Source of the DNA: Gammaproteobacteria bacterium
GTDB lineage: Bacteria; Pseudomonadota; Gammaproteobacteria; UBA12402
Length of the DNA stretch: 64,000 bases
Assembly: GCA_050123375.1 (NCBI GenBank)
Contig: JASFHF010000002.1
Span: forward strand, 28,364-92,363
Direction of reading: 5' to 3'
The stretch's first letter is position 1, and the number at the start of each line of letters is the position of its first letter. A model generated the notes under the pieces. It was not told where the DNA came from and did not search any database. It saw nothing but the letters and a program-made list of their open reading frames with translations. The translations under genes were made by a program, and so were the position numbers. Positions 1-64,000 of the stretch are shown here, one piece after another.

Positions 1-1
1 T

Positions 2-598
2 TGCGCTACCTTGTGAGCCGGTTAATATTAATATTGGGAAATGCGTGTCAGGTCTAAGGCATTCTAACATCCACGCTAAAACAAGGCATTGATATTGTTT
101 TGGAATATTTATAAATGACCATAATTCATTTATATTGCCATTTTTTTGTGGCAAAGGTAGTGACATCATATTACGTGAACACTTAAATTTTACTGGCGAG
201 CTTTTTAGAATTTCCCATTTTTCTTGGGTTATTTTGATTACGTGTTTTTCATCATCAGCAATGTTTATATAAATAGCTGTATTATCGTATCCAATTCGAT
301 TAAAAACTTTGTGACATTTGCCATTAAAACGAGCTTTGCCTTGTATCGTGTTTAATGCTTCTTGAAGGCTGTTTCGGTTAAGCGCACGTTTATATTTTTC
401 CCAATACGAATGTGATAACCAATCTTGAAACTGTTTGCTTTCGATAACCCAAGTTTCATAATGGCCATTAGTTTTTATGGTTGCATAAACATCACCTAAT
501 TCATCATAAAATAATTCTGTATCAGCGATTAGTTTAATAAGTTTTGTTGATGCTGATTTTTTGGTATTTTCTTCGTCAATATATGTTGCATTTGACAT
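2..598 (-). CDS. Phage/plasmid-type replication ATPase/helicase, N-terminal part (runs off window; absent from ORF track)
   Basis: Manual translation from ATG 598: MSNATYIDEENTKK...LRPDTHFPILILTGSQGSA, open to the edge; ends in the start of a Walker A motif. Confidence 0.7.
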   Translation of the reverse strand, partial: MSNATYIDEENTKKSASTKLIKLIADTELFYDELGDVYATIKTNGHYETWVIESKQFQDWLSHSYWEKYKRALNRNSLQEALNTIQGKARFNGKCHKVFNRIGYDNTAIYINIADDEKHVIKITQEKWEILKSSPVKFKCSRNMMSLPLPQKNGNINELWSFINIPKQYQCLVLAWMLECLRPDTHFPILILTGSQGSA

Positions 599-659
599 TT
601 CTTGCATGTTGCCGAAATCTTTGTCTAGGTCTTGTTTACTTTCATTTTTATGCTTGCAA

Positions 660-1028
660 CTATTCATCATTAACCTCATCTTGTGAAAAGGTAACCGGAT
701 TATCAGCAAGTGGCACGTAAACTACAGATGCTAACGATGATAAAAGGCTATGCGCTAATTTTCTTATAACTTCATATCGCACATTGTCTGCGTCACGCAA
801 CAAGACACTTAATCCTTTTACGATACTCCAATCAAATTCGTCTGGGTGGCGATGTGGTGGTAGAATTAATACATCTTGCCAATTAGAAAAATATTTTGCA
901 TTTTGCCATGCGTCTTGACCAACAAATAAAAAAACATCATTTGTTGGTTTATATCCACATTGCAAAGCAATTAGTAATTTTCTTCCATATGGGGGCAATT
1001 GTTTGATAGTTTTATTTTTATTGGGCAT
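660..1028 (-). CDS. Hypothetical protein of the integrative element
   Basis: 122-aa ORF overlapping its neighbour in a coupled minus-strand operon. Confidence 0.6.
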   Translation of the reverse strand: MPNKNKTIKQLPPYGRKLLIALQCGYKPTNDVFLFVGQDAWQNAKYFSNWQDVLILPPHRHPDEFDWSIVKGLSVLLRDADNVRYEVIRKLAHSLLSSLASVVYVPLADNPVTFSQDEVNDE

Positions 1029-1314
1029 GTTTGTGCTCCCGCTGATTTTTCTTTAAAAAATTACATATAGGTTTATTCATAAAAATAACAAAAGGCATTT
1101 TACTATTAAGATCGTGTATATCGTGTGTAGGGTCTACATCTAATATTTTTAATCTTCTTAATGAAACTATTGCCTTTTTTACCAAAGAAATTGTAAAGTC
1201 AGTTGATTGCGAAATTTCTTTTATAAACATCTCGCCTCTGCTTAGTGATGGGTATACATATGAGTGTTCGTAAAGTTTTTTTAAAACTTTTGTTTCATAA
1301 TTATTAATGTTCAT
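1018..1314 (-). CDS. Hypothetical protein, possible winged-helix DNA-binding protein
   Basis: 98-aa ORF coupled to both neighbours; helical pattern ISQSTDFTISLVKKAIVSLRRLKIL. Confidence 0.5.
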   Translation of the reverse strand: MNINNYETKVLKKLYEHSYVYPSLSRGEMFIKEISQSTDFTISLVKKAIVSLRRLKILDVDPTHDIHDLNSKMPFVIFMNKPICNFLKKNQREHKHAQ

Positions 1315-1528
1315 TTTTAACCCCCATTTCTTGACTGGTACTTTGTCTTAATCCGTGATTAGCAAACCATTCATCGGTTTCTTTAAGTGGATATAGGACT
1401 TTGCCGCGTACTTTGACGTACTTTGGTCCATCACCAGCCCATCGTGCGCGTTGAAACCATTTGCGGCTATATGAGTAACGTTGTGATGCCTGTTTATCGT
1501 TTATGTATATTGTCTGAATATTATTCAT
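1304..1528 (-). CDS. AlpA/excisionase-like HTH protein
   Basis: ASQRYSYSRKWFQRARWAGDGPKYVKVRGKVLYPLKETDEW; GGAGG RBS before ATG 1528. Confidence 0.8.
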   Translation of the reverse strand: MNNIQTIYINDKQASQRYSYSRKWFQRARWAGDGPKYVKVRGKVLYPLKETDEWFANHGLRQSTSQEMGVKNEH

Positions 1529-1718
1529 AAATATCCTCCATGAATTTATAATAAGATTGTGTTGCAATTACGCTCTTGTAATATGCTTGTATCGTTTATA
1601 ATAGCTGCTATTTTTGATCGTGCAACGTAAGGGCAAGTGGGATAACTGCAGGGTGATGGCGGGATAACCCCTGAATAAGTTATTGAATTTTATATTGAAA
1701 ATGGGGTAATGGGTTTTT

Positions 1719-2588
1719 TTAATTTATTTTTCTTGCGCCACCACTTTTGTAGCATTTTGGAGTTACTATTTTTGACAATCTTGATATTAATGCGTTAGAT
1801 ATTTGTTTTTTACTGCCTAATATTTTTATAGCCATTTCTTCATTATTTTCAAACCATTTTATTACGTTTTTCTCCATTTCTTGTTTGGGGTTAAATTGGT
1901 TTTTTACAAATAAATCTGTCCAAATTAGAGGTGCTATTTCTAGTTCTGGAGCGTAATATTTATAATTTCTATCTAGATGCTTAATATGTTCATTTTTGAT
2001 ATTGTTTTGTGATGAAATTTTATGATTTTCTAAAGTTTTTTCTTTGGGTTTTATTTTTTCTGCGTGTTTTTTTAAATCTTCATGCATAATTTTAATTTTA
2101 TCTATTGCAAATAAGCAGGTATGCTCGCTAAACTCTTTGTCAATAAAAAAGCATAAATCGTTTTTTATTGGTTCTTCTAATAATGATTTTGTGTGATTCT
2201 CATCAAGGTCATTATTGCATTGTGCATTTAAAGGGATACGTTCATTATATGCTCGACGTGTAACAATTTCTTGCCCGTAATTTAATGCATTTGAAGATGC
2301 GGGCTTAAAAAGATTAATTCTTGCAAATGATCCATGCCAGCATATAAGATCAGTCATAATTGGCTCAAAATAGCCACTAATTTTAACTTTGCCTAGCCAT
2401 GTATATTTATTATTGCTACATTGTAATATTGACGCAGTTGTTCCTTCTATTTTAAAAATTGGACGTATTTTTTTTGTATCCACTAATTCTGTAATATCAT
2501 CATATGAATATCGAATTGTTTTTGTAAGTTTTGAGAGTTTATTTGCGGCTTCATGTATATCGTAATAAGTTCTATCAGGTGATTCCAT
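1719..2588 (-). CDS. Hypothetical protein downstream of integrase
   Basis: Long ORF; AAGGA RBS before ATG 2588. Confidence 0.65.
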   Translation of the reverse strand: MESPDRTYYDIHEAANKLSKLTKTIRYSYDDITELVDTKKIRPIFKIEGTTASILQCSNNKYTWLGKVKISGYFEPIMTDLICWHGSFARINLFKPASSNALNYGQEIVTRRAYNERIPLNAQCNNDLDENHTKSLLEEPIKNDLCFFIDKEFSEHTCLFAIDKIKIMHEDLKKHAEKIKPKEKTLENHKISSQNNIKNEHIKHLDRNYKYYAPELEIAPLIWTDLFVKNQFNPKQEMEKNVIKWFENNEEMAIKILGSKKQISNALISRLSKIVTPKCYKSGGARKIN

Positions 2589-2621
2589 AATTTTGTTCCT
2601 TCTAATACCCTTCAAAAACTA

Positions 2622-2676
2622 GTCAAGCAAGGGCGGTGAAGGTTGCCGCTTTTTCGGGAGCTACCCTAGGCTCGGC
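2622..2676 (-). ncRNA. Structured RNA resembling the int-alpA motif
   Basis: Minus strand GCCGAGCCTAGGGTAGCTCCCGAAAAAGCGGCAACCTTCACCGCCCTTGCTTGAC folds into an outer stem with two hairpins; lies just after the integrase stop and upstream of an alpA-like gene; family recalled from memory. Confidence 0.55.
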
Positions 2677-2681
2677 ATGAG

Positions 2682-3935
2682 TTAATTTTCTTTTGCGACA
2701 TTCAGTTTAACCATGTTATTTTTACCGTTGATTTTTGTTGTTCGCAAAAGATAATCGGTAATAGTTTGCATCGGTTTTCGTAATCTTTCAACATCAATAA
2801 CAATATATCCGGCTGTAACGTCACTGTTAGTTTTATGGTTTAATAGTTTTTTTAGAGCATAGGCGGGAATATCCAGCGATTCAGCAATGGTTATAAACGT
2901 TCTGCGTAAGTCATGTAGTGTAAATTGTACCCCAGATATATCGGTGATTTTTTGCATAACTTTGCGTGGTTCTACGATATAACCAGTTTTGCTGGTGCTA
3001 GGAAAAACGAAATCTGAATTGCTGGTCTCTTTGCGCTTATTTAGTAAGTCAAATAGGAAATTTGATAATGGCAATACATGATTGCGACTGTTTTTGGTGT
3101 CGATGATAGTAATTGTTTTGCCGATCAAGTCTACTCTATCCCATGTCAGCTTTGCCGCTTCTGCTCTGCGCAGTCCTGTGAAAAGCAATAACAACAAATA
3201 ATCTTTTATGGTTTCAATTCGGTTGATTATGCGTTCGGGTTGTACATTGGCTAATGCATCGTGCCATGCAGCTAATTCATGTTCTTTGATAACGGTGTCT
3301 CTACGTTTAACCTTGTACCATGCCCTTGTATGCGACAATCTTTTTACAGGATTTTCGGTGATTAATGAGCGGCCTTTGGCGTTTTCATATTCGCCCATAG
3401 CAAAGTTAAAGATAGCTCTTAGCGTTCTCATAGCGAGGTTCGCGCGTGCTTGACTGCGTTGTCCTACCTTGGTATGGCGTTTGGCTATCATGTCTTTAGT
3501 TATGTCTAGTAAGGGTTTGTTACGCCAATCATTAAACGATTCTTTCATGACTTGGTGGTAATCAAAGATGGTTCTAGGTTTTAATGATTTTCTGGCCTTT
3601 AGGTAATCTTCAAATGCTTCTTGCAGTGTAATGCGTTTTGCTTTGTTTTCTTTCTTTTCAGCTATTGGGTCAATGCCAGTAGCGATTTTGTGTAGAAATT
3701 TTAGTGCTTCTTTGCGTGCCAATTCCACTGTTAGTTCAGGATAGCGGCCAATGGTTATACGGCGTTGTTTGTTGTTAATAAGTTTTTCAATAAAAAATGA
3801 TTTTGTGCCCCCTGAGGTTACTCTGATGCCAAAACCTTTTAGAGAATCGTCGTAATAACGTTTCTGAACCGTTTTGCCGGCTTTAATTGTTTTGGGGGCA
3901 GGTAATTTGTCTACGGCTGCTTTGGTTAGCCTCAT
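2682..3935 (-). CDS. int: Tyrosine recombinase/integrase with N-terminal arm-binding domain
   Basis: Catalytic motifs TGLRRAEA, DTKN, HDLRR, LLNH, GY; likely start MRLTKAAVDKL at 3935. Confidence 0.95.
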   Translation of the reverse strand: MRLTKAAVDKLPAPKTIKAGKTVQKRYYDDSLKGFGIRVTSGGTKSFFIEKLINNKQRRITIGRYPELTVELARKEALKFLHKIATGIDPIAEKKENKAKRITLQEAFEDYLKARKSLKPRTIFDYHQVMKESFNDWRNKPLLDITKDMIAKRHTKVGQRSQARANLAMRTLRAIFNFAMGEYENAKGRSLITENPVKRLSHTRAWYKVKRRDTVIKEHELAAWHDALANVQPERIINRIETIKDYLLLLLFTGLRRAEAAKLTWDRVDLIGKTITIIDTKNSRNHVLPLSNFLFDLLNKRKETSNSDFVFPSTSKTGYIVEPRKVMQKITDISGVQFTLHDLRRTFITIAESLDIPAYALKKLLNHKTNSDVTAGYIVIDVERLRKPMQTITDYLLRTTKINGKNNMVKLNVAKEN

Positions 3936-4126
3936 GGCGTTCAAATTCCTTGTGTTTGTTGCGTGTCGTATATGTGTCGTACAACCAGTTAAAATTATTT
4001 CAAACAGCAACGGATAGATTGTAACCACATTGTAATGCGTTTTAGTCTAGAAATAAAGGGTTTTTGGGAAGATTTAGTATTCTTTAGCTGCGGATTAAAA
4101 TTTAAACAAAAAATGCTTGAATTAGA

Positions 4127-4169
4127 ACTCATAATCCGTTGGTCCTAGGTTCGAGTCCTAGTGGGCCCA
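4127..4169 (+). repeat. att site: 3' half of tRNA-Ile2(CAU), anticodon loop to acceptor end
   Basis: ACTCATAATCCGTTGGTCCTAGGTTCGAGTCCTAGTGGGCCCA has a CAT loop, T-arm and acceptor 3' strand, but no D-arm or 5' half upstream. Confidence 0.85.
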
Positions 4170-4310
4170 GTTTTGAAATAACTTAGGTAAATCAATGGGT
4201 CATCCCCCAAATCCGGGGGCACAATTTATTAAGATCGTAATACAATAGACTCTCAAAGGCTTTTTGACTAAAATTCTTCAATATTCTCTATTCTCTAAGG
4301 TGTTTTAAAT

Positions 4311-5516
4311 ATGAACCAAAAAATCAATTACAAAATATTTTTCCCAATATTATTGATGTTTTATTCAATTGGGCAAATTACTTCGGATATGTATGTGCCT
4401 TCAATGCCGGCAATTACTTCTATATTTCATTCTACCAGTTCAATGATTCAATGGTCGATGTCATCATATATGTTGGGTTTTAGTTTATCGCAATTAGCAT
4501 ATGGGCCATTAACTGATCATTATGGAAGGAGGTTAATAATTTTGTTGGGATTGGCGGTCGGATTTATGGGTACGTTTGTTTGTTTTATGGCTGTTTCACC
4601 AGCGATGCTTATTATTGGTCGTTTAATTCAAGGAATTGGCATGGGCGTTGGCATTACGTTGGCTGGATCGGTAATGCGAGATTTATTTAGTGGTGCTGAG
4701 CTTGCAAAAATTGGCTCATTTATGTCGATAGGAGCAACGATATTAATTGGAGCTGGCCCCATTTTTGGTGGCTATTTTCAACATTATTTAGGTTGGCGAA
4801 GTGTGTTTGGTTTTTTGATGATTTATAGTTTAATTGTCTGGTTGATGATTTGTTTCTTTTTACCAGAAACCAGTTCAGAAGATAAACCGCCATATTTTAG
4901 TTTTAAAAAATTATTTTCCCATTTTCGTAAAATTTTAACTACTAAAATTTTTTTGGGAAATGTTTTATGTACAACATCTGCTTATGCAGGATGTTTGGCA
5001 TTTTACACGATGAGTACTTTTTTATTGCAAGAAAAAGTTGGGCTTACTGCGGTTGCGTACGGTTGGTCATGTATTGTTATTGTGTTGGCATTTCTAGTTG
5101 GTAGCATGATTAATGCACGTTACGTTATGAAAGTTGGAATAAATTTTATGATGCTTCTTGGTGCAGGTCTTATTGTAATAGCTGGGAGTTCCATGTTAAT
5201 TGCCGCATTGTTAGGATATATGAATATTTTTGTTATCGTAATTCCGGCAATGATCTATGGATTTGGAGCGATATTTTTAATGTCCAATGCATTTGCTGGA
5301 GCTTTAACGCCGTTTCCATATATTCCAGGCGCAGCTAATGCATTATATGGTAGTATCCAAATCGGTGGTGGTTTTATTGCAACATCTATAATCGCATCAT
5401 TTAAATTCAATAGCCAAGAACCATTAGCAATAATTTATTTGGTTATTGGTGTATTAGCGCTTGTTGCACTTAAGCAATTAGTGATGAAGGAAAAAGTTAA
5501 AACATCTTCGGCGTAA
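4311..5516 (+). CDS. Bcr/CflA family MFS transporter
   Basis: DMYVPSMP, GPLTDHYGRR motif A, LPET; about 12 hydrophobic segments. Confidence 0.9.
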   Translation: MNQKINYKIFFPILLMFYSIGQITSDMYVPSMPAITSIFHSTSSMIQWSMSSYMLGFSLSQLAYGPLTDHYGRRLIILLGLAVGFMGTFVCFMAVSPAMLIIGRLIQGIGMGVGITLAGSVMRDLFSGAELAKIGSFMSIGATILIGAGPIFGGYFQHYLGWRSVFGFLMIYSLIVWLMICFFLPETSSEDKPPYFSFKKLFSHFRKILTTKIFLGNVLCTTSAYAGCLAFYTMSTFLLQEKVGLTAVAYGWSCIVIVLAFLVGSMINARYVMKVGINFMMLLGAGLIVIAGSSMLIAALLGYMNIFVIVIPAMIYGFGAIFLMSNAFAGALTPFPYIPGAANALYGSIQIGGGFIATSIIASFKFNSQEPLAIIYLVIGVLALVALKQLVMKEKVKTSSA

Positions 5517-5718
5517 AAAAGATGGTTCTCACGGATTTTATAAAGCTCTAGGGTATAAGAATGAAGGTTATATGGCGAAACTATATTTAAGAAAAGAATT
5601 TTAAGTTTTTTTTCGCCGTTTGCTAAGAGTTTATAAGTTTTTTATTGCAACGCATGTATATTATCTCCGCAATGAATTGTGTATAACATTTTCGATGAAA
5701 TTATATTATAATATTAGC

Positions 5719-6897
5719 ATGAAAAGAAATTTCCTGATTTTATTTTTAGTAATTTTAGTAATTACCATCGGACAATGTGTAGATGTTTATCTTCCGTCGA
5801 TGCCGTCGATGGCGGTTGCGCTTAATACTTCGATGCAGTTGATTCAATTGACAATCACTATTGCTATGGTTGCGTTTGGTATAGCATTATTCGTTTATGG
5901 TCCTTTGTCTGATTATTTTGGGCGGCGTAAAGTTGCTTTGTTTGGGATTGGTTTTTTCGTGGCGGGTTCAATTTTATGTGTGTTTGCGGTAAACGTTACC
6001 ATGTTAATTATCGGTCGTGTGATTCAAGGGGTAGGTATTGCTTGTGCTGGTGCAGTTGCACCTGCTGCATTGCGTGATACTTTCACTGGGCCTAAGTTAG
6101 CAAAAGCGTTTTCACAGGTTAGTATGGTATTGGCAATTACGCCTGTGGTTGCTCCAATTTTAGGCGGTTATTTGCAGTATAATTTTGATTGGCGTGCACC
6201 TTTTATATTTTTGTTTTTATATTCATTTATTATCTTTTTATTATATTTATTTTTATTTCCAGAAACCAATAAACAATTAAGACAATCAGTGATTCATCCA
6301 AAACTAGTAATTAAAGATTATGCATTCATGTTTGTGAACGTAAAATATTTGGCTTTGGTTTTTTGTTTTGTCTTTGTTTTTGCTGGGGAAATTTCTTACG
6401 CGATAGTTGCGCCATTTTTATATCAAAGTAAATTGGGTTTAACCTCTGTTGCTAATGGATGGTTAATTTTTTTGACGGTTTTTGGATATTTGTTGGGGTC
6501 ATTTGCTTCGTTACGTTTATGTGCTAAGTTGAATGCGTTGCAATTGATTACCATTGGTGCGTATTTTGCGTTTTTAGGTGGTGTGGTAATGTTGGTTTTA
6601 GCCTGGTTGAATTTATTTTCTGTTGTAGTAATTCTTATCCCGATGATGATATTTATGTTTGGAGCAGGTTTAATTTATCCAAATGTAATTGCTGCAGGTA
6701 TGTCTTGTTATTCTGAAAGAAGTGGTATGGCTGGTAGTGTTATGAGCGCATTACAAATAGGCGGTGGCGGTGTTATAGCCAGCGTAATGGCGCGTATCCA
6801 GATTAATAGTCAATTACCGCTTGCTATATTATTAGTTGGTTTGTCTGTGTTGACAATTATAATGGTTTTGCTGTTGAAAAAAATCAAAATTTCTTGA
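5719..6897 (+). CDS. Bcr/CflA family MFS transporter
   Basis: DVYLPSMP, GPLSDYFGRR, FPET; likely start MKRNFL at 5719. Confidence 0.9.
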   Translation: MKRNFLILFLVILVITIGQCVDVYLPSMPSMAVALNTSMQLIQLTITIAMVAFGIALFVYGPLSDYFGRRKVALFGIGFFVAGSILCVFAVNVTMLIIGRVIQGVGIACAGAVAPAALRDTFTGPKLAKAFSQVSMVLAITPVVAPILGGYLQYNFDWRAPFIFLFLYSFIIFLLYLFLFPETNKQLRQSVIHPKLVIKDYAFMFVNVKYLALVFCFVFVFAGEISYAIVAPFLYQSKLGLTSVANGWLIFLTVFGYLLGSFASLRLCAKLNALQLITIGAYFAFLGGVVMLVLAWLNLFSVVVILIPMMIFMFGAGLIYPNVIAAGMSCYSERSGMAGSVMSALQIGGGGVIASVMARIQINSQLPLAILLVGLSVLTIIMVLLLKKIKIS

Positions 6898-6994
6898 CTT
6901 TGTTAGTGATAGTAATTACATTGTACTGAAACTTTATTCATCCCATTTTTTAATTCTTATTTTATTCTTACTAAAATTTTGAGGAGTCTTGGTT

Positions 6995-7744
6995 ATGCTA
7001 AAAAATGAACTTGCTTTAATTACTGGAGCAACCAGTGGTATTGGTGCAGTATATGCGCGTAAACTTGCGGGGCACAATTACGATTTAATTCTTACTGGAA
7101 GAAGAAAAGAACAGCTAAATTCTTTAGCGCAAGAATTAATAAGTAAACATAGTATTAAAGTGGAAACAGTTATTGCCGAATTATCTGATGATGCTGATCT
7201 TGAAATGTTAACAGACAAAATTAAAAATTTGCCGGACTTATCGATGTTAATAAATAACGCTGGTTTTCTTTCTCATTGTGATTTTGTTGATGGTGATATT
7301 AATTTGTATGAGAATATGGTGCAGACACATATATTGGCTATAATGAAGTTTACCCACGCTGCTTTGCAAAACATGAAGAAAAAAAATGCCGGTTCGATTA
7401 TTAATGTATCTTCGATTGGATCGTATTATCCTTATCCACAGTCTTCGGTATATTGTGCGACCAAAGCGTTTATTAGCATCTTTACTGAGACTATAGCTAT
7501 GGAACTTAAAGATACTGCTATTCGTATACAGTCTTTGTGTCCCGGTATGACTGCTACAGATATTTTTGAGCGCATTGGCGAAGATATAAGAGAACTTTCT
7601 GCAAAACGTAACGTGAAATTCATGTCAGCTGAAGATGTGGTTTATTTGTCGTTTGAATATTTAAAAGAGAATAGGGTCGTTTGTATTCCGGGAGATCATA
7701 ACCAATTGTTAGTATGGCAGCGTGCCACAAAAAGATTACTTTAA
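6995..7744 (+). CDS. Short-chain dehydrogenase/reductase
   Basis: TGATSGIG, NNAG, SS..YCATK; GAGGAG RBS before ATG 6995. Confidence 0.92.
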   Translation: MLKNELALITGATSGIGAVYARKLAGHNYDLILTGRRKEQLNSLAQELISKHSIKVETVIAELSDDADLEMLTDKIKNLPDLSMLINNAGFLSHCDFVDGDINLYENMVQTHILAIMKFTHAALQNMKKKNAGSIINVSSIGSYYPYPQSSVYCATKAFISIFTETIAMELKDTAIRIQSLCPGMTATDIFERIGEDIRELSAKRNVKFMSAEDVVYLSFEYLKENRVVCIPGDHNQLLVWQRATKRLL

Positions 7745-7767
7745 TAATATAAAAGAGGAAAATAATT

Positions 7768-8064
7768 ATGCAAGAAGAAGTCGTATGTGTGGCAACCTTT
7801 GTTGCCAAAGAAGGCAAAGCGGATCAACTTAAAAAAGATATGTCAGATTTAGTTGATCCAACCAGAAAAGAAGAAGGGAATTTAAGATATGAGCTTAATC
7901 AAAGCTTGGATAACGATCATGAGTTTGTTATGGTAGAAAAATATAAAAGTAAAGAAGCTTTTGATTTACACGGAAAACAATCTCACATGCAGCATTTTAT
8001 CAACGTTACATTGAAAGAGGTGGTAGAATCTGCATCGGTTAAACTGCATAAACAAGTTTTGTAG
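7768..8064 (+). CDS. Antibiotic biosynthesis monooxygenase (putative quinol monooxygenase) family
   Basis: TRKEEGNLRYEL, FVMVEKYKSKEAFDLH..QSHM pattern. Confidence 0.85.
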   Translation: MQEEVVCVATFVAKEGKADQLKKDMSDLVDPTRKEEGNLRYELNQSLDNDHEFVMVEKYKSKEAFDLHGKQSHMQHFINVTLKEVVESASVKLHKQVL

Positions 8065-8086
8065 GAAATAATATTTCCAGTTTAAA

Positions 8087-8312
8087 TTGGAACTCATGAT
8101 TTTACAACCAGTTTGTTTTTGTAAAATCATGAGTCAGCAAGCACAATCATAGCTTTAATAGAACACAAGTATATCATGCGCGGTAGCTGCCACAGAAATA
8201 AACTAAGTGGTAATTACCGCGCATGCCGGATCTGTGTTTTGTTTTAGTTGTGCAGATGCGCGGTGACTCGCGATTTTACAAAACAAGCTGGTTGTAAAAT
8301 CGCGAGTTCCAA
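8087..8312. repeat. About 226-bp palindromic element (MITE/REPIN-like), copy 1
   Basis: About 50-bp terminal inverted repeats TTGGAACTC..., each a hairpin itself; internal inverted repeat; second copy at 14756. Confidence 0.9.
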
Positions 8313-8375
8313 TATTAACACCAAGTAACAATTAGTGTGCTATAAACCCGGCTTTTTGAGGTAAGATTGGTATAT

Positions 8376-9572
8376 ATGAAATCAGTTAATTTTATTTTTA
8401 TTCTTGCGGTTTTTTTTGCGACAATCGGTGGGGTTTCGTCTGATTTGTATTTGCCGTCATTACCCGCAATTGCGCATAGTTTGCATACGTCAGTTTCGTT
8501 AACCCAGTTATCTGTGGCTTTGTTTATGTTGGGTTTAAGCTTTGCCAGATTAATTGTGGCAATAGTTTCAGATGCTTTTGGGCGCAAAAACCCGTTAATG
8601 ATTAGTTTATTAATTTGTTTGGTTGGTTGTGCATGTTGTTTGTTTGCCACTAATATTTATGTGTTATTAGTTGGGCGTTTACTGCAAGGATTTGGCGCAG
8701 GCGGCAGCAATATTTTAGGTAGAGTTATATTACGTGATGGGGTTCCGAGTAATCTTTTAGCAAAATACATGTCATATTTTTCTATGATTGGTATTACCTT
8801 AATGAGTGCAGCGCCTTTTATTGGCGGATATATTGAGCGTTATTTTAATTGGCGTGTATCTTTTGTAATACTGTTAATTTATACTGTTACTGCATTGATT
8901 GTTTCAATTTTTTTGTTACCGGAAACCAACAAGTTTAAAAATACAGACAATCTAAAATTAAGTTTTTTAAAAACAAATTTAAAAACACTTTTTGTTGAAC
9001 CAACGTTTATAATTTCAGCATTATTTTTAGCGATTGGTTATGGAAGTTTGGTTGCGTGGTTGACTGCTGGTCCAATAATATTGCAAAAAGTTCTATTGCT
9101 ATCTCCAGTGACGTTTGGTTGGTGCGCAGCTTTGATAGGGTTTTGTTATTTTTTAGCGGCATTTACTAATAGCAAATTAGTTAATAGATTTGCGATACAT
9201 AAAATTCAGCGATTTGGTATATGGTGTTTTTTTGCTGGTGGAATTATGTTATTAATTCCAAGCTTATTTTTTCATTATATTAGTTTGGCAGCGTTTATTT
9301 TGCCATTGATGTTAGCAATTTATGGATTAGGCTTATTAGTTCCTAATTCGTATGTTGTTGGTTTAATACCATTTGCTAAAATTGCAGGAATTGCTGCAGC
9401 AGTGCTTTCTTTTATTCAGGTTATCGGTGCTTTTATTACTAGCACTATTATTTCATTATCACCAAATCGTAATCAAATGCCAGTAGGCTTGATATTATGT
9501 GTTGGTGGATTTATCTGTTTGATTTTAATTAGGTTTTTGAAGAAAACTAGATTAAAATTAAAAAGTGTATAA
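8376..9572 (+). CDS. Bcr/CflA family MFS transporter
   Basis: DLYLPSLP, SDAFGRK, LPET; TM pattern. Confidence 0.9.
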   Translation: MKSVNFIFILAVFFATIGGVSSDLYLPSLPAIAHSLHTSVSLTQLSVALFMLGLSFARLIVAIVSDAFGRKNPLMISLLICLVGCACCLFATNIYVLLVGRLLQGFGAGGSNILGRVILRDGVPSNLLAKYMSYFSMIGITLMSAAPFIGGYIERYFNWRVSFVILLIYTVTALIVSIFLLPETNKFKNTDNLKLSFLKTNLKTLFVEPTFIISALFLAIGYGSLVAWLTAGPIILQKVLLLSPVTFGWCAALIGFCYFLAAFTNSKLVNRFAIHKIQRFGIWCFFAGGIMLLIPSLFFHYISLAAFILPLMLAIYGLGLLVPNSYVVGLIPFAKIAGIAAAVLSFIQVIGAFITSTIISLSPNRNQMPVGLILCVGGFICLILIRFLKKTRLKLKSV

Positions 9573-9686
9573 ATATTTGTAATATACGTTTTTATGTGTA
9601 TAATATATTTTAATTATATCCCAAATACATCTCCCTTGAAAAAATCTTTTTAATTCATATTTTATATTTAACTAGGAGAGCTACAA

Positions 9687-10772
9687 ATGAATCCTTTTAC
9701 AAACAAAAATTATCATAATCATGAGCAGTTGATTTTTTGCCATGATCCTTTATCTAAATTACAAGCTATCATTGCAATTCATAATACTAAACTTGGTCCA
9801 GCGATTGGCGGTTGTCGTATGTATCCATATGCAACCATAGATGACGCTATTGATGATGTGTTACGTTTATCTAAAAGTATGACGTATAAATCAGCGGTTT
9901 CCGGGTTAAATTTTGGTGGTGCTAAAGCGGTAATTATTGGTGATCCACACAAAGATTCTTCAGAATTATTATTTCGTACTTTTGGTAGGTATGTGCAAAC
10001 ATTAAGTGGTCGTTATATAACTTGTGAAGATGTTGGTACTAATCCGAAATTGATGGAATATGTTAGAATTGAAACCAGGTATGTGGTTGGTTTACCACAA
10101 GGTCTTGGTTACGGTTTGGGTGATCCTTCACCAGTTACTGCTTATGGCACCAAGCTTGGTATGCAGGCATCTTTAAAAAAACTTACTGGTAAAGAAAATT
10201 TGAGTAACATTAAAGTTGCGATTCAGGGAGTTGGAAATGTTGGTTATCATTTGTGTAAAGAATTACATAAAGTAGGTGCTAAATTATATATTACTGATGT
10301 TGATCAAACGGCAATAAAAAAAGTGGCTGATAATTTTAAAGTAAATGTGGTTAAGCCTCATGAAATTTATAGCCAGAATGTAGATATATTTGCGCCGTGT
10401 GCCTTGGGTGGTATTTTGCATGATGAAAGTATAGATTCACTTAAGTGCGCAATTGTGGCTGGAGCCGCAAATAACCAATTGCTCGATGAGCATGAGCACA
10501 GTCATGCATTACAAAAGCGCGGTATATTATATGCGCCTGATTATGTAATTAATGCTGGCGGGTTGTATGATGCAGCAACTGAATTTTTCCATGTTAGGCA
10601 AAAAAGTTATGCGTATCAAAAGGCTGAAGAAATATACGGAAAATTACTTGAGGTATATAGCTTTGCTGAAGAAAAAAATATTCCAACAGCAATTGCAGCA
10701 CAACAAATTGCTGAACAGCGTATTCATTTTGCTGGGCATTGTAAAGATATTTATGCGAGGCGGGACAAATGA
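9687..10772 (+). CDS. Glu/Leu/Phe/Val dehydrogenase (leucine dehydrogenase-like)
   Basis: GPAIGGCRM, MTYK, GGAKAV, EDVGT, QGVGNVG, PCALG, GAANNQ, NAGG. Confidence 0.93.
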   Translation: MNPFTNKNYHNHEQLIFCHDPLSKLQAIIAIHNTKLGPAIGGCRMYPYATIDDAIDDVLRLSKSMTYKSAVSGLNFGGAKAVIIGDPHKDSSELLFRTFGRYVQTLSGRYITCEDVGTNPKLMEYVRIETRYVVGLPQGLGYGLGDPSPVTAYGTKLGMQASLKKLTGKENLSNIKVAIQGVGNVGYHLCKELHKVGAKLYITDVDQTAIKKVADNFKVNVVKPHEIYSQNVDIFAPCALGGILHDESIDSLKCAIVAGAANNQLLDEHEHSHALQKRGILYAPDYVINAGGLYDAATEFFHVRQKSYAYQKAEEIYGKLLEVYSFAEEKNIPTAIAAQQIAEQRIHFAGHCKDIYARRDK

Positions 10773-10971
10773 TTAATGTTATTTGTCTAACCAATCAAAA
10801 ATATTTGGAACTTCAGAATTTTATTATAATGGATGTGTCAAAAATGGCTTGAGAAAACATTTTCTACATAAATGATATTATATGATATCATTACAAATAG
10901 TTGGATTTTATCGACAAAAAAGCTGTATGCTATAATATATACAGCGATTTATAGTTTAATTTGGTGTAAAA

Positions 10972-11847
10972 ATGCGCACTAATATTTGGCAAAATTTTCG
11001 TTTTGTAAAAGGTTTTTTGTCACAACAAATGAATGCAAAAATTACTGCTTTGCGAAAATTATCGTCTGGAATGTTTTCGCAGGCGTATTCTTTTATTGCA
11101 GATAAAAAAGAATACGTGTTGCGTTTAAATAAGCATGAGAAAGATTTTAAAAAAGATGTTTATGCTTATCAAAATTTTGGTAATAAATTATCAATACCAA
11201 AAATATTAAAGCATGGAAAATATAACAGTGAATTATATTTTGCAATTACACTAAAATGTAAAGGTGTTATTCACGATAGAATTAAGAATCCAGAAAATAT
11301 TTTGCCAGAGATAATTCAAACTATTGAAACCATGCGTGCTATTAATGTTGCAAATCATCAGGGTTTTGGTTTATTAGATGAAAACGGCATGGGTCAGTAT
11401 GATAGTTGGCGAGAGGCTATTACGTCTTTTTATAATCATAAATTCCCAAAAATTGAAACTGAAAGATTTATTGATGATGCTGTTTTGGGGAAAATATTTA
11501 ATCTGCTTGAATTTGTCCCAAAAACCAAGTATCTTGTGCATGGAGATTTTGGTTTTGATAATTTAGTTATTGATGATGGTAAGATCACTGGAGTTTTAGA
11601 TTGGGCTGAGTCAAAATATGGTGATTTTTTGTATGACGTCGCTTGGCTTGATTTTTGGTCAAATGGCATAAAATATGCACAATCATTTAAAAATTATTAT
11701 ATCGCAAATAAAATCGAAATTTTGAATTTTGATAAACGTATAGAATGTTATAGTTTACATATCGGTTTAAATGGTTTAATTCTTGCGGCTTATTTGGATG
11801 ACGAACAGAATTACGAAAAAATTAAAAGGAGGATAGGCGATGACTAA
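10972..11847 (+). CDS. Aminoglycoside phosphotransferase-family kinase
   Basis: LVHGDFGFDN, LDWAE..YGDFLYD motifs. Confidence 0.88.
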   Translation: MRTNIWQNFRFVKGFLSQQMNAKITALRKLSSGMFSQAYSFIADKKEYVLRLNKHEKDFKKDVYAYQNFGNKLSIPKILKHGKYNSELYFAITLKCKGVIHDRIKNPENILPEIIQTIETMRAINVANHQGFGLLDENGMGQYDSWREAITSFYNHKFPKIETERFIDDAVLGKIFNLLEFVPKTKYLVHGDFGFDNLVIDDGKITGVLDWAESKYGDFLYDVAWLDFWSNGIKYAQSFKNYYIANKIEILNFDKRIECYSLHIGLNGLILAAYLDDEQNYEKIKRRIGDD

Positions 11848-12346
11848 AAAAATTGTAATGATTGTGGCGAATCATGGTTTTCGCGATGAAGAATATCAAA
11901 TGCCTAAAGAAATTTTTGAGAAACAAGGATTTTTAGTTACGACTGCAGCGAAAAAACCTAATGATGCAACTGGAAAATTTGGTTTAAAAATAAATGTTGA
12001 TGTAACTATGGATAAATTAAATGTTGCAGATTATGATGCTGTTTTATTTGTTGGCGGTCCAGGATGTTATGATTATTATGATGATGTTCATGCTCATGAT
12101 ATTGCAAAAGTTGCTTATGAGAGCGGCAAAATACTAGGTGCAATTTGTGCAGCGCCTGGTATTTTAGCAAATGCTGGATTATTGCAAGGTAAAAAAGCGA
12201 CTATGTTTGCTGATGATGGAACGCTTGCGAAAGGAGGCGCAACGTATACAGGCGCGGATGTAGAAGTTGATGGAAAAATTATAACAGCAACAGGTCCTAA
12301 AACCGCAGCACAGTGGGCTGAAAAGATTATTGAAATGATTGGATAG
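11840..12346 (+). CDS. DJ-1/PfpI family protein
   Basis: FRDEEY, FVGGPG, GAICAAP, ITATGP. Confidence 0.9.
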   Translation: MTKKIVMIVANHGFRDEEYQMPKEIFEKQGFLVTTAAKKPNDATGKFGLKINVDVTMDKLNVADYDAVLFVGGPGCYDYYDDVHAHDIAKVAYESGKILGAICAAPGILANAGLLQGKKATMFADDGTLAKGGATYTGADVEVDGKIITATGPKTAAQWAEKIIEMIG

Positions 12347-12356
12347 GAAATAAAAA

Positions 12357-13346
12357 ATGCAAGTTAACGCTACAATTACTGCAGTTGGTATGTATGTTCC
12401 AGAAAAAATTTTAGATAATAAATATTTTGAATCAATTGTGGATACTAGTGATGAATGGATTACTACGCGTACTGGAATTAAAGAACGTAGATTGATGGAG
12501 CATGGTGCAACTAGTGATATGGCGGCGAAAGCTATTGAAGATTTAATGAAAACTTCAAATTTAAAACCAGAAGAAATCGATGTAATTATTGTTGCAACTG
12601 TGACACCTGATATGTTTTTTCCGTCTACCGCTTGTTTAGTACAAGATAAAGTTGGTGCAAAAAATGCTTGGGGTTTTGATCTTTCTGCTGCGTGTTCTGG
12701 GTTTTTATTTGCATTACAAACTGGTGCAAGCATGATCGCAAGTGGTGCGTATAAAAAAGTTGTAGTTGTTGGCGCCGATAAAATGAGTTCAATTACTGAT
12801 TATACTGATCGTACAACTTGTGTTATTTTGGGTGATGGAGCAGCCGCGGTTTTGTTAGAACCAACCGAAGATTTGAATTATGGGATTAAAGATGCATTGT
12901 TGTATGTGGATGGTTCTGGTGGAAAATCATTATATATGAAAGCGGGCGGCAGTTTGCATCCAGCGACGCACGAAACTATAGATAAAAAATGGCATTACAT
13001 GTATCAGGATGGCAGAGCGGTTTTTAAAAAGGCGGTTAAAAGTATGGCGGATGCGGCATATGATATTGTACAAAGAAATAATTTGCAATCAGATGATATT
13101 GCATATTTAGTTCCGCATCAGGCAAATTTACGTATTATTGACGCAACCGCAAAACGTCTAGGAATAGAAAAAGAAAAAGTAATAATTAATATTGATAAAT
13201 ATGGTAATACTACTGCTGCGACAATTCCTTTATGTTTAGTGGAATATTATCGTGCCGGTAAATTTAAAAAGGGTGATAATTTAATTCTTGCAGCATTTGG
13301 TGGCGGTTATACATGGGGCGCAATTTATTTGACTTGGAGTTTATAG
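12357..13346 (+). CDS. fabH: 3-oxoacyl-ACP synthase III
   Basis: Catalytic AACSGF, PHQAN, GNT; DEWITTRTGI; FGGG. Confidence 0.95.
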   Translation: MQVNATITAVGMYVPEKILDNKYFESIVDTSDEWITTRTGIKERRLMEHGATSDMAAKAIEDLMKTSNLKPEEIDVIIVATVTPDMFFPSTACLVQDKVGAKNAWGFDLSAACSGFLFALQTGASMIASGAYKKVVVVGADKMSSITDYTDRTTCVILGDGAAAVLLEPTEDLNYGIKDALLYVDGSGGKSLYMKAGGSLHPATHETIDKKWHYMYQDGRAVFKKAVKSMADAAYDIVQRNNLQSDDIAYLVPHQANLRIIDATAKRLGIEKEKVIINIDKYGNTTAATIPLCLVEYYRAGKFKKGDNLILAAFGGGYTWGAIYLTWSL

Positions 13347-13494
13347 AAAAAAATATGATTCCAATAGAATACAAAGAACTAAATCAAAGCCAAAAAAATA
13401 TTGCTGAAAGATAAAATGCAATTTAACATTTAAATTTTTGCATGTGGATTTTTCTAAAATATAAAAGTTATAACTCAATAACACAGTCGTCGTG

Positions 13495-14664
13495 TTAAGT
13501 TTGCAGCTGAATTCTTGCTGCATAAATTGTGGTGTTGACATTATTGCCGTTAAATGCAGGTCGCGCAAATACGCGAATAATATTGAATTTAAACATCACT
13601 ATTTTATTTAAGTACCAATTTAAACCAACAGTTAAATTAGTTTCTTTGCCGCCTTGAATCATTTTATCACTTAAATTTAAATAACTTACTCTGGCTAAAA
13701 TTTGTAATGCGCCGTATTTGTGATGAATTGGGGTGATGCCGGCAAAGCCGCCGCTGGGGAAAACGTAAATGCGTGATTCGCCAGTTAAGAAATAACTTCC
13801 AGTTAAATAGCTGCCAAAAAAGTTTAAGTTGGGGGAGCCGTTGTTACGCATAATTTTATTAAAAAGGAATTCGGCTTGCGTACACCAGGAATTATAGACT
13901 CCCGCTGCTTCAAAATCAGTGGTGTTATAATATTTTACATTGTTAATTGTGCCGGTATTAAGTAATTGATCGTCATGAGGTGAGGTTGCTTCAGGTACGG
14001 TGCTAAAACTTATGGTATTGGAACCATCTGGTCGTTGCAGCCAATTTGATATAGCAAGATGTACTACGCGAGTATTAGTATGGGCTGGCGAATAAATTAA
14101 TCTAACAGTATTGCCTAAAGGTTTTCTCCCTTGATATTTTTCATTGATTCCATTTCTAAAAATGCTGATATTAAACGATAAAAGATTATTGTAAATTCCA
14201 TAGTTAGCGCCCATGCTGTAAGGTGGATCAAAAGTTTGAGTTGGTAGAGCAATTTCCAGGAAATTTATGTCAGTACTGCTAGCCCAATTTGCTAATGTAA
14301 AATTAGGAGAAAATTGGCCAATAGTGAAATACATATTGTGCCAACCATTATAAGTAATATACGCATGTTTCCATAATGAGTTGGATAAATTATAAGAAAA
14401 TTTGTATGTTAAATCACGAGAAATGCTGCCTGATAGTGACACTCGAGAATTCCATACGTTTGTGCCGCTGGTTAATAAATCTGGATAAGATGAAAAATTT
14501 ACTGCATCCCCCATAAAATATCCGCCAAGTCTTGCAGTAAAAATATCAGGGCCGTAATTAAAAAATAAGCCTTTATTGTAGGTTACGGATGAAGTTGCAC
14601 CTAAGGCAATCCTGGTTAAAACACATCCGGTTAATAAGAAAAAAATAACAAGTTTTAATTTCAT
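13495..14664 (-). CDS. OprO/OprP phosphate-selective porin family
   Basis: Signal peptide MKLKLVIFFLL.., YFLTGESR, GALQILARVSY, GLNWYLN, terminal ARIQLQ. Confidence 0.85.
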   Translation of the reverse strand: MKLKLVIFFLLTGCVLTRIALGATSSVTYNKGLFFNYGPDIFTARLGGYFMGDAVNFSSYPDLLTSGTNVWNSRVSLSGSISRDLTYKFSYNLSNSLWKHAYITYNGWHNMYFTIGQFSPNFTLANWASSTDINFLEIALPTQTFDPPYSMGANYGIYNNLLSFNISIFRNGINEKYQGRKPLGNTVRLIYSPAHTNTRVVHLAISNWLQRPDGSNTISFSTVPEATSPHDDQLLNTGTINNVKYYNTTDFEAAGVYNSWCTQAEFLFNKIMRNNGSPNLNFFGSYLTGSYFLTGESRIYVFPSGGFAGITPIHHKYGALQILARVSYLNLSDKMIQGGKETNLTVGLNWYLNKIVMFKFNIIRVFARPAFNGNNVNTTIYAARIQLQT

Positions 14665-14755
14665 ATATTCACACTGTACTTCAAAGTAGGGAGCGAGTCT
14701 ATACCCATAGTACTTCAAGATGCCGGATTTATAACAGATGTCTATAAAACTTTTA

Positions 14756-14982
14756 TTGGAACTAGTGATTTTACAATTTGTTTGTTTTTGTAAAATCACT
14801 AGTCAGCAAGCACAATCATAGCTTTAATAGAACACAAGTATATCATGCGCGGTAGTTGCCACAGAAATAAACTAAGTGGTAATTACCGCGCATGCCGGAT
14901 CTGTGTTTTGTTTTAGTTGTGCAGATGCGCGGTGACTCGCGATTTTACAAGAACAAGCTGGTTGTAAAATCACGAGTTCCAA
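14756..14982. repeat. About 227-bp palindromic element, copy 2
   Basis: Near-identical to 8087-8312, same orientation. Confidence 0.9.
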
Positions 14983-15137
14983 GATTAACACCAAGTAACA
15001 ATTAGTGTGCTACAAATCCGGCATCTTGAGGCAAGAGTGGTATATATCGTGCACCGATGAAGATGCGGGATTTATAGGAAATGCTGATATAATTCAAGTA
15101 TAACAATTTGTCTCAAGTGTTTTGATGCGTCTATCTT

Positions 15138-16616
15138 TTATTTCTTCTGTAAGACCGACAACAGGTCACTCAAGGAAACACTGGCGAACTTGGTAGCCAT
15201 GTCGCTTATTGCGTAGGGGATAATCAAGGTGTCGTCGTGAATCATACTGCCGCATGAATACACCACGTTAGGCACATAACCGGAACGTTCTTTTGCCGTC
15301 GGAACCAGCAGCGGTTTTTTGGTTTGGCCTATGATATGTAATGGATTGTCTCGATCCAACAATGTGGCGCCAATACTATACTGTCGCATGGGGCCAACAC
15401 CATGTGTAAGTAACAGCCAGCCAGCATCTGTTTCTAAAGGTGATCCGCAATTGCCAATCTGAACGAATTCCCAGGGAAACTTTGGTTGCTGAAGTATTAC
15501 CGCCTCATCCCAATGCCGTACATTATCAGAATACATCAGAAAAAGATTCTCGTTGTCCAATCGACCGATCATTGCATATCGGCCATTAAGCTTCCGGGGA
15601 AATAGAGCCATGCCTTTGTTTTGTGCTTTACTACCGCTCATAGTATGGATGTTAATTTTTGCGCTGCTACTAGTTGTTGGTCGAGCCTCCAGAAGTTGAG
15701 GCATTATGGAATGACCATTATACGCTGTGTAAGTGCCAAAATAACACGTTGATCCGTCATCATCGGTAAAACGGACGAGACGAAGATCCTCGATACCGTG
15801 GCTTTCGGTTTCGGAAGTAGGGAAAATCACTGCTTCAGATGGATCAGTGTTTGTGGGAATTTTTAGCGCATAGTTAGAGCGGGCTACCCATAGCATGCTT
15901 TCTGCTGCTTGGCAGATCTTTTCCGGAGAATCGCAAGATTGACGAACTTGCTCGATTCCTTCCTTGATATCGGATATCCTAAACAAATTGGGCAAACGAT
16001 CAAGAATGTTTTCGGTGACATCTCTGTATGCTCCCATCTCAATTAGTTTTTGCCGGAAGAGGCTTTTTTCGTACGCTACATCATGAGCTACCTCGAGTTG
16101 ACGGCTTATAGGACTGGGCTGATCAATGGAGATATTGCATTGCGCATCTATGATACCGCGGCGAAAGACAATCGAAGAAATATGTCCTTCACCAGTAGCC
16201 CGCAAACTCATTAAGAAGCGAGTACTGCCGGCAGGAAGTCCCGACTGATCCAATGCCGGAATCATGGAAGGGTTGAATAATGCAGCTGCTTCGATAGCAT
16301 ATTCCATCGTAAAGTATGCGCCGATAAGCAATTTTCGGCGTGGGCTAATCGTGTTGGGATCTGTAATGTACTCTTGTATGGCCTTGAAGTTATCGGCAAC
16401 CGCTTCAACCCCATAACGATGGCGTTCCTTAAAACTTTGGTATAATTGATTAGTCAATTCATCAACTTCGTGGTTGGACAGCCTTAAAACCCGATCAATG
16501 ATGCGGCGAATTCGTCCTTCGTTATTTGGAACGAAACTTCGGATGATAACACGATTAGGATCTCGTTCGAGACAAATTGGAAGCCGCTTGACCTTGATTT
16601 CAGGTGTGTATAGCAT
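15138..16616 (-). CDS. Glycoside hydrolase family 130 protein (mannoside phosphorylase-like)
   Basis: LFNP, GEGHISS, GIEDLR, YTAYNG, NKGMALFP, QIGNCG, GYVPNVVYSCG. Confidence 0.85.
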   Translation of the reverse strand: MLYTPEIKVKRLPICLERDPNRVIIRSFVPNNEGRIRRIIDRVLRLSNHEVDELTNQLYQSFKERHRYGVEAVADNFKAIQEYITDPNTISPRRKLLIGAYFTMEYAIEAAALFNPSMIPALDQSGLPAGSTRFLMSLRATGEGHISSIVFRRGIIDAQCNISIDQPSPISRQLEVAHDVAYEKSLFRQKLIEMGAYRDVTENILDRLPNLFRISDIKEGIEQVRQSCDSPEKICQAAESMLWVARSNYALKIPTNTDPSEAVIFPTSETESHGIEDLRLVRFTDDDGSTCYFGTYTAYNGHSIMPQLLEARPTTSSSAKINIHTMSGSKAQNKGMALFPRKLNGRYAMIGRLDNENLFLMYSDNVRHWDEAVILQQPKFPWEFVQIGNCGSPLETDAGWLLLTHGVGPMRQYSIGATLLDRDNPLHIIGQTKKPLLVPTAKERSGYVPNVVYSCGSMIHDDTLIIPYAISDMATKFASVSLSDLLSVLQKK

Positions 16617-16749
16617 GATTTAACTCCAATAAAATAAGTTAAATTAATCCTTGTAAATTTATTTAATTTAAACACTAAAAAGTGGTTAGGTCTACTTTAT
16701 GGTTAATTTTTTTTGTTGTAATATACTGAAAATGTTGCGGGAAAAATTT

Positions 16750-17207
16750 ATGAGCATAACTAAAATAATTTCTGGTGGTCAAACTGGTGTAGATCAAGCG
16801 GCGCTTGATATTGCAATTAAATTTAATATTCCGCATGGCGGTTGGTGTCCAAAAGGCAGGATAGCAGAACTTGGTACAACTATTCCAAAAAAATATTTAC
16901 TGCGGGAAACAAAAACCAGCGAATATAGTGAAAGAACCAAATTAAATGTCAAAGATTCCGATGGCACTTTAATTCTTGTTGCAACTCTTCCAATCAAAAA
17001 TAGTAGCGGTACGATGTTAACTGTTAAGGAAGCAAAAGCGAATCATAAGCCATGTTTAATTATCGATTTGTCAAAAAAAACATCGATCGATGAGAATAAT
17101 ATAAAATACTTAATGTCGCTGGTCCAAAAGAATCGCAGAGCCTTGGCATATACAAATTAAGTTTTAATTTTCTTGAAAGAATTGCAAAATTAATAGATCC
17201 CAAATAG
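16750..17207 (+). pseudogene. Putative molybdenum carrier (cpYpsA/SLOG) protein with a frameshift near 17101-17110
   Basis: ISGGQTGVDQAAL, GGWCPKGR, RTKLNVKDSDGTL in frame 1; conserved LNVAGPKES..GIY continues in a shifted frame to TAG 17207. Confidence 0.75.
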
Positions 17208-17369
17208 GGAAGAGCGTATCTTACTCAATTTTTGAGCAAAATTTTTACACCATGATAAAGTTTGGTGTTTTTTTTGAGCAAAGCCTTTACATTAAACCAA
17301 AAATTGGCATAAAATAAATAAGTCAGGTTCCTTGAATTTGGCTTTAATGAAAATATGGAGGAATTTTTT

Positions 17370-17603
17370 ATGTGTGGTAAAGGATGTGGTATTTGGTGTT
17401 GGATCGCTAAGCTTTTGCTTATTATTGGCGGTCTAAATTGGGGGTTAATTGGTGTATTTAATTATAACCTGGTATCATCATGGTTTGGTGATTGGCCAAT
17501 AGTGGTTCGCATTATTTATATTGTTGTAGGCCTTGCTGCTTTGTTAGCAATTCTTTGTTTGTTTAGGTCACACAAATGCAGACCAGCAACTCCAGGTGAA
17601 TAG
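17370..17603 (+). CDS. DUF378 small membrane protein
   Basis: LLIIGGLNWGLIGVFNYNLV..FG..RIIYIVVGLAAL; GGAGG RBS before ATG 17370. Confidence 0.88.
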   Translation: MCGKGCGIWCWIAKLLLIIGGLNWGLIGVFNYNLVSSWFGDWPIVVRIIYIVVGLAALLAILCLFRSHKCRPATPGE

Positions 17604-17631
17604 TTAATTAATTTAATTTTAACTTAAATTT

Positions 17632-17668
17632 AAAAAGCCAGTCGAATTTAATTCGACTGGCTTTTTTT
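17632..17668. terminator. Intrinsic terminator (bidirectional shape)
   Basis: AAAAAGCCAGTCGAAT-TTA-ATTCGACTGGCTTTTTTT. Confidence 0.85.
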
Positions 17669-17680
17669 GAAGAGTAATAT

Positions 17681-18670
17681 ATGAAGTTAATTACTGCAAA
17701 AGATATTTCTCAGGCTTTTAATGATAAAATGATAAAGGTAGCATTTGAGGCATTAACTAATGAATTAAAACGTTGGCAGGAATTTAAAAAATGTCCGCGG
17801 CATGCAATTTATTATCCGCATGGTGTATTTGAGTTGATGCCGTGTAGTGATAATCAATATTACGGTTATAAATATGTTAATTGCCATCCGGCAAATCCTA
17901 AGCAGCATAAATCCTCAGTTGTTGCTACTGGTATGCTGGTAGATATAGAAACCGGATATCCTTTAATGTTTTGTGATATGACTTTGCTTACTGCAATTAG
18001 AACTGCAGCAACTTCTGCGATTGCGGCGAAATATTTAGCCGATCCCGGTGCTGGCAAAATTGGTTTAATTGGCACTGGTGCGCAAGCTGAATTTCAGATT
18101 TTATGGTTAAGTTCAATTTTTAATATTGATACAGTTAAGTTTTTTGATGTGGATTCAAAAGCAATGGAAAAATTGCAGCGTAATATTGATGGAAAGTTTA
18201 AAAATATTATCGCATGCAAAAATGCTTTTGAAGTAACACAGGATATAGATATTTTAACTACAGCAATTAATACTAAAGAAAAAGTTAAGTTGGTTGAATA
18301 TGATTGGGTGAAAGATAATCATAAATTATTTATTAATGCAATTGGTGGTGATTGTCCTGGAAAAACGGAAATGGATGTAGAGATCGTAAAAAATAGCCGC
18401 ATTGTCGTTGAGTTTTTCCCGCAAACCAGAGTTGAAGGCGAGATTCAAAATTTGGAACATGATCCGGAATACACAGAATTGTGGGAGTTAGTTCAGCAGC
18501 AAAAACCAGGTAGAACAGATCAAGATAAAATAATTTTGTTTGATTCGGTTGGTTTTGCTTTAGCGGATTTCGCAATTATGAAAATGGTATATGAACAAGG
18601 TTTAGGTAGCGAAATTACTGTACTTCCTGATATACCGGATCCGAAAGATCTTTATGCTGCAGTTAGGTAA
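17681..18670 (+). CDS. Ornithine cyclodeaminase/mu-crystallin family
   Basis: GVFELMP, KYVNCHP, LTAIRTAA, GTGAQ, GGDCPGKTE, FDSVGFA. Confidence 0.92.
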   Translation: MKLITAKDISQAFNDKMIKVAFEALTNELKRWQEFKKCPRHAIYYPHGVFELMPCSDNQYYGYKYVNCHPANPKQHKSSVVATGMLVDIETGYPLMFCDMTLLTAIRTAATSAIAAKYLADPGAGKIGLIGTGAQAEFQILWLSSIFNIDTVKFFDVDSKAMEKLQRNIDGKFKNIIACKNAFEVTQDIDILTTAINTKEKVKLVEYDWVKDNHKLFINAIGGDCPGKTEMDVEIVKNSRIVVEFFPQTRVEGEIQNLEHDPEYTELWELVQQQKPGRTDQDKIILFDSVGFALADFAIMKMVYEQGLGSEITVLPDIPDPKDLYAAVR

Positions 18671-18680
18671 GTGTTATCCA

Positions 18681-18900
18681 AAACCTACAAATTTTACGCA
18701 ATATTTTGTTTTTAGCACATCGAGTGAGGGTTGTTTGCAAACTCTTGAGAGGCATGGATGCCTCGAACGAAGCAACACATGGATGTGCCGGCTGATTTTT
18801 CACCAAGGTAGTTGGGAAAATCAGCCGAGTGCGTGTTTGCAAATAACCCTCCGAGTATGTGCTTGCTAGTTAATAAAATATTGCGTAAAACTTGAGATTT
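18681..18900. repeat. About 220-bp nested-palindrome element between convergent genes
   Basis: TTTTACGCAATATTTT/AAAATATTGCGTAAAA, GAGGGTTGTTTGCAAAC/GTTTGCAAATAACCCTC, CGGCTGATTTTC/GAAAATCAGCCG. Confidence 0.75.
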
Positions 18901-19832
18901 TAATGCCCTAAATCATGCAGCATATAAATTGCATGTTCTAAAGTAGTAAATATTTCGGTTAAATATTCTTGTACTGCTTTAACACTTCCAGGTAGGGCGT
19001 AAATTAAAGTTTTATTTGCAATTGCAGCAATACTTCTACTTAATAAAGCTGATGGAATGGTGGCGCCGTATTTACATCTGATATGTTCCATAATTCCTGG
19101 AATTATTTTATCGGCAACTTCTGTGATAACTTCTGGTGTGATATCACGTGAGCCGATTCCGGTTCCGCCTAAGGTAAAAATTACATCACAGTTATTATCA
19201 ATTGTGGAGATTAAAGATTTTTTTAATTGTGTTTTATCATCTGGTAATAATTCAGTAATTATATTTTTTTGCCAATAATTTTGTTGCAAAAATTCTTTTA
19301 TTTGTTGTTTGGCAGTTTTTCCAGATAAATCCTGGTATTCACCTTTATGGGCTCGATCGCTTAAAGTTATAATTTTAACTCGCATCGTTCTTGGAATATA
19401 AGTCACTTCATCGCCGGTTTGAATAATTCCTGGTTGTAACACACGGCAAAAAATTCCTTCAGTCGGCATAGCGCATTTACCAACTTGCTGGAAAATCTTG
19501 CATCCTTCACCGTGACATTTTTTGCCAATTTGCGTTACTTCTAATAAAGTTTTATTAATTGACAATCTATCTAGTAATTTAGTTTTAGTTAAATTTATTC
19601 CGGATAAAGTTAGATTTTCTGCAAAGTCTCCTGGTTCAACTTGCATGTTATTTTTTTGATTAAAATTATTAATGCTTTCAATTGCTAATAAACTTACATT
19701 GCGATTTTTAAAACCAGCGTGCGAATCGTTTTTTACACCAATTTCATTTAATTCGATTTTTGGAACTGGCTGTTTTACGGTTCCGGTTTTTGCAGAAATA
19801 TTAGTTGAAACAACTTTGCCTTTATTCGACAT
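18900..19832 (-). CDS. MOSC domain-MogA/MoaB molybdopterin adenylyltransferase fusion
   Basis: N-term DSHAG..RNVSLL, GDFAENL, EVTQIGKKCH; C-term SDR, DLSG, TLGGTGIGSRDITPE, LPGS. Confidence 0.88.
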   Translation of the reverse strand: MSNKGKVVSTNISAKTGTVKQPVPKIELNEIGVKNDSHAGFKNRNVSLLAIESINNFNQKNNMQVEPGDFAENLTLSGINLTKTKLLDRLSINKTLLEVTQIGKKCHGEGCKIFQQVGKCAMPTEGIFCRVLQPGIIQTGDEVTYIPRTMRVKIITLSDRAHKGEYQDLSGKTAKQQIKEFLQQNYWQKNIITELLPDDKTQLKKSLISTIDNNCDVIFTLGGTGIGSRDITPEVITEVADKIIPGIMEHIRCKYGATIPSALLSRSIAAIANKTLIYALPGSVKAVQEYLTEIFTTLEHAIYMLHDLGH

Positions 19833-20274
19833 CTTCTTTTACCTTTTCAATAAGTTTTATATCTGAAATCATCATGTTTTTGTCAACAGCTTTACACATG
19901 TCGTAAATGGTTAATAATGCTGTGCTAATTGCGGTTAATGCTTCCATTTCAACGCCAGTTTTTCCAGTAGATTTAACTATGCTCTCGGCATGAACTCCAT
20001 TTTGTGTTAACGTAAAAATTACATCAACTTTATTTAACAAAAGCGTATGGCATAATGGGATTAAGTTTTGCGTAAGTTTGGCAGCATTTATGCCTGCGAT
20101 TTTTGCAACAGTTAATACATCGCCTTTTTTGATTTGGTTTTCTTTAATCAATTTAATAGTATTTTCGTTTAATTTAATTGTGCCAGAAGCGCGAGCAATT
20201 CTAAGTTGTGGTTTTTTGTCGCTTACATCTACCATTTTTGCATTACCGTTTTTGTCGACATGTGAGAACTTCAT
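19822..20274 (-). CDS. moaC: Cyclic pyranopterin monophosphate synthase
   Basis: MVDVSDK, LIPLCH, TGVEMEAL, IYDMCKAVD. Confidence 0.96.
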   Translation of the reverse strand: MKFSHVDKNGNAKMVDVSDKKPQLRIARASGTIKLNENTIKLIKENQIKKGDVLTVAKIAGINAAKLTQNLIPLCHTLLLNKVDVIFTLTQNGVHAESIVKSTGKTGVEMEALTAISTALLTIYDMCKAVDKNMMISDIKLIEKVKEDVE

Positions 20275-20275
20275 A

Positions 20276-21112
20276 TTATCCCCCGATTTGGTACATCCAG
20301 CGTTCCAGGCAGGAGCCGCCCATTTTTGGTTTATGTTTGGCGGCCATTTCTAGAGCTTGTTTAATTCCTAGTTTGCGCACATTAAATTCGATGTCAGAAA
20401 ACAGGCATGGTTTGATAGAGCCGTCGCATAGTAATCTAATGCGATTGCAAATTTCGCAGTTGCCACTATTTCCGCCTTCAACACCAGAAAAATGGCCGTT
20501 TTTAAGATCCATTAGTTTAATAAAACGTGCTTTAATGTTTCTTTTGGCGGCATAATTTTTGATTGCTTGTGCATCAGCTTCTTGAGATGATTGTTCAATC
20601 ACGCAGTTTAATTTAATTGGATGTAGGCCTGCGTCAATTGCTGCATCAATGCCGGCTAAAACTTTTTTGATGTTTCCGCCTTTGGTTATTTCGCTAAATT
20701 TTTTTTGGTCTAAAGTGTCTAAACTAATATTAATTCGATCCAGACCGCTCTCAAATAATTTTTTAGCAAATTTATTTAGGAGTACGCCATTGGTGGTCAT
20801 GGCAACTTCAGTGATACCATTAATTTTTTTTAATGCTTGAATTAATTTGCAAATATTTTTGCGCAGCAGTGGTTCGCCGCCGGTTAATCTAATTTGATCA
20901 ATTCCCATGGTGGCAGCAACAGTTGCTACTTCGGCAATTTCTTCCAGAGATAGTATCTTTTTGTGTGGCAGCCATTTAACTTTGTGCGGCATGCAGTATT
21001 TGCAATGTAGATTGCAGCGGTCGGTAACTGAGATCCGCATTTTTGTTATTTGTCTGCCAAAATTGTCTTGCATAGTTGGTCCTGTGTGAAGTTCGCGATC
21101 CGAGTTGTCCAA
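20276..21112 (-). CDS. moaA: GTP 3',8-cyclase (short form)
   Basis: RISVTDRCNLHCKYC, TGGEP, CEICNRIRL..KPCL, C-terminal IGG. Confidence 0.93.
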   Translation of the reverse strand: MDNSDRELHTGPTMQDNFGRQITKMRISVTDRCNLHCKYCMPHKVKWLPHKKILSLEEIAEVATVAATMGIDQIRLTGGEPLLRKNICKLIQALKKINGITEVAMTTNGVLLNKFAKKLFESGLDRINISLDTLDQKKFSEITKGGNIKKVLAGIDAAIDAGLHPIKLNCVIEQSSQEADAQAIKNYAAKRNIKARFIKLMDLKNGHFSGVEGGNSGNCEICNRIRLLCDGSIKPCLFSDIEFNVRKLGIKQALEMAAKHKPKMGGSCLERWMYQIGG

Positions 21113-21153
21113 CCTATTTTATTTGTATCTCAGTTTTTATATAACATCTCAGG

Positions 21154-21219
21154 GGGACGGGGCTTTACATGATTACAAGGCAACAAACATGGCTTTGTAA
21201 TTATGTAAAGCCCCGTCCC
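21154..21219. repeat. 28-bp REP-like inverted repeat between moeA and moaA
   Basis: GGGACGGGGCTTTACATGATTACAAGGC ... GCTTTGTAATTATGTAAAGCCCCGTCCC. Confidence 0.8.
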
Positions 21220-21235
21220 GACGACTTCATAATTT

Positions 21236-22423
21236 TTAAATTTTAATTACCGAAACTTTTTCTCCTGCATTGATTTGTTGAACGTTTTGTTCAATCATAA
21301 AAAATCCATCGGCGTCAGATAACGCTAATAGATGTGCGGAGCCGTGATATTCTATTGGTTCTAATTCACCATGTCGCGTTATTTTACATGGAATAAATGC
21401 AGCGCGTTCGGTTTTTTTGCGTTTGTATGTTTTTGTTAGTGGTAACATGTATGGTGGTTCAATTTTTTGGTTTTGTATTTTTGCAATTATGCGTTTTACA
21501 AATAAATTAAAGGTTAAGCAAACTGCCACGGGGTTTCCTGGCAGGCCAAAAATTATTTTATCACCTTTGCTTGCAAACGTAGTTGGTTTTCCGGGTTTAA
21601 TTGCAATCCGATTAAAATGTGTTTTGAAACCTAGTTCGTTAATTGCTGTTCCTACAAAATCGAATTCTCCCATCGATACACCGCCAGATAAAATTATAAT
21701 GTCAGCCTTATCTAATGCTTCAGATAAAATAGATTTGGTTTTAGCTAAATCGTCACAAATTTTGTTTGAATAATTTATTTGATAGTCATTTTTTTGACAT
21801 AACGCTTTTAACATTGGGCGATTGGCATCAATAATTTTGCCATTAGCTATTTCATTAATTGATTCTACAATTTCGTTACCAGTAGATAAGATTGCAATTT
21901 TAGGTTTTGCATAAACTTCTGCAGTATCAATGCCGCAAGAAATTAAATTGGCGATTAATGTAGGTGTTAAAAGATCGCCAGCGTTCGCAATTGTTGTTCC
22001 TGGTTTAACATCTTCGCCTTGTTGACAAATATGTTGTGCATTTGGATATTGCAAAATTTTCACTTGGTTGTTTTGTTGCTGCGTATATTCAATTGGTACT
22101 ACTTGGTATGTATTTTCTGGTACTGGGGCGCCAGTCATAATTTGTGCGGCGTGGCCAGGAGTTAATGCTATAGTAGGCATTTGTCCCGCAGCAATTACTT
22201 CAGTAATTTTGTAGCTGTCTTGTTGATCGTTTTGCGTGATAGCAAAACCGTCCATTGCGGCTTTATTGAATGGAGGCAGTTCTAGTTTTGCTGTTTGCGG
22301 TTTAGCTAAAACTCTATTTAAGGCATCAGTTACAGGTAATTGTTCTGTGGTTGATTTAACTTGCTCGGCAACTGTGTCGATGGTTTGATATGCTTGTTCT
22401 AGTGTAATCATTGGTGTACTCAT
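21236..22423 (-). CDS. moeA: Molybdopterin molybdotransferase
   Basis: PPFNKAAMDGFA, IMTGAPVP, STGNE, SGGVSMG, KPGKP, LPGNP. Confidence 0.95.
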   Translation of the reverse strand: MSTPMITLEQAYQTIDTVAEQVKSTTEQLPVTDALNRVLAKPQTAKLELPPFNKAAMDGFAITQNDQQDSYKITEVIAAGQMPTIALTPGHAAQIMTGAPVPENTYQVVPIEYTQQQNNQVKILQYPNAQHICQQGEDVKPGTTIANAGDLLTPTLIANLISCGIDTAEVYAKPKIAILSTGNEIVESINEIANGKIIDANRPMLKALCQKNDYQINYSNKICDDLAKTKSILSEALDKADIIILSGGVSMGEFDFVGTAINELGFKTHFNRIAIKPGKPTTFASKGDKIIFGLPGNPVAVCLTFNLFVKRIIAKIQNQKIEPPYMLPLTKTYKRKKTERAAFIPCKITRHGELEPIEYHGSAHLLALSDADGFFMIEQNVQQINAGEKVSVIKI

Positions 22424-22533
22424 GTTTTTGTGCAGATGGTAGCATACAGCGTTGTATCATGGTAGTTTATTCATTAGACAAAATAACGACTATTTTGCAG
22501 CAAAATGCAAAATAGTCTTGACTATTTTGCAAT

Positions 22534-23673
22534 ATGGTGCATAATAGTCGTATGAAACGAGCACAATTAGATATCATATGTAAAGATCTGCAGAAAAAAA
22601 TGGTTTTTATCATTGGTCCACGCCAAGTTGGTAAAACATGGTTAGCGAGGAAAATTGCTGAAAATTTTAATTCTACAGCGTATTTAAATTATGATAGTCG
22701 CCAGGATCGTGAAATCATTCTTAATGAAAATTGGCTGCCAGATACAGATCTGCTTATTTTGGATGAGTTGCATAAAATGCCGGATTGGAAAAATTATATT
22801 AAAGGAGTTTATGATACCAAACCACGAAATTTAAAGATTCTTGTTACTGGAAGTGCGCGTTTAAATGTATATAAAAATTTGGGTGATTCATTAGCAGGTA
22901 GGTTTTTTGCTCACAGACTTTTGCCTTTTTCTCCGGCAGAGTTAACTAAAATAAAACAAGTAATGGATTTAGATCATTTGTTGGCTAGAGGTGGGTTTCC
23001 TGAGCCATTTTTAGCAGAAGAAGATGTTGATGCTGATCGTTGGCGTATGCAGTATATTGATGATTTAATTAGAACAGATGTGCTTGATTTTGAAAACATT
23101 AATAATTTAAAGGCACTTCAATTGACATTAGAGTTATTAAGAGAGCGTGTAGGATCACCAGTTTCTTTTAAATCAATTGCAGAAGATATAGGTGTGTCGC
23201 CCAATACTATTAAGAAGTATATTCAGATTTTTGAGGCTTTGTATATAGTTTTTAAAGTAACACCATATCATAAAAATATTGCGCGCAGTTTATTAAAAGA
23301 ACCCAAAATATATTTTTATGATGTTGGTATGGTAAAAGGTGCAGAGGCGGCAAGATTTGAAAATTTAATTGCTGTGAGTTTGTTGAAATACGTTTATGCC
23401 AAAATAGATATTATGGCAGAGCATTATGCTTTGCATTATTTGCGAACTAAAGATGGCAGAGAGGTGGATTTTGCTTTGGTAAAAGATGGGCAGATAGCGC
23501 AATTAATTGAAGCGAAATTAACAAATAATAGCTTAAGCAAGGATCTGTATTTTTTTGTGAAGAAATATAATTTGCCAGCAGTGCAATTAGTAAAAAATCT
23601 TAAAAATGCTTGTGTGAAAGAAGGTGTTGAGATAAAACATGCGCGCAAATATCTTTGTGATTTAATGATGTAG
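22534..23673 (+). CDS. AAA+ ATPase (AAA_14 plus DUF4143-type C-terminus)
   Basis: GPRQVGKT, LILDELHK, TGSA, GGFPE, KIYFYDVG, REVDF. Confidence 0.88.
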   Translation: MVHNSRMKRAQLDIICKDLQKKMVFIIGPRQVGKTWLARKIAENFNSTAYLNYDSRQDREIILNENWLPDTDLLILDELHKMPDWKNYIKGVYDTKPRNLKILVTGSARLNVYKNLGDSLAGRFFAHRLLPFSPAELTKIKQVMDLDHLLARGGFPEPFLAEEDVDADRWRMQYIDDLIRTDVLDFENINNLKALQLTLELLRERVGSPVSFKSIAEDIGVSPNTIKKYIQIFEALYIVFKVTPYHKNIARSLLKEPKIYFYDVGMVKGAEAARFENLIAVSLLKYVYAKIDIMAEHYALHYLRTKDGREVDFALVKDGQIAQLIEAKLTNNSLSKDLYFFVKKYNLPAVQLVKNLKNACVKEGVEIKHARKYLCDLMM

Positions 23674-23691
23674 CTATGAGTGGATTTGAGC
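23671..23691 (-). repeat. Possible degenerate att (tRNA-Met 3' remnant)
   Basis: TAGCTATGAGTGGATTTGAGC vs TAGCTACGGGTGGGCTCGAAC: 15/21 identical, all mismatches transitions. Confidence 0.4.
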
Positions 23692-23856
23692 GGTCTTGCG
23701 CCCTAAGAACCTCTATCGAGAAAAGACTTTCTCATTTGTTCTATAATGATACGTTTTCCTTTAACTAGGTAATTTCACTTAATAAGTATTTTCACGTATT
23801 CTAAATTAAGTTTTAAATTATAAAATACATACCATGATTGTTAATTTGGTTTCATT

Positions 23857-26268
23857 TTGTTTTATTCTATGAGAAGAAGGTGCATTATGTTGTCTTATAA
23901 AGAGTTGCTGAAAGTTAAAAAACAAATTAATAAAAAGCAAGAAGTAGGCAAGTTGTTTAAGTGGCTTGCTGATAATGATTTTACTTGGGATAGGCTGGTT
24001 ATGTCTCTTGTTACAGGCATGCCTAAAAAAGATAAAAATGAATATGAAAATGCCAGGAAAGACTTAATGAAGAAGTTATTGAAAAAGCGTGATAGATTTG
24101 ATATTAAGCTTTACAAACTGGCTGTAAAGAGCGTTTTTAAAGAGCTATTTAACAAAGAAATTGAATTAGAGAGAATTAATAAGGGGATGACAACGCGTGA
24201 CAAGAAAACAAAAAAGCATAAATTATTGATGCGATGGTATATAATAAAAATATATGACGATACATCGGATATAAATAATGATCCAAATCGACCTCATTGG
24301 AGAGTGATTGTTAAAGCGCCTGGCAGCAGAACCCCTACATCTGATATTGATACAACTATCAGCGTTTGCAGAGTCGGAGCATTGCCTGACGAATTAAATA
24401 AATATAAGGACTATGTAAATTTGATAAAAAATTCAGTTATCAAACATTTTTATCAAATTAGTAAAAAAATATGTGGTATTAGTTCAAGTTTAAGTCGTGA
24501 TTCTAACGTGTACCATGATGGATTTATGGAAAAATTATCTGTTGAAGGACGTGTTGATGATGAGCAAGAAAATCAGGATTATGCAAATTATGGAAAATTT
24601 CTTGGACACGAAAAATTTGATAAAAAAAATAGGATGTTGCGGTTGGGGTTGAGGTATAAACAGCTTTATCAGAAACAAAAACGTATGAAGCATCAATATG
24701 AATATGCTGCTAGTTTGTTTTCGCTGAGATCTTATTTTGGAGAAAAAACAAAATTGTGGGAAAAGTTTAAGAGTTTATCTGCGAAAGAAATTAAAAGTTT
24801 ATTAGGAGAAGGTGTAATTGATAAGTGTATAAGTGATTTTAAAGAAATTTGCCGGAATGTAGATGACTTTTATAAAGAGTATAAAGTTAGTTTAGAGAAG
24901 GAAATTTCAGAATTAAAAAAGGATAAGAGCAAAATAATTTGCAGCGATTTTAAAAAAAGCAAAAGAAAAATGTTTTCAAAGATAGAAGAGAAGGACATTG
25001 AGGTCTTAGCAATGAACAAATTGTATGTGGAATATTTAAATGAAATTCCGCAACTTAATGAAGAAATTAATAAATTACTCTCGGAAGAGGCTAAATACAT
25101 ATCAAAAATACAGGAAAGCGAGAGAATTTTATCTGATCTTAATTACTCAGTTAAAGAATTTGATGAAATGACGTCGGAAAAAATAAAGAGAGGTAAGTTT
25201 AAAAATATTATAAGTGATACTGTAACAAAAAGAGATACTGCAAAAAAGACTCATGAAGATAATTTAGAAGAATATAAAAAATATTTGCTTAAAATATCAG
25301 ATTTACAAAATAAAAAGCAAAGGGCGTTAATTAAAGCAAATATGTTTGCTAATGAAGCATATGTAAATCGTTCAGCTGTAATTCATGTGGTTAAAGGGCT
25401 GCAAAGTCATGATAAAGGCCAGACCTCTAAACAAGTAATAGTATGTTCAGCATTGCAGCAAATTGGTTTAAAATTATTGCATGCTAAAAAACAACGAAAA
25501 GAAGGTCTTTGTGAAGCAACTATCGCATATAAAAATGATAAATATTTATCGAGGGTTAATCATTTGTTTTTTAATGATGATAAGGAGGTGCTGAACACAG
25601 ACAAACTTAAAAATATAGTAAATAATAGAAAAATTTCAAGCTTGGGTAATAAAATAATGGTGCTGTCATTGTTAAGCGCAAAAGGAAAAGATAAAAATAA
25701 AGGCGCTGTAAAAAACAGACATTTTCGATATGATATTTATGATTACTATTTATTAAATTCAGCAGTGGAAATGATTAGAAAAGTGAAAAAAAATGAGAAT
25801 ATATTATACCATAATAAAAACGCAGCGGCACGGAAAATATTATACAAGCGTGTAAAATTTATGTACGATCAAAAGAAAATTAAAAATTGTAAAATAAATA
25901 ACTTCAAGGTGTTTGAAATAGCAAAATTAATACGAATGGCTGCTAAACTTATTGCAGATGGCTATGATGCAAAAATAATAGAAAAGAAAGGTTCGTGGGG
26001 TGAGCATAGAAAACAGGATAATAAAAATGAAATTGTAAAGAAAAAGCTAAAAAAGCCAAATCTTCAAGATGTTAAAAAACAACAAAAAAATGAGGAAGAT
26101 AAAAAAATTAGAAAAAATAAAAAAGTGATGAGAATTAGGGGGTCTAATTTTAACTATAAATCTAGCATTAATATTAATAAACAGCCAGAAGGCATAGATT
26201 GTTTTGAATTGAAAGATAACAACCATAATGGTAAAAGTGTGTTAAACATTGGTAGCTCTGGAAAGTAA
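23857..26268 (+). CDS. Large hypothetical, effector-like protein with candidate nucleotidyltransferase motif
   Basis: 803-aa ORF; APGSRTPTSDID, DSNVY, coiled coil, FANEAY..AVIHVV. Confidence 0.6.
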   Translation: MFYSMRRRCIMLSYKELLKVKKQINKKQEVGKLFKWLADNDFTWDRLVMSLVTGMPKKDKNEYENARKDLMKKLLKKRDRFDIKLYKLAVKSVFKELFNKEIELERINKGMTTRDKKTKKHKLLMRWYIIKIYDDTSDINNDPNRPHWRVIVKAPGSRTPTSDIDTTISVCRVGALPDELNKYKDYVNLIKNSVIKHFYQISKKICGISSSLSRDSNVYHDGFMEKLSVEGRVDDEQENQDYANYGKFLGHEKFDKKNRMLRLGLRYKQLYQKQKRMKHQYEYAASLFSLRSYFGEKTKLWEKFKSLSAKEIKSLLGEGVIDKCISDFKEICRNVDDFYKEYKVSLEKEISELKKDKSKIICSDFKKSKRKMFSKIEEKDIEVLAMNKLYVEYLNEIPQLNEEINKLLSEEAKYISKIQESERILSDLNYSVKEFDEMTSEKIKRGKFKNIISDTVTKRDTAKKTHEDNLEEYKKYLLKISDLQNKKQRALIKANMFANEAYVNRSAVIHVVKGLQSHDKGQTSKQVIVCSALQQIGLKLLHAKKQRKEGLCEATIAYKNDKYLSRVNHLFFNDDKEVLNTDKLKNIVNNRKISSLGNKIMVLSLLSAKGKDKNKGAVKNRHFRYDIYDYYLLNSAVEMIRKVKKNENILYHNKNAAARKILYKRVKFMYDQKKIKNCKINNFKVFEIAKLIRMAAKLIADGYDAKIIEKKGSWGEHRKQDNKNEIVKKKLKKPNLQDVKKQQKNEEDKKIRKNKKVMRIRGSNFNYKSSININKQPEGIDCFELKDNNHNGKSVLNIGSSGK

Positions 26269-26303
26269 ATTCTCGATCACATGGAATTAGTGGTCGAGAA
26301 AAT

Positions 26304-27560
26304 TTGCAAGAAATCAACAGGAAGATGGAACTTTTATTTAAGAATAATAGCTTTTGCAAGGCAAAATTTAAAATTCATAGCGAAAAAGTTTATATAGACA
26401 AATGGCTTTCAACAAAAACTGAGAAATTGAATATCAATGATATTAAGAAATCATTAAAACAGGCCAGGAAGTTATTAGAGTTGCGGAAATATGAGAATGC
26501 CAGGAAGTTATACATAGAAGTGTTAGATTTTTTTGTTGTTAAGCAACCAGTTCATAGATATCGCAACAAAAATGATTTTGCTGAAGCGTTTATAAATTTT
26601 GCAATGGTGATGCATTGTCTTGGTGAATCCAAGTTTGCTGAAAATGTGCTTTATGTATTTAGAAAATTTTATTCTAAAGAATTTGATAGTTTAATAGTGA
26701 TTAATAAGGCTGAATACCATGGTGTTTTGGCGTATATTAAATATGTTAAATATGAACAAAGCAGGATATTGCAGCAAAGATTTAACTATTTAAAAAAAGC
26801 TTTAGGTGATTTTACTATGGCTTATGAGTTAATTGATGAGGAATTAAAATTGATCAAATCCGATTTGATTGATGAACACATCAAAAAGCTTGCTAAATTT
26901 GCTCATGGGCAAGGCACCGCATACTATTTTCTTGGTGATTGTTGTTTAGAGCAAAAAGATGATAAGGCGGCAGAAAAAAATTATAAGCAATCTGTAAGTA
27001 AATTTTTTTTAGCGTTATTATTAAGAACTTTGATTTATGGAGATAATGATGTTAACGTGGCTAGAAGCCACCATAAATTAGCTACAGCTTTCATAAAATT
27101 AAGTAAACTTAAACTCGCTGGATACCATTTTAAAGAAGCACTTAAAATTCAGCGTAAATTACTTAATAAAGACCATCCCAATAGATGTGAAACAGAGCTT
27201 GCCTATAAAAGATTTATGCAATGTAAAGATAAAAAGGGGAATCAATATAAAGCGACTACTTATGCTGGATTTTACGGTAGTAGAAGAAAAATGTATGATA
27301 ATGGGAATATCAATTGTAGCGAATTTAATAAAATATTGGGTGAGTATCGCAAAAAAGGAATGTTTAAAAAACTTATCGGGTTGTTCAAAAATACTCGTAG
27401 TAATGAGACAAAGAAAACTATTATAAAATGTATAATTGCACCGAATGATAAAGATAGAACAAAGGTCATAAATACTTATATGCTTGAGGACAAGAATAAT
27501 GGCAGAAGATTTAATGAGGTTTTGAAAAAGGAATTACCAGGATTGAGATGGTTGAAATAA
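26304..27560 (+). CDS. Tetratricopeptide repeat protein
   Basis: Kinesin-light-chain-like TPR: VARSHHKLATAF..ALKIQRKLLNKDHP. Confidence 0.75.
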   Translation: MQEINRKMELLFKNNSFCKAKFKIHSEKVYIDKWLSTKTEKLNINDIKKSLKQARKLLELRKYENARKLYIEVLDFFVVKQPVHRYRNKNDFAEAFINFAMVMHCLGESKFAENVLYVFRKFYSKEFDSLIVINKAEYHGVLAYIKYVKYEQSRILQQRFNYLKKALGDFTMAYELIDEELKLIKSDLIDEHIKKLAKFAHGQGTAYYFLGDCCLEQKDDKAAEKNYKQSVSKFFLALLLRTLIYGDNDVNVARSHHKLATAFIKLSKLKLAGYHFKEALKIQRKLLNKDHPNRCETELAYKRFMQCKDKKGNQYKATTYAGFYGSRRKMYDNGNINCSEFNKILGEYRKKGMFKKLIGLFKNTRSNETKKTIIKCIIAPNDKDRTKVINTYMLEDKNNGRRFNEVLKKELPGLRWLK

Positions 27561-28361
27561 TCAATCAAAAATATCCGATGTAATTAATTTGACGTGTTTT
27601 AAAAAATTAATTTTTTTACGAGCATTTTCCAGATGGACTTCAATCGTTCGGTTAGAAATACCTATTAATTTGCCGATTTCTTTGGCTGAAAGACCGTTGA
27701 TTTTGTAATATACACATTCCATTTCTCTGGATGTCAGATAAGATAAGTCGGAATCGAAATAATATTTTGATATTTTAGTTTCTTTGATAAATGTATCTTT
27801 GTTAACCGAATGTTTATTTGTTGGTAATTGTTTATTTGCTGGTATTTTAATAGCGTCCAAAGAAATTTCTCGTAATAAATCAGCAGTTTCTTGTTTGAAA
27901 TAAAAGCAAAATCGTTGCAGCAATCCTGTATCGACATCATAAATTTTTGCATCCGGTGCGGCTATATCATAGCATTCATAAAAATCGTCAAATTCATAAA
28001 TGAACGCATATCCTTCATTAATAGATAAATTACGTAAAAACTTGTATATTTCAAATTCTGGTTTAGTATCCATGTTGTTTTTTTCTATTTGCCAAGCTAC
28101 TAGTTTTTTATTGACTTTTGAATTGTCTCCGTCCAACCAAGCGTACTTATACCAGCCATCACCATAAAATAAATCAAGTACTTCGGGGTTGGTACATAAC
28201 ATAATCCGACGACCATCTTTGTGGATTCTAAGCAATCTGAAATAATTAGCATGAAAATGCTTGAATAAAGGTTTGCAAACGTTGATGACTTTGTTGGTAA
28301 CGCTTTTAAAGCTTGATATATCAAACAACCTACACCTCAATCTCGAACTAATATTTACCAA
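27561..28361 (-). CDS. LuxR-type C-terminal HTH transcriptional regulator
   Basis: LTSREMECV..GLSAKEIGKLIGISNRTIEVHLENARKK; start uncertain. Confidence 0.8.
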   Translation of the reverse strand: MVNISSRLRCRLFDISSFKSVTNKVINVCKPLFKHFHANYFRLLRIHKDGRRIMLCTNPEVLDLFYGDGWYKYAWLDGDNSKVNKKLVAWQIEKNNMDTKPEFEIYKFLRNLSINEGYAFIYEFDDFYECYDIAAPDAKIYDVDTGLLQRFCFYFKQETADLLREISLDAIKIPANKQLPTNKHSVNKDTFIKETKISKYYFDSDLSYLTSREMECVYYKINGLSAKEIGKLIGISNRTIEVHLENARKKINFLKHVKLITSDIFD

Positions 28362-28492
28362 AAGTTCCAGAATTAACCAAATATTCTATACGTAAAATAT
28401 TTGGGTGTCTATAAGTAATTTTACTTATATGCATACGTAAGAGGAGATTAGCTAGAAATAAATCAACTATTTATCGGGAAATTAAAATTTTC

Positions 28493-29272
28493 TCATTTTG
28501 TAAGCGAAGGATTTTTTGTGTCAGTTTTGTTCTGAATAGTTGAAATCTGTGCTAAGCATGCTTCAAGCTTGTTATTTGGAATGGTGAATTTAAAATACCA
28601 GTGATTGCGTTTACCATCATATTTGCCACCGTCATTCCAGGTTAAAAATTTAATTTCAGTAAGAGTATTTTTGATCGTAGGTATATAGTTTTTATAGTCA
28701 TTGTGGTAAGCCACAGTGAAAACCGATTGTTGATCTTCTATTTTTAGGTGCATTATTGGTTTTTTTATTTTTTTATTTAATATGTTTTTTAAGATTCGAT
28801 TTATTTGTGTCGCAAAATTTTTATATTTTTGTAAATTATCATTTTTGGGTTCTTTTTTAGTGGCAAAAAGATTGTTTTTGTTGTTATGTTTGTAGGTTTT
28901 GTTTAATAAAGGTGTGGGTTTTTTCTTTTGAGGGGATTTTTGCTTATTTCTTTTTTTTGTTTTTTTAATGGGTTTTGGCTTTGAAGGTGATAGCTTATTA
29001 TTTTTGATGCGAGGTTTTTTATATTTGCGCTTATTTTTGCGGAAATATATACATCCGCATCCGCATAATATGGTTGATATAGCTATTATAGTATTGCGCC
29101 AGAAAGAATCATTTTGTTTTTTAACCTCTAGTAATTTTTTATATTCTTCGTTAACATTCAAATATACTTTCTTTAGATGTGGTTTTAGTTCATTGGATTT
29201 TTTTATGCTTTCTATAAATTCTGTATATTTGGCTACTAATTTATATACCTGGTTGGAGTCATGACCCTGCAA
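28493..29272 (-). CDS. Hypothetical membrane-anchored Lys-rich protein
   Basis: 259-aa ORF with one hydrophobic segment followed by a basic stretch. Confidence 0.55.
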   Translation of the reverse strand: MQGHDSNQVYKLVAKYTEFIESIKKSNELKPHLKKVYLNVNEEYKKLLEVKKQNDSFWRNTIIAISTILCGCGCIYFRKNKRKYKKPRIKNNKLSPSKPKPIKKTKKRNKQKSPQKKKPTPLLNKTYKHNNKNNLFATKKEPKNDNLQKYKNFATQINRILKNILNKKIKKPIMHLKIEDQQSVFTVAYHNDYKNYIPTIKNTLTEIKFLTWNDGGKYDGKRNHWYFKFTIPNNKLEACLAQISTIQNKTDTKNPSLTK

Positions 29273-29293
29273 TTCTAAAAGTAAAATTTCTGT

Positions 29294-30043
29294 TTAGCGA
29301 TGTTTGGCTTCACAGTTAACTAAAAATTTCAAATCTTCTTCATTTTGTGTGTTCTGAATTAGTGGCAGTTTAATAATGTCTAAAGCTTTACTTGCACACT
29401 CAATGATTTCAGTTAAGCATGTTGTTTCATCCAAATGATCAAGGCAATGTTTATCCAGCGATTTTAGAGAGTCTATATAGATGCTTAATAAGTGGGATAA
29501 CATATACCGTTTTGGTGATATGTAATTGGATTTTGTCTCCGGGTAGTTTTGCATATATTTATTGAAGTATGTTTCAGCTTGTTTTATTTTGCTTAGCAAA
29601 TTTTCTGGTGAGTAATTTCGTGATTTTATGATTTCATATATATTGTGAGATGTTGTCAAAAATTGTTTTTTTGTTTTGAATATTTTTCGCAATTGTTTAT
29701 TGTTTGCGGAGATTGAAATGGAATTTATTGCTTCACGATAATTTTTAATGTTCAAATGAGTTGGATGTTGATATGCGTTATATTCCTTTTTGATTTCGTC
29801 CTTAAAAAGTTTTTGATCGGTTTCTAATAAATTTGAGAATTTTCCCAGCGCTTCCTGCTGAGATTTTTTTATAAAAAATCTGTCTTTGTAATCTGGGTAA
29901 TCTGGGTAATCTAGGTCATTATTATTTGTTTTACGATCTTGGTTGTTTGCTCCAATGTGTTTTGCGAAAGAGTAAACAAAATAGAAGAATCCAAAAGTTA
30001 GTATTAATTTAATGAGGTAATACGCGGGAGTTTTGTTGCTCAT
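29294..30043 (-). CDS. Hypothetical protein with N-terminal TM segment
   Basis: 249-aa ORF, YYLIKLILTFGFFYFVYSF. Confidence 0.55.
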   Translation of the reverse strand: MSNKTPAYYLIKLILTFGFFYFVYSFAKHIGANNQDRKTNNNDLDYPDYPDYKDRFFIKKSQQEALGKFSNLLETDQKLFKDEIKKEYNAYQHPTHLNIKNYREAINSISISANNKQLRKIFKTKKQFLTTSHNIYEIIKSRNYSPENLLSKIKQAETYFNKYMQNYPETKSNYISPKRYMLSHLLSIYIDSLKSLDKHCLDHLDETTCLTEIIECASKALDIIKLPLIQNTQNEEDLKFLVNCEAKHR

Positions 30044-30453
30044 AACACACCCATTTGTTATTATTATAATTGATGGTATTCTATCTTATGCAGCAAAAAA
30101 GTAATTTTGTTGACCATTTGTGATCAATAATTTAGCTTTATAAATTTTGCATTTTCTTCAATACGGATATTTTGCAAATAAAATGTAAAAAATGGGTGTC
30201 ATTTACCATAGGAAATTGTAGTAAGTTCTATCTAATTTTGTAGCTAATCTACAGTCATGCATATTTATATGAAAGTTTGGAAAGCTTGCGGTTCTGCAAA
30301 TTATTGGGGCAGAAAGTTAGGGGGATTTGGACATGTTTTATAATTACTCTAGCCCTTCCGTTTTATTACTTTTACTTTAATTTACTATTATTTACTAAAT
30401 GATTTGCCACCCCATTGCCACCCCAAAAATTTATCCGGAATCGGCAGATCTCT

Positions 30454-30521
30454 ATAACCCCTTGATTTTATTAATAGCTACGGGTGGGCTCGAACCACCG
30501 ACCTCGGCATTATGAGTGCCG
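30454..30521 (-). repeat. att site (68-bp direct repeat of 62974-63041, includes tRNA-Met 3' part)
   Basis: Identical 68 bp read directly at both loci. Confidence 0.97.
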
Positions 30522-30642
30522 AGATATATTAGCAAGAAATATTAGACAAAATTAAATAATATTAAAAAACCTCTATTTTTCAAACAATTATACAGATTAG
30601 CTTTGCTTTTATTTATTATTGTATTATACTACGTAATAGTTA

Positions 30643-30666
30643 TTTTGCCACATTATTGCCACATTG
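30643..30666. promoter_or_regulatory. Probable integrase arm-type sites (TTGCCACATT x2); also 62922-62945 and variant 30403-30424
   Basis: Tandem direct decamers near both att sites. Confidence 0.6.
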
Positions 30667-30696
30667 AAGGGTGTTATAAAATAGAGATTAATCAAA

Positions 30697-31923
30697 ATGA
30701 AAGCGATATTAACTAATACTTTTGTTTCAAAGCTGGAACCTAGTAAGCGGATGTATGATGTTTGGGATGAAAAATTAACAGGTTTTTTAGTTCGTGTATT
30801 TGCTAGTGGTGCTAAATCTTATCTTTGTTACTATAGGCATGAGGGCATTAAAAAAAATGTTACTATTGGTAGTGTGGAGCTATTTACAGTTTCTCAGGCG
30901 CGTGAAAAAGCTAGAATTATTTTAGGAAATGTTGCAAGTGGTATATTTTCAGATGCGGAAAAGAAAACGAAACAGGTTATAACACTAAAGAACTTTATTG
31001 AGCAAGAATATGAACCGTGGAGATTGTCTAATAGAAAAGATGGAAAAGCAGAAATTGATAAAATAAAAACAAAATTTTTTGAACAGTTTGGATGTGTGCC
31101 ATTAAATAAAATTGCTTTATTGACGGTGGAAAAATGGCGTTCTAAGAGGTTAAAAAATGGAATTTCAACCTCGACAGTTAATAGAGATATTTCAGCATTA
31201 AAAGTAGTGTTTTCAAAGGCCTTAGAATGGGGGTTTATAGAACATAACCCTATAGTAAAATTAAAGACTTTAAGAGCAGATGATTCTGGGATCGTGCGAT
31301 ACTTGGAGGTAGAGGAAGAAATACGGTTAAGGCAGGCACTGGATGAACGAGAGGCGGGTTTAAGGGCAGCAAGAGAGAGAAGTAATGAGTGGCGCAAGGA
31401 TCGTGGTTATTCTAAATGGCCAGGGTTTCAAGGAGATTATTTGAAGCCGATGGTGCTTCTATCACTTAATACGGGTATACGAAAGGGAGAGTTATTAAAC
31501 CTAATTTGGGAACACATCAATTTTAAAACCAAAATATTAATGTTACCTGGTAGTGCTACAAAAAGCGCTAAAAAAAGATATATACCACTGAATGGTGAGG
31601 CTTGTGAAATTTTAAAATATTGGCAGATGGTGTCAGGTAGGAAGAGAGGGTTGGTTTTTTTTAATCAAGAGGGGAAAAAATTTACTGACATCAAAAAGTC
31701 TTGGATATCATTAAGACAAGCTGCGAAAATTAAAAATTTTCGATGGCACGATATGCGACACCATTTTGCAAGTAAACTTGTGATGGCGGGGGTTGACTTA
31801 AATACTGTTAGAGAGCTTCTTGGGCACGCAGATATAAAAATGACCTTAAGGTATGCTCATTTAGCTCCCGAACACAAAGCTAGAGCAGTTGCTAAGTTGA
31901 AAAATCCGTTAATTGATTATTAA
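30697..31923 (+). CDS. int: Tyrosine recombinase/integrase with arm-binding domain
   Basis: TGIRKGEL, TKS, HDMRH, LLGH, RYAH. Confidence 0.95.
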   Translation: MKAILTNTFVSKLEPSKRMYDVWDEKLTGFLVRVFASGAKSYLCYYRHEGIKKNVTIGSVELFTVSQAREKARIILGNVASGIFSDAEKKTKQVITLKNFIEQEYEPWRLSNRKDGKAEIDKIKTKFFEQFGCVPLNKIALLTVEKWRSKRLKNGISTSTVNRDISALKVVFSKALEWGFIEHNPIVKLKTLRADDSGIVRYLEVEEEIRLRQALDEREAGLRAARERSNEWRKDRGYSKWPGFQGDYLKPMVLLSLNTGIRKGELLNLIWEHINFKTKILMLPGSATKSAKKRYIPLNGEACEILKYWQMVSGRKRGLVFFNQEGKKFTDIKKSWISLRQAAKIKNFRWHDMRHHFASKLVMAGVDLNTVRELLGHADIKMTLRYAHLAPEHKARAVAKLKNPLIDY

Positions 31924-31950
31924 TATGAAATATTTTGTTATTCTAATTTT

Positions 31951-32211
31951 CTAAAAACGAGGTTTAAATCGTTCTTTTGAACGATCTTCTTCATAATCGC
32001 AGCGATTATTTCGTAACCACTGTTTTAAATCTTCAGGCAAGTATCTGACGGATTTATGTCCTAATTTGATAAATTTTGGACCTTGAGGTTTTCCTTCTAT
32101 ATGGCCATGTCTTCTATGGTATCGCAGAAATGATACGCTCATATTTATAAAATCAGCGGCTTCATATTCATTGAGGCATTCTGGGGTTATGTTTGTTATT
32201 TTTGGTCTCAT
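31951..32211 (-). CDS. AlpA/excisionase-like HTH protein
   Basis: LNEYEAADFINMSVSFLR..GPKFIKLGHKSVRY..DLKQWL. Confidence 0.82.
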   Translation of the reverse strand: MRPKITNITPECLNEYEAADFINMSVSFLRYHRRHGHIEGKPQGPKFIKLGHKSVRYLPEDLKQWLRNNRCDYEEDRSKERFKPRF

Positions 32212-32519
32212 GTTTTATTACCTTTTTTATTTTAATTTAGTAACCATAATATAGCATTTTGTATACGAAAATGCAAATATTTAATGTAAATACCCGCATT
32301 TTTGTAAAATTATCAATGTGCCGACACAATTACAAATTGTATGATTTGTGCAATTTTTCAACAGAAAAGTGGGGGTTTGATGGAAAAATTTTTAAAACTG
32401 TGCTAATATTAAACATAAATGTGGTTATTTTATGTCATAATATTTGAAAAATATTTTTTCTGTATACAAAAGTGCATATTTTATTGAAATGGTCATTATA
32501 GCAAAAATGGAGAGGTATC

Positions 32520-32888
32520 ATGAGCGTGAGGCTTTTTAAAGAACCTAATGCAAAAGGAAGCTTGGAGGTTGAGATGAAAGTTGATTTTGAGGAATTTGGT
32601 ACTTTGGATGCACTGAGGTATTTTGTGGAAAATGTTAATGTTGAAATTTCAGAAAAAATGAAAGATTTTGCTTTTGAAGTTCTGTTTCAAATTATTCCCT
32701 CTCATTTACAGCATGTTGAGGATCACATTGATCAGTTTTCAGAGAAACAGTCAGTGATCACTACATGTATGGAAGAACTACAGGAGTGTAGGTCTGTATT
32801 AATACAATTACAATCAGATTTGACCAATAAGTTAGATGCTTTTTCCAATTTAGAGCAAAATACAGCTAAACCAAGTTTTGGGAGTTAG
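32520..32888 (+). CDS. Hypothetical protein
   Basis: 122-aa ORF with GGAGAGG RBS. Confidence 0.65.
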   Translation: MSVRLFKEPNAKGSLEVEMKVDFEEFGTLDALRYFVENVNVEISEKMKDFAFEVLFQIIPSHLQHVEDHIDQFSEKQSVITTCMEELQECRSVLIQLQSDLTNKLDAFSNLEQNTAKPSFGS

Positions 32889-32972
32889 ATCTCACATACA
32901 AGATTAATTATTTATCACTACAAATAAGATTTCTACAATTTCTTTGCCTATGACTTCCATATTAATCAACTT

Positions 32973-33671
32973 TTAGTTGGTTTTCAAAATAAGGCGTTTA
33001 TAAGAATTAACAACAATTTTGGCTTGTTTTAACTGTTCTTTTGGTCTAGATTCGTGTTCTATAATGCTTGAATAAATTTGTGATGCTAACTCTGCTTGTT
33101 TGTCATAATCAACGTGCAGGTGAGCATCAATGTAAATCTGAGCAATTTCTTTCAGTATGGTCTGCATTAGCGCAACATTGATTGAAAATACAACAGATTC
33201 TTCTTTTTTTTCAGTGGGAGCAAGAAACGTAATTTCATATAGTTTCTTTCTTAAACTTTCAGAAATAATCTCTTTGCCTTGATCTTTTGCGTGTTTTTGT
33301 CTTAAAAGCATAAAGGCGATATAGGTCTTTTTATCAGTTAGTTCTTCTTCGGCCATTTTGATGCCCTCAAGCGGATCGCCTTCACCTGTTTTTAGCCAAT
33401 GATAGTTTACTTTGCAGATCTGGCTTATTTTTTTTAGAGCGTTCTCGCTAGGATTTCTGATTCCGACTTCCCATTGGTAATAAAGCGCTCTGTTTACATC
33501 GGGGAAGAATTTATTTTTAAAATCTATTATTTTTAGGAATCCTGCGCTTTCACGGGCAGCTTTAATTCTTACACCCAGGGCATAAGCGTCATCTTGCTTT
33601 TTGGCACGCTTAAGGTTCTTGTATACAGGGTGTTTTTTTGAGAGCTTATTAGGTTTTATTTGTTTGCTCAT
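32973..33671 (-). CDS. XRE-family HTH repressor-like regulator
   Basis: LGVRIKAARESAG..YYQWEVGIRNPSENALKKIS..VNYHWLKTGEG; AAGGAG RBS before ATG 33671. Confidence 0.8.
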   Translation of the reverse strand: MSKQIKPNKLSKKHPVYKNLKRAKKQDDAYALGVRIKAARESAGFLKIIDFKNKFFPDVNRALYYQWEVGIRNPSENALKKISQICKVNYHWLKTGEGDPLEGIKMAEEELTDKKTYIAFMLLRQKHAKDQGKEIISESLRKKLYEITFLAPTEKKEESVVFSINVALMQTILKEIAQIYIDAHLHVDYDKQAELASQIYSSIIEHESRPKEQLKQAKIVVNSYKRLILKTN

Positions 33672-34504
33672 CTTGTCATCTCCTTTTAGTACTTTATTAA
33701 ACATTTTACGTTAATTGGATGTAAACTTCAAATGGTTGTAAATAAAAATGCAACCGCCTTTTTCTTAGCTTTGCAATATTGTACCCAGGACATATTGCAT
33801 ACAAAATTACAATTAATAGCAAAACTAATGTAGGTTAATCACAATAAAATCAAACAGTTATTTATTTTTGCACACAAAAAATGCTTGCAAAGTTGTACGC
33901 TTCGTACTAGGCATAAAATATGCACAGATAAGCAAATGTGTAAGAGTTAGAATTTTTGTGAACAAAAGTGCAAATAATGATAAGGCGCAGAAAACATGAA
34001 GATATGAGGAAAAATAGCAATGGTGCGTCAAGAAGCACATAAAATTCAATCGGTGGGAATCCGATGTTCATAAAGCTTAGCTGGTAATGTAAAACTAAAC
34101 TTTACACTGAAGGAGGTGACAAATTCAGTGAAGCTGAAGGGATAGATATATTGGGATATTGGGTTGTAAAGAAGTAAATGCGCCATGATGAGCATATACA
34201 AAACTGATTAAATTTTAGTCTGATAACTCCTTAGAACCACTGTATTTTCATTGACATATTCTTATCTGATATGTTACTTTGCAAAATAATAAAAAAAATT
34301 GCGGCAAATTATATATTTGATAAGCAATAATTTCTGCCGAGACATTAGCCTGCTGGTTACGGAGGTTTTTTGTGAATTATTCTCACAATCTTTTGGCTAT
34401 TTTTTCCATATCTTCTCACGGTTTTAATGGTTTTTTATTTCCCAAAAAGTTGTGTTTTTAGTTAGGCTTGATGCTGAATTATTGTTAATTGCGGAGAAAG
34501 TTAA

Positions 34505-37500
34505 ATGATAGTAGTTATTTCAACATTTACAGATACTCTTCTGAAAAAGCCTTTAAAGCTTTTCCTAAGTAAGTTTAGTTCTAAGACCCCTGAAATAGTT
34601 TTTGCTCCATATAATCAAGTGTTTCAACAACTTAGTAATGAAACTAGTCTTTGTTCTAAAAACACCTCTGATCCTAATGTTATCTTAATTAGATTTGAAG
34701 ATTGGATTGATGAAGACGATAAAGAACAGCTATCTAATTTGCAAGAGGACGTGCAGTTTTTTTGGGAGCTTCTACAAAAAGCATCAACCAAAACTACCCA
34801 TCCATGGATAGTGTGTGTTTGCCCAGATAGTCCTCGTAGTCTAAAAGTTCCAGGCAGAAAAGAAGTATATAATAAGCTACTTACCCAATTTCATAATCAT
34901 TGTGATAAAACTAGTAATGTTTATTTTATAGATCCTAAAACTATCCAATCATTTTATCCTGTTAAAGATTATTATGATGCCAAAAGCGATGAAATTGGCA
35001 AAATTCCTTATGTTGACAAGTTTTTTTACGGATTAGCAGCAATAATTGTGAGACGTATAAATGTTATTGGATTACCTCCGTATAAAGCTATCATTGTAGA
35101 TTGTGATAATACTTTGTGGAAAGGTGTTTGTGGTGAGGTTGGATATTCTGGCATCAAAATTAGCGAACCATATAAACAATTTCAAAAATTTCTGGTACAA
35201 CAAAAAAAAGACGGGATGTTAATATGCTTATGCAGTAAAAACTCATATAAAGATGTTCATGATGTTTTTGTAAAACGCCGTAATGACATGCCTCTTAAAT
35301 GGGAGCATATTACCACATACAAAATCAATTGGGAAAAAAAGACTAGTAATATTTCTGAAATAGCAACACAATTAAATATAGGTTTGGACAGTTTTATTTT
35401 TATTGATGATAATCCTGTAGAATGCGGAATGGTGCGCGAGACGCTTCAGGACGTATTAACTTTACAAGTACCAGTTAATATAAATAATTTCCCGCTATTT
35501 CTTAAACATGTATGGCCATTTGACCATCTCAAAGTTACGCAAGAAGATAAAAAACGTACAGAAATGTACAAGCAAAATTTACAACGAAAGAACGAAGAAA
35601 AATCTATTAACGCAAAATCCAGTAGCACAAGTTCTTCTTCTGTTAGTAAATTTCTTAAAAGATTGAAATTGGTAGTGACAACGAAATTAATCAACATCAA
35701 TTCTAAACATATAGCCCGCGTCGCCCAATTAACCCAGAGAACTAATCAATTTAATTTTACAACACAAAGATTTTCGGAAAAGAAAATACAAAATGCAATT
35801 AGTAACGGTCAGTATTGTATGGCTGTTTGGGTGAAAGATCGGTTTGGAAATCATGGATTAGTCGGGGTAGTAATTTTTAGCACTACAAAAAAATCGCTTC
35901 AAGTAAATACTTTTTTGTTAAGTTGTAGAGTATTAGCAAAAAATGTTGAACATCATATTATAGTTGAATTAGCTAAATTTGCTCTTAAGCAAAACATCTT
36001 ACAAATAGAAATAGCTTACAAACGCACTGAAAAAAATATTCCGGCTTTTAATTTTCTACATAGAATGAAAGTGGCTACTAAATTATCACCGGATAATGAC
36101 AATTGCACTTTTATCATAAAAACTGAAGATGCCAAAAATATCAATTTATTACGTCAGCAGAATAATCTTTTGTCGCGCGAGAAAGTTAAAAAATTATCAA
36201 GCAAACGCACACGTCCGTATAATTTGCAGTACATAGAAATTGCTACAAAACTTGCGACTGTAGAGCAAATATCTAATGCTATGAGACCTAAAATTTTAAC
36301 TAAAAAAACGCCTATACAATTTAAAACGGAATTTGAACGACAAATTGTTAATATTATAGAGGATATTCTTTGTATAAAAGGGATAGCGCCTAATGATAAT
36401 TTTATTGATATTGGATTTAGCTCATTATACATGGTTTTGGCAATATCAAAAATAAAAAACAAATATGAAGTAACTGTAAAATTAGAAGAACTGTTTAAAA
36501 TATCTAATGCAAAGCAACTGGTAAATTTGGTATCACAAAGATTCGTAAAAACCAGGAAAAATTTACCAAAAAAACAAAAGCTGATGCGTATACAAGAAAG
36601 ATATAAAGCATTACCGTTATCTGATGCGCAACAAAGATTGTGGGTATCATTTCAGACGGAACAAAACAAATCATTATATAATATGATTGTTTCATATAAG
36701 CTGGTTGGTACTCTTAATTTAGAGGCTTTAAAAAAAGCATTCCAAACATTGATTATGCGCCATGAAAGTTTAAGAACAAAATTTATTTCCAAAGAGAACA
36801 ATCCAAATCAAATTGTGTTACCTTACTCTGCTAAGCTTTTTTATTTAACCCAGCGGCCATTGGACTCAACGCTTTCAAAAAAAGTGGATATTATATCGCA
36901 AAAACCATTCGATTTATCAGATGCTCCTTTAATGCGGGTTACTTTATTTAGTAATCAAAAGGATGAGCATTTATTGTCTATTGTATGGCACCATATTATT
37001 AATGATGGTTGGTCGTTTAATCTTTTGATGAAGGAGTTGTCCACACTTTATAACTATTATGTTGAGCAAAAACGAGAATTTGGAATATTGACGACTTTTA
37101 TGTTAATTAATAAGCACATACAAAATTCTTTACTAAATAACAATAAAAATATTGACGAACATTTGTGGAGTTTAAATAAGGTTTATGCAGAAACCTTCAA
37201 ATTAGTTTTGTCTTATCTAGTAAGCTCTAATAATCAACAAAGATATATAAGCAATTGGAAAAACCAATTAACCCTGTCTTCTCAAAAGATTAATAATACT
37301 ATTCCTGGATTGTCCGTGCAAAAAATAGATTATATTGATTTTTCTGTTTGGCATAGGCAATATGTTAGGCAGAAAAAAATATTTGATGATTCTCTACGTT
37401 TTTGGAATGCCAAGCTTACAGATTGTGAAGCTATTAATTTCCCAACAGATTATCCTGTATCTAAAATTAGTTCAAAATCTTATAAAGCGCTACGTAAACC

Positions 37501-40500
37501 ATTTACAATAGAAAAAAATGTTCTTTCTCAGTTAAAAGAGCTAGCAAAAGCAAAAAACACCACTTTATATAATGTATTGTTAACATTATTTTTTATACTA
37601 CTTGCGCGTTATAGTAATCAAAAAAAACTTATTATCCATGTTCCTAATGCAGGTAGAAATCATCAAGATACTCAAAACATGGTTGGTTTTTTTGTGAATT
37701 TGATACCAGTTGTTGTTGATTTACAAGAAAATTCCACATTTTATACAATTATTGAAAAGTTAATAAAATTTTCCAGTGAATCACTGAAGCATCAGGAGTT
37801 GCCATTTAATGAATTGGTAAAGTCACTCCATTTTGCAAAATATGCAAAAAATAACCCGCTGCTAAGAATAGCTTTTGTTTATCAAAACTTTCCGGTACAC
37901 AAACTTAATCTTAATGGCTTAAATGTTAGCAGGATTTTCACAGATAATAATGACATGTTGGTTGATAATCCATTATATTCAAAAAATAGTTTTTTTACCT
38001 TGTATATGCAAGAAAACTCTAAAATTGGCACATGTCAGGCATTGCTTGAATATAATACCGCGTTATTTGAAGAAAGCACTATAAATAGAGTTATTACTCA
38101 CTTTAAAATGTTAATGCAAAGTATTATCGACAATCCCAAGTGTAATATTTTTAAGTTACCTATGCTAACTGAAGAGGAAATCCGAAATGAGCTGGAAGTT
38201 TGGAACAATACTAAAACCGAATTTTCTAAAAATCAAACTATCACGCAGTTGTTTGAGCAGCAAGTGCAAAAAACACCGAAAAAAATAGCAGTTTCATTCT
38301 ATAATGTAAAGATGAGCTATGAGATGCTCAACGTGCGATCAAATCAATTATCACATTATTTGAGACAAGAATGTGGTGTGATTACTGGATCTTTCGTTGC
38401 AATATGTATGAATTCTAACCCTCAAAGAGTTATCAGCATTATGGGTGCAATCAAAACTGGTGCAGCATATATACCTCTTGATCCTCTTTATCCAAAATCG
38501 CGAATTGAATTCATATTAAATGATTCCGGCGCTAAAGTATGTCTTGTAAATAAAGTTACTTTAAAACTTGTAGCTCAGATAAAAACCAATTGCAAATTTA
38601 TAGCTATAGAAGATATAGTTTTTAAAAAATATAAAACGGTTAACCCTTTATTGAAGGCTAAACCACAGGATTTAGCGTATTTATTATATACGTCAGGCAC
38701 TACTGGAAAACCAAAAGGAGTTTTGATTGAGCATAGAAGTATAGTAAATACCATTTTCTCCCAATTTAAAAAATTTGATATTAACCAAGATAGCAGAATT
38801 TTACAGTTTGCTTCGTTTACATTTGATGCTTCAGTATCCGAGATTTTTACTGCGTTATTAAGCGGAGCTACATTATGTTTAATACGCGAGAAAGATAGAT
38901 TAAATCGTCTTATTGAATTTATGAACGATGCGAAAATTACGGTAGCAACGCTTCCTCCTATGCTGCTTAAAACGATAGATGTTTCCAAAGTTAAATCTCT
39001 TAAAACTTTGGTTACAGCAGGAGAACCTATAGATAATGAAACTACCAGTAAATACAAAAGTATTCCTGTTTTTTGCAATGCCTATGGACCTACTGAGTGT
39101 ACAATTCATGTGACTAACAATCGTTTTAAAAAAGGGAAAAAATTTGGGATTGGGCAACCTATTGATAATACGAAGTGCTATGTTTTAAATAAATATATGC
39201 AACTTGTACCGGTTGGTGTTATTGATAAATTATATGTGGGTGGCAAAGGTGTTGGTAGAGGCTATCATAATAGACCAGAACTTACTAAGGAAAAATTTAT
39301 AAATGTGAATATACACGGCAAAAAACTCAGATTATTTGATACTGGAGACTTAGTATATCGATTATCCGATGGTAATCTTGTGTTTGTCAGACGCATAGCA
39401 GATGATTACATTAAAATTAATGCATTTCGTATTCATCCTGGTGAAGTAACAAGCGCTCTTTATAAGACAAAAGTAGCTCGGCAAATTGTTGTGGATAAAG
39501 TAGGAAAACAATTAGTTGCATATGTGGTTCCTGAATATGGTTACTTATGTAGTTCGCTCCATAAATATTACGAGAAACATGTAAGAATGTGGCGTAATTT
39601 TTACGATAATGTTACACATAAAGATTTATCAGTTAGTAATGTGAATGATACATCTGGTTGGATTAATAGTTATACTGAAAAACCATTTTCAAAAAACGAA
39701 ATGAGTGAGTGGGTTGAGACAACGGTTAACAGGATTCAGAAATTACCAACCTCGCACGGTAAAATTCTTGAGATAGGATGTGGTACGGGACTCTTACTTT
39801 TTCCTTTAGTTAAACAATGTAAACAATATATAGCAACCGATTTTTCTGAAAAAGTAATTGATCCGTTAAAAAAGAAATTGAAAAAACATGGTATAAAAAA
39901 TACAGTACTAAAACAAAAAAGTGCGCATCAATTTGAAAAAGAAAATGAATCATACGATCTTATAGTTATAAATTCTGTTGCGCAATATTTCCCAGATATA
40001 CGATACCTTATAAAAGTATTAGAAGATGCTGTTAACAACATATCTTCAAGTGGCGGATCGATATTTATTGGAGATGTTAGAAGTCTTGCTCACTTACGAC
40101 TATTTTATGCTAGCCTCTTTTTGAGTAAAAATCCAAATATTTCTGTAAAAGAATGTAAGCAGTTTATTATTAATAAATTTCATTCCGAGAAAGAACTAGT
40201 CATATCGCACGAGTTTTTTAAAGATTTTGCAGCTTCTCACCCTAAAATTAGCGTTATCGAACTGCAATTAAGAAGAGGAAATTATAACACAGAGATGAAT
40301 TGTTTTAGATATGACGTTATACTACACGTTAATAATCTATCTAAGAAATTATTATTTTCTAGAGATGTTGAATGGGTAGATTATAAAATCAAGCAAGTTG
40401 ATATTGTTGAAATAAGTAACCAATTAAAGTCTAAGCCTAAGTATTTAGCTTTAAAAAACATCCCGAATGCCAGATTAATAAACACGGTAAATTGTCTTCA

Positions 40501-41998
40501 AACTTTATTTGGCAGTAAAAATAAATCAACACTAAAAAGCGTAAATCCTGAAACGTTATGGAAATTGGAAGAATTATTTCCAGAATATAAAGTAAACATT
40601 ACCTGGTCGAAACAATATCCGTATAACTGTATGGATGTTGTTATTTATAAACGAAATTCATATCTTTATGCAAATTTTATCCCAGGGATTCACATGTTAA
40701 GCCCATCAAAAATGAATAACTATGCAACTCATCCCTTAAAGGTTAGTATGAAACAACAGCTAATTTCTGAAATGAGATTAGTCTTAAAAGAAACCCTACC
40801 ATTTTACATGCATCCTTCTAAATTTATTTTCCTTGATAATATACCACTAACAATTAATGGGAAAACCGATAAAAAAGTGTTGCAATTATATAACACAGTG
40901 AATCCATTACATATCAAGTTTGAAAAACCCAGCAGTGAAACACAAAAAATAATAACCAATATATTTACACGTCTGTTAGGGATAGACTCCATTGGGGTCA
41001 ATGAAAACTTCGATAATTATGGAGCAGATTCATTGACCATCATGCGTCTAGTTGCTACAATTAATGAGAAGTTCAATCTTAACATTGGATATACAGATAT
41101 ACTTTTGCATTTAACTGTAAAAAAACTTAGTGTTTTAATTGAACACTTGCTGCTGGCAAAGGCGAAAGTTTTAGATGTTCCTAAATATTTTGTGACGATT
41201 CAAGATAAAGGTAGGAATACGCCTCTTTTTCTTGTTCATGATATATATGGTACTGTCTTTCAATATCAATTTTCGCCAAAAGTACTCAAAAATCGGCCAA
41301 TTTATGCTATACAGCATCCTGGTATAGGAAATAAAGAGCTACAGTTTAAGACTATGCAAAACATGGCAGAAGCATATATGAATTTAATTATTTCACAATC
41401 GCCTAAAGAACCCTATTTTATAGGAGGATATTCTTTTGGCGGATTGGTAGCTTTAGAAATTGCTAAAATGCTAGAATATAGAGGAGCACAACATATATGT
41501 CTATTTCTATTCGATACTTGGATTATTCCTAAAGATAAACATGATGTTTTTATTAATATTGAGCTTAATGTTAAACAATTTTTAGAAAAACATAACAATG
41601 ATGTTGAAAATTTAGGTATAGATAAAATTGCTAATAGGCAACTTCAAATGGCAAAAATATTTCTGGCGCCTAAACTAAAGAAAACACATATTGTTTTATT
41701 TAAAGCTGAACAGCCTACTAAGTATTCATCAAAAATAGAATGTACTGATAATAATTTGCAGCAGTGTACTAAGCAGAAAATTACGGTTTGTAAAGTACCA
41801 GGAACCCATGAACTGATTTTAGATAAAAAAAATATTTCTAAATTTACTTTATTGCTGAATTCTGAGATAGAAAAACAGGAACAATGGAAAGTCTATAAGA
41901 AACCAACCACAGCAATGTTTACTGATATTAAACCCCGTGATAATTTAATCATGAACAAATCTAATCATGAAAAGCTAAAAAATAGTATTGAAATGTAA
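34505..41998 (+). CDS. Single-module NRPS: FkbH-T-C-A(nMT)-T-TE
   Basis: FkbH DCDNTLW/IDDNPVE/TNQFN; T GFSSL; C HHIINDG; A YTSGTTGKPKG, NAYGPTE, TGDL, NGK; MT LEIGCGTG; T GADSL; TE GYSFGG. Confidence 0.93.
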   Translation: MIVVISTFTDTLLKKPLKLFLSKFSSKTPEIVFAPYNQVFQQLSNETSLCSKNTSDPNVILIRFEDWIDEDDKEQLSNLQEDVQFFWELLQKASTKTTHPWIVCVCPDSPRSLKVPGRKEVYNKLLTQFHNHCDKTSNVYFIDPKTIQSFYPVKDYYDAKSDEIGKIPYVDKFFYGLAAIIVRRINVIGLPPYKAIIVDCDNTLWKGVCGEVGYSGIKISEPYKQFQKFLVQQKKDGMLICLCSKNSYKDVHDVFVKRRNDMPLKWEHITTYKINWEKKTSNISEIATQLNIGLDSFIFIDDNPVECGMVRETLQDVLTLQVPVNINNFPLFLKHVWPFDHLKVTQEDKKRTEMYKQNLQRKNEEKSINAKSSSTSSSSVSKFLKRLKLVVTTKLININSKHIARVAQLTQRTNQFNFTTQRFSEKKIQNAISNGQYCMAVWVKDRFGNHGLVGVVIFSTTKKSLQVNTFLLSCRVLAKNVEHHIIVELAKFALKQNILQIEIAYKRTEKNIPAFNFLHRMKVATKLSPDNDNCTFIIKTEDAKNINLLRQQNNLLSREKVKKLSSKRTRPYNLQYIEIATKLATVEQISNAMRPKILTKKTPIQFKTEFERQIVNIIEDILCIKGIAPNDNFIDIGFSSLYMVLAISKIKNKYEVTVKLEELFKISNAKQLVNLVSQRFVKTRKNLPKKQKLMRIQERYKALPLSDAQQRLWVSFQTEQNKSLYNMIVSYKLVGTLNLEALKKAFQTLIMRHESLRTKFISKENNPNQIVLPYSAKLFYLTQRPLDSTLSKKVDIISQKPFDLSDAPLMRVTLFSNQKDEHLLSIVWHHIINDGWSFNLLMKELSTLYNYYVEQKREFGILTTFMLINKHIQNSLLNNNKNIDEHLWSLNKVYAETFKLVLSYLVSSNNQQRYISNWKNQLTLSSQKINNTIPGLSVQKIDYIDFSVWHRQYVRQKKIFDDSLRFWNAKLTDCEAINFPTDYPVSKISSKSYKALRKPFTIEKNVLSQLKELAKAKNTTLYNVLLTLFFILLARYSNQKKLIIHVPNAGRNHQDTQNMVGFFVNLIPVVVDLQENSTFYTIIEKLIKFSSESLKHQELPFNELVKSLHFAKYAKNNPLLRIAFVYQNFPVHKLNLNGLNVSRIFTDNNDMLVDNPLYSKNSFFTLYMQENSKIGTCQALLEYNTALFEESTINRVITHFKMLMQSIIDNPKCNIFKLPMLTEEEIRNELEVWNNTKTEFSKNQTITQLFEQQVQKTPKKIAVSFYNVKMSYEMLNVRSNQLSHYLRQECGVITGSFVAICMNSNPQRVISIMGAIKTGAAYIPLDPLYPKSRIEFILNDSGAKVCLVNKVTLKLVAQIKTNCKFIAIEDIVFKKYKTVNPLLKAKPQDLAYLLYTSGTTGKPKGVLIEHRSIVNTIFSQFKKFDINQDSRILQFASFTFDASVSEIFTALLSGATLCLIREKDRLNRLIEFMNDAKITVATLPPMLLKTIDVSKVKSLKTLVTAGEPIDNETTSKYKSIPVFCNAYGPTECTIHVTNNRFKKGKKFGIGQPIDNTKCYVLNKYMQLVPVGVIDKLYVGGKGVGRGYHNRPELTKEKFINVNIHGKKLRLFDTGDLVYRLSDGNLVFVRRIADDYIKINAFRIHPGEVTSALYKTKVARQIVVDKVGKQLVAYVVPEYGYLCSSLHKYYEKHVRMWRNFYDNVTHKDLSVSNVNDTSGWINSYTEKPFSKNEMSEWVETTVNRIQKLPTSHGKILEIGCGTGLLLFPLVKQCKQYIATDFSEKVIDPLKKKLKKHGIKNTVLKQKSAHQFEKENESYDLIVINSVAQYFPDIRYLIKVLEDAVNNISSSGGSIFIGDVRSLAHLRLFYASLFLSKNPNISVKECKQFIINKFHSEKELVISHEFFKDFAASHPKISVIELQLRRGNYNTEMNCFRYDVILHVNNLSKKLLFSRDVEWVDYKIKQVDIVEISNQLKSKPKYLALKNIPNARLINTVNCLQTLFGSKNKSTLKSVNPETLWKLEELFPEYKVNITWSKQYPYNCMDVVIYKRNSYLYANFIPGIHMLSPSKMNNYATHPLKVSMKQQLISEMRLVLKETLPFYMHPSKFIFLDNIPLTINGKTDKKVLQLYNTVNPLHIKFEKPSSETQKIITNIFTRLLGIDSIGVNENFDNYGADSLTIMRLVATINEKFNLNIGYTDILLHLTVKKLSVLIEHLLLAKAKVLDVPKYFVTIQDKGRNTPLFLVHDIYGTVFQYQFSPKVLKNRPIYAIQHPGIGNKELQFKTMQNMAEAYMNLIISQSPKEPYFIGGYSFGGLVALEIAKMLEYRGAQHICLFLFDTWIIPKDKHDVFINIELNVKQFLEKHNNDVENLGIDKIANRQLQMAKIFLAPKLKKTHIVLFKAEQPTKYSSKIECTDNNLQQCTKQKITVCKVPGTHELILDKKNISKFTLLLNSEIEKQEQWKVYKKPTTAMFTDIKPRDNLIMNKSNHEKLKNSIEM

Positions 41999-42018
41999 GC
42001 ATAAAATTTTAAGGAATG

Positions 42019-44570
42019 TGAATATGGATATAATAAAACAGCAGAATTTTGAAATTTTTGAAAGTATGTTATTTCCTTTTTGTTGTAAAGACATTAAGGG
42101 AAAATATATCATCTGTAATGATGCTTATGCTAAATTACTTAATTTTAAGTCTAAAAATGACTTAATTGGAAAATTAGAAAACACTTTGCTTAGCAAGAAG
42201 ACAGCGGCTTTACTCAGCAAATATGATGACGAAATAATTGCAAAAAATAGTAAAAAAATATTTGCTTTAGAAATAGATGCTTTACCTAAAGCCGAAAGAT
42301 TACTAGTGCTGAAATACCCATGTAATGAGTTTAAAAAAATTAAGGGGGTGTTTTCTATTCTAATTAGTCTTGATAATGAAGACATAATAGAGAATATTCG
42401 TAATGCTTGTTTGGATTTACAAGATGTAACCCAAATTAATGGATCTTCTTTTTTGAAAAATATTATAGCAAACTTGCCGGGAAGTATATATTGGAAAGAT
42501 CGCAATGGAGTATATTTAGGATGCAATAATTATGTTGCTTAAATGGCTGGAGTTGCATCGCCAGATGAGGTAATTGGAAAAACAGATGAAGACTTTCATT
42601 GGAAAAATTTAGCTGATGAAGTGCGAAAAGATGAGCAAGAAGTTATGAATACCGGCATACCTAAAAAATTAGAAATAGCCGGCCCTTCTGTAGGTGGAAA
42701 GCCTGCTGTATTTTTAGCAACCAAATATCCACTATATGGTAAAAACGGTAAAGTAATAGGTATTCTTTGTACATCCTTGGATATTACAGAACGTAAAAGA
42801 GCAGAGCAGCAGTTAAAAGAAACCAAAAACAAATTAGAAGAATTAAATGCTCTAAAGGATCAATTTATAGAAAATATGGAACACGATTTAAGAACTCCAA
42901 GCTCTGGTATTATGGGTATGACCAAAATTCTTGAAGAGCGAGAAACTGATTCAGAAAAAAAGAAAATCTTACATCTGCTTTCACAAGCATCTGAAAGACT
43001 GTTAAATGTTTTAAATGGAATTGTAGCATTTGATAAAGCAGAAGCTGGCGTTTTGTCAATAGTAAATAAAAAATTCTCAATTAAAAAAATTGTTAGTGAC
43101 ATTTTTGCCATGGAAATGCCGACAGTTGTAACTAAAAAATTAAAATTAACAGTGAAATATGATGACAATATTTCAGACATGATCATTAGCGATGAACAAC
43201 GGATTTTTAGAATTTTATTAAATTTGATTGGTAATGCAATTAAATTTACACATCGAGGCCATGTAACTGTCTATGTAAAAATGCCTAATATCATTGATAA
43301 ACAAAATGCTATTTTACAACTTATTGTAGAGGATACTGGTATAGGAATACCTGCTGATAAAATAAACAGTATTTATAAACGTTTTGTGCGTGGTACACCA
43401 GCTAATCAGGGAATTTATGAAGGTTTAGGTTTAGGGTTGTCTATGGTAAAGCATTTTATTGAAGATATTGAAGGCGAAATAGATGTGGAAAGCACTTTAG
43501 GCAAAGGTACTAAATTTACTTGCACTATACCGATTAAACTACCTTTGTTAAGTAACAACTCTATAGAAGCTAAGCTGGCAAAAACGGAAAAAACAGAAAA
43601 AACCAAGAAGGCAAAAAAAGTAAAGAAAGTAAAACCGAAACAAAGAATGAAAACAACAAAAGCAATAAAAAAATCAAAGATTGTAAAAACTACGGCGGAA
43701 AAAAAGAGTATAAAATCACCAAAATCCATAAAAGCAGTAAAATCCAACAAATCAGGAACCAGAGTATTATTAGTTGAAGATGATATTCTAGCTCAAACAA
43801 TGGCATCAAATATGATAAAAGAAAAGTTGACTAATAATTTAGATATTGCAGATTCTGGGGAAGAAGCTATAAAACTTACTGATAAAAATAAATATGATTT
43901 AATTTTCATGGATATTGGTTTGCCAAATACTAAAGGATACGATGTTACTCGTAAAATCAGAAAGTCCAAAACAGGTAAAAATCAAAAAACAGTAATTGTT
44001 GCTTTAACTGCTCATGTTTCACAGAAAGAAAAGAAAAAATGTTTTGATGCACAAATGAATTGTTTTTTAACTAAACCATTAACTATAAACAAAATAAAGG
44101 AAGTTTTAAAGGAATTGTTATCTGGGGGATTTACAGAAACAAAGATTAAAGAAACGCAGAAACCAAAAAAATCAAAAGAAGCATCGAAAACTAAAACATC
44201 TAAAAAAATGTCAGTAAGCAGTGATTTATTAAAAATCGAAGGAAAGGTTATCGACCTTAAGCTTGGCATGGAAAAACTTAGCTGTGACGCTGAACAAGCT
44301 AAAAAGACAATTGAATTGTTTATTAAACTGCTTAAAGAAGAAATGCCACAGCTTGTTAAAGCCAAAGATAAAGGTGATTGGAAAACCGTAAAAGACCTTG
44401 CGCACAAACACCGTGGCGGAAGTTTATATTGCGGGGTTCCGAGATTACAGCAAGCTTTCACAAACCTAGAACATTATCTGATTACCGATAAAACGGAGCT
44501 ACGCGAGCAATTATATCAACAATTACTTGATGAAATTGATAAGCTTTACGCAGCACAAGAAAAAGCATAA
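42019..44570 (+). pseudogene. PAS-PAS hybrid histidine kinase (HisKA-HATPase-REC-Hpt) split by in-frame TAA at 42540-42542
   Basis: The two ORFs are in frame and adjacent; MEHDLRTP, NLIGNAIKF, DTGIGI, GLGLS, FMDIGLP, TKP, AHKHRG. Confidence 0.85.
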
Positions 44571-44803
44571 GTTAATTTATGGTAATCTGTAATAGTTGGA
44601 CACAACATCGTGTGCCAATAATGACGGTATGTTTGCATCGATAATTTATTCCCATTGCTTGTAATTTGTGGCTTAAATTTCTTTCCCTGTATATTTACAA
44701 GATACAATGGATGGTAAAGGAATTGTTTTGGGCGGACAAAGATGGCCGGATGTTTTGTCTATAAAACTAAAGATGTGAATAATAACGCACAAATAATATT
44801 ACA

Positions 44804-45057
44804 GTGGTTTCCCCACGTCACTATGGATAATTGGTGTCCATAGTGACGTGGGGAAACCACGTTCCGAAACCCTTGTGTAGAAAGGGTTTCGGCCGATTTA
44901 AAGCGAGAAAGTTGGGTGTACAGCGGGAATAAAAGTTTACAGTTTAAAAATACAGGTTAAAGTCAGGTTTTAGGCGGATGAAAAATGGGTATGGAAAGGC
45001 GAGTAGTAAAAATCACATTAGGTGTCTAAAATATCCATTTTTCATCCGCCTAAAACC
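44804..45057. repeat. Cluster of perfect inverted repeats (24, 11 and 23 bp arms)
   Basis: 44804-44860, 44864-44892, 44966-45057 read directly. Confidence 0.9.
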
Positions 45058-45782
45058 ATGATTTTGTATATAAAAATGCAGAATTTTTCTTGACAAATTC
45101 GCATGTTTGTCTATACTTACAGTACAAGTCGATGCCCAGTGGACTATAACTTCTGGGTGAACGCGAAAGATCCTATGAGAAACGCGTGAAGGTTTAAGTA
45201 TTAAGCCTTTAGGATAATACAAAGTTAGGTTTGTATATCATGATGCTAAGTGGTTTCTATAACCACATTTCCGATGAAAGACAATAAAATCTTTATGATT
45301 TTATTGTTCCCTTCTGATGTTAGTATATTTGGGAAATCATTTTTCTAAATATGCCGCTATTGTTGTCGCAATTTAATAACAGCCAAATTATTATAAAATG
45401 AAAGTTTAAATCTGCTGCAAAGCAACAATTTAAAATTTTCAATTTAATAATTTTATTAGTTTGTATTGCGATAATGTTTGTAGTTTGTGACTAAATTAAG
45501 TAAACAACTTAAAATTAGTGTTTTGTATCAGTGTCAAAAAATCAATATGAATAATAGGTTAATTTGAAATTGTGAGTTTTGACAATTATTCAGTCTTAAC
45601 AAAATTACATATATGCAATTTTTGAAGATACAGTTTATAACAAAAGTGCAAGTTAATTTTTAATCGGTTACAAGTAATAACAGAGTCAATTTTATCAATA
45701 TTTTCAATATTAAATTTTTGTTAGGTAAAAATGCAATATCATTTTTAATCTAGTTTATTAACTATAATATAGGAGTAATGTT

Positions 45783-46052
45783 ATGTGTGCAAAAAATATC
45801 AATGATTCAATTGAAACAATTAATGAAAATAAATTAATTGATAATGCTGAATCAATATCAAATAAATCATCTGAGGAAACGAGAAAATTTCTACTAACCG
45901 AGGAGCATTTTGAAAAAATAAAAGAGGTTCAACGTGAAATTTTTGAGAAAACTGAGATATCACCTTCAATTCGAAAAATAGTCAATATGTTAATTACCAA
46001 AGAATCAATTGATAATTTAAAAGACGAATTAATTCGAAAATTTGAAGAATAG
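45783..46052 (+). CDS. Small hypothetical protein
   Basis: 89-aa ORF with AGGAG RBS. Confidence 0.7.
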   Translation: MCAKNINDSIETINENKLIDNAESISNKSSEETRKFLLTEEHFEKIKEVQREIFEKTEISPSIRKIVNMLITKESIDNLKDELIRKFEE

Positions 46053-46302
46053 TAAAAGTTGATCGCTACGGCAACAAAAAGCCGACCACTGAGAACGTAT
46101 GTTCCTGCTGGCGTAAGATTCAAGATCAGTACTTTTGCTTCGAAATAATTTTTTAAAAAATTATTTCAGCCCGCAAATGTATCCAGATAGTGCATTATGA
46201 CACCAAGTGTTGTAAGCCGGATACTTAGCGCTAATCGAACATCCTATGGGCGATGAAGCAAAAAACCGTTAGCTTAAGATCAAATGAGCGTGAGGCAATT
46301 TA

Positions 46303-46472
46303 ATATGGGTAAAAAACAACAGTTAAAACAAAGTATATATGTAATGCTTGAACATAATAGAAATGGAGCGTATGAAACTCAAAGAATTAGGAGAAAAGCT
46401 TTATTTGTTTACTTAATTTGCATTATAATTAAATTTGTGTTTAGCAATAAATTTTTTAATCGCTTTGTATAG
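46303..46472 (+). pseudogene. Truncated N-terminus of an integrase-domain protein
   Basis: MGKKQQLKQSIYVMLEHNRNGAYETQRIRRKAL resembles recalled ICE integrase-domain N-termini (NRDGS.ATQ..R); then runs into the convergent hydrolase gene. Confidence 0.4.
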
Positions 46473-47267
46473 CAATTCTGGTTGTTCAATTTGCAGCATA
46501 TGTGAAGCTTCAGGAATAATTGCAACTTCAGCATTTTTAATTTTTGCGGCTAAAGTATTGGCTAATTTAGGTGTTGAAAATTTATCTTCTGCTCCAGTAA
46601 TAATTAGCGCAGGACATACAATTTTTTTCATTAAATGAACAGCGTTATGTTCCAAACATGCTTGTGCTTGTCTCTTATAGCTGTAAGAAGATTGTGGATA
46701 TTTGTTATTTATTTCAAATAAAATAATTTCTTCAATAAATTTTTTGCTGAATAAGTTTTTTTTGGTGTAAATTTTTTTCATCAAAGACATTACAGTCTCA
46801 CGAGTAACAGGTTTTATTGCGTTTGGCATAGTTTCAATTTCTTTAATTTTATTTTTTAAATAATCAATGGCAGCGGGTACTTGTTTGTCAGCCGTACTGC
46901 ACAGCGATACAGTTGTTATTAAATCAGGATGGTTTGCCGCAAAATGAATAGCGATGAAGCCACCCATTGAGTGTCCTAATATGTGGGCTGGTGTTAAATT
47001 TAATCCTACGATTAATTCAGCAACATCATTCGCCAAATCAGCTATATTATATTTGGTTTCATTGTCTGTTGTGCTTTGTCCAGAATCACGATTATCAAAA
47101 ATTAACACTTGATAATCTTTTTTTAAAAGTGGTATTAATTTTCTCCAAATTGTATGATCTCTGGAAAGTCCACCGATTAGCACATAAGTTTCCGAATTTT
47201 TTTTTGGTTTTTCAGTTAATTTGTAATAAATCATCATTCCAGATTTTGTTTTAAATATGGCCATCAT
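46413..47267 (-). CDS. Alpha/beta hydrolase
   Basis: FDNRDSGQS, GHSMGG, TGAED, ASHMLQIEQP. Confidence 0.9.
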   Translation of the reverse strand: MMAIFKTKSGMMIYYKLTEKPKKNSETYVLIGGLSRDHTIWRKLIPLLKKDYQVLIFDNRDSGQSTTDNETKYNIADLANDVAELIVGLNLTPAHILGHSMGGFIAIHFAANHPDLITTVSLCSTADKQVPAAIDYLKNKIKEIETMPNAIKPVTRETVMSLMKKIYTKKNLFSKKFIEEIILFEINNKYPQSSYSYKRQAQACLEHNAVHLMKKIVCPALIITGAEDKFSTPKLANTLAAKIKNAEVAIIPEASHMLQIEQPELLYKAIKKFIAKHKFNYNAN

Positions 47268-47374
47268 TTTATTCCGTTTATTGAATAGATTATTAAATTA
47301 TCGGTAAAAAATGTTTTATTGTCTAGAAAATCTTGTTTATAATTCGTGCAACTATACGTCACGAGGCAAATGCT

Positions 47375-48835
47375 ATGAATCAAGTTAATATGAGTAATGC
47401 TATACAGCGCAATATTTTGATTCTTTTGTCTTTGGCTGAATTTTGGGATTTGTTGAGTTTTTTTGGTACAGTTGCAATCGTTGTTTTATATACTACAAAG
47501 GTTTTCTTATTTTCCGATCAATTAAGTTATACAATATATGGCATCTATCTTGCTTTGCTATGCGGTTTACCTATGGTTGGTGGATTATTAACGGATAAAT
47601 TTTTTGGTTATTATCGTTCAATTGTTATAGGTGCATTGATGTTAATTCTGGGTAATTTATTTCTTGTAATTCAAAGTACCACTTTTTTGTATTTAGGTTT
47701 AGCGGCAACAATTTGCGGTACTAGTTTATACAAAACGACTTGCACCAGTTTAGTAGGAACGATTTATCAAGATGATTCGCAAACCAAGGACAAAGCATAT
47801 ACGTTTTTTTATGCTGTGTTAAATTGTGGAGCAATTGTTGGGCCTATAATATATGGAATTATTGCGAAATTTTTTGGGTGGCATGCCTGCTTTTTGTTTA
47901 GTGCAATAGGACTTTCTTTTTGCTTGTTACTTATAGTAATTAAAAGGAATTATTTTAAAAACGTAATACATTCAAGTACCAAGCCTAACAATAATATATT
48001 TATGTACGTGTGGCTGGTAGCTGTCTATTTGACTGTTAGTTTTACGTTTTTTTGGCATAAAGATTTTGGCGGTATATTAATAGCATTTTTTGTTGTAAGT
48101 CTAATCATTTTTTACCGCTTGTTACACAAATATACTTTAATTGAGAGAAAAAGACTTTATGGTGTTCTCGTTCTATTATTTTTCTGTATGTTCTTTTTTG
48201 CAGCTAGTTTGCAGGTTGGAAGTTCTTTAACTTTATTTTTGAATCGTTTTGTAGATCGTACTTTGTTTGGTTGGAAAATGCCGACAGCATTTTTTGCTTC
48301 TCTTGATCCGTTATTTGTTGTTTTGGCTGCGCCAATTTTCACTTTAATGTGGGTGAAATTTGCAAAAACAAACAAAGATCCTACGGCATCAATAAAGCTT
48401 GTATGGGGGCTAGTTATAGGCGGGATCGGTTTTTTATGTTTCTGGTTATCTGCTGAATTAAGTATTTGGCATTACCATTATTTGGTTTTAATGTTGTTAT
48501 TGGGCGGATACGTTTTTATAGGTGCGGGCGAAATATGTTTGTCACCCGCAGTTTTAAGTGCGATAAATAGTTATAGTCCTAAAAGTATAGCAAATACTAT
48601 GGCGGGCACATGGTATTTGTCTATGGCGTTTGCAGGATATTTAGGCAGTATAATTGCTATAGGTGGTAGTTATAGCATTCGTAAGCTTGCGCATCATGTT
48701 AAATTTATTCACTTATCAAATATAAACGCTTTTGCTCATACTTTTCTTGTGATTTCCATTGTAGCAATATTTGCGGCAGGAATTTTATTTTTGTTTTCAC
48801 GAACTATAAATAGATTAATAAATCAGGAAAGCTAA
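47375..48835 (+). CDS. POT/PTR family oligopeptide:H+ symporter
   Basis: AEFWDLLSFFG, GGLLTDKFFG, FFYAVLNCGA, GEICLSP. Confidence 0.9.
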   Translation: MNQVNMSNAIQRNILILLSLAEFWDLLSFFGTVAIVVLYTTKVFLFSDQLSYTIYGIYLALLCGLPMVGGLLTDKFFGYYRSIVIGALMLILGNLFLVIQSTTFLYLGLAATICGTSLYKTTCTSLVGTIYQDDSQTKDKAYTFFYAVLNCGAIVGPIIYGIIAKFFGWHACFLFSAIGLSFCLLLIVIKRNYFKNVIHSSTKPNNNIFMYVWLVAVYLTVSFTFFWHKDFGGILIAFFVVSLIIFYRLLHKYTLIERKRLYGVLVLLFFCMFFFAASLQVGSSLTLFLNRFVDRTLFGWKMPTAFFASLDPLFVVLAAPIFTLMWVKFAKTNKDPTASIKLVWGLVIGGIGFLCFWLSAELSIWHYHYLVLMLLLGGYVFIGAGEICLSPAVLSAINSYSPKSIANTMAGTWYLSMAFAGYLGSIIAIGGSYSIRKLAHHVKFIHLSNINAFAHTFLVISIVAIFAAGILFLFSRTINRLINQES

Positions 48836-48842
48836 ATTGAAA

Positions 48843-48866
48843 CACGGGAAATTAAAATTTCCCGTG
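48843..48866. terminator. Intrinsic terminator-like hairpin after POT gene
   Basis: CACGGGAAAT-TAAA-ATTTCCCGTG. Confidence 0.7.
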
Positions 48867-49040
48867 AATATTTTTTTAGGTTTTAAAAATTAAGATGGCA
48901 TGATTTAACCCTCCTGTAGGCTAGTGAAAGATTATCCATTAAGACAATCATTAGCAGTTTATCAAAAAATGAAAAAAAATCAAAAAATAATTTAACTTTT
49001 GTAAAAAATAGATTAAAATGTACAATTATTAATAAATATA

Positions 49041-49808
49041 GTGGGAAATGTGATCAATAATTCAGCATATTCGAAAATGTTACAAATGCAAACCGATATG
49101 TGTTTCCCTTTTGAATATAATTTTTACAATAAGGTGGGTATAGGAAATATGCACACAGTAGTGGAGATAGGTTGCGGTAATGCTTATTTTTTAAACAAAT
49201 TATGCTCTTACTTTCCGCATCCAAAATATCTTGGCTATGATCATTGTGATGAGTTGATTAAAGAAGCTCGTTTAAAAAACTCAGATGACAGAATAATTGT
49301 ACGTTTAGGCTCGATTGAAAACTTGTCAGAAATGGTAGATGGTATAATTTTGCGCCTTATTATGCATCAAATATCTGAAAGGAAAGATTTTTTAAAAAAG
49401 GTTGTTGAGAAGTTAAATAATGACGGTACTATATTGGTCGTAGATTCACTAGATATGAAATTTAAAATGTTTCCAGAACTACCGAAATTTATGGATCGTC
49501 TTAAACAACTTCGTAGTATTTTAAGCCCAGGTAATGCAAGTAGGCAGGTTAAAACACATATTGAAGATGAAATGAAAAATCTTGGGTTTAAATTGTGTGA
49601 GCAGGAACACTACTTTATGCCAAGTTTATTGCCAAGATATAAAGAAAAATATAGAAATTATATGATGGCTACTAATAATATGCTTGGGGATCCACAGGAA
49701 GAAATTACGGAAATAGAAGAATGGTACGATAACCCTTCATCATATGCACAGATTGGTTTATTTATGTATTCTTTTAAAAAAGCAAGGGGTGATAATCTGG
49801 ATGTTTAG
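49041..49808 (+). CDS. Class I SAM-dependent methyltransferase
   Basis: VEIGCGNA motif I, LGYD, LIMHQI. Confidence 0.85.
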   Translation: MGNVINNSAYSKMLQMQTDMCFPFEYNFYNKVGIGNMHTVVEIGCGNAYFLNKLCSYFPHPKYLGYDHCDELIKEARLKNSDDRIIVRLGSIENLSEMVDGIILRLIMHQISERKDFLKKVVEKLNNDGTILVVDSLDMKFKMFPELPKFMDRLKQLRSILSPGNASRQVKTHIEDEMKNLGFKLCEQEHYFMPSLLPRYKEKYRNYMMATNNMLGDPQEEITEIEEWYDNPSSYAQIGLFMYSFKKARGDNLDV

Positions 49809-50562
49809 GAAGTTGGATTGGATAGTGGTACCTGGTGGTCCTGGGTTGTCAGCGAAATATTTAAAATGGGGATTAAGTGAGCCGTTCAAGGAATATAAAC
49901 TGCATTTTTATAATCCACTGGGTGCGCCGGATGCAGACGAAGATAGAATACCAAAAGTTAATGAATTAGTTGAACAGATTTTTGAAGTTGCCAAACAAAA
50001 AGAATTAAAAAGTTTTGGATTAATTACGCATTCTTTTGGTAATTATCTTGCCATGAGGGCGTTGCAAAAAAAACAGAATAAAATTAGCTCTATCATAATG
50101 ATAAGTCCGATGCCGTTCGTATATTCTAAATGGAAAAATGGACTTGCGCAAATTGCCAAGTCTATTCCCAAAAATGTTTTAGAAAAAATTCAGCAGCTTG
50201 CTAAAAAACAAAATAATGGTGCTGAAATATTTAAAGTTTTTTTTCCGTACTACGCATCAAAAACTGCTGCGTTACCTGATATTCCATTTAGCTTAAAAAC
50301 ATGTGATGCAATATCTGCTCAGGTTGATGAATATGACGATACAGAATTGCTAAAGTCTTGCAAATTGCCGTGGGTGTGTATTATAGGAGACAAAGATCCT
50401 TTGTTTGTTGAAAAAAAATTATTGCAAAATGATACTATTGTTGTTTTTGGAACTGGGCATTATCCGTTTTTTGAGGATCCTAAAAAATTTAATGATGCTG
50501 TGAAAAAAGTAGAGGAAAAATTATGTCAAAAACAAATAACAGTAACGCAAAACTCGTTTTAA
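49801..50562 (+). CDS. Alpha/beta hydrolase (proline iminopeptidase-like)
   Basis: PGGPG, THSFG, GDKD, GHYPF. Confidence 0.85.
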   Translation: MFRKLDWIVVPGGPGLSAKYLKWGLSEPFKEYKLHFYNPLGAPDADEDRIPKVNELVEQIFEVAKQKELKSFGLITHSFGNYLAMRALQKKQNKISSIIMISPMPFVYSKWKNGLAQIAKSIPKNVLEKIQQLAKKQNNGAEIFKVFFPYYASKTAALPDIPFSLKTCDAISAQVDEYDDTELLKSCKLPWVCIIGDKDPLFVEKKLLQNDTIVVFGTGHYPFFEDPKKFNDAVKKVEEKLCQKQITVTQNSF

Positions 50563-51014
50563 AATTACGCAATATTCGTAGAGAGAAAGGATTATCCATT
50601 CATGATTTAGCGAATAAAGCTGGTATTGGATATCAAAAAGTTGGCCGCGTGGAGCGTGGTGAAACACAAATTAGTGTTGAAATGTTACATCGATTGGCTA
50701 AAGTTTTAAACGTTCCATATTCTCAATTATTGGAAGAAGAAGGTGTAAAAAAACTGGAAAATGACTTAAGAGAAAAAAAAGCTAAGGAAACCAATGTTTA
50801 TATAATTCCAAGTATATATAAAGAAATTGAAAAACTATGCAAAAAGCACAGTATTTCGGTAGGAAGTTCTGTGAAGGTTCATATCGCCACAACTATCTTT
50901 AAGGTGATTCAAGATATTCACATAAATGAGAAAGATGAGGAAGAAATGGTAAAAGCTTTTTTTCAAGGATTTGATGCCATTTTTGAAAGATTTGTTGTGT
51001 CGCAAATGAACTAA
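50523..51014 (+). CDS. XRE-family HTH regulator
   Basis: LRNIRREKGLSIHDLANKAGIGYQKVGRVERGE..LHRLAKVLNV. Confidence 0.9.
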   Translation: MSKTNNSNAKLVLKLRNIRREKGLSIHDLANKAGIGYQKVGRVERGETQISVEMLHRLAKVLNVPYSQLLEEEGVKKLENDLREKKAKETNVYIIPSIYKEIEKLCKKHSISVGSSVKVHIATTIFKVIQDIHINEKDEEEMVKAFFQGFDAIFERFVVSQMN

Positions 51015-53568
51015 GTTGTTTTACCGCGACAATTTCATCCCAATCTTCCATAATTTGTTTTATTGCTAACCAGTTTTCTCCTTTGTAGCATAGTAATAAA
51101 GCTTGATTCATTATTTTTACGGCTTTATGTTCGTTCCCTTGATTAAGAGCTGCTATGGCAAGGTTTGCTTTAGTGTAAATTTGATATTCTGCGTTTCCAG
51201 CGGTGATTTTATCAGCAATTTCTAAATAATGATGGTAATTGTTTTTGTTACTAAAAATATAATGAGTTATTAGTGTATTTACAATTTGCATTTTAACGTA
51301 AGTATCAATTTCTTTATTGAATATTTTTTCTAATTTTACAAATTGTATTTGTTCTTTTTCATGTTTGTTAAATTTGTGATATGCATGCAAAAGATTGCGA
51401 TTTATTTCCAAATTTACGGCATCGTTTCCAGTAATGTACGCTAAATGTGTAGCCGTTTCGAGTGTTTTTATAGAATCTTTATAGAATCCGGCCTTCCACA
51501 ATATTTCTCCTATATTCCCATAGACTAAAGCCAGCCAAAATAGCTTGTTTGATTGTTTTGCTATGCTGACCGCATTTTTAAAGTTGATAACGCTGTCTGG
51601 TATATTGATTCCTCGTAGGCCTTGAATAGTTCCTAGCACACAATATGCAAGAAATACTGCTTTTCTTGGAGATAACTTGTTCGCAGCGTGTTCGATAACT
51701 TTAGTTAAATCTTTGGTTGCTTTTTCCCATTGACCTAAAAAGAAAAATCCAATGCCACGCCAACAGAACAAGTTTATTTTAATATCATGCGGTAATTTTT
51801 TTTCTAATAGTTGTGTAGATAGTTCTATACATTCTGGAAATTGTCCTTTCCACCAAGATATTTCAGCAAGCAAAGCTTGATGTTCTATGGGTAAATTATT
51901 TTTTTTTGTTTTAATCATAATGGCTGCTTCTTGAAATCTACTAATATCAATTAATATATTAGCAAGAAAAGTTTTAAGTTGTGCATTAATAGGTTCATTT
52001 TTCAGGTAATCAAATATTAGCAGTAAGAAATAGGTGTTTTGTCTGCCCTCTAATTTGTTTATTATATTTTTATACAATATATTTTCAGAAGGTTCAAATT
52101 TTGGCGCAAAAGAATTAATCACTAAAATATAATTTTGTACCGCCTTGAAATTCGATATATCTTTTTCCACCTCGGATTTCCAGTATTTGCAAGCAGCTTT
52201 TTTAAATGAAGCGATGTTTTGCTCTTTTACAGAATCGTAAATAGAATCATGAGGATAAAAAAATCCTTCGTGCAGCATTATCATGCCTCGTTGCTTTAAT
52301 TCTTCTACATTTTTATGTTTTACATCAAATGTTTTTTCAAATAGTTGTTGATTAATAAAGCCACCTGAAATTGCTACCGAAAACATAGTTGCTTGCATAG
52401 AAGAAGTCGATAAATTTTGTTTATTTTGATTTGCCTCATGATGAGGGATTTCTGATATAATTTGTAGTAGTTTGATGTAATTACCGCGGGAGTGCAATTT
52501 GCAATCTTTTCTGATTTTTTTGTCCATTATGTTCATGACATTTAATACCTCATCTATTTCTTCATCAGACATTTTAGGGAAATTGTATATAAATCCTTTT
52601 GACATAGTTTTGGTAGTGATTCTGGAAGATAGAATTTTTTGTATCGGAAGTTCTAATAAAAAATCCGTAAGTTTAGTTAAAGTTTTTTTATTAAGGTGAT
52701 CTATATGATCTATTAACAATAAATAATGAGGGTTCATTTGAGAAAAAAATCGCACATATCTTTCGGGATCTATGTCAATTGCTTTATATTTGTTATCTAC
52801 AGATGTCGTGGACATGCATTCGTTAATAAAGTTTAATACTATTTCGAAGGTTAAATTTGTAGAATTTGGTAAAGAAATATAAAAAATGTTTTTTTCCTTG
52901 TTATTCATTTGGCGCAAAAAATGACTTTTTCCAATACCAGATTCACCAAATACGAATAATAGGTCGTTTTTGTGATATAGATTATATTCTATGTTTTGCC
53001 TAATTCTGTGGTAACGTTGTAGTTGTTTGTTTTTTTTGTAAATAGAATGATATTTTTTAACTGTATCTGCTAGTAGTTTATCGGTGAATATACTTTTATT
53101 GGTTTTCGTGTCTTCAAAGGTTGTTAATTTATCGGGTGATATAACATGAACTTTTTTGCTAAATTTGTAATGAGGTGCAATATTGCAAGCATCAAGAACC
53201 AGTGTTATAGTTGATAAATTTTGCCGTTTTAGTGTTTGTATAAGCCACGAAAGTGACAAACCGCTGCTTGTGATATTGTTTGAATTTGTATCATATAAAT
53301 GCAAATAAGTTACATCTTTAATTAAACTGCCATGCCCTGAATAATATAAAATTATATTTTTTGTTTTATGGCGTAATTGTGTTATCTCATTTTTTATATA
53401 ATTAAAGTTTGCTTTTTCTCCAATGATAATTTTCGATGAATCACAAACGTTAAGAATGCTGAAAGTTCGTTCCACACGAAAACAATCGCTTGCACAATAG
53501 TCTAATTTTTTTATATTTCGATCTTTGTAGTTATTAGTGCCTATGCATATCAATGTAGTTTCGGTCAT
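50899..53568 (-). CDS. Caspase-like (C14) domain - STAND-type NTPase - TPR protein
   Basis: IGTNNY, YYSGHG, LDAC; GESGIGKS, LLLIDHID, SSR, SRGN, YPHD; C-terminal TPR-like helices. Confidence 0.8.
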   Translation of the reverse strand: MTETTLICIGTNNYKDRNIKKLDYCASDCFRVERTFSILNVCDSSKIIIGEKANFNYIKNEITQLRHKTKNIILYYSGHGSLIKDVTYLHLYDTNSNNITSSGLSLSWLIQTLKRQNLSTITLVLDACNIAPHYKFSKKVHVISPDKLTTFEDTKTNKSIFTDKLLADTVKKYHSIYKKNKQLQRYHRIRQNIEYNLYHKNDLLFVFGESGIGKSHFLRQMNNKEKNIFYISLPNSTNLTFEIVLNFINECMSTTSVDNKYKAIDIDPERYVRFFSQMNPHYLLLIDHIDHLNKKTLTKLTDFLLELPIQKILSSRITTKTMSKGFIYNFPKMSDEEIDEVLNVMNIMDKKIRKDCKLHSRGNYIKLLQIISEIPHHEANQNKQNLSTSSMQATMFSVAISGGFINQQLFEKTFDVKHKNVEELKQRGMIMLHEGFFYPHDSIYDSVKEQNIASFKKAACKYWKSEVEKDISNFKAVQNYILVINSFAPKFEPSENILYKNIINKLEGRQNTYFLLLIFDYLKNEPINAQLKTFLANILIDISRFQEAAIMIKTKKNNLPIEHQALLAEISWWKGQFPECIELSTQLLEKKLPHDIKINLFCWRGIGFFFLGQWEKATKDLTKVIEHAANKLSPRKAVFLAYCVLGTIQGLRGINIPDSVINFKNAVSIAKQSNKLFWLALVYGNIGEILWKAGFYKDSIKTLETATHLAYITGNDAVNLEINRNLLHAYHKFNKHEKEQIQFVKLEKIFNKEIDTYVKMQIVNTLITHYIFSNKNNYHHYLEIADKITAGNAEYQIYTKANLAIAALNQGNEHKAVKIMNQALLLCYKGENWLAIKQIMEDWDEIVAVKQLSSFATQQIFQKWHQILEKKLLPFLPHLSHLCEYLESP

Positions 53569-53879
53569 TTTTTTAATAAAACCCTAGCTTGTCTGTGGGT
53601 GAAATATGAACAAAAAATAATTTTATGTAATAGTATAATGAATTTATAGTTAATTATGAATCAAATATTAAAAAAATAGTTGCCTTAATTATCAAATTTT
53701 GATAAATTATCATTATTTAATAATAATTAGAATATTATTTGTGCAGATTCGAAAAAAATAAAATTTAACTTTTAAAAAGGCCAATAAATGCACAAGATCT
53801 ATTGGCCTAGTAACGAAAACACATTACGGATAATGACATTTTCGCGTAAAAATTATAACAAAAAAGTGCGAAATGTTAT

Positions 53880-54233
53880 TTGTTTCAAATGAAATTGAGG
53901 CAAAATGACATGAATAAGGTTAATTCAGAAAATTGTACGCATGATTCGCTTGGTTATTGCAAGAAAGCATTAGGATATGCACGGCTTCTTTCTTTTAGAT
54001 ATCATGATTTGCGGTTAACTAGACGTAAAACTCAGTGTTTAGCTTGCTTTATCTTAGATATGACAATAAGACAAATTTCTAAGGTGTTATCTGTTTTTCC
54101 TAGAACGATCCAGGATTATATTTCGCTTATAAAATCCAGATTTGATTGTAAATACAGATATCAAGTTACTATCACAGCTTTATTGAGTGGATTTCCTATT
54201 TGTAAATTTTTGTCAATTGATTATGAGGAATAG
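53880..54233 (+). CDS. Degenerate LuxR-type HTH protein
   Basis: LTRRKTQCL..MTIRQISKVL..PRTIQDYISLIKSRFDC; start uncertain. Confidence 0.6.
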   Translation: MFQMKLRQNDMNKVNSENCTHDSLGYCKKALGYARLLSFRYHDLRLTRRKTQCLACFILDMTIRQISKVLSVFPRTIQDYISLIKSRFDCKYRYQVTITALLSGFPICKFLSIDYEE

Positions 54234-54236
54234 CAT

Positions 54237-54458
54237 ATGTTAATTTTAACTAGAAAAAATGCAGAGAAGGTTATTATTGATGATTGTATTGAAGTCCATG
54301 TTATTAGAAGTGCAAATGGATGTGTAAAGCTAGGTTTTAAAGCGCCGAGCAATGTAAAAATATATAGGGAAGAAATTTATACTAAACAACTTAGTTGCAG
54401 TCAAAAAATAGATTTTGTAGGTGCGCAGCAACCAGCTCCTAATGGTTTGGTGCGATGA
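54237..54458 (+). CDS. csrA: Carbon storage regulator CsrA paralogue
   Basis: MLILTRK..EKVII.D.IEVHV..VKLGFKAP..VKIYREEIY. Confidence 0.88.
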   Translation: MLILTRKNAEKVIIDDCIEVHVIRSANGCVKLGFKAPSNVKIYREEIYTKQLSCSQKIDFVGAQQPAPNGLVR

Positions 54459-54487
54459 TTTTATTTAATTAAATTGGAGGTGTGTTT

Positions 54488-55090
54488 ATGGTCAAGAAAA
54501 TTTTTGTTAGTTTCGTTATTTTGTTTGGGTTGTTAATTTCTATTGCAGTTTATGCAAGTAAGGTTTGTCATTATTTGCCTGGGGTGGTTGTCTGTGGAAA
54601 AGGAAGTGTTCACAATGTATTAGCGGCGGGATACGCTAATTTGAATGGTACTACGGTTACTAATAGTATTAAAGTTGGCGGTTATCTTAGCGCTAAAAAC
54701 AGCAATCTAAATTTAGTAGCTTGTGGCGGGGGTGTGGATATAGATAAAAGTAATATTACAGGTAGTGTAGGTTTTGCGGGTGCAGCAATTCTTAACAAAG
54801 TTTCAATTAATGGTAAATGCAGTGAATTAGGCTTGCTAGTGGCTAAAGATGCTGATTTTGCTAATACAATTGAAATTACTGGTGAGATTACGCATTTTCA
54901 GCATTCCAAAACCGTAGCTATTCTTGTGCATCCGAGCGAGCATCCGCAAGAAAAAATTTATTTGGAAGATCAAACGGTCGTAAATGGCAATATTACTTTT
55001 GAAAGTGGTAATGGCATTGTTGTAAAAAGCGCTGATTCAACAATTCTAGGAAATGTAATAGGCGGTAAGATAATACCGGCAGAAAATTAA
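54488..55090 (+). CDS. Secreted hypothetical protein, beta-helix-like repeats
   Basis: Signal peptide then G/N/V-rich repeats; GGAGG RBS. Confidence 0.7.
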   Translation: MVKKIFVSFVILFGLLISIAVYASKVCHYLPGVVVCGKGSVHNVLAAGYANLNGTTVTNSIKVGGYLSAKNSNLNLVACGGGVDIDKSNITGSVGFAGAAILNKVSINGKCSELGLLVAKDADFANTIEITGEITHFQHSKTVAILVHPSEHPQEKIYLEDQTVVNGNITFESGNGIVVKSADSTILGNVIGGKIIPAEN

Positions 55091-55184
55091 AAAGAATTCA
55101 GGAGAATGACGAGCCTACGGAGGGCGAAACAAGGTGTTCGTGCGAACGAATGAATATTAATCGAAAATTGAAGAGGTATATGTC

Positions 55185-55253
55185 ATGAATATGATCGACA
55201 TACTTATCGAAGGCAATGACGCGTCTGCTTTATTCGGATGTGTTGGCGCATAA
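55185..55253 (+). CDS. 22-aa candidate RiPP precursor MNMIDILIEGNDASALFGCVGA
   Basis: AAGAGG RBS 8 nt upstream; directly precedes rSAM/SPASM gene; below ORF-track cutoff. Confidence 0.6.
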   Translation: MNMIDILIEGNDASALFGCVGA

Positions 55254-55346
55254 TCAAATAATAATAAAATATAAGTTCCAAACATCTCTTGTTGCTTTGC
55301 GCTAGAGGTGTTTGGACAATTATCAAATATATTGTTGAGGGTTAGC

Positions 55347-56675
55347 ATGGATAATTTAAAAACCAAATTAGCTGATTATATTTTATTAAGAGAAGAAGGA
55401 CAAAATATTATTTTATTTAATCAGTATAATGATGCTACAGTTAAAATTACCGCTGATTTATATAAAAAAATCAAAAAGGGTTATTTAAAAGATACTGAAG
55501 AAAACAAAAAAATAATTTATATTTTGCATCAAAATCGTTTATTAGATTGGGAGCAAAGCTATACATCAACGTCAGAAAAACCGCAACAATCTCAACAACG
55601 TACATTTTATTCTCCAATAATGCGATTACGCAGTGAAATAAATCCAATTAATGTTTTGTGGGCAATCACCTCAAAATGCAATTTAAGATGTTTATATTGT
55701 TTTCCTGATGTTAAGAACGTACAACAGGCTTTTATTTCCTTATCCTTAGAGGAGATTGATCAAATTACAGATCAAATTATTCAGTCGCAGGCTTTGCAAG
55801 TATTTATTAGTGGAGGTGAGCCTTTATTGGAGGCTGAGAAAGTTTGGAGAATTATCGAAAAGTTGTATAAACACAATGTAAAAAGCGGTGTTTTAAATAA
55901 TGGCACAATGATTAATGCGGGTATTATAGAGAAATTAAAATCTTATAATACAATTGTTGGTATTAGTTTGGATGCGCATAATGAAGAAATTAATTCGATA
56001 ACTAGAGGCAAAGGCGCTTTTGATAAAACAGTAAAAGGCGTTAAACTGTTAAAACAGGCTGATATTCGTACCAGTGTTCTTATTACATTAAGTAAATATA
56101 ATTTTGATTCTTTAGAGGCGCATATAAAATTTCTTTGTGATGATATGGGAATAAATAGTATTGTTATACAGGATTTAAGGCCGTTCGGAAGTAAAATTGA
56201 TTATGATAAAGCTCGTTTAACTATGACACAAGAGAATAAACTTTATGATAAAGTAATGAAGATAACGAATAGATACTCAAATGTTGATTTTAATCTTACG
56301 GAATTATTTTTATTTCCGCACTCAAAATACAAAACCAAAAAGAGCGGGAAGATTATGCAATGTCCTGCAGGATACAATTTTGCATATATAGATTTTTATG
56401 GTGATATGTATCCATGTACTCAATTGCCCACCATGAAGTTAGGCAACGTGTTGCAGGATGGAACGATTACAGAGTTATGGCGTTCTTCAAAAAACATGCA
56501 AAAATTAAGAACATTAAAGACGGAAAGCATTTGCAAAATTGATGGTTGTGCGGATTGTTCTCTTAATGAATTTTGTGATGGTGGGTGTAGGGGTGAGGCT
56601 GTTTTTTCTGGCAGAGGTTTATACGGCAGTGCCTCTCGTTGTCCCAAGGTAATGGGAATAGATATTAAGATATGA
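55347..56675 (+). CDS. Radical SAM/SPASM peptide maturase-like enzyme with N-terminal extension
   Basis: CNLRCLYC, SGGEPL; SPASM CPAG..YPC..CADC..FCDGGC..RCP. Confidence 0.92.
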   Translation: MDNLKTKLADYILLREEGQNIILFNQYNDATVKITADLYKKIKKGYLKDTEENKKIIYILHQNRLLDWEQSYTSTSEKPQQSQQRTFYSPIMRLRSEINPINVLWAITSKCNLRCLYCFPDVKNVQQAFISLSLEEIDQITDQIIQSQALQVFISGGEPLLEAEKVWRIIEKLYKHNVKSGVLNNGTMINAGIIEKLKSYNTIVGISLDAHNEEINSITRGKGAFDKTVKGVKLLKQADIRTSVLITLSKYNFDSLEAHIKFLCDDMGINSIVIQDLRPFGSKIDYDKARLTMTQENKLYDKVMKITNRYSNVDFNLTELFLFPHSKYKTKKSGKIMQCPAGYNFAYIDFYGDMYPCTQLPTMKLGNVLQDGTITELWRSSKNMQKLRTLKTESICKIDGCADCSLNEFCDGGCRGEAVFSGRGLYGSASRCPKVMGIDIKI

Positions 56676-57940
56676 AAGATTCTATAATACAAAGGCGGCA
56701 ACTATTAGTACTTATCATTATTATAATGATTGGGGTTTTATCGCAGTTTGCTACTGATAATTATACTCCTTCTCTTCCAAGCATCGCGGCAAGTTTGCAT
56801 ACAAATAATGCGTTGATAAAGTTATCAATTGGAATCTATTTTTTAAGTATGGGAATTTCTCAAATATTTTATGGAATTTTGGGTGATATTTATGGAAGAA
56901 AACCATTAATATTATTTGGATTAATAATTTTTTTATTATCTAGTTTTGTGGTATCTATTTCTTCAACAGCAGAGTGTTTTATTTTTGCGCGTTTACTTCA
57001 AGGTATTGGAATGGGCGCTCCAGTCGCTTTATATCGTGCAATTTTACGTGATATATCTTTTGGCAAGCAGTTTGCAAAATTTTGTTCATATTTAATGATG
57101 TTTATTTCAGTGGCGCCAATTATAGCACCGATTACTGGTGGTTATATTCAAGCTTTTTGGGGTTGGCGGGCAAATTTTTTCTTGTTAGTTATACTTGCAA
57201 GCATTGTGAGTTTCTTTGTTAAGTGCTGGTTGCCAGAGACTTTAATTACAAATAAAATACGAGATTTTTCTGCATTTAATGTCATTGGTATTTATCGGAA
57301 ATTATTATCAAATAAAATTTTTATCATATGTGCGCTTGCTTCAAGTTTAGCATTATCAGCACGTATTATATACATAATTATATCAGCATTTTTATTTCAA
57401 AATATTTTACATGTAACGCCAGTAGTTTATGGCTGGCTTATTTTTCTTGCTGCATTAATGCCAATTTTTAGCGGTGCGTTAAATGCTCAGTTAGTTGAAA
57501 AGATGGGTGTTAATAAGATGCTTATCATCGGCGGAATTATCATGTTGTGTGGTAGTTTAATATTATTATTTTATGGACTAACTTTTAAGTTATCTGTCAG
57601 TGTTATTTTATTGCCAGTAATGTTAGTTTTATTTGGTGCTAGTATAGTATTTGTAAATTTTACCGCGTTGGCTTTTAGTCATATATCAAAATTTGCTGGC
57701 ACAGCTGGGTCGTTTTATAGTGGTATTCAAATTATTATTTTATCATTGGCAACCATTTTAGTTGCTTATATCCCTAACAATAATCAAATGCCAATGACGA
57801 TTTTAATTTTGTTTTGCAGCATACTAATTGTTTTAAGTATTTTTATGATTATGAAAATGACAGCTAGGCATAGTGTGCTTGATGAAAATTTTGATAAGAA
57901 AGCACGCAAAAATCTTTATTTATTAGATGGGAAATGTTAA
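56672..57940 (+). CDS. Bcr/CflA family MFS transporter
   Basis: DNYTPSLP, GDIYGRK, LPET; ATGA overlap with rSAM stop. Confidence 0.9.
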   Translation: MKDSIIQRRQLLVLIIIIMIGVLSQFATDNYTPSLPSIAASLHTNNALIKLSIGIYFLSMGISQIFYGILGDIYGRKPLILFGLIIFLLSSFVVSISSTAECFIFARLLQGIGMGAPVALYRAILRDISFGKQFAKFCSYLMMFISVAPIIAPITGGYIQAFWGWRANFFLLVILASIVSFFVKCWLPETLITNKIRDFSAFNVIGIYRKLLSNKIFIICALASSLALSARIIYIIISAFLFQNILHVTPVVYGWLIFLAALMPIFSGALNAQLVEKMGVNKMLIIGGIIMLCGSLILLFYGLTFKLSVSVILLPVMLVLFGASIVFVNFTALAFSHISKFAGTAGSFYSGIQIIILSLATILVAYIPNNNQMPMTILILFCSILIVLSIFMIMKMTARHSVLDENFDKKARKNLYLLDGKC

Positions 57941-57976
57941 ATTATGTCATGTCATTTTTCAAGATAATTAAGCACT

Positions 57977-60900
57977 ATGATTACTGAAGTTTTTATTCGT
58001 AGGCCGATTTTTACTATAGTGATAAGTTTAGTTATTCTTTTAGCTGGATTGCTTGCTTATCTTAATTTATCAGTTCGTTTATATCCTAAAGTAAATACTG
58101 CAGTTATAACTGTTTATGTCAGTTATCCTGGTGCGGATGCGGCATTGATGGAAGGGGCTGTTACCACTCCTATTGAAAATGCTTTAGGCAGTGTTGAAGG
58201 TTTAGATTATATTACTTCGGCAAGTCGTCAAGGATATTGTTATGCTTCGTTGCATCTTAAATTGGATTACGATATCAATACAGCACTAAATGAAGTTAAT
58301 GCTAAATTGGCTGCTGTTCGTGATGAATTGCCAATAGAGGTTCATGACCCACAAATAATGAAAGAGGATCCTGATGCGCGGCCTATTATGTTTTTAAATT
58401 TTGCAAGTAACACTTTAGCAACGATAAAAATAGCAAATTACTTATATAGAGTAGTGCAGCCTCAATTGCAAACCATTTCTGGAGTATCTACTGTTAATAT
58501 TTTTAGTTCGGATTATGCAATGCGAATTTGGCTTAATCCTTATTTAATGGCAGCTCACGATGTTACGCCTTGGGATATAGAAAATGTTTTTTCTAAAAAT
58601 AACTTACAAATTCCAGGAGGGCAGTTGGAAAATTCATCCCAGCTCATTAATGTTAAAACTATTAGTGATCTTAACACTGCTGCACAATTTAATAATATAA
58701 TATTAAAAAGTGAAAATGGGAATTTAGTCCGTTTAAATGATATTGGTAAAACAGAGCTAGGCGCTCAGAATAATACTATTATAACTTATGTAAACGGAAA
58801 GCCTTCAGTCCCTGTTGGAATTATTCCTGCATCGAACGCTAATTATTTATTTGTAGCTAAAGATGTAAAATTATTATTATCTCGTTTAGTAAAAAACTTA
58901 CCCACTGGCATTTCTGCTTCAATATTTTGGGATAATACTAAATTTATTTATGCTTCTATTAAAGAAATTAAAATTGCAATTTTTGAAGCGGCAATTTGTG
59001 TTATTTTAGTTATTTTTATGTTTATTGGTTCATGGCGTATTTTATTAATTCCAGTAATGTCCATTCCGCTTTCTTTAATTGGTATTTGCGCGGTGATGTA
59101 TTTAATGAATTATAGTTTGAATACCATGACATTTTTAGCATTTGTACTGGCCATAGGAATGGTTGTTGATGATGCAATTGTTGTTTCAGAAAACATACAT
59201 CGGCATATAGTAAGCGGCAAAGATCCAATGAATGCCGCTATTTTGGGTTCTAAAGAAATTCAATTTGCTATCATTGCCATGACTTTGACTTTAGCTGCGG
59301 TATATATTCCTATTGCTTTTTTACATGGATTAATTGGTGCACTATTCAAAGAATTTGCATTTACTTTAGCTGGTGCTGTTATCATTTCTGGTTTTGTTGC
59401 ACTTACGCTTTTGCCCATGATGTGTTCTAAAATAATGACGAAGAATGATGTAAATAATTATTTGCCGGCTAAAATTAATCAATTTTCGGAAAGAATTATA
59501 AGTTTTTATGAAAATATGCTAATAAAAATTTTATACATGAGAAGGTTGGTAATTTTTATTTTACCTATAATTATCGTTGGTTGTATATTATTTTATCATT
59601 TTATTCCTAGAGAGCTTGCACCCAAAGAAGATACTGGTACCATAGTTACCTTTGCGTATACGCCAACTTCAGCGAATATAAATTATACCGCTAAATATAC
59701 TAAACTTTTAGAGCCTATTTTTAAGAAAGTTCCTGAAGTGGAAAATTACGTTATTGTAAATGGTGATGGTGGTAACGCAAATACTGCTTTTGCTTTATTA
59801 GATTTCAAGCCGTGGAGCAAGAGAAAACGAACAAGTGATGAAATCATTAAGTCTATGTCATCAGTGATGATGGCAATACCAGAAATTATAGCACAGCCAA
59901 CTAATCCATCTGAAATTCCAGGGGCAAGCTCTTGGAAAGGGTCAGTTAATATTGAATTACAGACTACTGGTAATTATTTGGAGTTAAACAATATTTTACA
60001 AAAATTTTTACGGGCAGCACATGACAATAAGTTTTTAGTTAATTTGAATACAAATTTGAAGCTTGATCAGAGGCAAGACAATATTTTAATTGACAGAATA
60101 AAAGCTGCTGATATGGGAATATCAATAAAAGATATAGGATATGCAGTTAACTTGGCTATGGGACAGCCAACCGTAAGTCACTTTAACATGTTTGGTCGTA
60201 ATTATGATATTGTTCCTCAACTTTTGCCGCAGTTTAGAAAATCTGACGTTGCAATTAATTCTTTACAGTTACGCACAAATGGTGGCAATTTAGTTCCATT
60301 GTCTAATTTAATTAAGATTCAGAAAACTATTAGTCCGCAAAGCTTAAATCATTTTCAGCAATTGCGTTCAGCTTCGATAACAGCGGGACTTGCTCCGGGA
60401 TATACTTTAGGTGAAGCATTGAAGTTTTTTCAAAAGTTGTCGAAAAAAATATTACCACAGGATATGCAAATTAATTATAGCGGTGAATCGCGTTTATATT
60501 TTCAATCTAGCAGCCAAATACATATTTTATTTATTTTTTCTGTTTTGGTCATTTTTTTGGTACTGGCAGCTCAATTTGAAAGTTTTCGTAATCCATTTAT
60601 AGTGTTACTTGCTGTTCCGTTTTCATTATTTGGTGCATTGCTGATTATGTTCTTGACTGGTTGTACATTGAATATATATTCTGAAATTGGAATAATTACT
60701 TTAGTTGGATTGATAAGCAAGCATGGGATTTTAATGGTAGAATTTGCTAACCAACTTCAGTTTAAAGGTAAAGACGTTAAGGGTGCTATCATCACTGCAG
60801 CTTTGATTAGATTAAGGCCAATTTTGATGACTACAGCAGCGATGGTTTTAGGGGCAATACCTTTAGTGTTTGCTAATGGTGCTGGCGCTAATAGTCGACG

Positions 60901-61021
60901 ACAAATTGGATTAGTTATCGTAGGTGGTATGTTGATTGGAACTTTTTTTACCATTTTTATGTTACCGACGATGTATACTTATTTGGCTAAATGTAGGTTT
61001 GGCAGTAGAGAAATTTTATAG
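57977..61021 (+). CDS. RND efflux permease (AcrB/AcrD/AcrF family)
   Basis: FIRRPIF, GMVVDDAIVVSEN, AQFES, RLRPILMT. Confidence 0.95.
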   Translation: MITEVFIRRPIFTIVISLVILLAGLLAYLNLSVRLYPKVNTAVITVYVSYPGADAALMEGAVTTPIENALGSVEGLDYITSASRQGYCYASLHLKLDYDINTALNEVNAKLAAVRDELPIEVHDPQIMKEDPDARPIMFLNFASNTLATIKIANYLYRVVQPQLQTISGVSTVNIFSSDYAMRIWLNPYLMAAHDVTPWDIENVFSKNNLQIPGGQLENSSQLINVKTISDLNTAAQFNNIILKSENGNLVRLNDIGKTELGAQNNTIITYVNGKPSVPVGIIPASNANYLFVAKDVKLLLSRLVKNLPTGISASIFWDNTKFIYASIKEIKIAIFEAAICVILVIFMFIGSWRILLIPVMSIPLSLIGICAVMYLMNYSLNTMTFLAFVLAIGMVVDDAIVVSENIHRHIVSGKDPMNAAILGSKEIQFAIIAMTLTLAAVYIPIAFLHGLIGALFKEFAFTLAGAVIISGFVALTLLPMMCSKIMTKNDVNNYLPAKINQFSERIISFYENMLIKILYMRRLVIFILPIIIVGCILFYHFIPRELAPKEDTGTIVTFAYTPTSANINYTAKYTKLLEPIFKKVPEVENYVIVNGDGGNANTAFALLDFKPWSKRKRTSDEIIKSMSSVMMAIPEIIAQPTNPSEIPGASSWKGSVNIELQTTGNYLELNNILQKFLRAAHDNKFLVNLNTNLKLDQRQDNILIDRIKAADMGISIKDIGYAVNLAMGQPTVSHFNMFGRNYDIVPQLLPQFRKSDVAINSLQLRTNGGNLVPLSNLIKIQKTISPQSLNHFQQLRSASITAGLAPGYTLGEALKFFQKLSKKILPQDMQINYSGESRLYFQSSSQIHILFIFSVLVIFLVLAAQFESFRNPFIVLLAVPFSLFGALLIMFLTGCTLNIYSEIGIITLVGLISKHGILMVEFANQLQFKGKDVKGAIITAALIRLRPILMTTAAMVLGAIPLVFANGAGANSRRQIGLVIVGGMLIGTFFTIFMLPTMYTYLAKCRFGSREIL

Positions 61022-61033
61022 GTACATTTTTAT

Positions 61034-62065
61034 ATGTTAAAAAAATTTTTAATGTTGTTAACAATTGTTACTGCATTTAGTCCAGTATGCATGACCTATA
61101 GTAAGGAGAAATTATCTTCAGAGCCTGTAAAAGTGAAAACTGTCAAGATTAAGTATCAGAAACAGAAGCAGCAATTAATTGCAATAGGAACGCTTGTTGG
61201 TATGCCTGGTATTGTAGTACGCTCTGAAGTTTCGGGTCGTGTTACAAAAATTTATTTTAAATCTGGTGAGAGAGTTAAGATGGGCGCTCCATTACTTAAG
61301 CTAGATTATGACGATGTAAATGCACGGTTAGCACAAGCTCAAGCCAGGTTAGATTTGGCAAAATTACAACTTGGTCGTTATAGAAAATTATACAAAAAAC
61401 ACTTTTTTTCTAAGGATAATTTTGATAAATCAAAAACCGATTTGGCCACTTATCAAGCGGAAGTTGCTCAATATAAAGCCGAATTAAAGAAGAGAATTAT
61501 CTTAGCACCTTTTAGTGGTAATTTAGGCATATTTAAGGTAAATATTGGTGATTATATAGGTATTGGGCAGGACATAGTTAGTTTAAATTCATTAAATCCT
61601 ATTGGAGTTGATTTTAGCATTCCAGAATTATATTTAAGTAAAATCTCTGTAGGTCAGGAAGTGTTATTAAAAAGTGATTCTTATCCTAATGAAAATTTTG
61701 AGGGAAAAGTTATTGCGTGTGAATCAAAGATAGATCAGTCGACGCGTACTTTAAAAATACGTGCTAGTGTTATCAACAAGAGAAATGAGCTTTTGCCGGG
61801 TGGATTTGTTAAAGTGGTTTTGAGAATAGGCAGACAATTAAAAATTATTACTATCCCACAAATAGCAGTGATATATTCTGTAAATGGAGATTATGTTTAT
61901 AGAGTCGTTGGCAACAAGGCGCAAAAAACTAAAATAGTTTTAGCCGGTAATTATGATGAACAGGATGTTGTTACTTCGGGCTTGAAGGTTGGGGATAAAA
62001 TTGTAGTTGCTGGTCAATTAAAAATACATAATGGTTCTTTGATTTCTGTAGTAAATAATCATTAG
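61034..62065 (+). CDS. RND periplasmic adaptor (membrane fusion protein)
   Basis: SEVSGRVTKI, ILAPFSG, DFSIPE, LLPGGFV. Confidence 0.93.
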   Translation: MLKKFLMLLTIVTAFSPVCMTYSKEKLSSEPVKVKTVKIKYQKQKQQLIAIGTLVGMPGIVVRSEVSGRVTKIYFKSGERVKMGAPLLKLDYDDVNARLAQAQARLDLAKLQLGRYRKLYKKHFFSKDNFDKSKTDLATYQAEVAQYKAELKKRIILAPFSGNLGIFKVNIGDYIGIGQDIVSLNSLNPIGVDFSIPELYLSKISVGQEVLLKSDSYPNENFEGKVIACESKIDQSTRTLKIRASVINKRNELLPGGFVKVVLRIGRQLKIITIPQIAVIYSVNGDYVYRVVGNKAQKTKIVLAGNYDEQDVVTSGLKVGDKIVVAGQLKIHNGSLISVVNNH

Positions 62066-62076
62066 TTTATCAAATG

Positions 62077-62727
62077 TTATTGAGATTCTATATTATTGCT
62101 AGTGATTATACCATACTGCAATGCTAACCGGGTTAATTCAACATCACTGCTAACTTCAAGTTTTTCAAAAATGCGGTAACGATAAGTATTAACAGTTTTA
62201 GCGCTTAAATGCAGTGTTGCAGCAATTTGCGGCGCTTTTTGTCCTTTGATTATCATATTCATAACTTGGAATTCCCGATCAGATAGTTTATCAAGAGGTG
62301 ATGAATTGTTATTAAGCGCAAGTTTTTGCGCAATTTCAGGACTTACATACCGTTGACCAGCATGTACTTTTTTGATTGCGTCGATTAGATCTTTTGGTTT
62401 GCAGTCTTTAGTGATATAGCCAGCAGCATTTGCTTCCAAAAGTTTTAGAGGAAAAATTTTATTATCACAAACAGTTAAAATTAAAATTTTAATGTCAGGT
62501 ATTAGTTGTAATAATTTGCGTGTTGCTTCAAAGCCGTCCATGTTTGGCATTTTTAGATCCATTAATACTATTTCCGGTTTGTATTTTTTTGCCAGAGCTA
62601 TAGCTTCTGCTCCATCTGAACCTTGTTCCGGCACAATTTCTATATCTTTGACACTTTGCAATTGGCTGGCAATGCCGCTGCGAATTAATTCGTGATCATC
62701 TACTATTAAGATTTTGATTTTACTCAT
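62077..62727 (-). CDS. UvrY/GacA/LetA-like response regulator (paralogue, not followed by uvrC)
   Basis: ILIVDDHELIR, VLMDLKMP, GYITK, LSDREFQV, KTVNTYRYRIFEKL. Confidence 0.92.
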   Translation of the reverse strand: MSKIKILIVDDHELIRSGIASQLQSVKDIEIVPEQGSDGAEAIALAKKYKPEIVLMDLKMPNMDGFEATRKLLQLIPDIKILILTVCDNKIFPLKLLEANAAGYITKDCKPKDLIDAIKKVHAGQRYVSPEIAQKLALNNNSSPLDKLSDREFQVMNMIIKGQKAPQIAATLHLSAKTVNTYRYRIFEKLEVSSDVELTRLALQYGIITSNNIESQ

Positions 62728-62994
62728 GGTGATATTCCATTATATAAGTTAATATTGTATTAATTATGGACGATTAATTAATATTTGCCAGGAATTATTT
62801 ATAGAATATTTTATAGGATATATATTATACAAAAAACGTGGTTTTTTTGCTTGAAACAAGAACAGATCAGTTGCGCCCGATTTTTGAGATCCTATGCTTA
62901 CTTATCATTATTTGCTAATCAATTTGCCACATTATTGCCACATTCAGATTTATCAAGATCAAGGATCGGTGTCATAACCCCTTGATTTTATTAA

Positions 62995-63068
62995 TAGCTA
63001 CGGGTGGGCTCGAACCACCGACCTCGGCATTATGAGTGCCGCGCTCTAACCAGCTGAGCTACGTAGCC
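62995..63068 (-). tRNA. tRNA-Met(CAT), elongator type, CCA not encoded
   Basis: GGCTACGTAGCTCAGCTGGTTAGAGCGCGGCACTCATAATGCCGAGGTCGGTGGTTCGAGCCCACCCGTAGCTA forms a full cloverleaf. Confidence 0.95.
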
Positions 63069-63159
63069 ATATTGTAAAGTATAGGCGCTTTTGGTGACCG
63101 GGGCTATTCTGACTGGTCGAAAAAGGCTTGTCAAGCACTACAATTTACCATAAAATAAT

Positions 63160-63216
63160 CAACCCTTGCTTCACTGTGTAGTGCAGGAAGCTTTTTAACC
63201 CGAAAGGAGAGTATAT
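63160..63216 (+). promoter_or_regulatory. Probable S6:S18 autoregulatory mRNA leader
   Basis: GCTTC..GAAGC hairpin and AACCCGAAAGGAG next to the rpsF RBS. Confidence 0.5.
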
Positions 63217-63729
63217 ATGCGACATTATGAAATCGTATTTTTGGTGCATCCTGACCAAAGCGATCAAGTTCCAGCGATGATCGAGCGTTATCGCAAACTT
63301 ATTTCTGATCATCAAGGGCAAATTCACCGTCTTGAAAATTGGGGTAGACGTCATTTAGCTTATCCAATTAATAAAGTTCATAAAGCACATTATGTGTTGA
63401 TGAACATTGAATCTAATCAACAAGTCTTAAAAGAAATAGAAAATTTATTTCGGTTTAATGATGCTATATTACGTTATTTGATTACTAAATGTGATCGAGC
63501 TGTTAATGAGCCTTCTCCTTTAGCAAAAAGTTCAGAGAAACGTTTTACTTCAGCAAAAACACCGCAATCGGTTGAGAGGGAAGCGAAAGAAAATGCAGCA
63601 GTGGAAGATGCTGGTATTACAGGAGTCAAAGAAGATCTGGCTACAGTAGAGTCTGCAGGTATGCAGACAGATGAAGAAAATGCTGCTGTAGAAGACGTGA
63701 CAATTGCAGAGCAAAAGGAGGAGAAATAA
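63217..63729 (+). CDS. rpsF: 30S ribosomal protein S6 with long acidic tail
   Basis: [37 protein letters not shown]. Confidence 0.98.
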
Positions 63730-63730
63730 T

Positions 63731-63952
63731 ATGGCAATGCGTAAAAAAGTTTGTTATTTCACAGTAAATAATATTGATCATGTTGATTACAAAGATGTGA
63801 ATTTATTAGAAAAATTTATTACCGATACGGGTAAAATTGTTCCAAGCAGAATTACAGGGACGAGAGCTAAATTCCAACGACAATTATCATTAGCAATTAA
63901 GCATGCACGTTTTTTAGCTTTATTGCCATATTGTGATGCTCATAGAGACTAA
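63731..63952 (+). CDS. rpsR: 30S ribosomal protein S18
   Basis: [40 protein letters not shown]. Confidence 0.98.
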
Positions 63953-64000
63953 TGTTAATTAAAAAATTTACTCAATTAATTTTACGCAGCAATATAAATG
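63952..64000 (+). CDS. Start of next ORF (possibly DUF2232 membrane protein), partial
   Basis: TAATG overlap with rpsR stop; [16 protein letters not shown]. Confidence 0.45.
   Translation, partial: MLIKKFTQLILRSNIN

Follow-up and report, generated by a model that had tools for sequence, protein, structure and literature searches.

The window, the whole 64,000-nt stretch of DNA that was analysed, contains a long ORF (34505..41998, plus strand) encoding a 2497-aa single-module non-ribosomal peptide synthetase (NRPS). From the ORF, profile matches and motifs we recovered the domain order FkbH-T-C-A(N-MT)-T-TE, the same ORF and arrangement that the original prediction had proposed. A GGAG Shine-Dalgarno sequence lies ahead of the start codon, and with ~31% G+C in the surrounding DNA, an open frame of 7.5 kb is far beyond chance. 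Profile matches include two PP-binding domains, a Condensation domain (294 bits), an AMP-binding domain (254 bits) with AMP-binding_C at residues 2085-2120, and a Thioesterase from residue 2240 on. The FkbH, T1 and C motifs are retained (DCDNTLW, CLCSKN, IDDNP, LLSCRV; GFSSL in T1; HHIINDG), as are those of A, MT, T2 and TE (SGTTGKPKG, NAYGPTE, NGKTDKK; ILEIGCGTG; GADSL in T2; GYSFGG and GTH in TE). The C-A-T-TE portion carries what is expected of a termination module, namely HHxxxDG, A3, A5, A7 and A10, the carrier Ser, and the GxSxG and His of the TE; the A8 motif is degenerate, as read from the sequence. The NRPS thus reads as an intact, active-looking single-module synthetase. A PPTase of Sfp size is encoded in the genome, the one Sfp-type PPTase for the whole genome. 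An MbtH partner is absent from the genome, which alone is not informative. Searches against Rfam returned sub-threshold matches only.

The synthetase is carried on a 32.5-kb island at tRNA-Met, bounded by perfect 68-bp direct repeats. The left end, attL (30454..30521), is identical at 68/68 positions to 62974-63041; the right end (62974..63069, minus strand) comprises attR (62974-63041) and tRNA-Met (62994-63069), so that the right repeat copy includes the 3' 48 nt of the tRNA gene. A tyrosine integrase (Arm-DNA-bind_3 + Phage_integrase; 30697..31923, plus strand) lies near the left end, followed by a small AlpA/excisionase-like HTH_17 protein (31951..32211, minus strand). The island is missing from the sister species. 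An integrase near one end, repeats that copy the 3' end of a tRNA gene and absence from a close relative identify it as an integrative island. A smaller island was rejected; there are no direct repeats within 29.9-47.4 kb, and the actual repeats span 30.45-63.04 kb. The gene divergent from the NRPS (32973..33704, minus strand) encodes a protein of 243 aa that matches HTH_3 weakly, a possible local regulator that is not conserved in related loci.

Predicted glycerate loading by the FkbH unit

The FkbH unit (34505..36067, plus strand) consists of an N-terminal domain (aa 1-190) and a HAD-IIIC/glyceryl-transferase core (aa 193-521). TIGR01686 matches residues 193-521 at 272 bits, against a curated cut-off of 146.65. 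The HAD motifs (DxDxT, S/T-K-N, DD) and the Cys are present as DCDNTLW (35099-35119), CLCSKN, IDDNP (35402-35416) and LLSCRV (35915-35932), and are common to 11 relatives. OzmB, FkbH and Tmn16 are reportedly discrete glyceryl-ACP synthases that combine a HAD-IIIC phosphatase with a glyceryl transferase. Their DxDxT, SKN and DDNP motifs and conserved Cys are all found here, and the Cys of LLSCRV is presumably the residue that carries glycerate, as in OzmB. The carrier domain T1 follows (36317..36544, plus strand), with its Ser within GFSSL (36413-36427). By analogy with the OzmB/FkbH family, the unit would dephosphorylate D-1,3-bisphosphoglycerate and pass glycerate via its own Cys to T1. The genome was checked for substrate supply, and a PGK gene is present. 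Whereas OzmB, FkbH and Tmn16 feed polyketide extender or tetronate pathways, the FkbH unit here would feed an amide-forming C domain in cis.

FkbH loading is also found in NRPS lines, among them those for the Planktothrix cyanopeptolin (OciA), aeruginosin/suomilide, vioprolide and cystomanamide (PMC8949500, PMC10143770). As in those lines, FkbH and a carrier replace an A domain, and a C domain then passes glycerate to an amino acid. They are multi-module, however, with FkbH starting or extending the chain and often with sulfotransferase or FAAL parts, whereas here one module leads straight to a TE. OciA (P0223) was recovered as a homologue, 35% identical over the FkbH-T region, and the clade of the present NRPS is separate in the tree from all of those lines.

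An aromatic code and an interrupted A domain

The A domain (38252..40909, plus strand) is interrupted by an N-methyltransferase at 39605-40744 (residues 1701-2080), with the SAM motif ILEIGCGTG at 39764-39790. Motifs and alignment gave the Stachelhaus code DASTVAAIHK, identical to the pocket originally aligned by hand. That pocket had been called Tyr-like with an unusual His. In a comparison with 472 A domains the closest codes, of Tyr and Phe types, are DASTVAAIC, then DASTVAAVC and DAWTVAAIC, and His at code position 331 is without precedent among the 472. DASTVAAVC is said to be the classical Tyr code. Measured against DASTVAAVCK, 8/10 residues are identical, the differences being V330I and C331H. 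Relatives in the synthetase clade that have the N-MT carry Phe codes, DAWTVAAVCK or DAWTVAAICK.

A SAM methyltransferase profile matches residues 1735-1865, before AMP-binding_C, and the best PDB match of the methyltransferase is TioS (5WMM; E 2e-39 over 285 residues). Its placement between A8 and A9 is that of TioS A4aM4A4b, which carries out backbone N-methylation, and from its sequence we assign it to the backbone N-MT type. Unlike in TioS, the substrate code is aromatic and the domain lies inside the termination module. The interrupted A domain would activate an aromatic, Tyr-like amino acid, load it onto T2 and N-methylate it.

Condensation, release and the predicted product

The Condensation domain (36602..38179, plus strand; HHIINDG at 36989-37009) bears a 76-aa, lineage-specific, low-complexity insert at 37076-37303. 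In an AF2 model, which predicts a folded core, the pLDDT is high for the core and 42-63 for the insert, an excursion of low confidence. Downstream are T2 (40937..41149, plus strand; GADSL at 41021-41035) and the Thioesterase (41222..41995, plus strand; GYSFGG at 41426-41443, GTH at 41798-41812). The C domain would form a glyceroyl amide, and the Ser-TE would release a small glyceroyl-N-methyl-amino acid. If the amino acid is Tyr, the expected neutral mass would be 283.106 for the linear and 265.095 for the lactonised form. An N-glyceroyl-N-methyl-Tyr-like product, as first suggested for this ORF, is what the domain logic (FkbH, aromatic A domain with N-MT, TE) predicts. Release could be by hydrolysis, by cyclisation to a morpholine-2,5-dione, which had been suggested as a possibility, or as an oligomer.

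Instead, the TE could act iteratively and oligomerise glyceroyl-N-methyl-amino acid units through the hydroxyl group of glycerate. The resulting cyclic depsipeptide would be either a glycerate-based bacterial counterpart of beauvericin and enniatin or a trilactone in the style of enterobactin. It would then serve as an ionophore or antibiotic, with the kinase described below regulating its production only. The beauvericin repeat unit likewise combines a hydroxy acid with an aromatic N-methyl amino acid. Beauvericin and enniatin synthetases are fungal, adenylate their hydroxy acid, use twin T domains and release through a terminal C domain. Here we find a single T2, a terminal TE and an FkbH-loaded hydroxy acid; the twin carrier and terminal C domain are absent. 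Bassiatin and lateritin are morpholine-2,5-diones, and an N-methyl amide favours ring closure. What is shared with all four is the building blocks, and homology is claimed only for generic NRPS domains. Iteration is common among single-module NRPSs that have a TE, and has been discussed for monomodular NRPSs of Legionella (PMC5126622). The best PDB relatives of the T-TE part are AB3403, the closest, and EntF, which has an iterative TE, but the EntF match is weak (E 1e-14), and release mode cannot be predicted from it. We find an iterative enzyme unlikely, also in view of the gene neighbourhoods.

A PAS histidine kinase gene follows the synthetase

The synthetase had been described as stand-alone. 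That holds insofar as there are no other biosynthetic genes, but not for its neighbourhood, since a PAS histidine kinase gene is coupled to it. The NRPS stop and the kinase start are 25 nt apart. The gap contains an AAGGA Shine-Dalgarno sequence and lacks a terminator, and the two genes are probably co-transcribed. Its product would be a soluble PAS-PAS-HisKA-HATPase-REC-Hpt kinase. The gene is present as a 5' fragment (42024..42542, plus strand) encoding PAS1 and the opening strands of PAS2, which stops at an in-frame TAA (42540-42542), and a remainder in the same frame (42543..44570, plus strand) encoding the rest of PAS2, HisKA, HATPase, REC and Hpt, with no membrane segment. At the TAA all three closest relatives have Lys. 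The ATG of the remainder abuts the TAA. A Logan contig (L001) is identical to the region at 100% over 9.2 kb, and for that reason is not an independent witness to the TAA.

Because the kinase is interrupted inside PAS2, the circuit may no longer work in this genome. The NRPS-kinase module would have come in on the island, with the nonsense codon arising later. One could go further and regard the module as a decaying passenger of the island, its kinase broken and its synthetase silent or non-functional despite the open frame. The stop in conserved PAS2, the low-complexity insert in the C domain and the recent acquisition of the island, with its repeats still perfect, would all fit. Against this, the synthetase has kept 2497 codons free of stops at 31% G+C together with all catalytic motifs, the C-domain core is modelled with high confidence, and the ATG abutting the TAA could permit re-initiation of a truncated kinase. 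We consider such decay of the synthetase improbable.

The synthetase-kinase pair is conserved across a clade

The NRPS forms a clade with eight other single-module FkbH synthetases, all nine from Gammaproteobacteria with small genomes and one labelled Rickettsiella. A PAS histidine kinase without a transmembrane segment adjoins the synthetase in all nine (this locus and 8 others), and no PAS-kinase neighbour was found at ~160 other FkbH loci. The nine kinase-adjacent synthetases form one group in the tree (SH-aLRT 98), with 1 label change against a shuffled mean of 8.2. In 8/9 pairs the kinase is downstream on the same strand, overlapping the synthetase or separated from it by at most ~30 nt; at L047 it is convergent. 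At L042 an integrase directly after the pair is 49% identical to the island integrase described here, and at L045 and L046 the pair stands alone amid housekeeping genes. No conserved response regulator, other regulator, exporter, tailoring or resistance gene was found in the related loci. A constant partner that is a sensor kinase, in loci otherwise made up of housekeeping genes and with no resistance or export genes conserved alongside, argues against an iterative ionophore or antibiotic synthetase. Because the family always adjoins a soluble sensor kinase, its product is likelier a signal than an antibiotic.

At least nine relatives and a second class with a Cys-TE have the same architecture. 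The claim that the architecture has no characterised product stands, in that databases and literature yielded no characterised close homologue; the best homologue matches are only 36-41% identical, over parts. Neither the architecture nor the pairing was found in literature linking FkbH to Legionella, to quorum sensing or to NRPSs, or on Rickettsiella NRPS, and a metagenome scan with the family alignment gave generic FkbH loci only, among the matches listed. Of the 20 PAS kinases elsewhere that are most similar, 6 (one in this genome) adjoin NRPS genes that lack FkbH.

The predicted amino acid varies between clade members, with Phe, Tyr-like, Val/Ile-like and Pro-like codes. The kinase PAS2 tree separates an aromatic/N-MT clade (98/87) from an aliphatic clade (99/96), and the synthetase tree accepts both PAS2-defined groups (aromatic codes with N-MT, and aliphatic codes). 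PAS2 can thus be said to diverge in step with the synthetase, although plain linkage would explain the co-divergence equally well. A single clade of partner kinases was rejected (AU p 7e-9), whole kinases being polyphyletic. PAS2 was also rejected as a specific marker of pairing; the type occurs in 147/400 genomes, many copies each, and this genome has 11 or more. Since the type is so common, similarity alone says nothing about its ligand.

It could be that the PAS domains sense an unrelated cue, such as redox state, a metabolite or the host, and that the kinase merely controls a secondary-metabolite gene whose product acts on the host or competitors, with no autoinduction loop. Cluster-situated regulators are common, this PAS2 type is widespread and multi-copy, and the kinase cores are interspersed with those of kinases that have no NRPS neighbour. 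However, the pairing is kept at nine or more loci and with NRPSs of several architectures, both genes move as a unit between housekeeping genes, and PAS2 subgroups fit the amino-acid class of the synthetase. On balance we think an unrelated cue is not likely, though it is the least improbable of the alternatives considered here.

Discussion

Taken together, the sequence data suggest a synthase-kinase signalling module. We propose, with a probability of roughly 0.6, that the locus encodes an active single-module glyceroyl-N-methyl-aromatic synthetase, the synthase half of a two-gene synthase-kinase module, whose product is a signal sensed inside the cell or a metabolite wired to the kinase. The clade-wide module, the varying amino acid and a PAS2 that diverges in step with it are the reasons for which an intracellular signal seems the most likely product. 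On the other side stand the degenerate A8, the C-domain insert, the His at code position 331, the interrupted kinase, the commonness of this PAS2 type, the polyphyly of the whole kinases and the finding that neither a response regulator nor an exporter is conserved. The module would define a clade in host-associated-type Gammaproteobacteria.

RpfF/RpfC, CqsA/CqsS and LqsA/LqsS are gammaproteobacterial quorum-sensing pairs of synthase and sensor kinase. In Dickeya, the Vfm system joins non-ribosomal-type enzymes to the VfmI/VfmH two-component system, and synthase and sensor vary together (PMC9306890). As in the Rpf, Cqs, Lqs and Vfm pairs, the candidate synthase gene here adjoins a (hybrid) histidine kinase gene, an adjacency that is conserved across genomes. 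The sensors of those pairs are membrane proteins, whereas the present kinase has no membrane segment, and unlike their synthases the candidate synthase is a genuinely modular, FkbH-containing NRPS. For monomodular NRPS clusters of Legionella, a role in making signals has been proposed (Tobias et al. 2016, PMC5126622). Like them and Acinetobacter baumannii AB3403 (PDB 4ZXH), the NRPS is a small stand-alone enzyme from related bacteria, encoded near regulators, but no FkbH or pairing with a PAS kinase has been described there.

It is possible, if only tentatively so, that small-genome, probably host-associated Gammaproteobacteria (Coxiellaceae/Rickettsiella-like and neighbours) have a new signalling system in which small NRPS products are read within the cell by the PAS domains of soluble (hybrid) histidine kinases encoded alongside. 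The FkbH clade would make N-glyceroyl amino acids or lactones of these, PAS2 subtypes would match the two signal classes, aromatic N-methyl and aliphatic, and integrative islands would spread the modules. If so, this locus would be a variant with a producer and no receptor.

Both the FkbH-dependent incorporation of glycerate into peptides and small signals of NRPS origin are already known. New are a compact, predicted one-protein route to glyceroyl-amino acids and the repeated linkage of its gene to genes for cytoplasmic PAS kinases. Beyond Lqs, little is known of cell-cell or host-dependent signalling in this group of bacteria. The module consists of two genes and comes with several amino-acid codes, and is therefore a tractable system for asking what FkbH-C-A-T-TE enzymes release, whether PAS kinases can act as receptors for non-ribosomal products, and how synthase and sensor co-diversify. 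Even if the link is only regulatory, the family would still add a clean, new scaffold to the small molecules of uncultured bacteria.

Domain organization and predicted product of the NRPS

The NRPS is encoded by one ORF of 2497 codons (34505-41998, plus strand) in DNA of about 31% G+C, with GGAG 10-13 nt upstream of its ATG. Pfam and NCBIfam profile matches bear out the architecture read in the original prediction, FkbH-T-C-A(MT)-T-TE in a single ORF. The FkbH domain (residues 193-521; TIGR01686, 272 bits, cut-off 147) is followed by a first carrier domain (T1) N-terminal to a condensation domain whose match is split over two stretches, an adenylation domain (TIGR01733, 367 bits), a SAM methyltransferase (residues 1735-1865) ahead of the A-domain C-terminal subdomain (2085-2120), a second carrier domain (T2, 2150-2209) and a thioesterase from residue 2240 on. 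In an alignment with eleven relatives, the FkbH domain retains the HAD motifs DCDNTLW, CLCSKN and IDDNP as well as LLSCRV, whose cysteine is the residue carrying glycerate in OzmB-type enzymes. The carrier serines (GFSSL and GADSL), HHIINDG, and the TE motif GYSFGG with its GTH histidine are also retained. Motifs A3, A5, A7 and A10 are found in the A domain, and A8 reads as degenerate. A 76-residue Asn/Lys/Leu-rich insert in the C domain (residues 858-933 of the NRPS protein, P0001) is absent from all aligned relatives. AlphaFold2 modeling of the C domain gave mean pLDDT 78 and pTM 0.75, with 85-97 for the canonical lobes and 42-63 for the insert, which is therefore modeled at low confidence, as a helical excursion behind the helix that comes after HHxxxDG.

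Re-extraction of the ten-residue specificity code returned the same DASTVAAIHK that had been read by hand. Among 472 A domains extracted from the proteins of this analysis, the closest code, DASTVAAIC, has one difference. Further near codes are DASTVAAVC, with two differences and reportedly the classical Tyr code of Stachelhaus 1999, and the Phe-type DAWTVAAIC. No second case of His331 in such a context occurs among the 472 codes, in keeping with the earlier call of a Tyr-type code with an unusual His. The pocket is best read as one that probably takes an aromatic, Tyr-like amino acid. N-methylation had been proposed too, and agrees with the match of the methyltransferase to the interrupted A domain of TioS (PDB 5WMM, E 2e-39), a backbone N-methyltransferase.

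From its family, we infer that the FkbH domain converts D-1,3-bisphosphoglycerate to glyceryl-S-T. PGK and one Sfp-size phosphopantetheinyl transferase are present in the genome; no MbtH was found there. The FkbH domain would place glycerate on T1, the A(N-MT) domain would put a Tyr-like amino acid on T2 and methylate it, the C domain would form the amide, and the TE would set free a small glyceroyl-N-methyl-amino acid. This is our best reading of the enzyme, with a probability of roughly 0.6. Release may occur by hydrolysis, as a 2-OH lactone (the morpholine-2,5-dione originally suggested), as a 3-OH lactone or as an oligomer, and the closest relatives of the T-TE part are AB3403 and EntF. 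The enzyme might instead be iterative and make a beauvericin-like depsipeptide, which we consider unlikely.

The NRPS gene lies on a genomic island

The island that carries the NRPS gene is flanked by a perfect 68-bp direct repeat (30454-30521 and 62974-63041) that takes in 48 nt of the 3' end of tRNA-Met (62994-63069, minus strand). Its left end carries a tyrosine integrase gene (30697-31923) together with an AlpA-like one (31951-32211). G008, a sister species of the same genus, matches the window at 89-96% identity in the moeA flank, in the two ORFs at 28.5-30.1 kb and in the tRNA-Met flank. It lacks window 30119-62992 and has 2.3 kb of unrelated DNA at the tRNA-Met site instead, and FkbH has no match anywhere in its genome. 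The genome with the island is 1.97 Mb and belongs to a GTDB order with only 14 species.

An additional exact 22-bp repeat, TTTGCCACATTATTGCCACATT, lies near both island ends (30644-30665 and 62923-62944), and TTGCCAC copies occur also at 30402-30421; such repeats may be arm-type sites of the integrase. Separate from the tRNA-Met island, window 22500-28488 is likewise missing in G008 (L228) and holds an AAA_14/DUF4143 ATPase, an 803-aa orphan, a TPR protein and a LuxR-type protein. The 800 nt 5' of the NRPS contain a sub-threshold match to group II intron D1-D4 (34056-34175, plus strand; 27.6 bits, below the gathering score of 49, E 1.4e-4), with GTGCG at about 34014, which may be an intron remnant.

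A PAS kinase is paired with the synthetase

Directly 3' of the NRPS, a frame (42024-44570) encodes a PAS-PAS-HisKA-HATPase-REC-Hpt kinase. It begins 25 nt past the NRPS stop with AAGGA ahead of its start, and no terminator-like site was found in between. An in-frame TAA at 42540-42542, with an ATG immediately after, breaks the frame within the second PAS domain (PAS2), at a position occupied by Lys in each of the three closest relatives (...YVA-K-MAGVAS...). One other assembly has the TAA, but because it is 100% identical over 9.2 kb it is not independent. We think it unlikely that the module is decaying in this genome.

The gene-poor 1.8 kb 3' of the kinase holds two long near-perfect hairpins (44800-44863 and 44959-45065), and past both a strong promoter-like site with 11/12 matches (45090-45117). 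The hairpins match miRNA-hairpin models through their shape alone.

The same architecture, with or without the MT, occurs together with a PAS kinase at eight further loci: L002 (GCA_964271535.1), L003, L042, L045, L046 (same family as the window), L047, L049 (a MAG labelled Rickettsiella sp.) and L108. This gives a lower bound of at least nine pairs among the matches listed. The kinase lies 3' on the same strand in eight of the nine, overlapping the synthetase or separated from it by no more than about 30 nt, and L047 is the exception with a convergent kinase. The L045 and L046 pairs stand alone, beside dnaE or between hda and asparaginase, so that the pair is a module complete in itself. The pair loci have no tailoring, export or regulator gene in common. 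Integrases related to that of the window adjoin the pair in L042 and L002. Among the matches listed, such a kinase neighbor is absent from all of the roughly 160 other FkbH loci.

In a FkbH-T-C tree of 41 proteins, built like the PAS2 tree from AT-rich sequences with program warnings of composition bias, the nine synthetases linked to a kinase group together (SH-aLRT 98), and kinase linkage requires one change versus 8.2 expected from shuffles. The group is apart from OciA, other multi-module lines and two further single-module types. One of these, L040, has no kinase. The other, P0132 (L048) and P0172, is FkbH-T-C-A-T-TE with a Cys-TE (GYCMGG), a Gly-like code (DILQ-GMVWK), a glycosyltransferase 3' and no kinase; in L048, PPTase, FabA and SDR genes lie 5'. 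The Cys-TE is reminiscent of beta-lactone or beta-lactam forming TEs.

L002 also has a 264-aa orphan and two PKS genes 3' of the pair (19698-25375), one PKS (KS-AT-DH...) with a GerE/LuxR-type match in the precomputed Pfam list, and three small GerE proteins and a REC protein 5'. In L042, a kinase C-terminus with REC, a single REC, an Hpt-REC-GGDEF protein and an XRE regulator lie 5' (2-2871), a hint that the output there may be c-di-GMP.

We took the 20 PAS kinases closest to the window kinase as presumed 'free' controls, and six of them adjoin NRPS genes without FkbH. The neighbors are A(N-MT)-T at two loci of G195 (L229 and L230), C-A-T-C-A-T-TE in G168 (L231), a 2813-aa NRPS with a terminal TE in G039 (L232), and C-A-T plus a separate T-TE protein in G235 (L233). 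The sixth is in the window's own genome (contig C16, L234), where a 1077-aa C-A-T synthetase (6740-9970, minus strand) is divergent from an intact 869-aa PAS-PAS-PAS-HisKA-HATPase-REC kinase (10095-12701, plus strand); an 822-aa ORF lies 3' of the synthetase. The pairing thus extends beyond FkbH enzymes to small NRPSs of other Gammaproteobacteria, which explains why the kinase partners of FkbH enzymes are not monophyletic. Because NRPS genes are scarce in these 1.5-3 Mb genomes, the pairing is far above chance.

The PAS end follows the synthetase

A single clade of whole partner kinases among related PAS kinases was ruled out (AU p 7e-9). The PAS2 type is so frequent, in 147 of 400 genomes and with at least 11 copies in the window's own genome, that similarity by itself proves nothing. 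In a tree of PAS2 only, partners fall into two clades that hold synthetase partners only. The first (window, L002, L003 and L049; support 98/87) is exactly the aromatic/N-MT set: the window has a Tyr-like code and an N-MT, and the other three have Phe-type codes, all with N-MT. The second (L108, L045, L047 and L042; 99/96) is exactly the aliphatic set, with the Val/Ile-like codes DAFFVGGTF, DALWIGGIFK, DAFWIGGTFK and DAFFLGCTFK, respectively. L046 has a Pro-like code. The synthetase tree is compatible with both groups, the constrained trees being likelier (AU p 0.74 and 0.77). Kinase cores group differently, L002 falling with other kinases at 100/99. The PAS end has therefore been co-inherited with the synthetase while the transmitter was exchanged. 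Such co-inheritance fits a matched signal-sensor pair, though plain linkage would predict the same pattern.

What the NRPS and kinase do we infer from sequence, phylogeny and genomic context. The partner kinases all lack a hydrophobic segment able to span a membrane, and since a soluble PAS kinase is conserved, the most economical function for the NRPS product would be a signal sensed inside the cell. It is also possible, but rather doubtful, that the kinase merely regulates production in response to another cue.

FkbH units are known in NRPS lines for cyanopeptolin (OciA), aeruginosins, suomilide, vioprolide and cystomanamide (PMC8949500, PMC10143770). Monomodular NRPSs beside regulators in Legionella have been proposed to make signals, with a single Sfp-type PPTase to serve them (PMC5126622), and Dickeya Vfm uses a signal of non-ribosomal type sensed by a two-component system (PMC9306890). 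Our literature search found no single-module FkbH NRPS, product of one, or pairing with a PAS kinase, just as the original prediction knew of no characterized product for this minimal architecture. The single-module FkbH enzyme is a new combination of known kinds, and together with its PAS kinase it plausibly represents an undescribed signaling unit.

What the first reader, a model, noticed from the sequence alone, without database searches (positions are those of the whole stretch)
50899..53568. Caspase-STAND-TPR protein: one-gene NLR/apoptosome-like candidate defence system
Seen: intact His-Cys dyad motifs (SGHG, DAC), Walker A/B, sensor-1 SSR, an MHD-like PHD motif and a TPR C-terminus. Known: bacterial Avs/NLR-like proteins use TPR sensors and STAND oligomerisation to fire an N-terminal effector. 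A caspase effector fused this way, with no substrate gene identified, looks poorly described. Antiphage function is inference.
Basis: partly seen in the sequence, partly recalled or inferred. Interest (0 to 1): 0.8.

Follow-up and report, generated by a model that had tools for sequence, protein, structure and literature searches.

The report
Caspase-NLR protease inside a conserved mobile cassette
The caspase-ATPase-TPR gene is real and intact, but it is one part of a conserved, apparently undescribed cassette (a three-codon gene, a methyltransferase, a proline-peptidase-like hydrolase and an overlapping repressor) carried by plasmids and islands of Legionella-like bacteria.

Summary
ORF 50899-53568 (-) encodes 889 aa with a minimal C14 caspase domain (invariant H79, D126-x-C128), a STAND ATPase (invariant G213-K214-S215 and D287, winged helix with invariant H440) and a long TPR arm. 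The AF2 model has pLDDT 87.6; Foldseek finds a STAND-TPR protein, Avs3 and MALT1.

"One-gene system" is not supported. In 17/17 loci of its subfamily an XRE repressor gene converges on it, with a 101-134 nt 3' overlap always in the same phase. In 15/17 a SAM methyltransferase, an S33 (prolyl-aminopeptidase-type) hydrolase and a tiny ORF with a Shine-Dalgarno site (Met-Pro-Ser/Thr-stop in 13 of 15) come along. A cyanobacterial sister family keeps methyltransferase-hydrolase-caspase-STAND as an operon.

In 8 of 16 distinct loci the gene diverges from the head of a conjugative T4SS operon (F- or P-type). A CsrA paralogue sits beside it in six, including here. The window copy lies in a 32.5-kb tRNA-Met island.

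The TPR arm is the most conserved part, which suggests a conserved, probably self-made ligand rather than varied phage proteins.

Best reading (0.45): an element-borne NLR-like conflict cassette gated by that ligand. Main rival (0.27): a switch that cleaves the XRE repressor to control conjugation. No function was tested.

The parts
50899..53568 (-). Caspase-STAND-TPR gene, 889 aa (P0001)
   Evidence: ORF and translation; Pfam C14 + AAA_22 + TPR; 26 homologues; AF2 pLDDT 87.6; Foldseek 6mfv, Avs3, MALT1
53119..53568 (-). Minimal C14 (caspase/orthocaspase-like) domain, res 1-150, with H79 and D126-A-C128. D28 and E152 are also invariant.
   Evidence: The domain is shorter than in the sister family, where it is 210-245 aa.
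52579..52983 (-). P-loop NTPase core, res 196-330 (Walker A G208-S215, Walker B D287, SSR 314-316)
   Evidence: Foldseek MuB and ORC/Cdc6
52225..52578 (-). Helical plus winged-helix domains, res 331-448, ending in invariant Y-P-H440-D441 (MHD-like)
   Evidence: the profile hits the winged-helix chain 2xvc at res 381-427
50902..52224 (-). TPR/helical-repeat sensor arm, res 449-889. Residues 601-889 are the most conserved part (about 51% mean pairwise identity against 32-38% elsewhere).
   Evidence: Many of its residues are also invariant in the cyanobacterial sister family.
50523..51014 (+). XRE-family repressor, 163 aa: HTH (12-70), low-confidence linker (72-90), family-specific three-helix C-domain (92-162)
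   Evidence: Pfam HTH_3 6e-13. Present in 17/17 subfamily loci. AF2 model. Foldseek finds C-proteins, SinR, CapH and DdrO.
50899..51014 (.). Convergent 116-nt coding overlap of the 3' ends of the XRE and caspase genes
   Evidence: The overlap is 101-134 nt in every locus examined (17 subfamily loci) and always 2 mod 3, so the phase is the same. Both protein tails are conserved.
49744..50562 (+). Alpha/beta hydrolase of the prolyl-aminopeptidase (S33) type. Homologues suggest the true start is M at 49801.
   Evidence: Pfam Abhydrolase_1; NCBIfam pro_imino_pep_2 4.8e-15, below its cut-off. GGPG, HSxG Ser, D and GH motifs are conserved, also in cyanobacterial homologues.
49041..49808 (+). Class I SAM-dependent methyltransferase (GCGN motif). 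The nearest named families are the carboxyl O-methyltransferases BioC and Tam, both far below cut-off.
   Evidence: 29% identity (1.6e-29) to the Microcoleus cassette methyltransferase
48890..48901 (-). Three-codon ORF ATG CCA TCT TAA (Met-Pro-Ser-stop). Its Shine-Dalgarno site AGGAGG lies at 48915-48910, 8 nt upstream.
   Evidence: An equivalent tiny ORF is present in 15/15 loci that hold the methyltransferase and hydrolase. Synonymous variation is seen at third positions. It is absent where those two genes are absent.
48843..48866 (.). Bidirectional hairpin terminator after the tiny ORF (- strand) and after the POT gene (+ strand)
   Evidence: A stable hairpin follows the tiny ORF in every locus.
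47333..48835 (+). POT/PTR2 di-/tripeptide:H+ symporter, linked to the cassette in 8 of 16 loci
53689..53705 (.). Palindrome TTATCAAA-A-TTTGATAA, 120-136 nt upstream of the caspase start codon, in the divergent promoter region: candidate operator
   Evidence: The related 7-mers ATTATCA and TATCAAA are enriched upstream of caspase genes (9/12 against 2.2 expected). This is a consensus-level lead only.
53880..54458 (+). Divergent small LuxR/GerE-type gene (53880-54233) and CsrA paralogue (54237-54458)
   Evidence: Pfam. A CsrA is next to the caspase gene also in L012, L013, L014, L016 and L022.
30454..63048 (.). 32.5-kb integrative island that carries the cassette. It is bounded by 75-nt direct repeats (30454-30528 and 62974-63048, the second inside tRNA-Met 62994-63069) and has a tyrosine integrase at 30697-31923.

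Best explanation
The gene encodes the sensor-and-effector protein of a conserved multi-part cassette carried by mobile elements: conjugative plasmids, ICEs and, here, a tRNA-Met island.

Shown:
- The protein is an intact C14 protease fused to a STAND ATPase and a TPR arm.
- It is always paired with a 3'-overlapping XRE repressor gene.
- It nearly always comes with a SAM methyltransferase, an S33 prolyl-aminopeptidase-type hydrolase and a translated-looking three-codon gene (Met-Pro-Ser/Thr).
- The methyltransferase-hydrolase-protease core is shared with a cyanobacterial sister family.

Inferred mechanism:
1. The TPR arm reads a conserved, self-made small ligand rather than varied phage proteins. 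The ligand is probably derived from the tiny peptide (Pro-Ser after Met removal). Its level would be set by the methyltransferase (modification) and the hydrolase (removal).
2. A change in that ligand lets the STAND module bind ATP and oligomerise.
3. Oligomerisation brings the minimal caspase domains together. They then cut after Arg or Lys. This specificity is inferred from the acidic D28, D126 and E152 and the D-x-C motif, as in meta- and paracaspases.
4. The most likely outcome is a conflict function for the element: growth arrest or death of the cell on infection, translation shut-off or loss of the element.
5. The XRE protein would act as the cassette's transcriptional brake and may also be a substrate.
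For: - Intact catalytic and ATPase residues under selection and a confident fold.
- Cassette conservation: XRE in 17/17 loci and methyltransferase plus hydrolase in 15/17. The sister family keeps methyltransferase, hydrolase and caspase-STAND in 5/5 loci, and these enzymes are homologous to the window's.
- The tiny ORF, scored as SD-ATG-CCN-NNN-stop, occurs in 385 kb of loci plus window essentially only at the cassette. Its variation is synonymous or Ser/Thr.
- The hydrolase carries the prolyl-aminopeptidase signature. A Met-Pro-X peptide would yield an N-terminal-Pro dipeptide.
- The TPR arm is the most conserved region. Its key residues are shared across phyla.
- Links to conflict biology: one relative (P0112) ends in an EACC1 domain. 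The Microcoleus locus lies among CHAT-TPR, DUF1822 and PIN genes.
- Distribution is patchy: 1 of 14 genomes of its order and 1 full-length match among 61 related genomes searched. One copy is broken by an IS.
- The element is mobile.
- Precedent from the literature: signal-activated caspase-like immunity exists in bacteria (Rousset 2025, cited in PMC13581612).
Against: - No experiment and no expression data were available.
- No PADLOC system model matches.
- The window neighbourhood is not a defence island: it holds an NRPS, a kinase, transporters and a radical-SAM gene.
- In half of the relatives the gene sits exactly at the head of a conjugation operon of either T4SS type. This fits a regulator better than cargo.
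- One locus (L005/L017) keeps an intact protease and XRE without the methyltransferase, hydrolase or tiny ORF. The ligand cannot therefore be an indispensable inhibitor.
- That the tiny peptide is the ligand is pure inference. The tiny ORF could instead act in cis or as a minigene.
Confidence: 0.45

Rival explanations
1. Conjugation (element-state) switch. The XRE protein represses the divergent promoter region between the protease gene and the transfer operon. That operon is a T4SS in the plasmid copies and the LuxR-CsrA-led operon in this window. The TPR-STAND module senses a peptide signal. The caspase domain then cuts the two-domain XRE repressor in its linker. This derepresses transfer, by analogy with RapI-ImmA-ImmR of ICEBs1 or Rap-Rco-Phr of pLS20.
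For: - In 8 of 16 distinct loci the gene is divergent from the first gene of an F-type (6) or P-type (2) T4SS operon, 174-520 bp away in seven of them (1.1 kb in L013, beside an intron insertion).
- F-type and P-type contexts are interspersed on the protein tree.
- A CsrA paralogue is adjacent in 6 loci. This is the position of the Legionella lvrRABC regulatory module (PMC3864950).
- The XRE gene is obligatory, has a family-specific C-domain and a disordered linker, and resembles repressors that proteases inactivate, such as DdrO and CapH.
- A palindrome and enriched TTATCA-type words lie in both promoter regions.
- POT peptide importers are linked in 8 of 16 loci. An MFS gene follows the tiny ORF in 3 loci.
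- The ImmR/ImmA and pLS20 precedents are in PMC8960796 and PMC7641744.
Against: - The cyanobacterial sister family has the methyltransferase-hydrolase-protease core but no XRE and no T4SS. The ancestral job is therefore something else.
- Five or six loci, including the window's island, have no adjacent T4SS. The window genome's only VirB4-type T4SS is on another contig and has no such module.
- The position next to the T4SS could reflect a cargo slot between the maintenance and transfer blocks.
- The operator evidence is weak.
Confidence: 0.27
2. One reading: a stand-alone Avs-like antiviral NLR. Its TPR arm directly recognises a phage protein and fires the caspase effector. The neighbouring genes are irrelevant.
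For: - N-terminal effector, STAND and C-terminal repeat order, with Foldseek similarity to Avs3.
- Carried on mobile elements.
- Patchy distribution.
Against: - Strict co-inheritance with the XRE gene and near-strict with the methyltransferase, hydrolase and tiny ORF across phyla.
- No Avs or other system model matches in PADLOC.
- The sensor arm is the best-conserved region, also between Gammaproteobacteria and Cyanobacteria.
Confidence: 0.08
3. Addiction or minigene module. The tiny ORF acts as a minigene that ties up tRNA, or as a labile antidote. The stable protease kills cells that lose the element.
For: - Plasmid and island carriage next to partition genes.
- Minigenes of 3-8 codons are known to be toxic or regulatory, also in a toxin-antitoxin operon (PMC2490762, PMC8708949).
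Against: - L005/L017 keeps the protease without the tiny ORF.
- Coding-type conservation of Pro-Ser/Thr and the linked S33 peptidase point to a peptide product rather than to tRNA sequestration.
Confidence: 0.08
4. A eukaryote-like effector translocated into the amoebal host, or a regulator of peptide nutrition (POT transporter, iminopeptidase) with no role in conflict or transfer.
For: - Hosts are Legionella-like intracellular bacteria.
- A POT transporter and a peptidase-family hydrolase are adjacent.
Against: - Relatives occur in free-living cyanobacteria.
- The C-terminus is constrained by dual coding rather than by a secretion signal.
- The POT gene is present in only half of the loci.
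Confidence: 0.05

Closest known systems
Bacterial caspase-STAND (AP-ATPase/NACHT) proteins with TPR or WD40 repeats, catalogued as putative conflict or programmed-cell-death proteins (PMC3501461; PMC8195603; PMC13581612)
   Same: N-terminal C14 protease, STAND NTPase with winged helix, C-terminal repeat sensor. A sister family occurs in filamentous cyanobacteria.
   Different: Here the caspase domain is cut down to about 150 aa. The gene is locked to an overlapping XRE gene, a methyltransferase, an S33 hydrolase and a three-codon ORF, and it rides on conjugative elements of Legionella-like bacteria. I found none of this described in the papers searched.
Avs antiviral STAND NTPases (e.g. Avs3, PDB 8dgc)
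   Same: Effector-STAND-sensor layout. Foldseek match 3e-7.
   Different: No Avs model hit in PADLOC. The sensor arm is the most conserved part and is shared across phyla. There are obligatory accessory genes.
Type IV Thoeris and other signal-activated caspase-like proteases (Rousset 2025, as cited in PMC13581612)
   Same: Works like: a small molecule made by partner enzymes would switch on a caspase-like protease.
   Different: There is no TIR enzyme. The partner enzymes are a methyltransferase and an alpha/beta hydrolase. The protease carries its own STAND-TPR module. The ligand is unknown.
ImmR-ImmA-RapI of ICEBs1 and Rco-Rap-Phr of pLS20 (PMC8960796, PMC7641744)
   Same: XRE repressor, protease or TPR anti-repressor and an imported peptide signal at the head of a conjugation operon.
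   Different: The protease family is unrelated (C14, not the ImmA metallopeptidase). A STAND ATPase is present. The hosts are Gram-negative. The signal gene would be only three codons with no secretion leader. Cleavage was not shown.
Legionella lvrRABC module upstream of T4SS clusters (PMC3864950)
   Same: Same position in front of F- and P-type transfer operons. Includes a CsrA paralogue.
   Different: There is no LexA-like LvrR. The caspase-STAND/XRE/methyltransferase/hydrolase set takes that place.

Membership tests
Peptidase C14 (caspase/metacaspase/orthocaspase) | Caspase-haemoglobinase fold | tested here: met
   Pfam PF00656 31.9 bits against cut-off 21.4; Foldseek MALT1 caspase domain 3e-5, TM(target) up to 0.56
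Peptidase C14 (caspase/metacaspase/orthocaspase) | Catalytic His-Cys dyad | tested here: met
   H79 and C128 are invariant in 22/22 homologues and in the 31-sequence alignment with the sister family
Peptidase C14 (caspase/metacaspase/orthocaspase) | Full p20 plus p10-like domain | tested here: not met
   Only positions 6-131 of the 233-position model are matched and the domain ends near res 150. Sister-family proteins match up to positions 198-225 in most of those scanned.
Peptidase C14 (caspase/metacaspase/orthocaspase) | Cleavage after Arg/Lys (orthocaspase type) or after Asp (caspase type) | not testable with these tools
   The D-x-C motif and invariant D28 and E152 suggest a basic P1 residue. 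This is an inference from knowledge of metacaspases and MALT1 (PMC6426788).
STAND NTPases | Walker A and Walker B | tested here: met
   G213-K214-S215 and D287 are invariant
STAND NTPases | Helical and winged-helix domains after the P-loop, with a conserved His (MHD-like) | tested here: met
   AF2 secondary structure 335-445; best Foldseek hit is the STAND-TPR protein 6mfv at 8e-13; Y438-P-H440-D441 conserved
STAND NTPases | Sensor-1 arginine | tested here: inconclusive
   R316 is present in the window protein but in only 13 of 22 homologues
Avs / known anti-phage STAND systems | Match to a curated defence-system model | tested here: not met
   PADLOC gives only a generic 'caspase' model (2.7e-8) and a weak mad8 hit. 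The neighbours hit only generic HTH or methyltransferase models.
Avs / known anti-phage STAND systems | Direct recognition of a phage protein; protection from phage | not testable with these tools
   -
EACC1-type caspase systems (Kaur et al.) | EACC1-associated caspase subtype and an EACC1 domain | tested here: not met
   NF047832 scores 37.8 bits against cut-off 140. There is no EACC1 in P0001. One distant relative (P0112) carries EACC1. The 141-aa downstream protein of the sister family is not EACC1.
ImmR/ImmA-type or Rap/Rco-type conjugation switches | XRE repressor and its inactivator encoded at the head of the transfer operon | tested here: inconclusive
   Met in 8 of 16 related loci but not in this window. 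The protease family differs.
ImmR/ImmA-type or Rap/Rco-type conjugation switches | Signal-dependent cleavage or sequestration of the repressor | not testable with these tools
   -
RRNPP peptide receptors | TPR receptor fused to its HTH or phosphatase output, and a secreted pro-peptide gene | tested here: not met
   TPR similarity to NprR is only generic (1e-4). The HTH is a separate protein. The tiny ORF has no leader.
Legionella lvrRABC | LexA-like LvrR plus LvrA/B plus CsrA-like LvrC in front of a T4SS | tested here: not met
   Only the CsrA paralogue is shared. The XRE protein has no S24 peptidase domain.

The most novel reading that the evidence does not exclude
A three-codon gene is a real signalling gene. 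Its product Met-Pro-Ser/Thr is trimmed to a Pro-X dipeptide. The cassette's SAM methyltransferase turns this into the active or diffusible form. The prolyl-aminopeptidase-type hydrolase destroys it. POT and MFS carriers move it. The TPR arm of the STAND protease reads it. The caspase domain then cuts the overlapping XRE repressor and so decides whether the plasmid or ICE expresses its type IV secretion genes. This would be the smallest ribosomal signal peptide known. It would also be a bacterial caspase-NLR working as a quorum-type switch for conjugation rather than as a death or defence device.
Probability: 0.15. Interest if true: 0.9.

Novelty: new variant of a known kind. Interest (0 to 1): 0.65.

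Why it matters
Bacterial caspase-STAND proteins have long been listed as possible ancestors of apoptosome or NLR machinery. For almost none of them is the trigger or the substrate known.

This family offers both as concrete, cheap-to-test candidates:
- A conserved ligand-making set: a three-codon gene, a methyltransferase and a proline-type peptidase.
- A conserved partner protein: an XRE repressor whose gene overlaps the protease gene.

The family also sits in front of the transfer genes of plasmids of Legionella-like bacteria. It could therefore explain how these elements decide to transfer, or how they defend or enforce their own maintenance.

If the tiny ORF is a functional gene, it is a reminder that annotation pipelines miss a class of genes entirely.

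Tried and rejected
- Sequence search against PDB, with the single protein and with the profile, gave nothing useful beyond a winged-helix and TPR hints.
- PADLOC gave no system for the protease or its neighbours.
- PLSDB plasmids hold no homologue of the protease, only a Stanieria caspase fragment. For the XRE protein they give only generic HTH matches.
- Rfam finds no family in 46-56 kb, so the tiny-ORF transcript is not a known leader or sRNA.
- Operator hunt: the exact TATCA-N5-TGATA palindrome is found upstream of the caspase gene only in the window and L014, and upstream of the methyltransferase in L014 and L008. Word enrichment is positive but modest. I do not claim an operator.
- I tested whether the 141-aa protein downstream of the sister-family genes is EACC1. 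It is not.
- The metagenome scan with the broad alignment A3 failed for lack of a conserved stretch. The narrower A4 worked.
- The Microcoleus record is not held for whole-genome search.
- I asked whether the window genome's own T4SS carries the module. It does not.
- Earlier notes of this scan hold nothing on look-alike proteins.
- I considered BioC/BioH (biotin) for the methyltransferase-hydrolase pair. Scores are far below cut-off and no bioF/bioD context exists, so I rejected this.


Full report
**1. The observation**

ORF 50899-53568 on the minus strand is open and encodes 889 aa. Pfam places a Peptidase_C14 domain at residues 8-144, an AAA_22-type P-loop at 202-304 and TPR repeats in the C-terminal half, all above their curated cut-offs.

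A whole-database search found 26 related proteins. Most are 870-900 aa long and 35-55% identical; a few are truncated. In the alignment of 22 of them the following are invariant:
- the catalytic His79 and Cys128, in SGHG and D-A-C;
- the Walker A G213-K214-S215;
- the Walker B Asp287;
- the H440-D441 of a Y-P-H-D motif at the end of the winged helix.

An AlphaFold2 model built on this alignment is confident (mean pLDDT 87.6, pTM 0.77). Foldseek against PDB returns a crystallised STAND-TPR protein (6mfv, 8e-13), Avs3 (8dgc), MuB and ORC/Cdc6 for the ATPase, the MALT1 paracaspase for the N-terminal domain, and TPR proteins including the peptide receptor NprR.

Two qualifications:
- The caspase domain is a minimal one of about 150 residues, matching only model positions 6-131 of 233.
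- The D-x-C motif and the invariant D28 and E152 point to meta-/paracaspase-like cleavage after Arg or Lys. This is inference from knowledge of those families and was not tested.

**2. It is not a one-gene system**

I compared the window with seven loci from species genomes, eleven distinct loci fetched through identical proteins and four usable metagenome loci. A fixed neighbourhood emerged.

In all 17 loci of the window's subfamily (16 plus the nearest outgroup, L023), a 160-168-aa XRE-family gene converges on the protease gene. Their 3' ends overlap by 101-134 nt, always 2 mod 3, so the two reading frames keep the same relative phase. Both protein tails are conserved.

The XRE protein has an HTH domain, a variable low-confidence linker (res 72-90) and a three-helix C-domain that is specific to this family. 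Its fold neighbours are C-proteins, SinR, CapH and DdrO.

Upstream of the XRE gene, in 15 of the 17 loci, lie an alpha/beta hydrolase and a class I SAM methyltransferase.
- The hydrolase has the GGPG, HSxG-Ser, Asp and GH signature of S33 prolyl aminopeptidases. Its best NCBIfam hit is the proline-iminopeptidase family, below cut-off.
- The methyltransferase's nearest named relatives are carboxyl O-methyltransferases (BioC, Tam), far below cut-off.

**3. A three-codon gene**

Next to the methyltransferase gene, every one of those 15 loci has a tiny ORF behind a strong Shine-Dalgarno site. It is divergent from the methyltransferase in 13 loci, co-directional in L015, and lies between the hydrolase and methyltransferase genes in L023.

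The sequence is ATG CCN TCN/ACN TAA/TGA, that is Met-Pro-Ser or Met-Pro-Thr, in 13 of the 15. The two exceptions are MNFPT in L010 and MPGFPG in L023. A stable hairpin, often with a U-run, follows each one.

In the window it is 48901-48890 on the minus strand, with AGGAGG at 48915-48910 and a bidirectional terminator at 48843-48866.

Three things argue for selection on a translated product:
- The flanks are not conserved, but the codons vary the way coding sequence does: CCA, CCC or CCT; TCT or TCC; ACA, ACT or ACG; TAA or TGA.
- The relaxed pattern SD-ATG-CCN-NNN-stop occurs in 385 kb of window plus loci at the cassette positions and only once elsewhere.
- The ORF is missing in the one checked locus that lacks the methyltransferase and hydrolase (L005/L017). 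The unit can be inverted (L015) without being lost, which argues for a small stand-alone gene rather than a cis-acting leader.

Rfam knows nothing here.

A peptide starting Met-Pro would lose its Met to methionine aminopeptidase (established specificity). That leaves an N-terminal-Pro dipeptide, which is the defining substrate of the linked hydrolase family. A POT di-/tripeptide symporter is linked in 8 of 16 loci, including the window (47333-48835). In three loci an MFS transporter gene follows the tiny ORF. These coincidences are suggestive and nothing more.

**4. The core is older than the Legionella-like hosts**

A profile search of 1.8 billion representative proteins found 104 clusters at E <= 1e-30.
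- About 14 belong to the window's subfamily.
- About 70 form a sister family of 910-990 aa with a longer C14 domain. This family includes proteins of Microcoleus, a cyanobacterium.

In five of five sister-family loci the order is methyltransferase, hydrolase, caspase-STAND-TPR in one direction. In the three loci that extend past the protease gene, a 134-141-aa acidic protein follows. The two enzymes are homologous to the window's (29% identity at 1.6e-29, and 26% at 2e-17).

The Microcoleus locus also has an SD-preceded ATG CCT CGC TAA (Met-Pro-Arg) with a hairpin upstream of the methyltransferase. Candidates in the other sister loci (MPPPP, MTT) are weak.

The two families share the catalytic and ATPase residues and many TPR residues. 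Within the subfamily the TPR arm (res 601-889) is the most conserved part, at about 51% mean pairwise identity against 32-38% for the caspase, ATPase and winged-helix parts. A sensor that is held this constant, across phyla, is more easily explained by a conserved, probably endogenous, ligand than by an arms race with phage proteins.

**5. Where it lives**

*This window.* The window copy sits in a 32.5-kb island. The island is bounded by 75-nt direct repeats (30454-30528 and 62974-63048, the latter inside tRNA-Met) and has a tyrosine integrase at 30697-31923. None of the other 13 genomes of its order has the gene. Among 60 other related genomes searched, one gave only a weak partial match (E 1.9e-5 over 119 residues).

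*Relatives.* Of 16 distinct subfamily loci, 8 have the protease gene divergent from the first gene of a conjugative transfer operon.
- The gap is 174-520 bp in seven of the eight, and about 1.1 kb in L013, where a group II intron lies beside the CsrA remnant.
- Six operons are F-type (TraA/L/E/K/B/C ...) and two are P-type (CsrA-VirB11-VirB2-VirB3-VirB4 ...).
- ParA/ParB, Rep3 or MobA genes lie nearby.

A CsrA paralogue lies beside the protease gene in six loci, including the window (54237-54458, after a small LuxR-type gene). This is the position that the lvrRABC regulatory module holds in front of Legionella T4SS clusters (PMC3864950).

On the protein tree, F-type and P-type contexts are interspersed and chromosomal copies are nested among plasmid ones. 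Other copies are chromosomal without any T4SS. One copy is broken by an IS3-family element.

The window genome's only VirB4-type T4SS is on another contig and has no such module. The family is absent from PLSDB.

**6. What it most likely does**

The architecture, the intact catalytic residues and the fold support a ligand-gated, ATP-dependent, oligomerising protease. That is as far as the evidence shows. Everything below is inference.

*Conflict cassette with a self-made ligand (about 0.45).* I rate this first: an element-borne NLR-like conflict cassette giving abortive infection, exclusion of competitors or enforcement of maintenance, gated by the self-made ligand. The reasons are:
- the weight of what is known about caspase-STAND proteins (PMC8195603, PMC13581612);
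- the EACC1 fusion in one relative;
- the conflict-type neighbourhood of the Microcoleus copy;
- the patchy, mobile distribution;
- the fact that the ancestral core has neither XRE nor T4SS.

*Conjugation switch (about 0.27).* The main rival is a switch in which the protease inactivates the XRE repressor and so controls the divergent operon. It best explains:
- the head-of-operon position with two T4SS types;
- the CsrA partner;
- the obligatory, overlapping XRE gene;
- the linked peptide transporters.

It has good functional precedents in ImmR/ImmA/RapI and Rco/Rap/Phr (PMC8960796, PMC7641744). A palindrome (53689-53705) and enriched TTATCA-type words in both promoter regions are compatible with XRE control of both units, but they are weak evidence.

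L005/L017 keeps an intact protease and XRE gene without the ligand-making genes. This argues that the ligand, if any, activates rather than restrains the protease.

**7. Novelty and limits**

The domain architecture is a known kind. The following appear undescribed in the libraries and papers I could search:
- the cassette of tiny ORF, methyltransferase, S33 hydrolase and protease, conserved from cyanobacteria to Legionella-like bacteria;
- the phase-locked 3' overlap with an XRE gene;
- the placement in front of transfer operons.

That is not proof of absence in the literature.

Complex prediction could not be run. The context counts rest on 16-22 loci, many from metagenome contigs whose host assignment is uncertain.

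Noticed in passing
window 48890-48915 (-): Unannotatable three-codon ORF Met-Pro-Ser-stop with a strong Shine-Dalgarno site and a terminator. It is conserved with synonymous variation in 15/15 related loci that hold the methyltransferase and hydrolase. It now counts as part of the cassette.
   Followed up: yes
window 30454-30528 and 62974-63048; integrase 30697-31923: 75-nt direct repeats (96% identical), one inside tRNA-Met, bound a 32.5-kb integrative island. The island carries the NRPS, the kinase, the cassette, the radical-SAM gene and the efflux genes.
   Followed up: yes
window 41988-44570 (+): The PAS protein (41988-42542) and the hybrid histidine kinase (42543-44570) are in the same frame. 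They are separated only by TAA directly followed by ATG, inside what reads as one PAS domain. This is probably one sensor kinase split by a nonsense mutation, or two translationally coupled genes.
   Followed up: partly
window 50834-50852 (-): The terminator-like hairpin for the caspase gene lies inside the XRE coding region. The two convergent transcripts should therefore overlap by at least about 180 nt, so antisense interference is possible.
   Followed up: no
L009:9470-10670: In a relative of the Legionella yabuuchiae locus the caspase-STAND gene is split by an IS3-family element (orfA 87 aa, orfB 261 aa) and has a further frameshift. The methyltransferase and hydrolase are gone and the XRE gene is intact.
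   Followed up: partly
L013:4287-6239: A group II intron reverse transcriptase (RVT_1 + GIIM) is inserted next to a truncated CsrA gene, between the cassette and the F-type transfer operon.
   Followed up: no
window 54482-55090 (+): A 202-aa protein with no family match and an N-terminal hydrophobic segment. It has homologues next to the cassette in L003 (Legionella yabuuchiae) and L009.
   Followed up: no
L024:10917-11342, L025:7295-7699: A conserved acidic 134-141-aa protein with no family match directly follows the caspase-STAND gene in the cyanobacterial sister family. It occupies the place the XRE gene takes in the Legionella-like subfamily and is a candidate partner or substrate.
   Followed up: partly
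G000 contig C26 (L031:930-9690): The window's genome has a P-type T4SS (VirB2, B3, B4, B8, B9, B10, B11) on another contig, without a CsrA or XRE module of this kind at its head.
   Followed up: partly
caspase-upstream regions of 12 loci (window about 53.75 kb): The word CGAATAA or TTCGAAT is present upstream of the caspase gene in 6 of 12 loci against 0.6 expected. It is a second, unexplained conserved box.
   Followed up: no

What the first reader, a model, noticed from the sequence alone, without database searches (positions are those of the whole stretch)
55100..62065. Candidate new RiPP system: unannotated 22-aa precursor, rSAM/SPASM maturase, MFS and RND exporters
Seen: a tiny ORF 55185-55253 (MNMIDILIEGNDASALFGCVGA) with a good RBS, an acidic leader-like N-half and an apolar core holding one Phe and one Cys. 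A hairpin (55277-55316) follows, then a rSAM/SPASM gene with an extra N-terminal domain, translationally coupled to an MFS and followed by RND genes. Known: this layout is typical of rSAM-modified RiPPs. The peptide matches no class I recognise (not PqqA, MftA or SCIFF). Inference: Cys thioether or F-G-C cyclophane crosslink in an unusually short precursor; the leader has a CsrA-type hairpin.
Basis: partly seen in the sequence, partly recalled or inferred. Interest (0 to 1): 0.9.

Follow-up and report, generated by a model that had tools for sequence, protein, structure and literature searches.

The report
New radical-SAM modified-peptide gene cluster
The 22-codon gene is real: it is very probably the precursor of a small peptide that the neighbouring radical-SAM enzyme modifies before export, and it belongs to a rare family with no curated name, found from bacteria to archaea, whose chemistry is untested.

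Summary
The 22-aa ORF (55185-55253) is not a chance ORF. In 19 of 22 homologous loci with enough upstream DNA, from Gammaproteobacteria, Myxococcota, Bdellovibrionota, Bacteroidota, a cultured Bradyrhizobium and Bathyarchaeota, the same enzyme clade sits beside one to six short ORFs. These share a beta-strand-like leader (h-E-V-h-h) and a core with two invariant glycines (G-x-x-G; typically [W/F]-G-V-G-G or Φ-G-G-C).

The window peptide aligns to them without gaps. Orthologous precursors differ mostly by synonymous changes. The enzyme has an N-terminal RRE-like domain, a radical-SAM core and a 7-Cys SPASM domain. It reaches no NCBIfam cut-off, and it lacks the GYW signature of cyclopropyl synthases.

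A LuxR-type regulator, a 200-aa secreted protein and RND/MFS pumps recur in the closest loci.

Cys19 is not conserved. A Cys after the second Gly co-occurs with a second, thioether-type rSAM that this locus has lost. The "CsrA-type hairpin" is not supported, although a CsrA paralogue lies in the operon. The cluster sits in a 32.5-kb tRNA-Met island.

Verdict: a real, uncharacterised rSAM-RiPP family with unknown chemistry.

The parts
53880..54233 (+). Small LuxR-type (GerE HTH) regulator, 117 aa; probable first gene of the cluster
   Evidence: Pfam GerE at E 1.9e-5. It is 59% identical to the regulator that heads the six-precursor locus L088. Only 3 nt separate it from the next gene.
54237..54458 (+). 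CsrA paralogue, 73 aa, inside the operon
   Evidence: Pfam CsrA at 3e-19. It scores 63 bits against TIGR00202, just under the cut-off of 70. The closest relative, L051, carries an Hfq gene in the corresponding upstream region.
54482..55090 (+). Conserved 202-aa protein of unknown function with a signal-peptide-like hydrophobic N-terminus (judged by eye from the alignment; no predictor run), two conserved Cys and a beta-helix-like repeat pattern
   Evidence: No Pfam or NCBIfam hit. Homologues at 39-46% identity lie directly upstream of the precursor genes in L051, L089, L093 and L003.
55170..55176 (+). Shine-Dalgarno sequence GAAGAGG of the precursor gene
   Evidence: Read from the sequence; 8 nt before the ATG at 55185.
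55185..55253 (+). Precursor peptide gene, 22 aa: leader about residues 1-13 (MNMIDILIEGNDA), core about ALFGCVGA, with G18 and G21 family-invariant
   Evidence: Gap-free alignment with 16 precursors from other loci. The closest relative, L051, has MNTEFEVLIVGDEESAMFGVGGC at the same position. Orthologous precursors show purifying selection. The leader-plus-core pattern is unique in the genome.
55277..55316 (+). Stable intergenic hairpin between the precursor and maturase genes; probably an attenuator or mRNA-stabilising element
   Evidence: -20.5 kcal/mol, z -5.2. No T-run follows. L051 has a hairpin of unrelated sequence at the same place.
55347..56675 (+). Radical SAM/SPASM peptide maturase ('B-type'), 442 aa: RRE-like domain about residues 1-66, CxxxCxxC at C111/C115/C118, 7-Cys SPASM (C339, C357, C401, C404, C410, C414, C432)
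   Evidence: Pfam. No NCBIfam cut-off is reached; the best is MftC at 141 bits against 265. Invariant residues are from the alignment of 42 family members. The AF2 model has pLDDT 89.9. Foldseek finds SuiB, CteB, TigE and SkfB. The N-terminal domain alone finds RRE domains.
56672..57940 (+). MFS efflux transporter (Bcr/CflA subfamily), translationally coupled to the maturase gene
   Evidence: TIGR00710 at 233 bits, above its cut-off of 200.9. The ATGA overlap is shown. MFS exporters of other subfamilies lie in L088, L091, L003 and L009, and a 406-aa ORF at the same place in L046 was not scanned.
57977..61021 (+). RND efflux permease, 1014 aa
   Evidence: Pfam ACR_tran at 927 bits. An RND permease 35% identical to it also follows the maturase in L051.
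61034..62065 (+). RND periplasmic adaptor, 343 aa
   Evidence: TIGR01730 at 246 bits, above its cut-off of 94.9.
62974..63040 (.). Right copy of a 67-bp exact direct repeat (left copy at 30454-30520) that overlaps the tRNA-Met gene (62994-63069, minus strand); boundary of the island carrying the cluster
   Evidence: Island GC is 31.6% against about 35% in the flanks.

Best explanation
This is a RiPP (ribosomally made, post-translationally modified peptide) cluster of a rare family for which I found no curated model and no paper. It runs from about 53880 to 62065.

Shown by sequence and comparison:
- The 22-aa ORF is the precursor.
- The adjacent 442-aa enzyme has three domains: RRE-like, radical SAM and SPASM.
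- The gene neighbourhood (LuxR-type regulator, 200-aa secreted protein, precursor, hairpin, maturase, efflux pumps) recurs in the closest relatives.

Inferred mechanism:
1. The leader strand (I-D-I-L-I-E, family motif h-E-V-h-h) docks on the N-terminal RRE.
2. The radical-SAM cluster (C111/C115/C118) makes 5'-deoxyadenosyl radical, which abstracts a hydrogen within the core F17-G18-C19-V20-G21-A22. The most likely site is the side-chain-bearing residue between the two invariant glycines.
3. The two SPASM clusters complete the redox step.

My preferred outcome, held with low confidence, is an intramolecular cross-link of that residue. The partner would be either the preceding aromatic ring (a three-residue cyclophane over Gly, fitting [W/F]-G-V in loci that have only this enzyme) or sulfur. 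The main alternative is a change with no mass shift, such as epimerisation.

After leader removal by an unidentified protease, a peptide of about 6-9 residues would be exported by the coupled MFS pump and probably the RND pump. The cluster was acquired with a tRNA-Met island. Relative to its nearest kin it has lost a second, thioether-type rSAM enzyme, and its peptide lacks the Cys that accompanies that enzyme.
For: 1. Precursor conservation. 19 of 22 distinct homologous loci with usable upstream DNA carry one to six same-strand short ORFs with the shared leader and G-x-x-G core. The window peptide aligns to them without gaps, and G18 and G21 are invariant.

2. Selection. Orthologous precursors in L001 and L002 differ at 12 synonymous against 1 non-synonymous codon, and at 15 against 3.

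3. Specificity. The leader-plus-core pattern occurs once in the whole genome.

4. Enzyme. It has CxxxCxxC and a 7-Cys SPASM, both invariant in 42 members. The full-length model matches the RiPP maturases SuiB, CteB, TigE and SkfB. The N-terminal domain alone ranks the RRE domains TbiB1, ThcOx, PbtF and lasso B1 first.

5. Synteny.
- The closest locus, L051 (55% identity), has the 186-aa homologue of the 202-aa protein, then the precursor, a hairpin, the rSAM, a methyltransferase and an RND permease.
- The L088 regulator is 59% identical to the window's LuxR-type gene.
- MFS exporters lie in at least four other loci.

6. Co-variation. All 10 loci that have both a second 'A-type' rSAM and a found precursor carry Cys right after the second Gly, allowing a one-residue insertion in one of the six L088 copies. 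The A-type enzyme is closest to the Clo7bot, TIGR04463, CefB and PapB models. Only 1 of 10 loci with the B-type enzyme alone has that Cys.

7. Phylogeny. The window and L051 are sisters (99/98 support). They sit inside an otherwise A+B clade (97/94), so the A-type enzyme was lost here.
Against: - There is no expression or mass-spectrometry evidence.
- The window core FGCVGA departs from the family consensus: Cys replaces the usual Val/Ile and Val replaces Gly. The alignment register is ambiguous by one residue.
- No protease gene lies in the window cluster.
- Pfam PqqD does not detect the N-terminal domain. The fold match to RREs is modest (best E 7e-3, TM 0.5-0.6).
- The MFS pumps in different loci belong to different subfamilies, so the exporters were recruited independently.
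- Four close relatives (L088, L089, L003, L093) lack an aromatic residue before the first Gly. This argues against a universal cyclophane reaction.
- No precursor was found in three loci (L007/L045, L041, L046).
Confidence: 0.85

Rival explanations
1. The maturase makes a Cys19 thioether (sactionine or ranthionine type).
For: Cys19 is the only Cys in the peptide. The enzyme's Aux I cluster has only three invariant Cys ligands (7-Cys SPASM); from my recollection of the CteB structure, not checked here, an open iron site of that kind can bind a substrate thiolate. L088's first precursor shares the G-C-V-G-[S/A] string.
Against: Most loci with only this enzyme type have Cys-free cores ([W/F]GVGG[S/G/V]). 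Position 19 is V, I, L, M or A elsewhere. The thioether-like enzyme of the family is the A-type, which is absent here. PapB, SCIFF and sactipeptide models score far below their cut-offs.
Confidence: 0.15
2. The enzyme makes a non-cross-linking change at the residue between the invariant glycines, for example L-to-D epimerisation, cyclopropanation or another side-chain change of Val. The product would have 0 Da (epimerisation) or -2 Da (cyclopropanation) without a macrocycle.
For: The only universally conserved core features are G-x-x-G around an aliphatic residue (V, I, L, M, A or C). Neither the aromatic residue nor the Cys is universal. TvgB converts Val in TVGG repeats to cyclopropylglycine (PMC9062424), and that motif resembles GVGG.
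Against: None of the 42 family members has the GYW motif reported as strictly conserved in, and specific to, cyclopropyl synthases (PMC10878394). No epimerase model appears among the 25 best NCBIfam hits shown. Ala or Cys at this position cannot give a cyclopropane.
Confidence: 0.25
3. The peptide is the scaffold of a cofactor-like small molecule, as in the PQQ or mycofactocin pathways, rather than an exported peptide product.
For: The best NCBIfam hit is the mycofactocin maturase MftC (141 bits). From memory, not checked here, PqqA and MftA are similarly tiny, and MftA ends in G-V-Y, which recalls the Gly-Val context of this core.
Against: The MftC and PqqE cut-offs are missed by a wide margin (141 against 265; 72 against 381). 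No MftB/D/E/F-like or PqqB/C/D-like genes are present. The cluster has efflux pumps, multi-copy precursor arrays (six in L088) and long-form precursors with extended tails. The family's distribution is sporadic and island-borne.
Confidence: 0.05
4. The small ORF is a regulatory leader peptide or attenuator uORF for the rSAM operon, or a chance ORF, and the enzyme's substrate lies elsewhere.
For: A strong hairpin follows the ORF, as in attenuators. There is no expression data.
Against: The amino-acid motif is conserved across phyla while the DNA diverges. Relatives have tandem arrays and 70-116-aa long forms with the same core. The pattern is unique in the genome.
Confidence: 0.03
5. The RND pump, and perhaps the MFS pump, is ordinary multidrug-efflux cargo of the island rather than a dedicated exporter of the peptide.
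For: Both pumps match generic multidrug families. The MFS subfamily differs between loci. An RND pump was seen in only 2 of about 22 loci.
Against: The MFS start overlaps the maturase stop. An RND permease also follows the cluster in the closest relative. All genes from 53880 to 62065 are on one strand with gaps of 94 nt or less.
Confidence: 0.3

Closest known systems
RRE-containing radical SAM/SPASM RiPP maturases with solved structures: SuiB (streptide, Lys-Trp C-C cross-link; 5V1S/5V1T), CteB (SCIFF thioether; 5WGG)
   Same: The same three-domain layout: an N-terminal winged-helix RRE, a radical-SAM barrel with CxxxCxxC, and a SPASM domain with two auxiliary clusters. These are the best structural matches over the full length. 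The gene sits next to a short precursor.
   Different: Sequence identity is only 15-19%. The precursor has no KGDGW or Cys-rich motif. The leader is far shorter (about 13 aa).
Triceptides / three-residue cyclophane-forming enzymes (GrrM/OscB, YhhB, FxsB, AmcB, Xye types)
   Same: In loci that carry only this enzyme, the core reads aromatic-X-X ([W/F]-G-V; F-G-C in the window). This is the Ω1-X2-X3 pattern that such enzymes cross-link from the ring to Cβ of X3. They too are rSAM/SPASM enzymes acting on short precursors.
   Different: No cyclophane-synthase model is among the enzyme's 25 best NCBIfam hits. Several close relatives have no aromatic residue at that position. The chemistry is untested.
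Cyclopropylglycine synthases TvgB/TigE (TVGG and TIGSVS repeat precursors; PDB 8VPO)
   Same: The motif is an aliphatic residue followed by Gly-Gly (GVGG against TVGG). They are RRE-rSAM-SPASM enzymes, and TigE is among the top structural matches.
   Different: The GYW motif that ligates Aux I, reported as strictly conserved in and specific to that family (PMC10878394), is absent from all 42 members. The core is single-copy, not a repeat. Ala, Cys and Met occur at the Val position.
Mycofactocin system (MftA/MftC)
   Same: MftC is the best-scoring curated model. MftA is also a very short precursor; I recall a Gly-Val context at its modification site, but did not check this.
   Different: 141 bits against a cut-off of 265. 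There is no C-terminal Tyr and there are no mftB/D/E/F genes. Efflux pumps are present instead.
GggB/streptosactin-type sactisynthases (Cys-S to Ser/Gly-Cα; PMC11851443)
   Same: A Gly-rich core with a Cys, as in the Φ-G-G-C cores of loci with two rSAM enzymes.
   Different: In this family the Cys co-varies with the other (A-type) enzyme, which the window lacks. No sequence comparison with GggB could be run.

Membership tests
rSAM/SPASM RiPP maturase with RRE (general kind) | CxxxCxxC radical-SAM cluster motif | tested here: met
   C111, C115 and C118 are invariant in 42 family members. Pfam Radical_SAM at 8e-26.
rSAM/SPASM RiPP maturase with RRE (general kind) | SPASM 7-Cys motif (C-x17-C with G-x4-C; CxxCx5Cx3C; a final C) | tested here: met
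   C339, C357, C401, C404, C410, C414 and C432 are all invariant. Pfam SPASM at 1.6e-9.
rSAM/SPASM RiPP maturase with RRE (general kind) | N-terminal RiPP recognition element (PqqD-like winged helix) | tested here: inconclusive
   The model shows three beta-strands followed by helices at pLDDT above 90 for most of residues 11-60. Foldseek on the domain alone ranks TbiB1, ThcOx, PbtF and lasso-B1 RREs first, but only weakly (E 7e-3, TM 0.5-0.58). Pfam PqqD gives no hit.
rSAM/SPASM RiPP maturase with RRE (general kind) | Adjacent, conserved short precursor gene | tested here: met
   Found in 19 of 22 loci. Alignment; selection.
Mycofactocin maturase MftC (TIGR03962) | Score at or above the curated cut-off; precursor ending in GVY; mftB/D/E/F neighbours | tested here: not met
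   141 bits against 265. The peptide ends in GCVGA. The neighbouring genes encode efflux pumps.
PqqE (TIGR02109) | Score at or above the cut-off; PqqA with an E-x3-Y motif | tested here: not met
   72 bits against 381. The peptide has no Tyr.
Ranthipeptide, SCIFF and sactipeptide maturases (PapB NF047865, StsB NF045574, AlbA NF012164; the SCIFF model TIGR03974 is not among the 25 best hits) | Score at or above the cut-off; Cys-rich precursor | tested here: not met
   115 against 340; 112 against 625; 87 against 850. The peptide has a single, non-conserved Cys.
Cyclopropyl synthases (TvgB/TigE) | GYW motif that supplies the Tyr ligand to Aux I (PMC10878394) | tested here: not met
   0 of 42 family members contain GYW.
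Triceptide three-residue cyclophane synthases | Aromatic-X-X core motif in the precursor | tested here: inconclusive
   Present in the window (F-G-C) and in most loci with only this enzyme (W/F-G-V). Absent in L088, L089, L003 and L093.
Triceptide three-residue cyclophane synthases | Ring-to-Cβ C-C bond in the product | not testable with these tools
   Requires MS/MS and NMR of the modified peptide.

The most novel reading that the evidence does not exclude
The B-type enzyme carries out a peptide modification not yet described, at the residue held between two invariant glycines (G-Φ-x-G). One example would be a Phe/Trp-to-Val/Cys carbon-carbon bridge across a glycine; another would be a glycine-flanked D- or otherwise altered residue. 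The result would be one of the smallest rSAM RiPPs known (core of about 6-9 residues, leader of about 13). In this host-associated-looking, AT-rich small genome the peptide would be an exported signal or toxin, controlled by the LuxR-type regulator and CsrA paralogue of its own island.
Probability: 0.3. Interest if true: 0.8.

Novelty: new variant of a known kind. Interest (0 to 1): 0.62.

Why it matters
Radical-SAM/SPASM enzymes have repeatedly yielded new peptide chemistry, including streptide, darobactin, triceptides and cyclopropylglycine. This report defines a compact family that no curated model names. It covers only about 20-25 clusters at 50% identity among 1.84 billion representative proteins.

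The family comes with a clear precursor motif and an internal natural experiment: a Cys that comes and goes with a second enzyme. It also offers very short substrates that are cheap to synthesise, and at least one cultured host (Bradyrhizobium sp. Pa8).

That makes the chemistry directly testable. It also shows that 22-codon genes of real function are present in small, AT-rich, island-rich genomes. The in-operon CsrA paralogue, with Hfq at the same place in the sister locus, hints at post-transcriptional control of a RiPP cluster; I know of no precedent, but did not look for one.

Tried and rejected
- The search for related loci with the single protein in genome contigs found nothing. The profile-based scan worked.
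- Pfam and NCBIfam scans of ten precursor peptides at E up to 10 gave nothing meaningful.
- Pfam PqqD on 19 N-terminal domains gave no hit.
- I considered membership of the TvgB/TigE cyclopropyl synthases because GVGG resembles TVGG. I rejected it because GYW is absent.
- I considered MftC-like chemistry and rejected it on score, C-terminus and gene context.
- The CsrA-binding hairpin in the 5' leader is not supported. The 260-nt fold has z -1.7. There are two GGA triplets in 94 nt, none at the SD.
- The sigma-70 promoter scan found no more sites than shuffled sequence (13 against 12.8).
- Five literature searches found no description of this family or motif. Subscription-only papers are not searched, so a description elsewhere cannot be excluded.
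- This scan's earlier findings hold nothing similar by sequence.
- No precursor was found in L007/L045, L041 or L046 with relaxed motif scans. They may lie outside the fetched DNA or be too divergent.
- A second weak rSAM match in the same genome, in the window at about 20627-21034 on the minus strand, was not followed.

Full report
OBSERVATION

- The ORF 55185-55253 encodes MNMIDILIEGNDASALFGCVGA. A GAAGAGG Shine-Dalgarno sequence lies 8 nt upstream.
- A 13-bp-stem hairpin at 55277-55316 folds at -20.5 kcal/mol, with z -5.2 against shuffles. No T-run follows it and no intrinsic terminator is called.
- The next gene, 55347-56675, encodes a 442-aa protein. Pfam finds Radical_SAM at residues 107-263 and SPASM at 339-404, and leaves about 100 N-terminal residues unassigned.
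- The stop of that gene overlaps the start of a Bcr/CflA-type MFS gene (ATGA).
- An RND permease (57977-61021) and an RND adaptor (61034-62065) follow.
- The peptide matches no Pfam or NCBIfam model.

IS THE TINY ORF REAL?

I ran that test.

The homologues. A word-indexed search of 5.8 billion proteins found about 45 full-length homologues at 35-54% identity that include the N-terminal domain. A profile of 42 of them retrieved loci from species genomes and metagenomes, and look-ups by exact sequence added more.

The count. In 19 of 22 distinct loci with usable upstream DNA, one to six short same-strand ORFs share a pattern with the window peptide. Examples:
- L051, the closest relative: MNTEFEVLIVGDEESAMFGVGGC
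- L003: MIEILVNGSNDVVVGGIAGCEGS
- L093: MNEMFEVLVKGNTAIPVGGIAGCQGS
- L089: MIEVIVTASDGIKTGGIGGCSGG (two copies)
- L091: MNETMIEVCVDGGGILPLWGIAGCGVDV
- L088: six tandem copies, such as MSNEKTVEVILSGNDGIVGSGLGGCVAG and MKNHNTVEVLLSGSDGIVGNGCVGSCIGG
- L001 and L002: two copies each, ending ...AAQTDIVGWGAGGC...
- L008 (Myxococcota): MNTQTKDYEIVCGPSKPMDFGVGGS
- L009 (Oligoflexia): ...AAAGVGGHASGVGGGGVNA
- 70-116-aa long forms ending ...PGGxxxWGVGG... or ...FGIGGC... These occur in a Bacteroidota MAG, two archaeal MAGs (one labelled Bathyarchaeota), several metagenome contigs and the cultured Bradyrhizobium sp. Pa8. One of them has two repeats.

The alignment. A multiple alignment places the window peptide without gaps. 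The leader motif is h-[E/D]-[V/I]-h-h. The core has two invariant glycines, G18 and G21 of the window peptide.

Selection and specificity. Orthologous precursors differ mainly at synonymous sites: 12 synonymous against 1 non-synonymous codon, and 15 against 3, between L001 and L002. A regular expression for leader plus core hits exactly once in six frames of the 1.97-Mb genome, and that hit is this ORF. The ORF is therefore a real, selected coding sequence and the cognate partner of the enzyme.

THE ENZYME

- CxxxCxxC (C111/C115/C118) and the seven SPASM cysteines are invariant in the family.
- No NCBIfam model reaches its cut-off. The best are MftC (141 bits against 265), WgkB (128 against 650), ScmE and PapB.
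- PDB sequence hits are weak (CteB at 1.7e-11).
- An AlphaFold2 model with mean pLDDT 89.9 matches SuiB, CteB, TigE and SkfB over the full length.
- The N-terminal 100 residues, modelled alone, rank RRE domains first: TbiB1 with bound leader, ThcOx, PbtF and lasso-peptide B1. The scores are modest (E 7e-3, TM 0.5-0.58). Pfam PqqD does not detect the domain. I call the domain RRE-like, not proven.
- The family is rare. In a filter-free profile search of 1.84 billion representatives, only about 20-25 clusters score above 300 bits over the full length. Only 3 of 101 related genomes carry it.

CONTEXT

The cluster is larger than the finding's coordinates.
- The 117-aa LuxR-type gene at 53880 is 59% identical to the regulator heading L088. 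That is higher than the identity between the two enzymes (51%, where P0003 is the L088 enzyme).
- The 202-aa protein at 54482-55090 has a signal-peptide-like hydrophobic N-terminus (judged by eye; no predictor was run), two conserved Cys, and no known domain. It has homologues directly upstream of the precursors in L051, L089, L093 and L003.
- A CsrA paralogue lies between those two genes. L051 has Hfq in that region.
- L051 also has a hairpin of unrelated sequence after its precursor. Downstream it has a methyltransferase and an RND permease 35% identical to the window's.
- Other loci carry MFS_3/EntS-like pumps, S9 peptidases, Rce1-like CPBP proteases and a third, degenerate rSAM-like gene.
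- The whole cluster lies at the tRNA-proximal end of a 32.5-kb island. The island is bounded by a 67-bp exact direct repeat (30454-30520 and 62974-63040) that includes part of tRNA-Met. Its GC content is 31.6%, against about 35% in the flanks.

WHAT THE COMPARATIVE DATA SAY ABOUT CHEMISTRY

Most gammaproteobacterial relatives have a second rSAM/SPASM gene ('A-type') directly upstream of the window-type ('B-type') enzyme. The A-type is closest to models of Cys-targeting maturases: Clo7bot, TIGR04463, CefB, PapB and SCIFF.

The Cys tracks the A-type enzyme. Every locus that has the A-type enzyme and a found precursor (10 of 10) has Cys right after the second invariant Gly, allowing a one-residue insertion in one of the six L088 copies. 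Among the 10 loci with the B-type enzyme alone, only L051 has it, and the others have A, S, G, V or H at that position. The tree makes the window and L051 sisters (99/98 support) inside an otherwise A+B clade (97/94), so the A-type enzyme was lost here. I infer that A makes a Cys thioether and B does something that does not need Cys.

The B-only cores. In loci with B alone the core is [W/F]-G-V-G-G in 8 of 10. L009 keeps G-V-G-G without the aromatic residue. The window is the other outlier, with F-G-C-V-G-A. It shares G-C-V-G-[S/A] with one L088 paralogue.

Reading for and against a cyclophane. An aromatic-Gly-Val motif fits a three-residue cyclophane (ring to Cβ of the third residue). Against it, L088, L089, L003 and L093 have no aromatic residue at that position, although their B enzymes are 44-51% identical to the window's. 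A reaction common to all B enzymes would therefore centre on the aliphatic residue between the glycines. Candidates are epimerisation, or cross-linking to whichever acceptor is available.

Cyclopropylglycine ruled out at family level. This chemistry (TvgB on TVGG; PMC9062424) was attractive. However, the GYW motif said to be strictly conserved in that family and specific to it (PMC10878394) is absent from all 42 members.

What can be claimed. The evidence does not settle the chemistry. My rough odds are:
- a cross-link at residue 19 or 20, about 45%;
- a change without a cross-link, about 25%;
- glycine Cα chemistry or something else for the rest.

CLAIMS NOT SUPPORTED

The 'CsrA-type hairpin' in the leader is not supported. 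The 5' region has two GGA triplets in 94 nt, none at the SD, and its fold is not better than shuffles (z -1.7). The link to CsrA is instead genetic: a CsrA paralogue lies in the same operon.

KNOWN OR NEW?

No curated model covers the enzyme or the precursors. Five full-text searches found nothing on this motif or family, and the scan's own notes hold no look-alike. Subscription literature could not be searched.

The system works like an RRE-dependent rSAM/SPASM RiPP pathway. It is not a member of the mycofactocin, PQQ, SCIFF/ranthipeptide, sactipeptide or cyclopropyl-synthase families, on features tested here.

LIMITS

No mass spectrometry is available, the window cluster has no protease gene, and the alignment register of the window core is uncertain by one residue.

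Noticed in passing
window 30454-30520 and 62974-63040; tRNA-Met 62994-63069 (-): A 67-bp exact direct repeat that includes part of the tRNA-Met gene brackets a 32.5-kb island. The island's GC content is 31.6%, against about 35% outside it. The RiPP cluster lies at the tRNA-proximal end of the island.
   Followed up: partly
window 54482-55090 (+); L051 2189-2749; L089 82-666; L093 2233-2832; L003 1330-1968: A conserved ~200-aa protein family with no Pfam or NCBIfam match always sits just upstream of the short-form precursor genes. It has a signal-peptide-like hydrophobic N-terminus (by eye), the motif VCxYxPGxVxCGxGxVxNV and a C-terminal FESGNGxV...GxVIGGKI. One member gives a weak Bactofilin hit (E 0.017). 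Its role (immunity, carrier or target) is unknown.
   Followed up: partly
window 54237-54458 (+); L051 423-653: A CsrA paralogue lies inside the cluster's operon, 3 nt after the LuxR-type gene. The sister locus L051 carries an Hfq gene in the same upstream region. Two different RNA-binding regulators therefore sit beside one RiPP cluster type.
   Followed up: no
L088 1621-2546, 2661-4004, 5335-6345; L044; L001/L002; L093: Relatives carry tandem arrays of up to six precursor genes, a second thioether-like 'A-type' rSAM, and a third rSAM-like gene (about 330 aa) with only weak Radical_SAM matches. Cys after the second invariant Gly is present in every locus that has the A-type enzyme, and in only one of ten loci that lack it.
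   Followed up: partly
L092 (Bradyrhizobium sp. Pa8, CP176767.1 754750-766030), gene 4725-4934: This was the only cultured host seen. It has an annotated 69-aa long-form precursor (...KLAWGVGGSSGGTS), the B-type rSAM, a 369-aa rSAM-like protein and an Rce1-like protease, next to IS66 transposase genes. It is a practical entry point for experiments.
   Followed up: partly
L047 149-511: A long-form precursor has two complete leader-like and core repeats (...PFEVITEPGGRVAWGVGGSK... twice) in one ORF. This suggests that one polypeptide can yield two products.
   Followed up: no
window 62077-62727 (-): A GacA/UvrY-family response regulator (NF007018 at 251 bits, under its cut-off of 280) lies convergent to the end of the cluster and still inside the island. 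Together with the CsrA paralogue it could form an island-borne Gac/Csr-type circuit.
   Followed up: no
window about 20627-21034 (-) (G000:C2:48990-49397): This is a second, weak radical-SAM match in the same window: 32% identity to residues 105-239 of the maturase, E 1.3e-10, in a 280-aa open frame.
   Followed up: no
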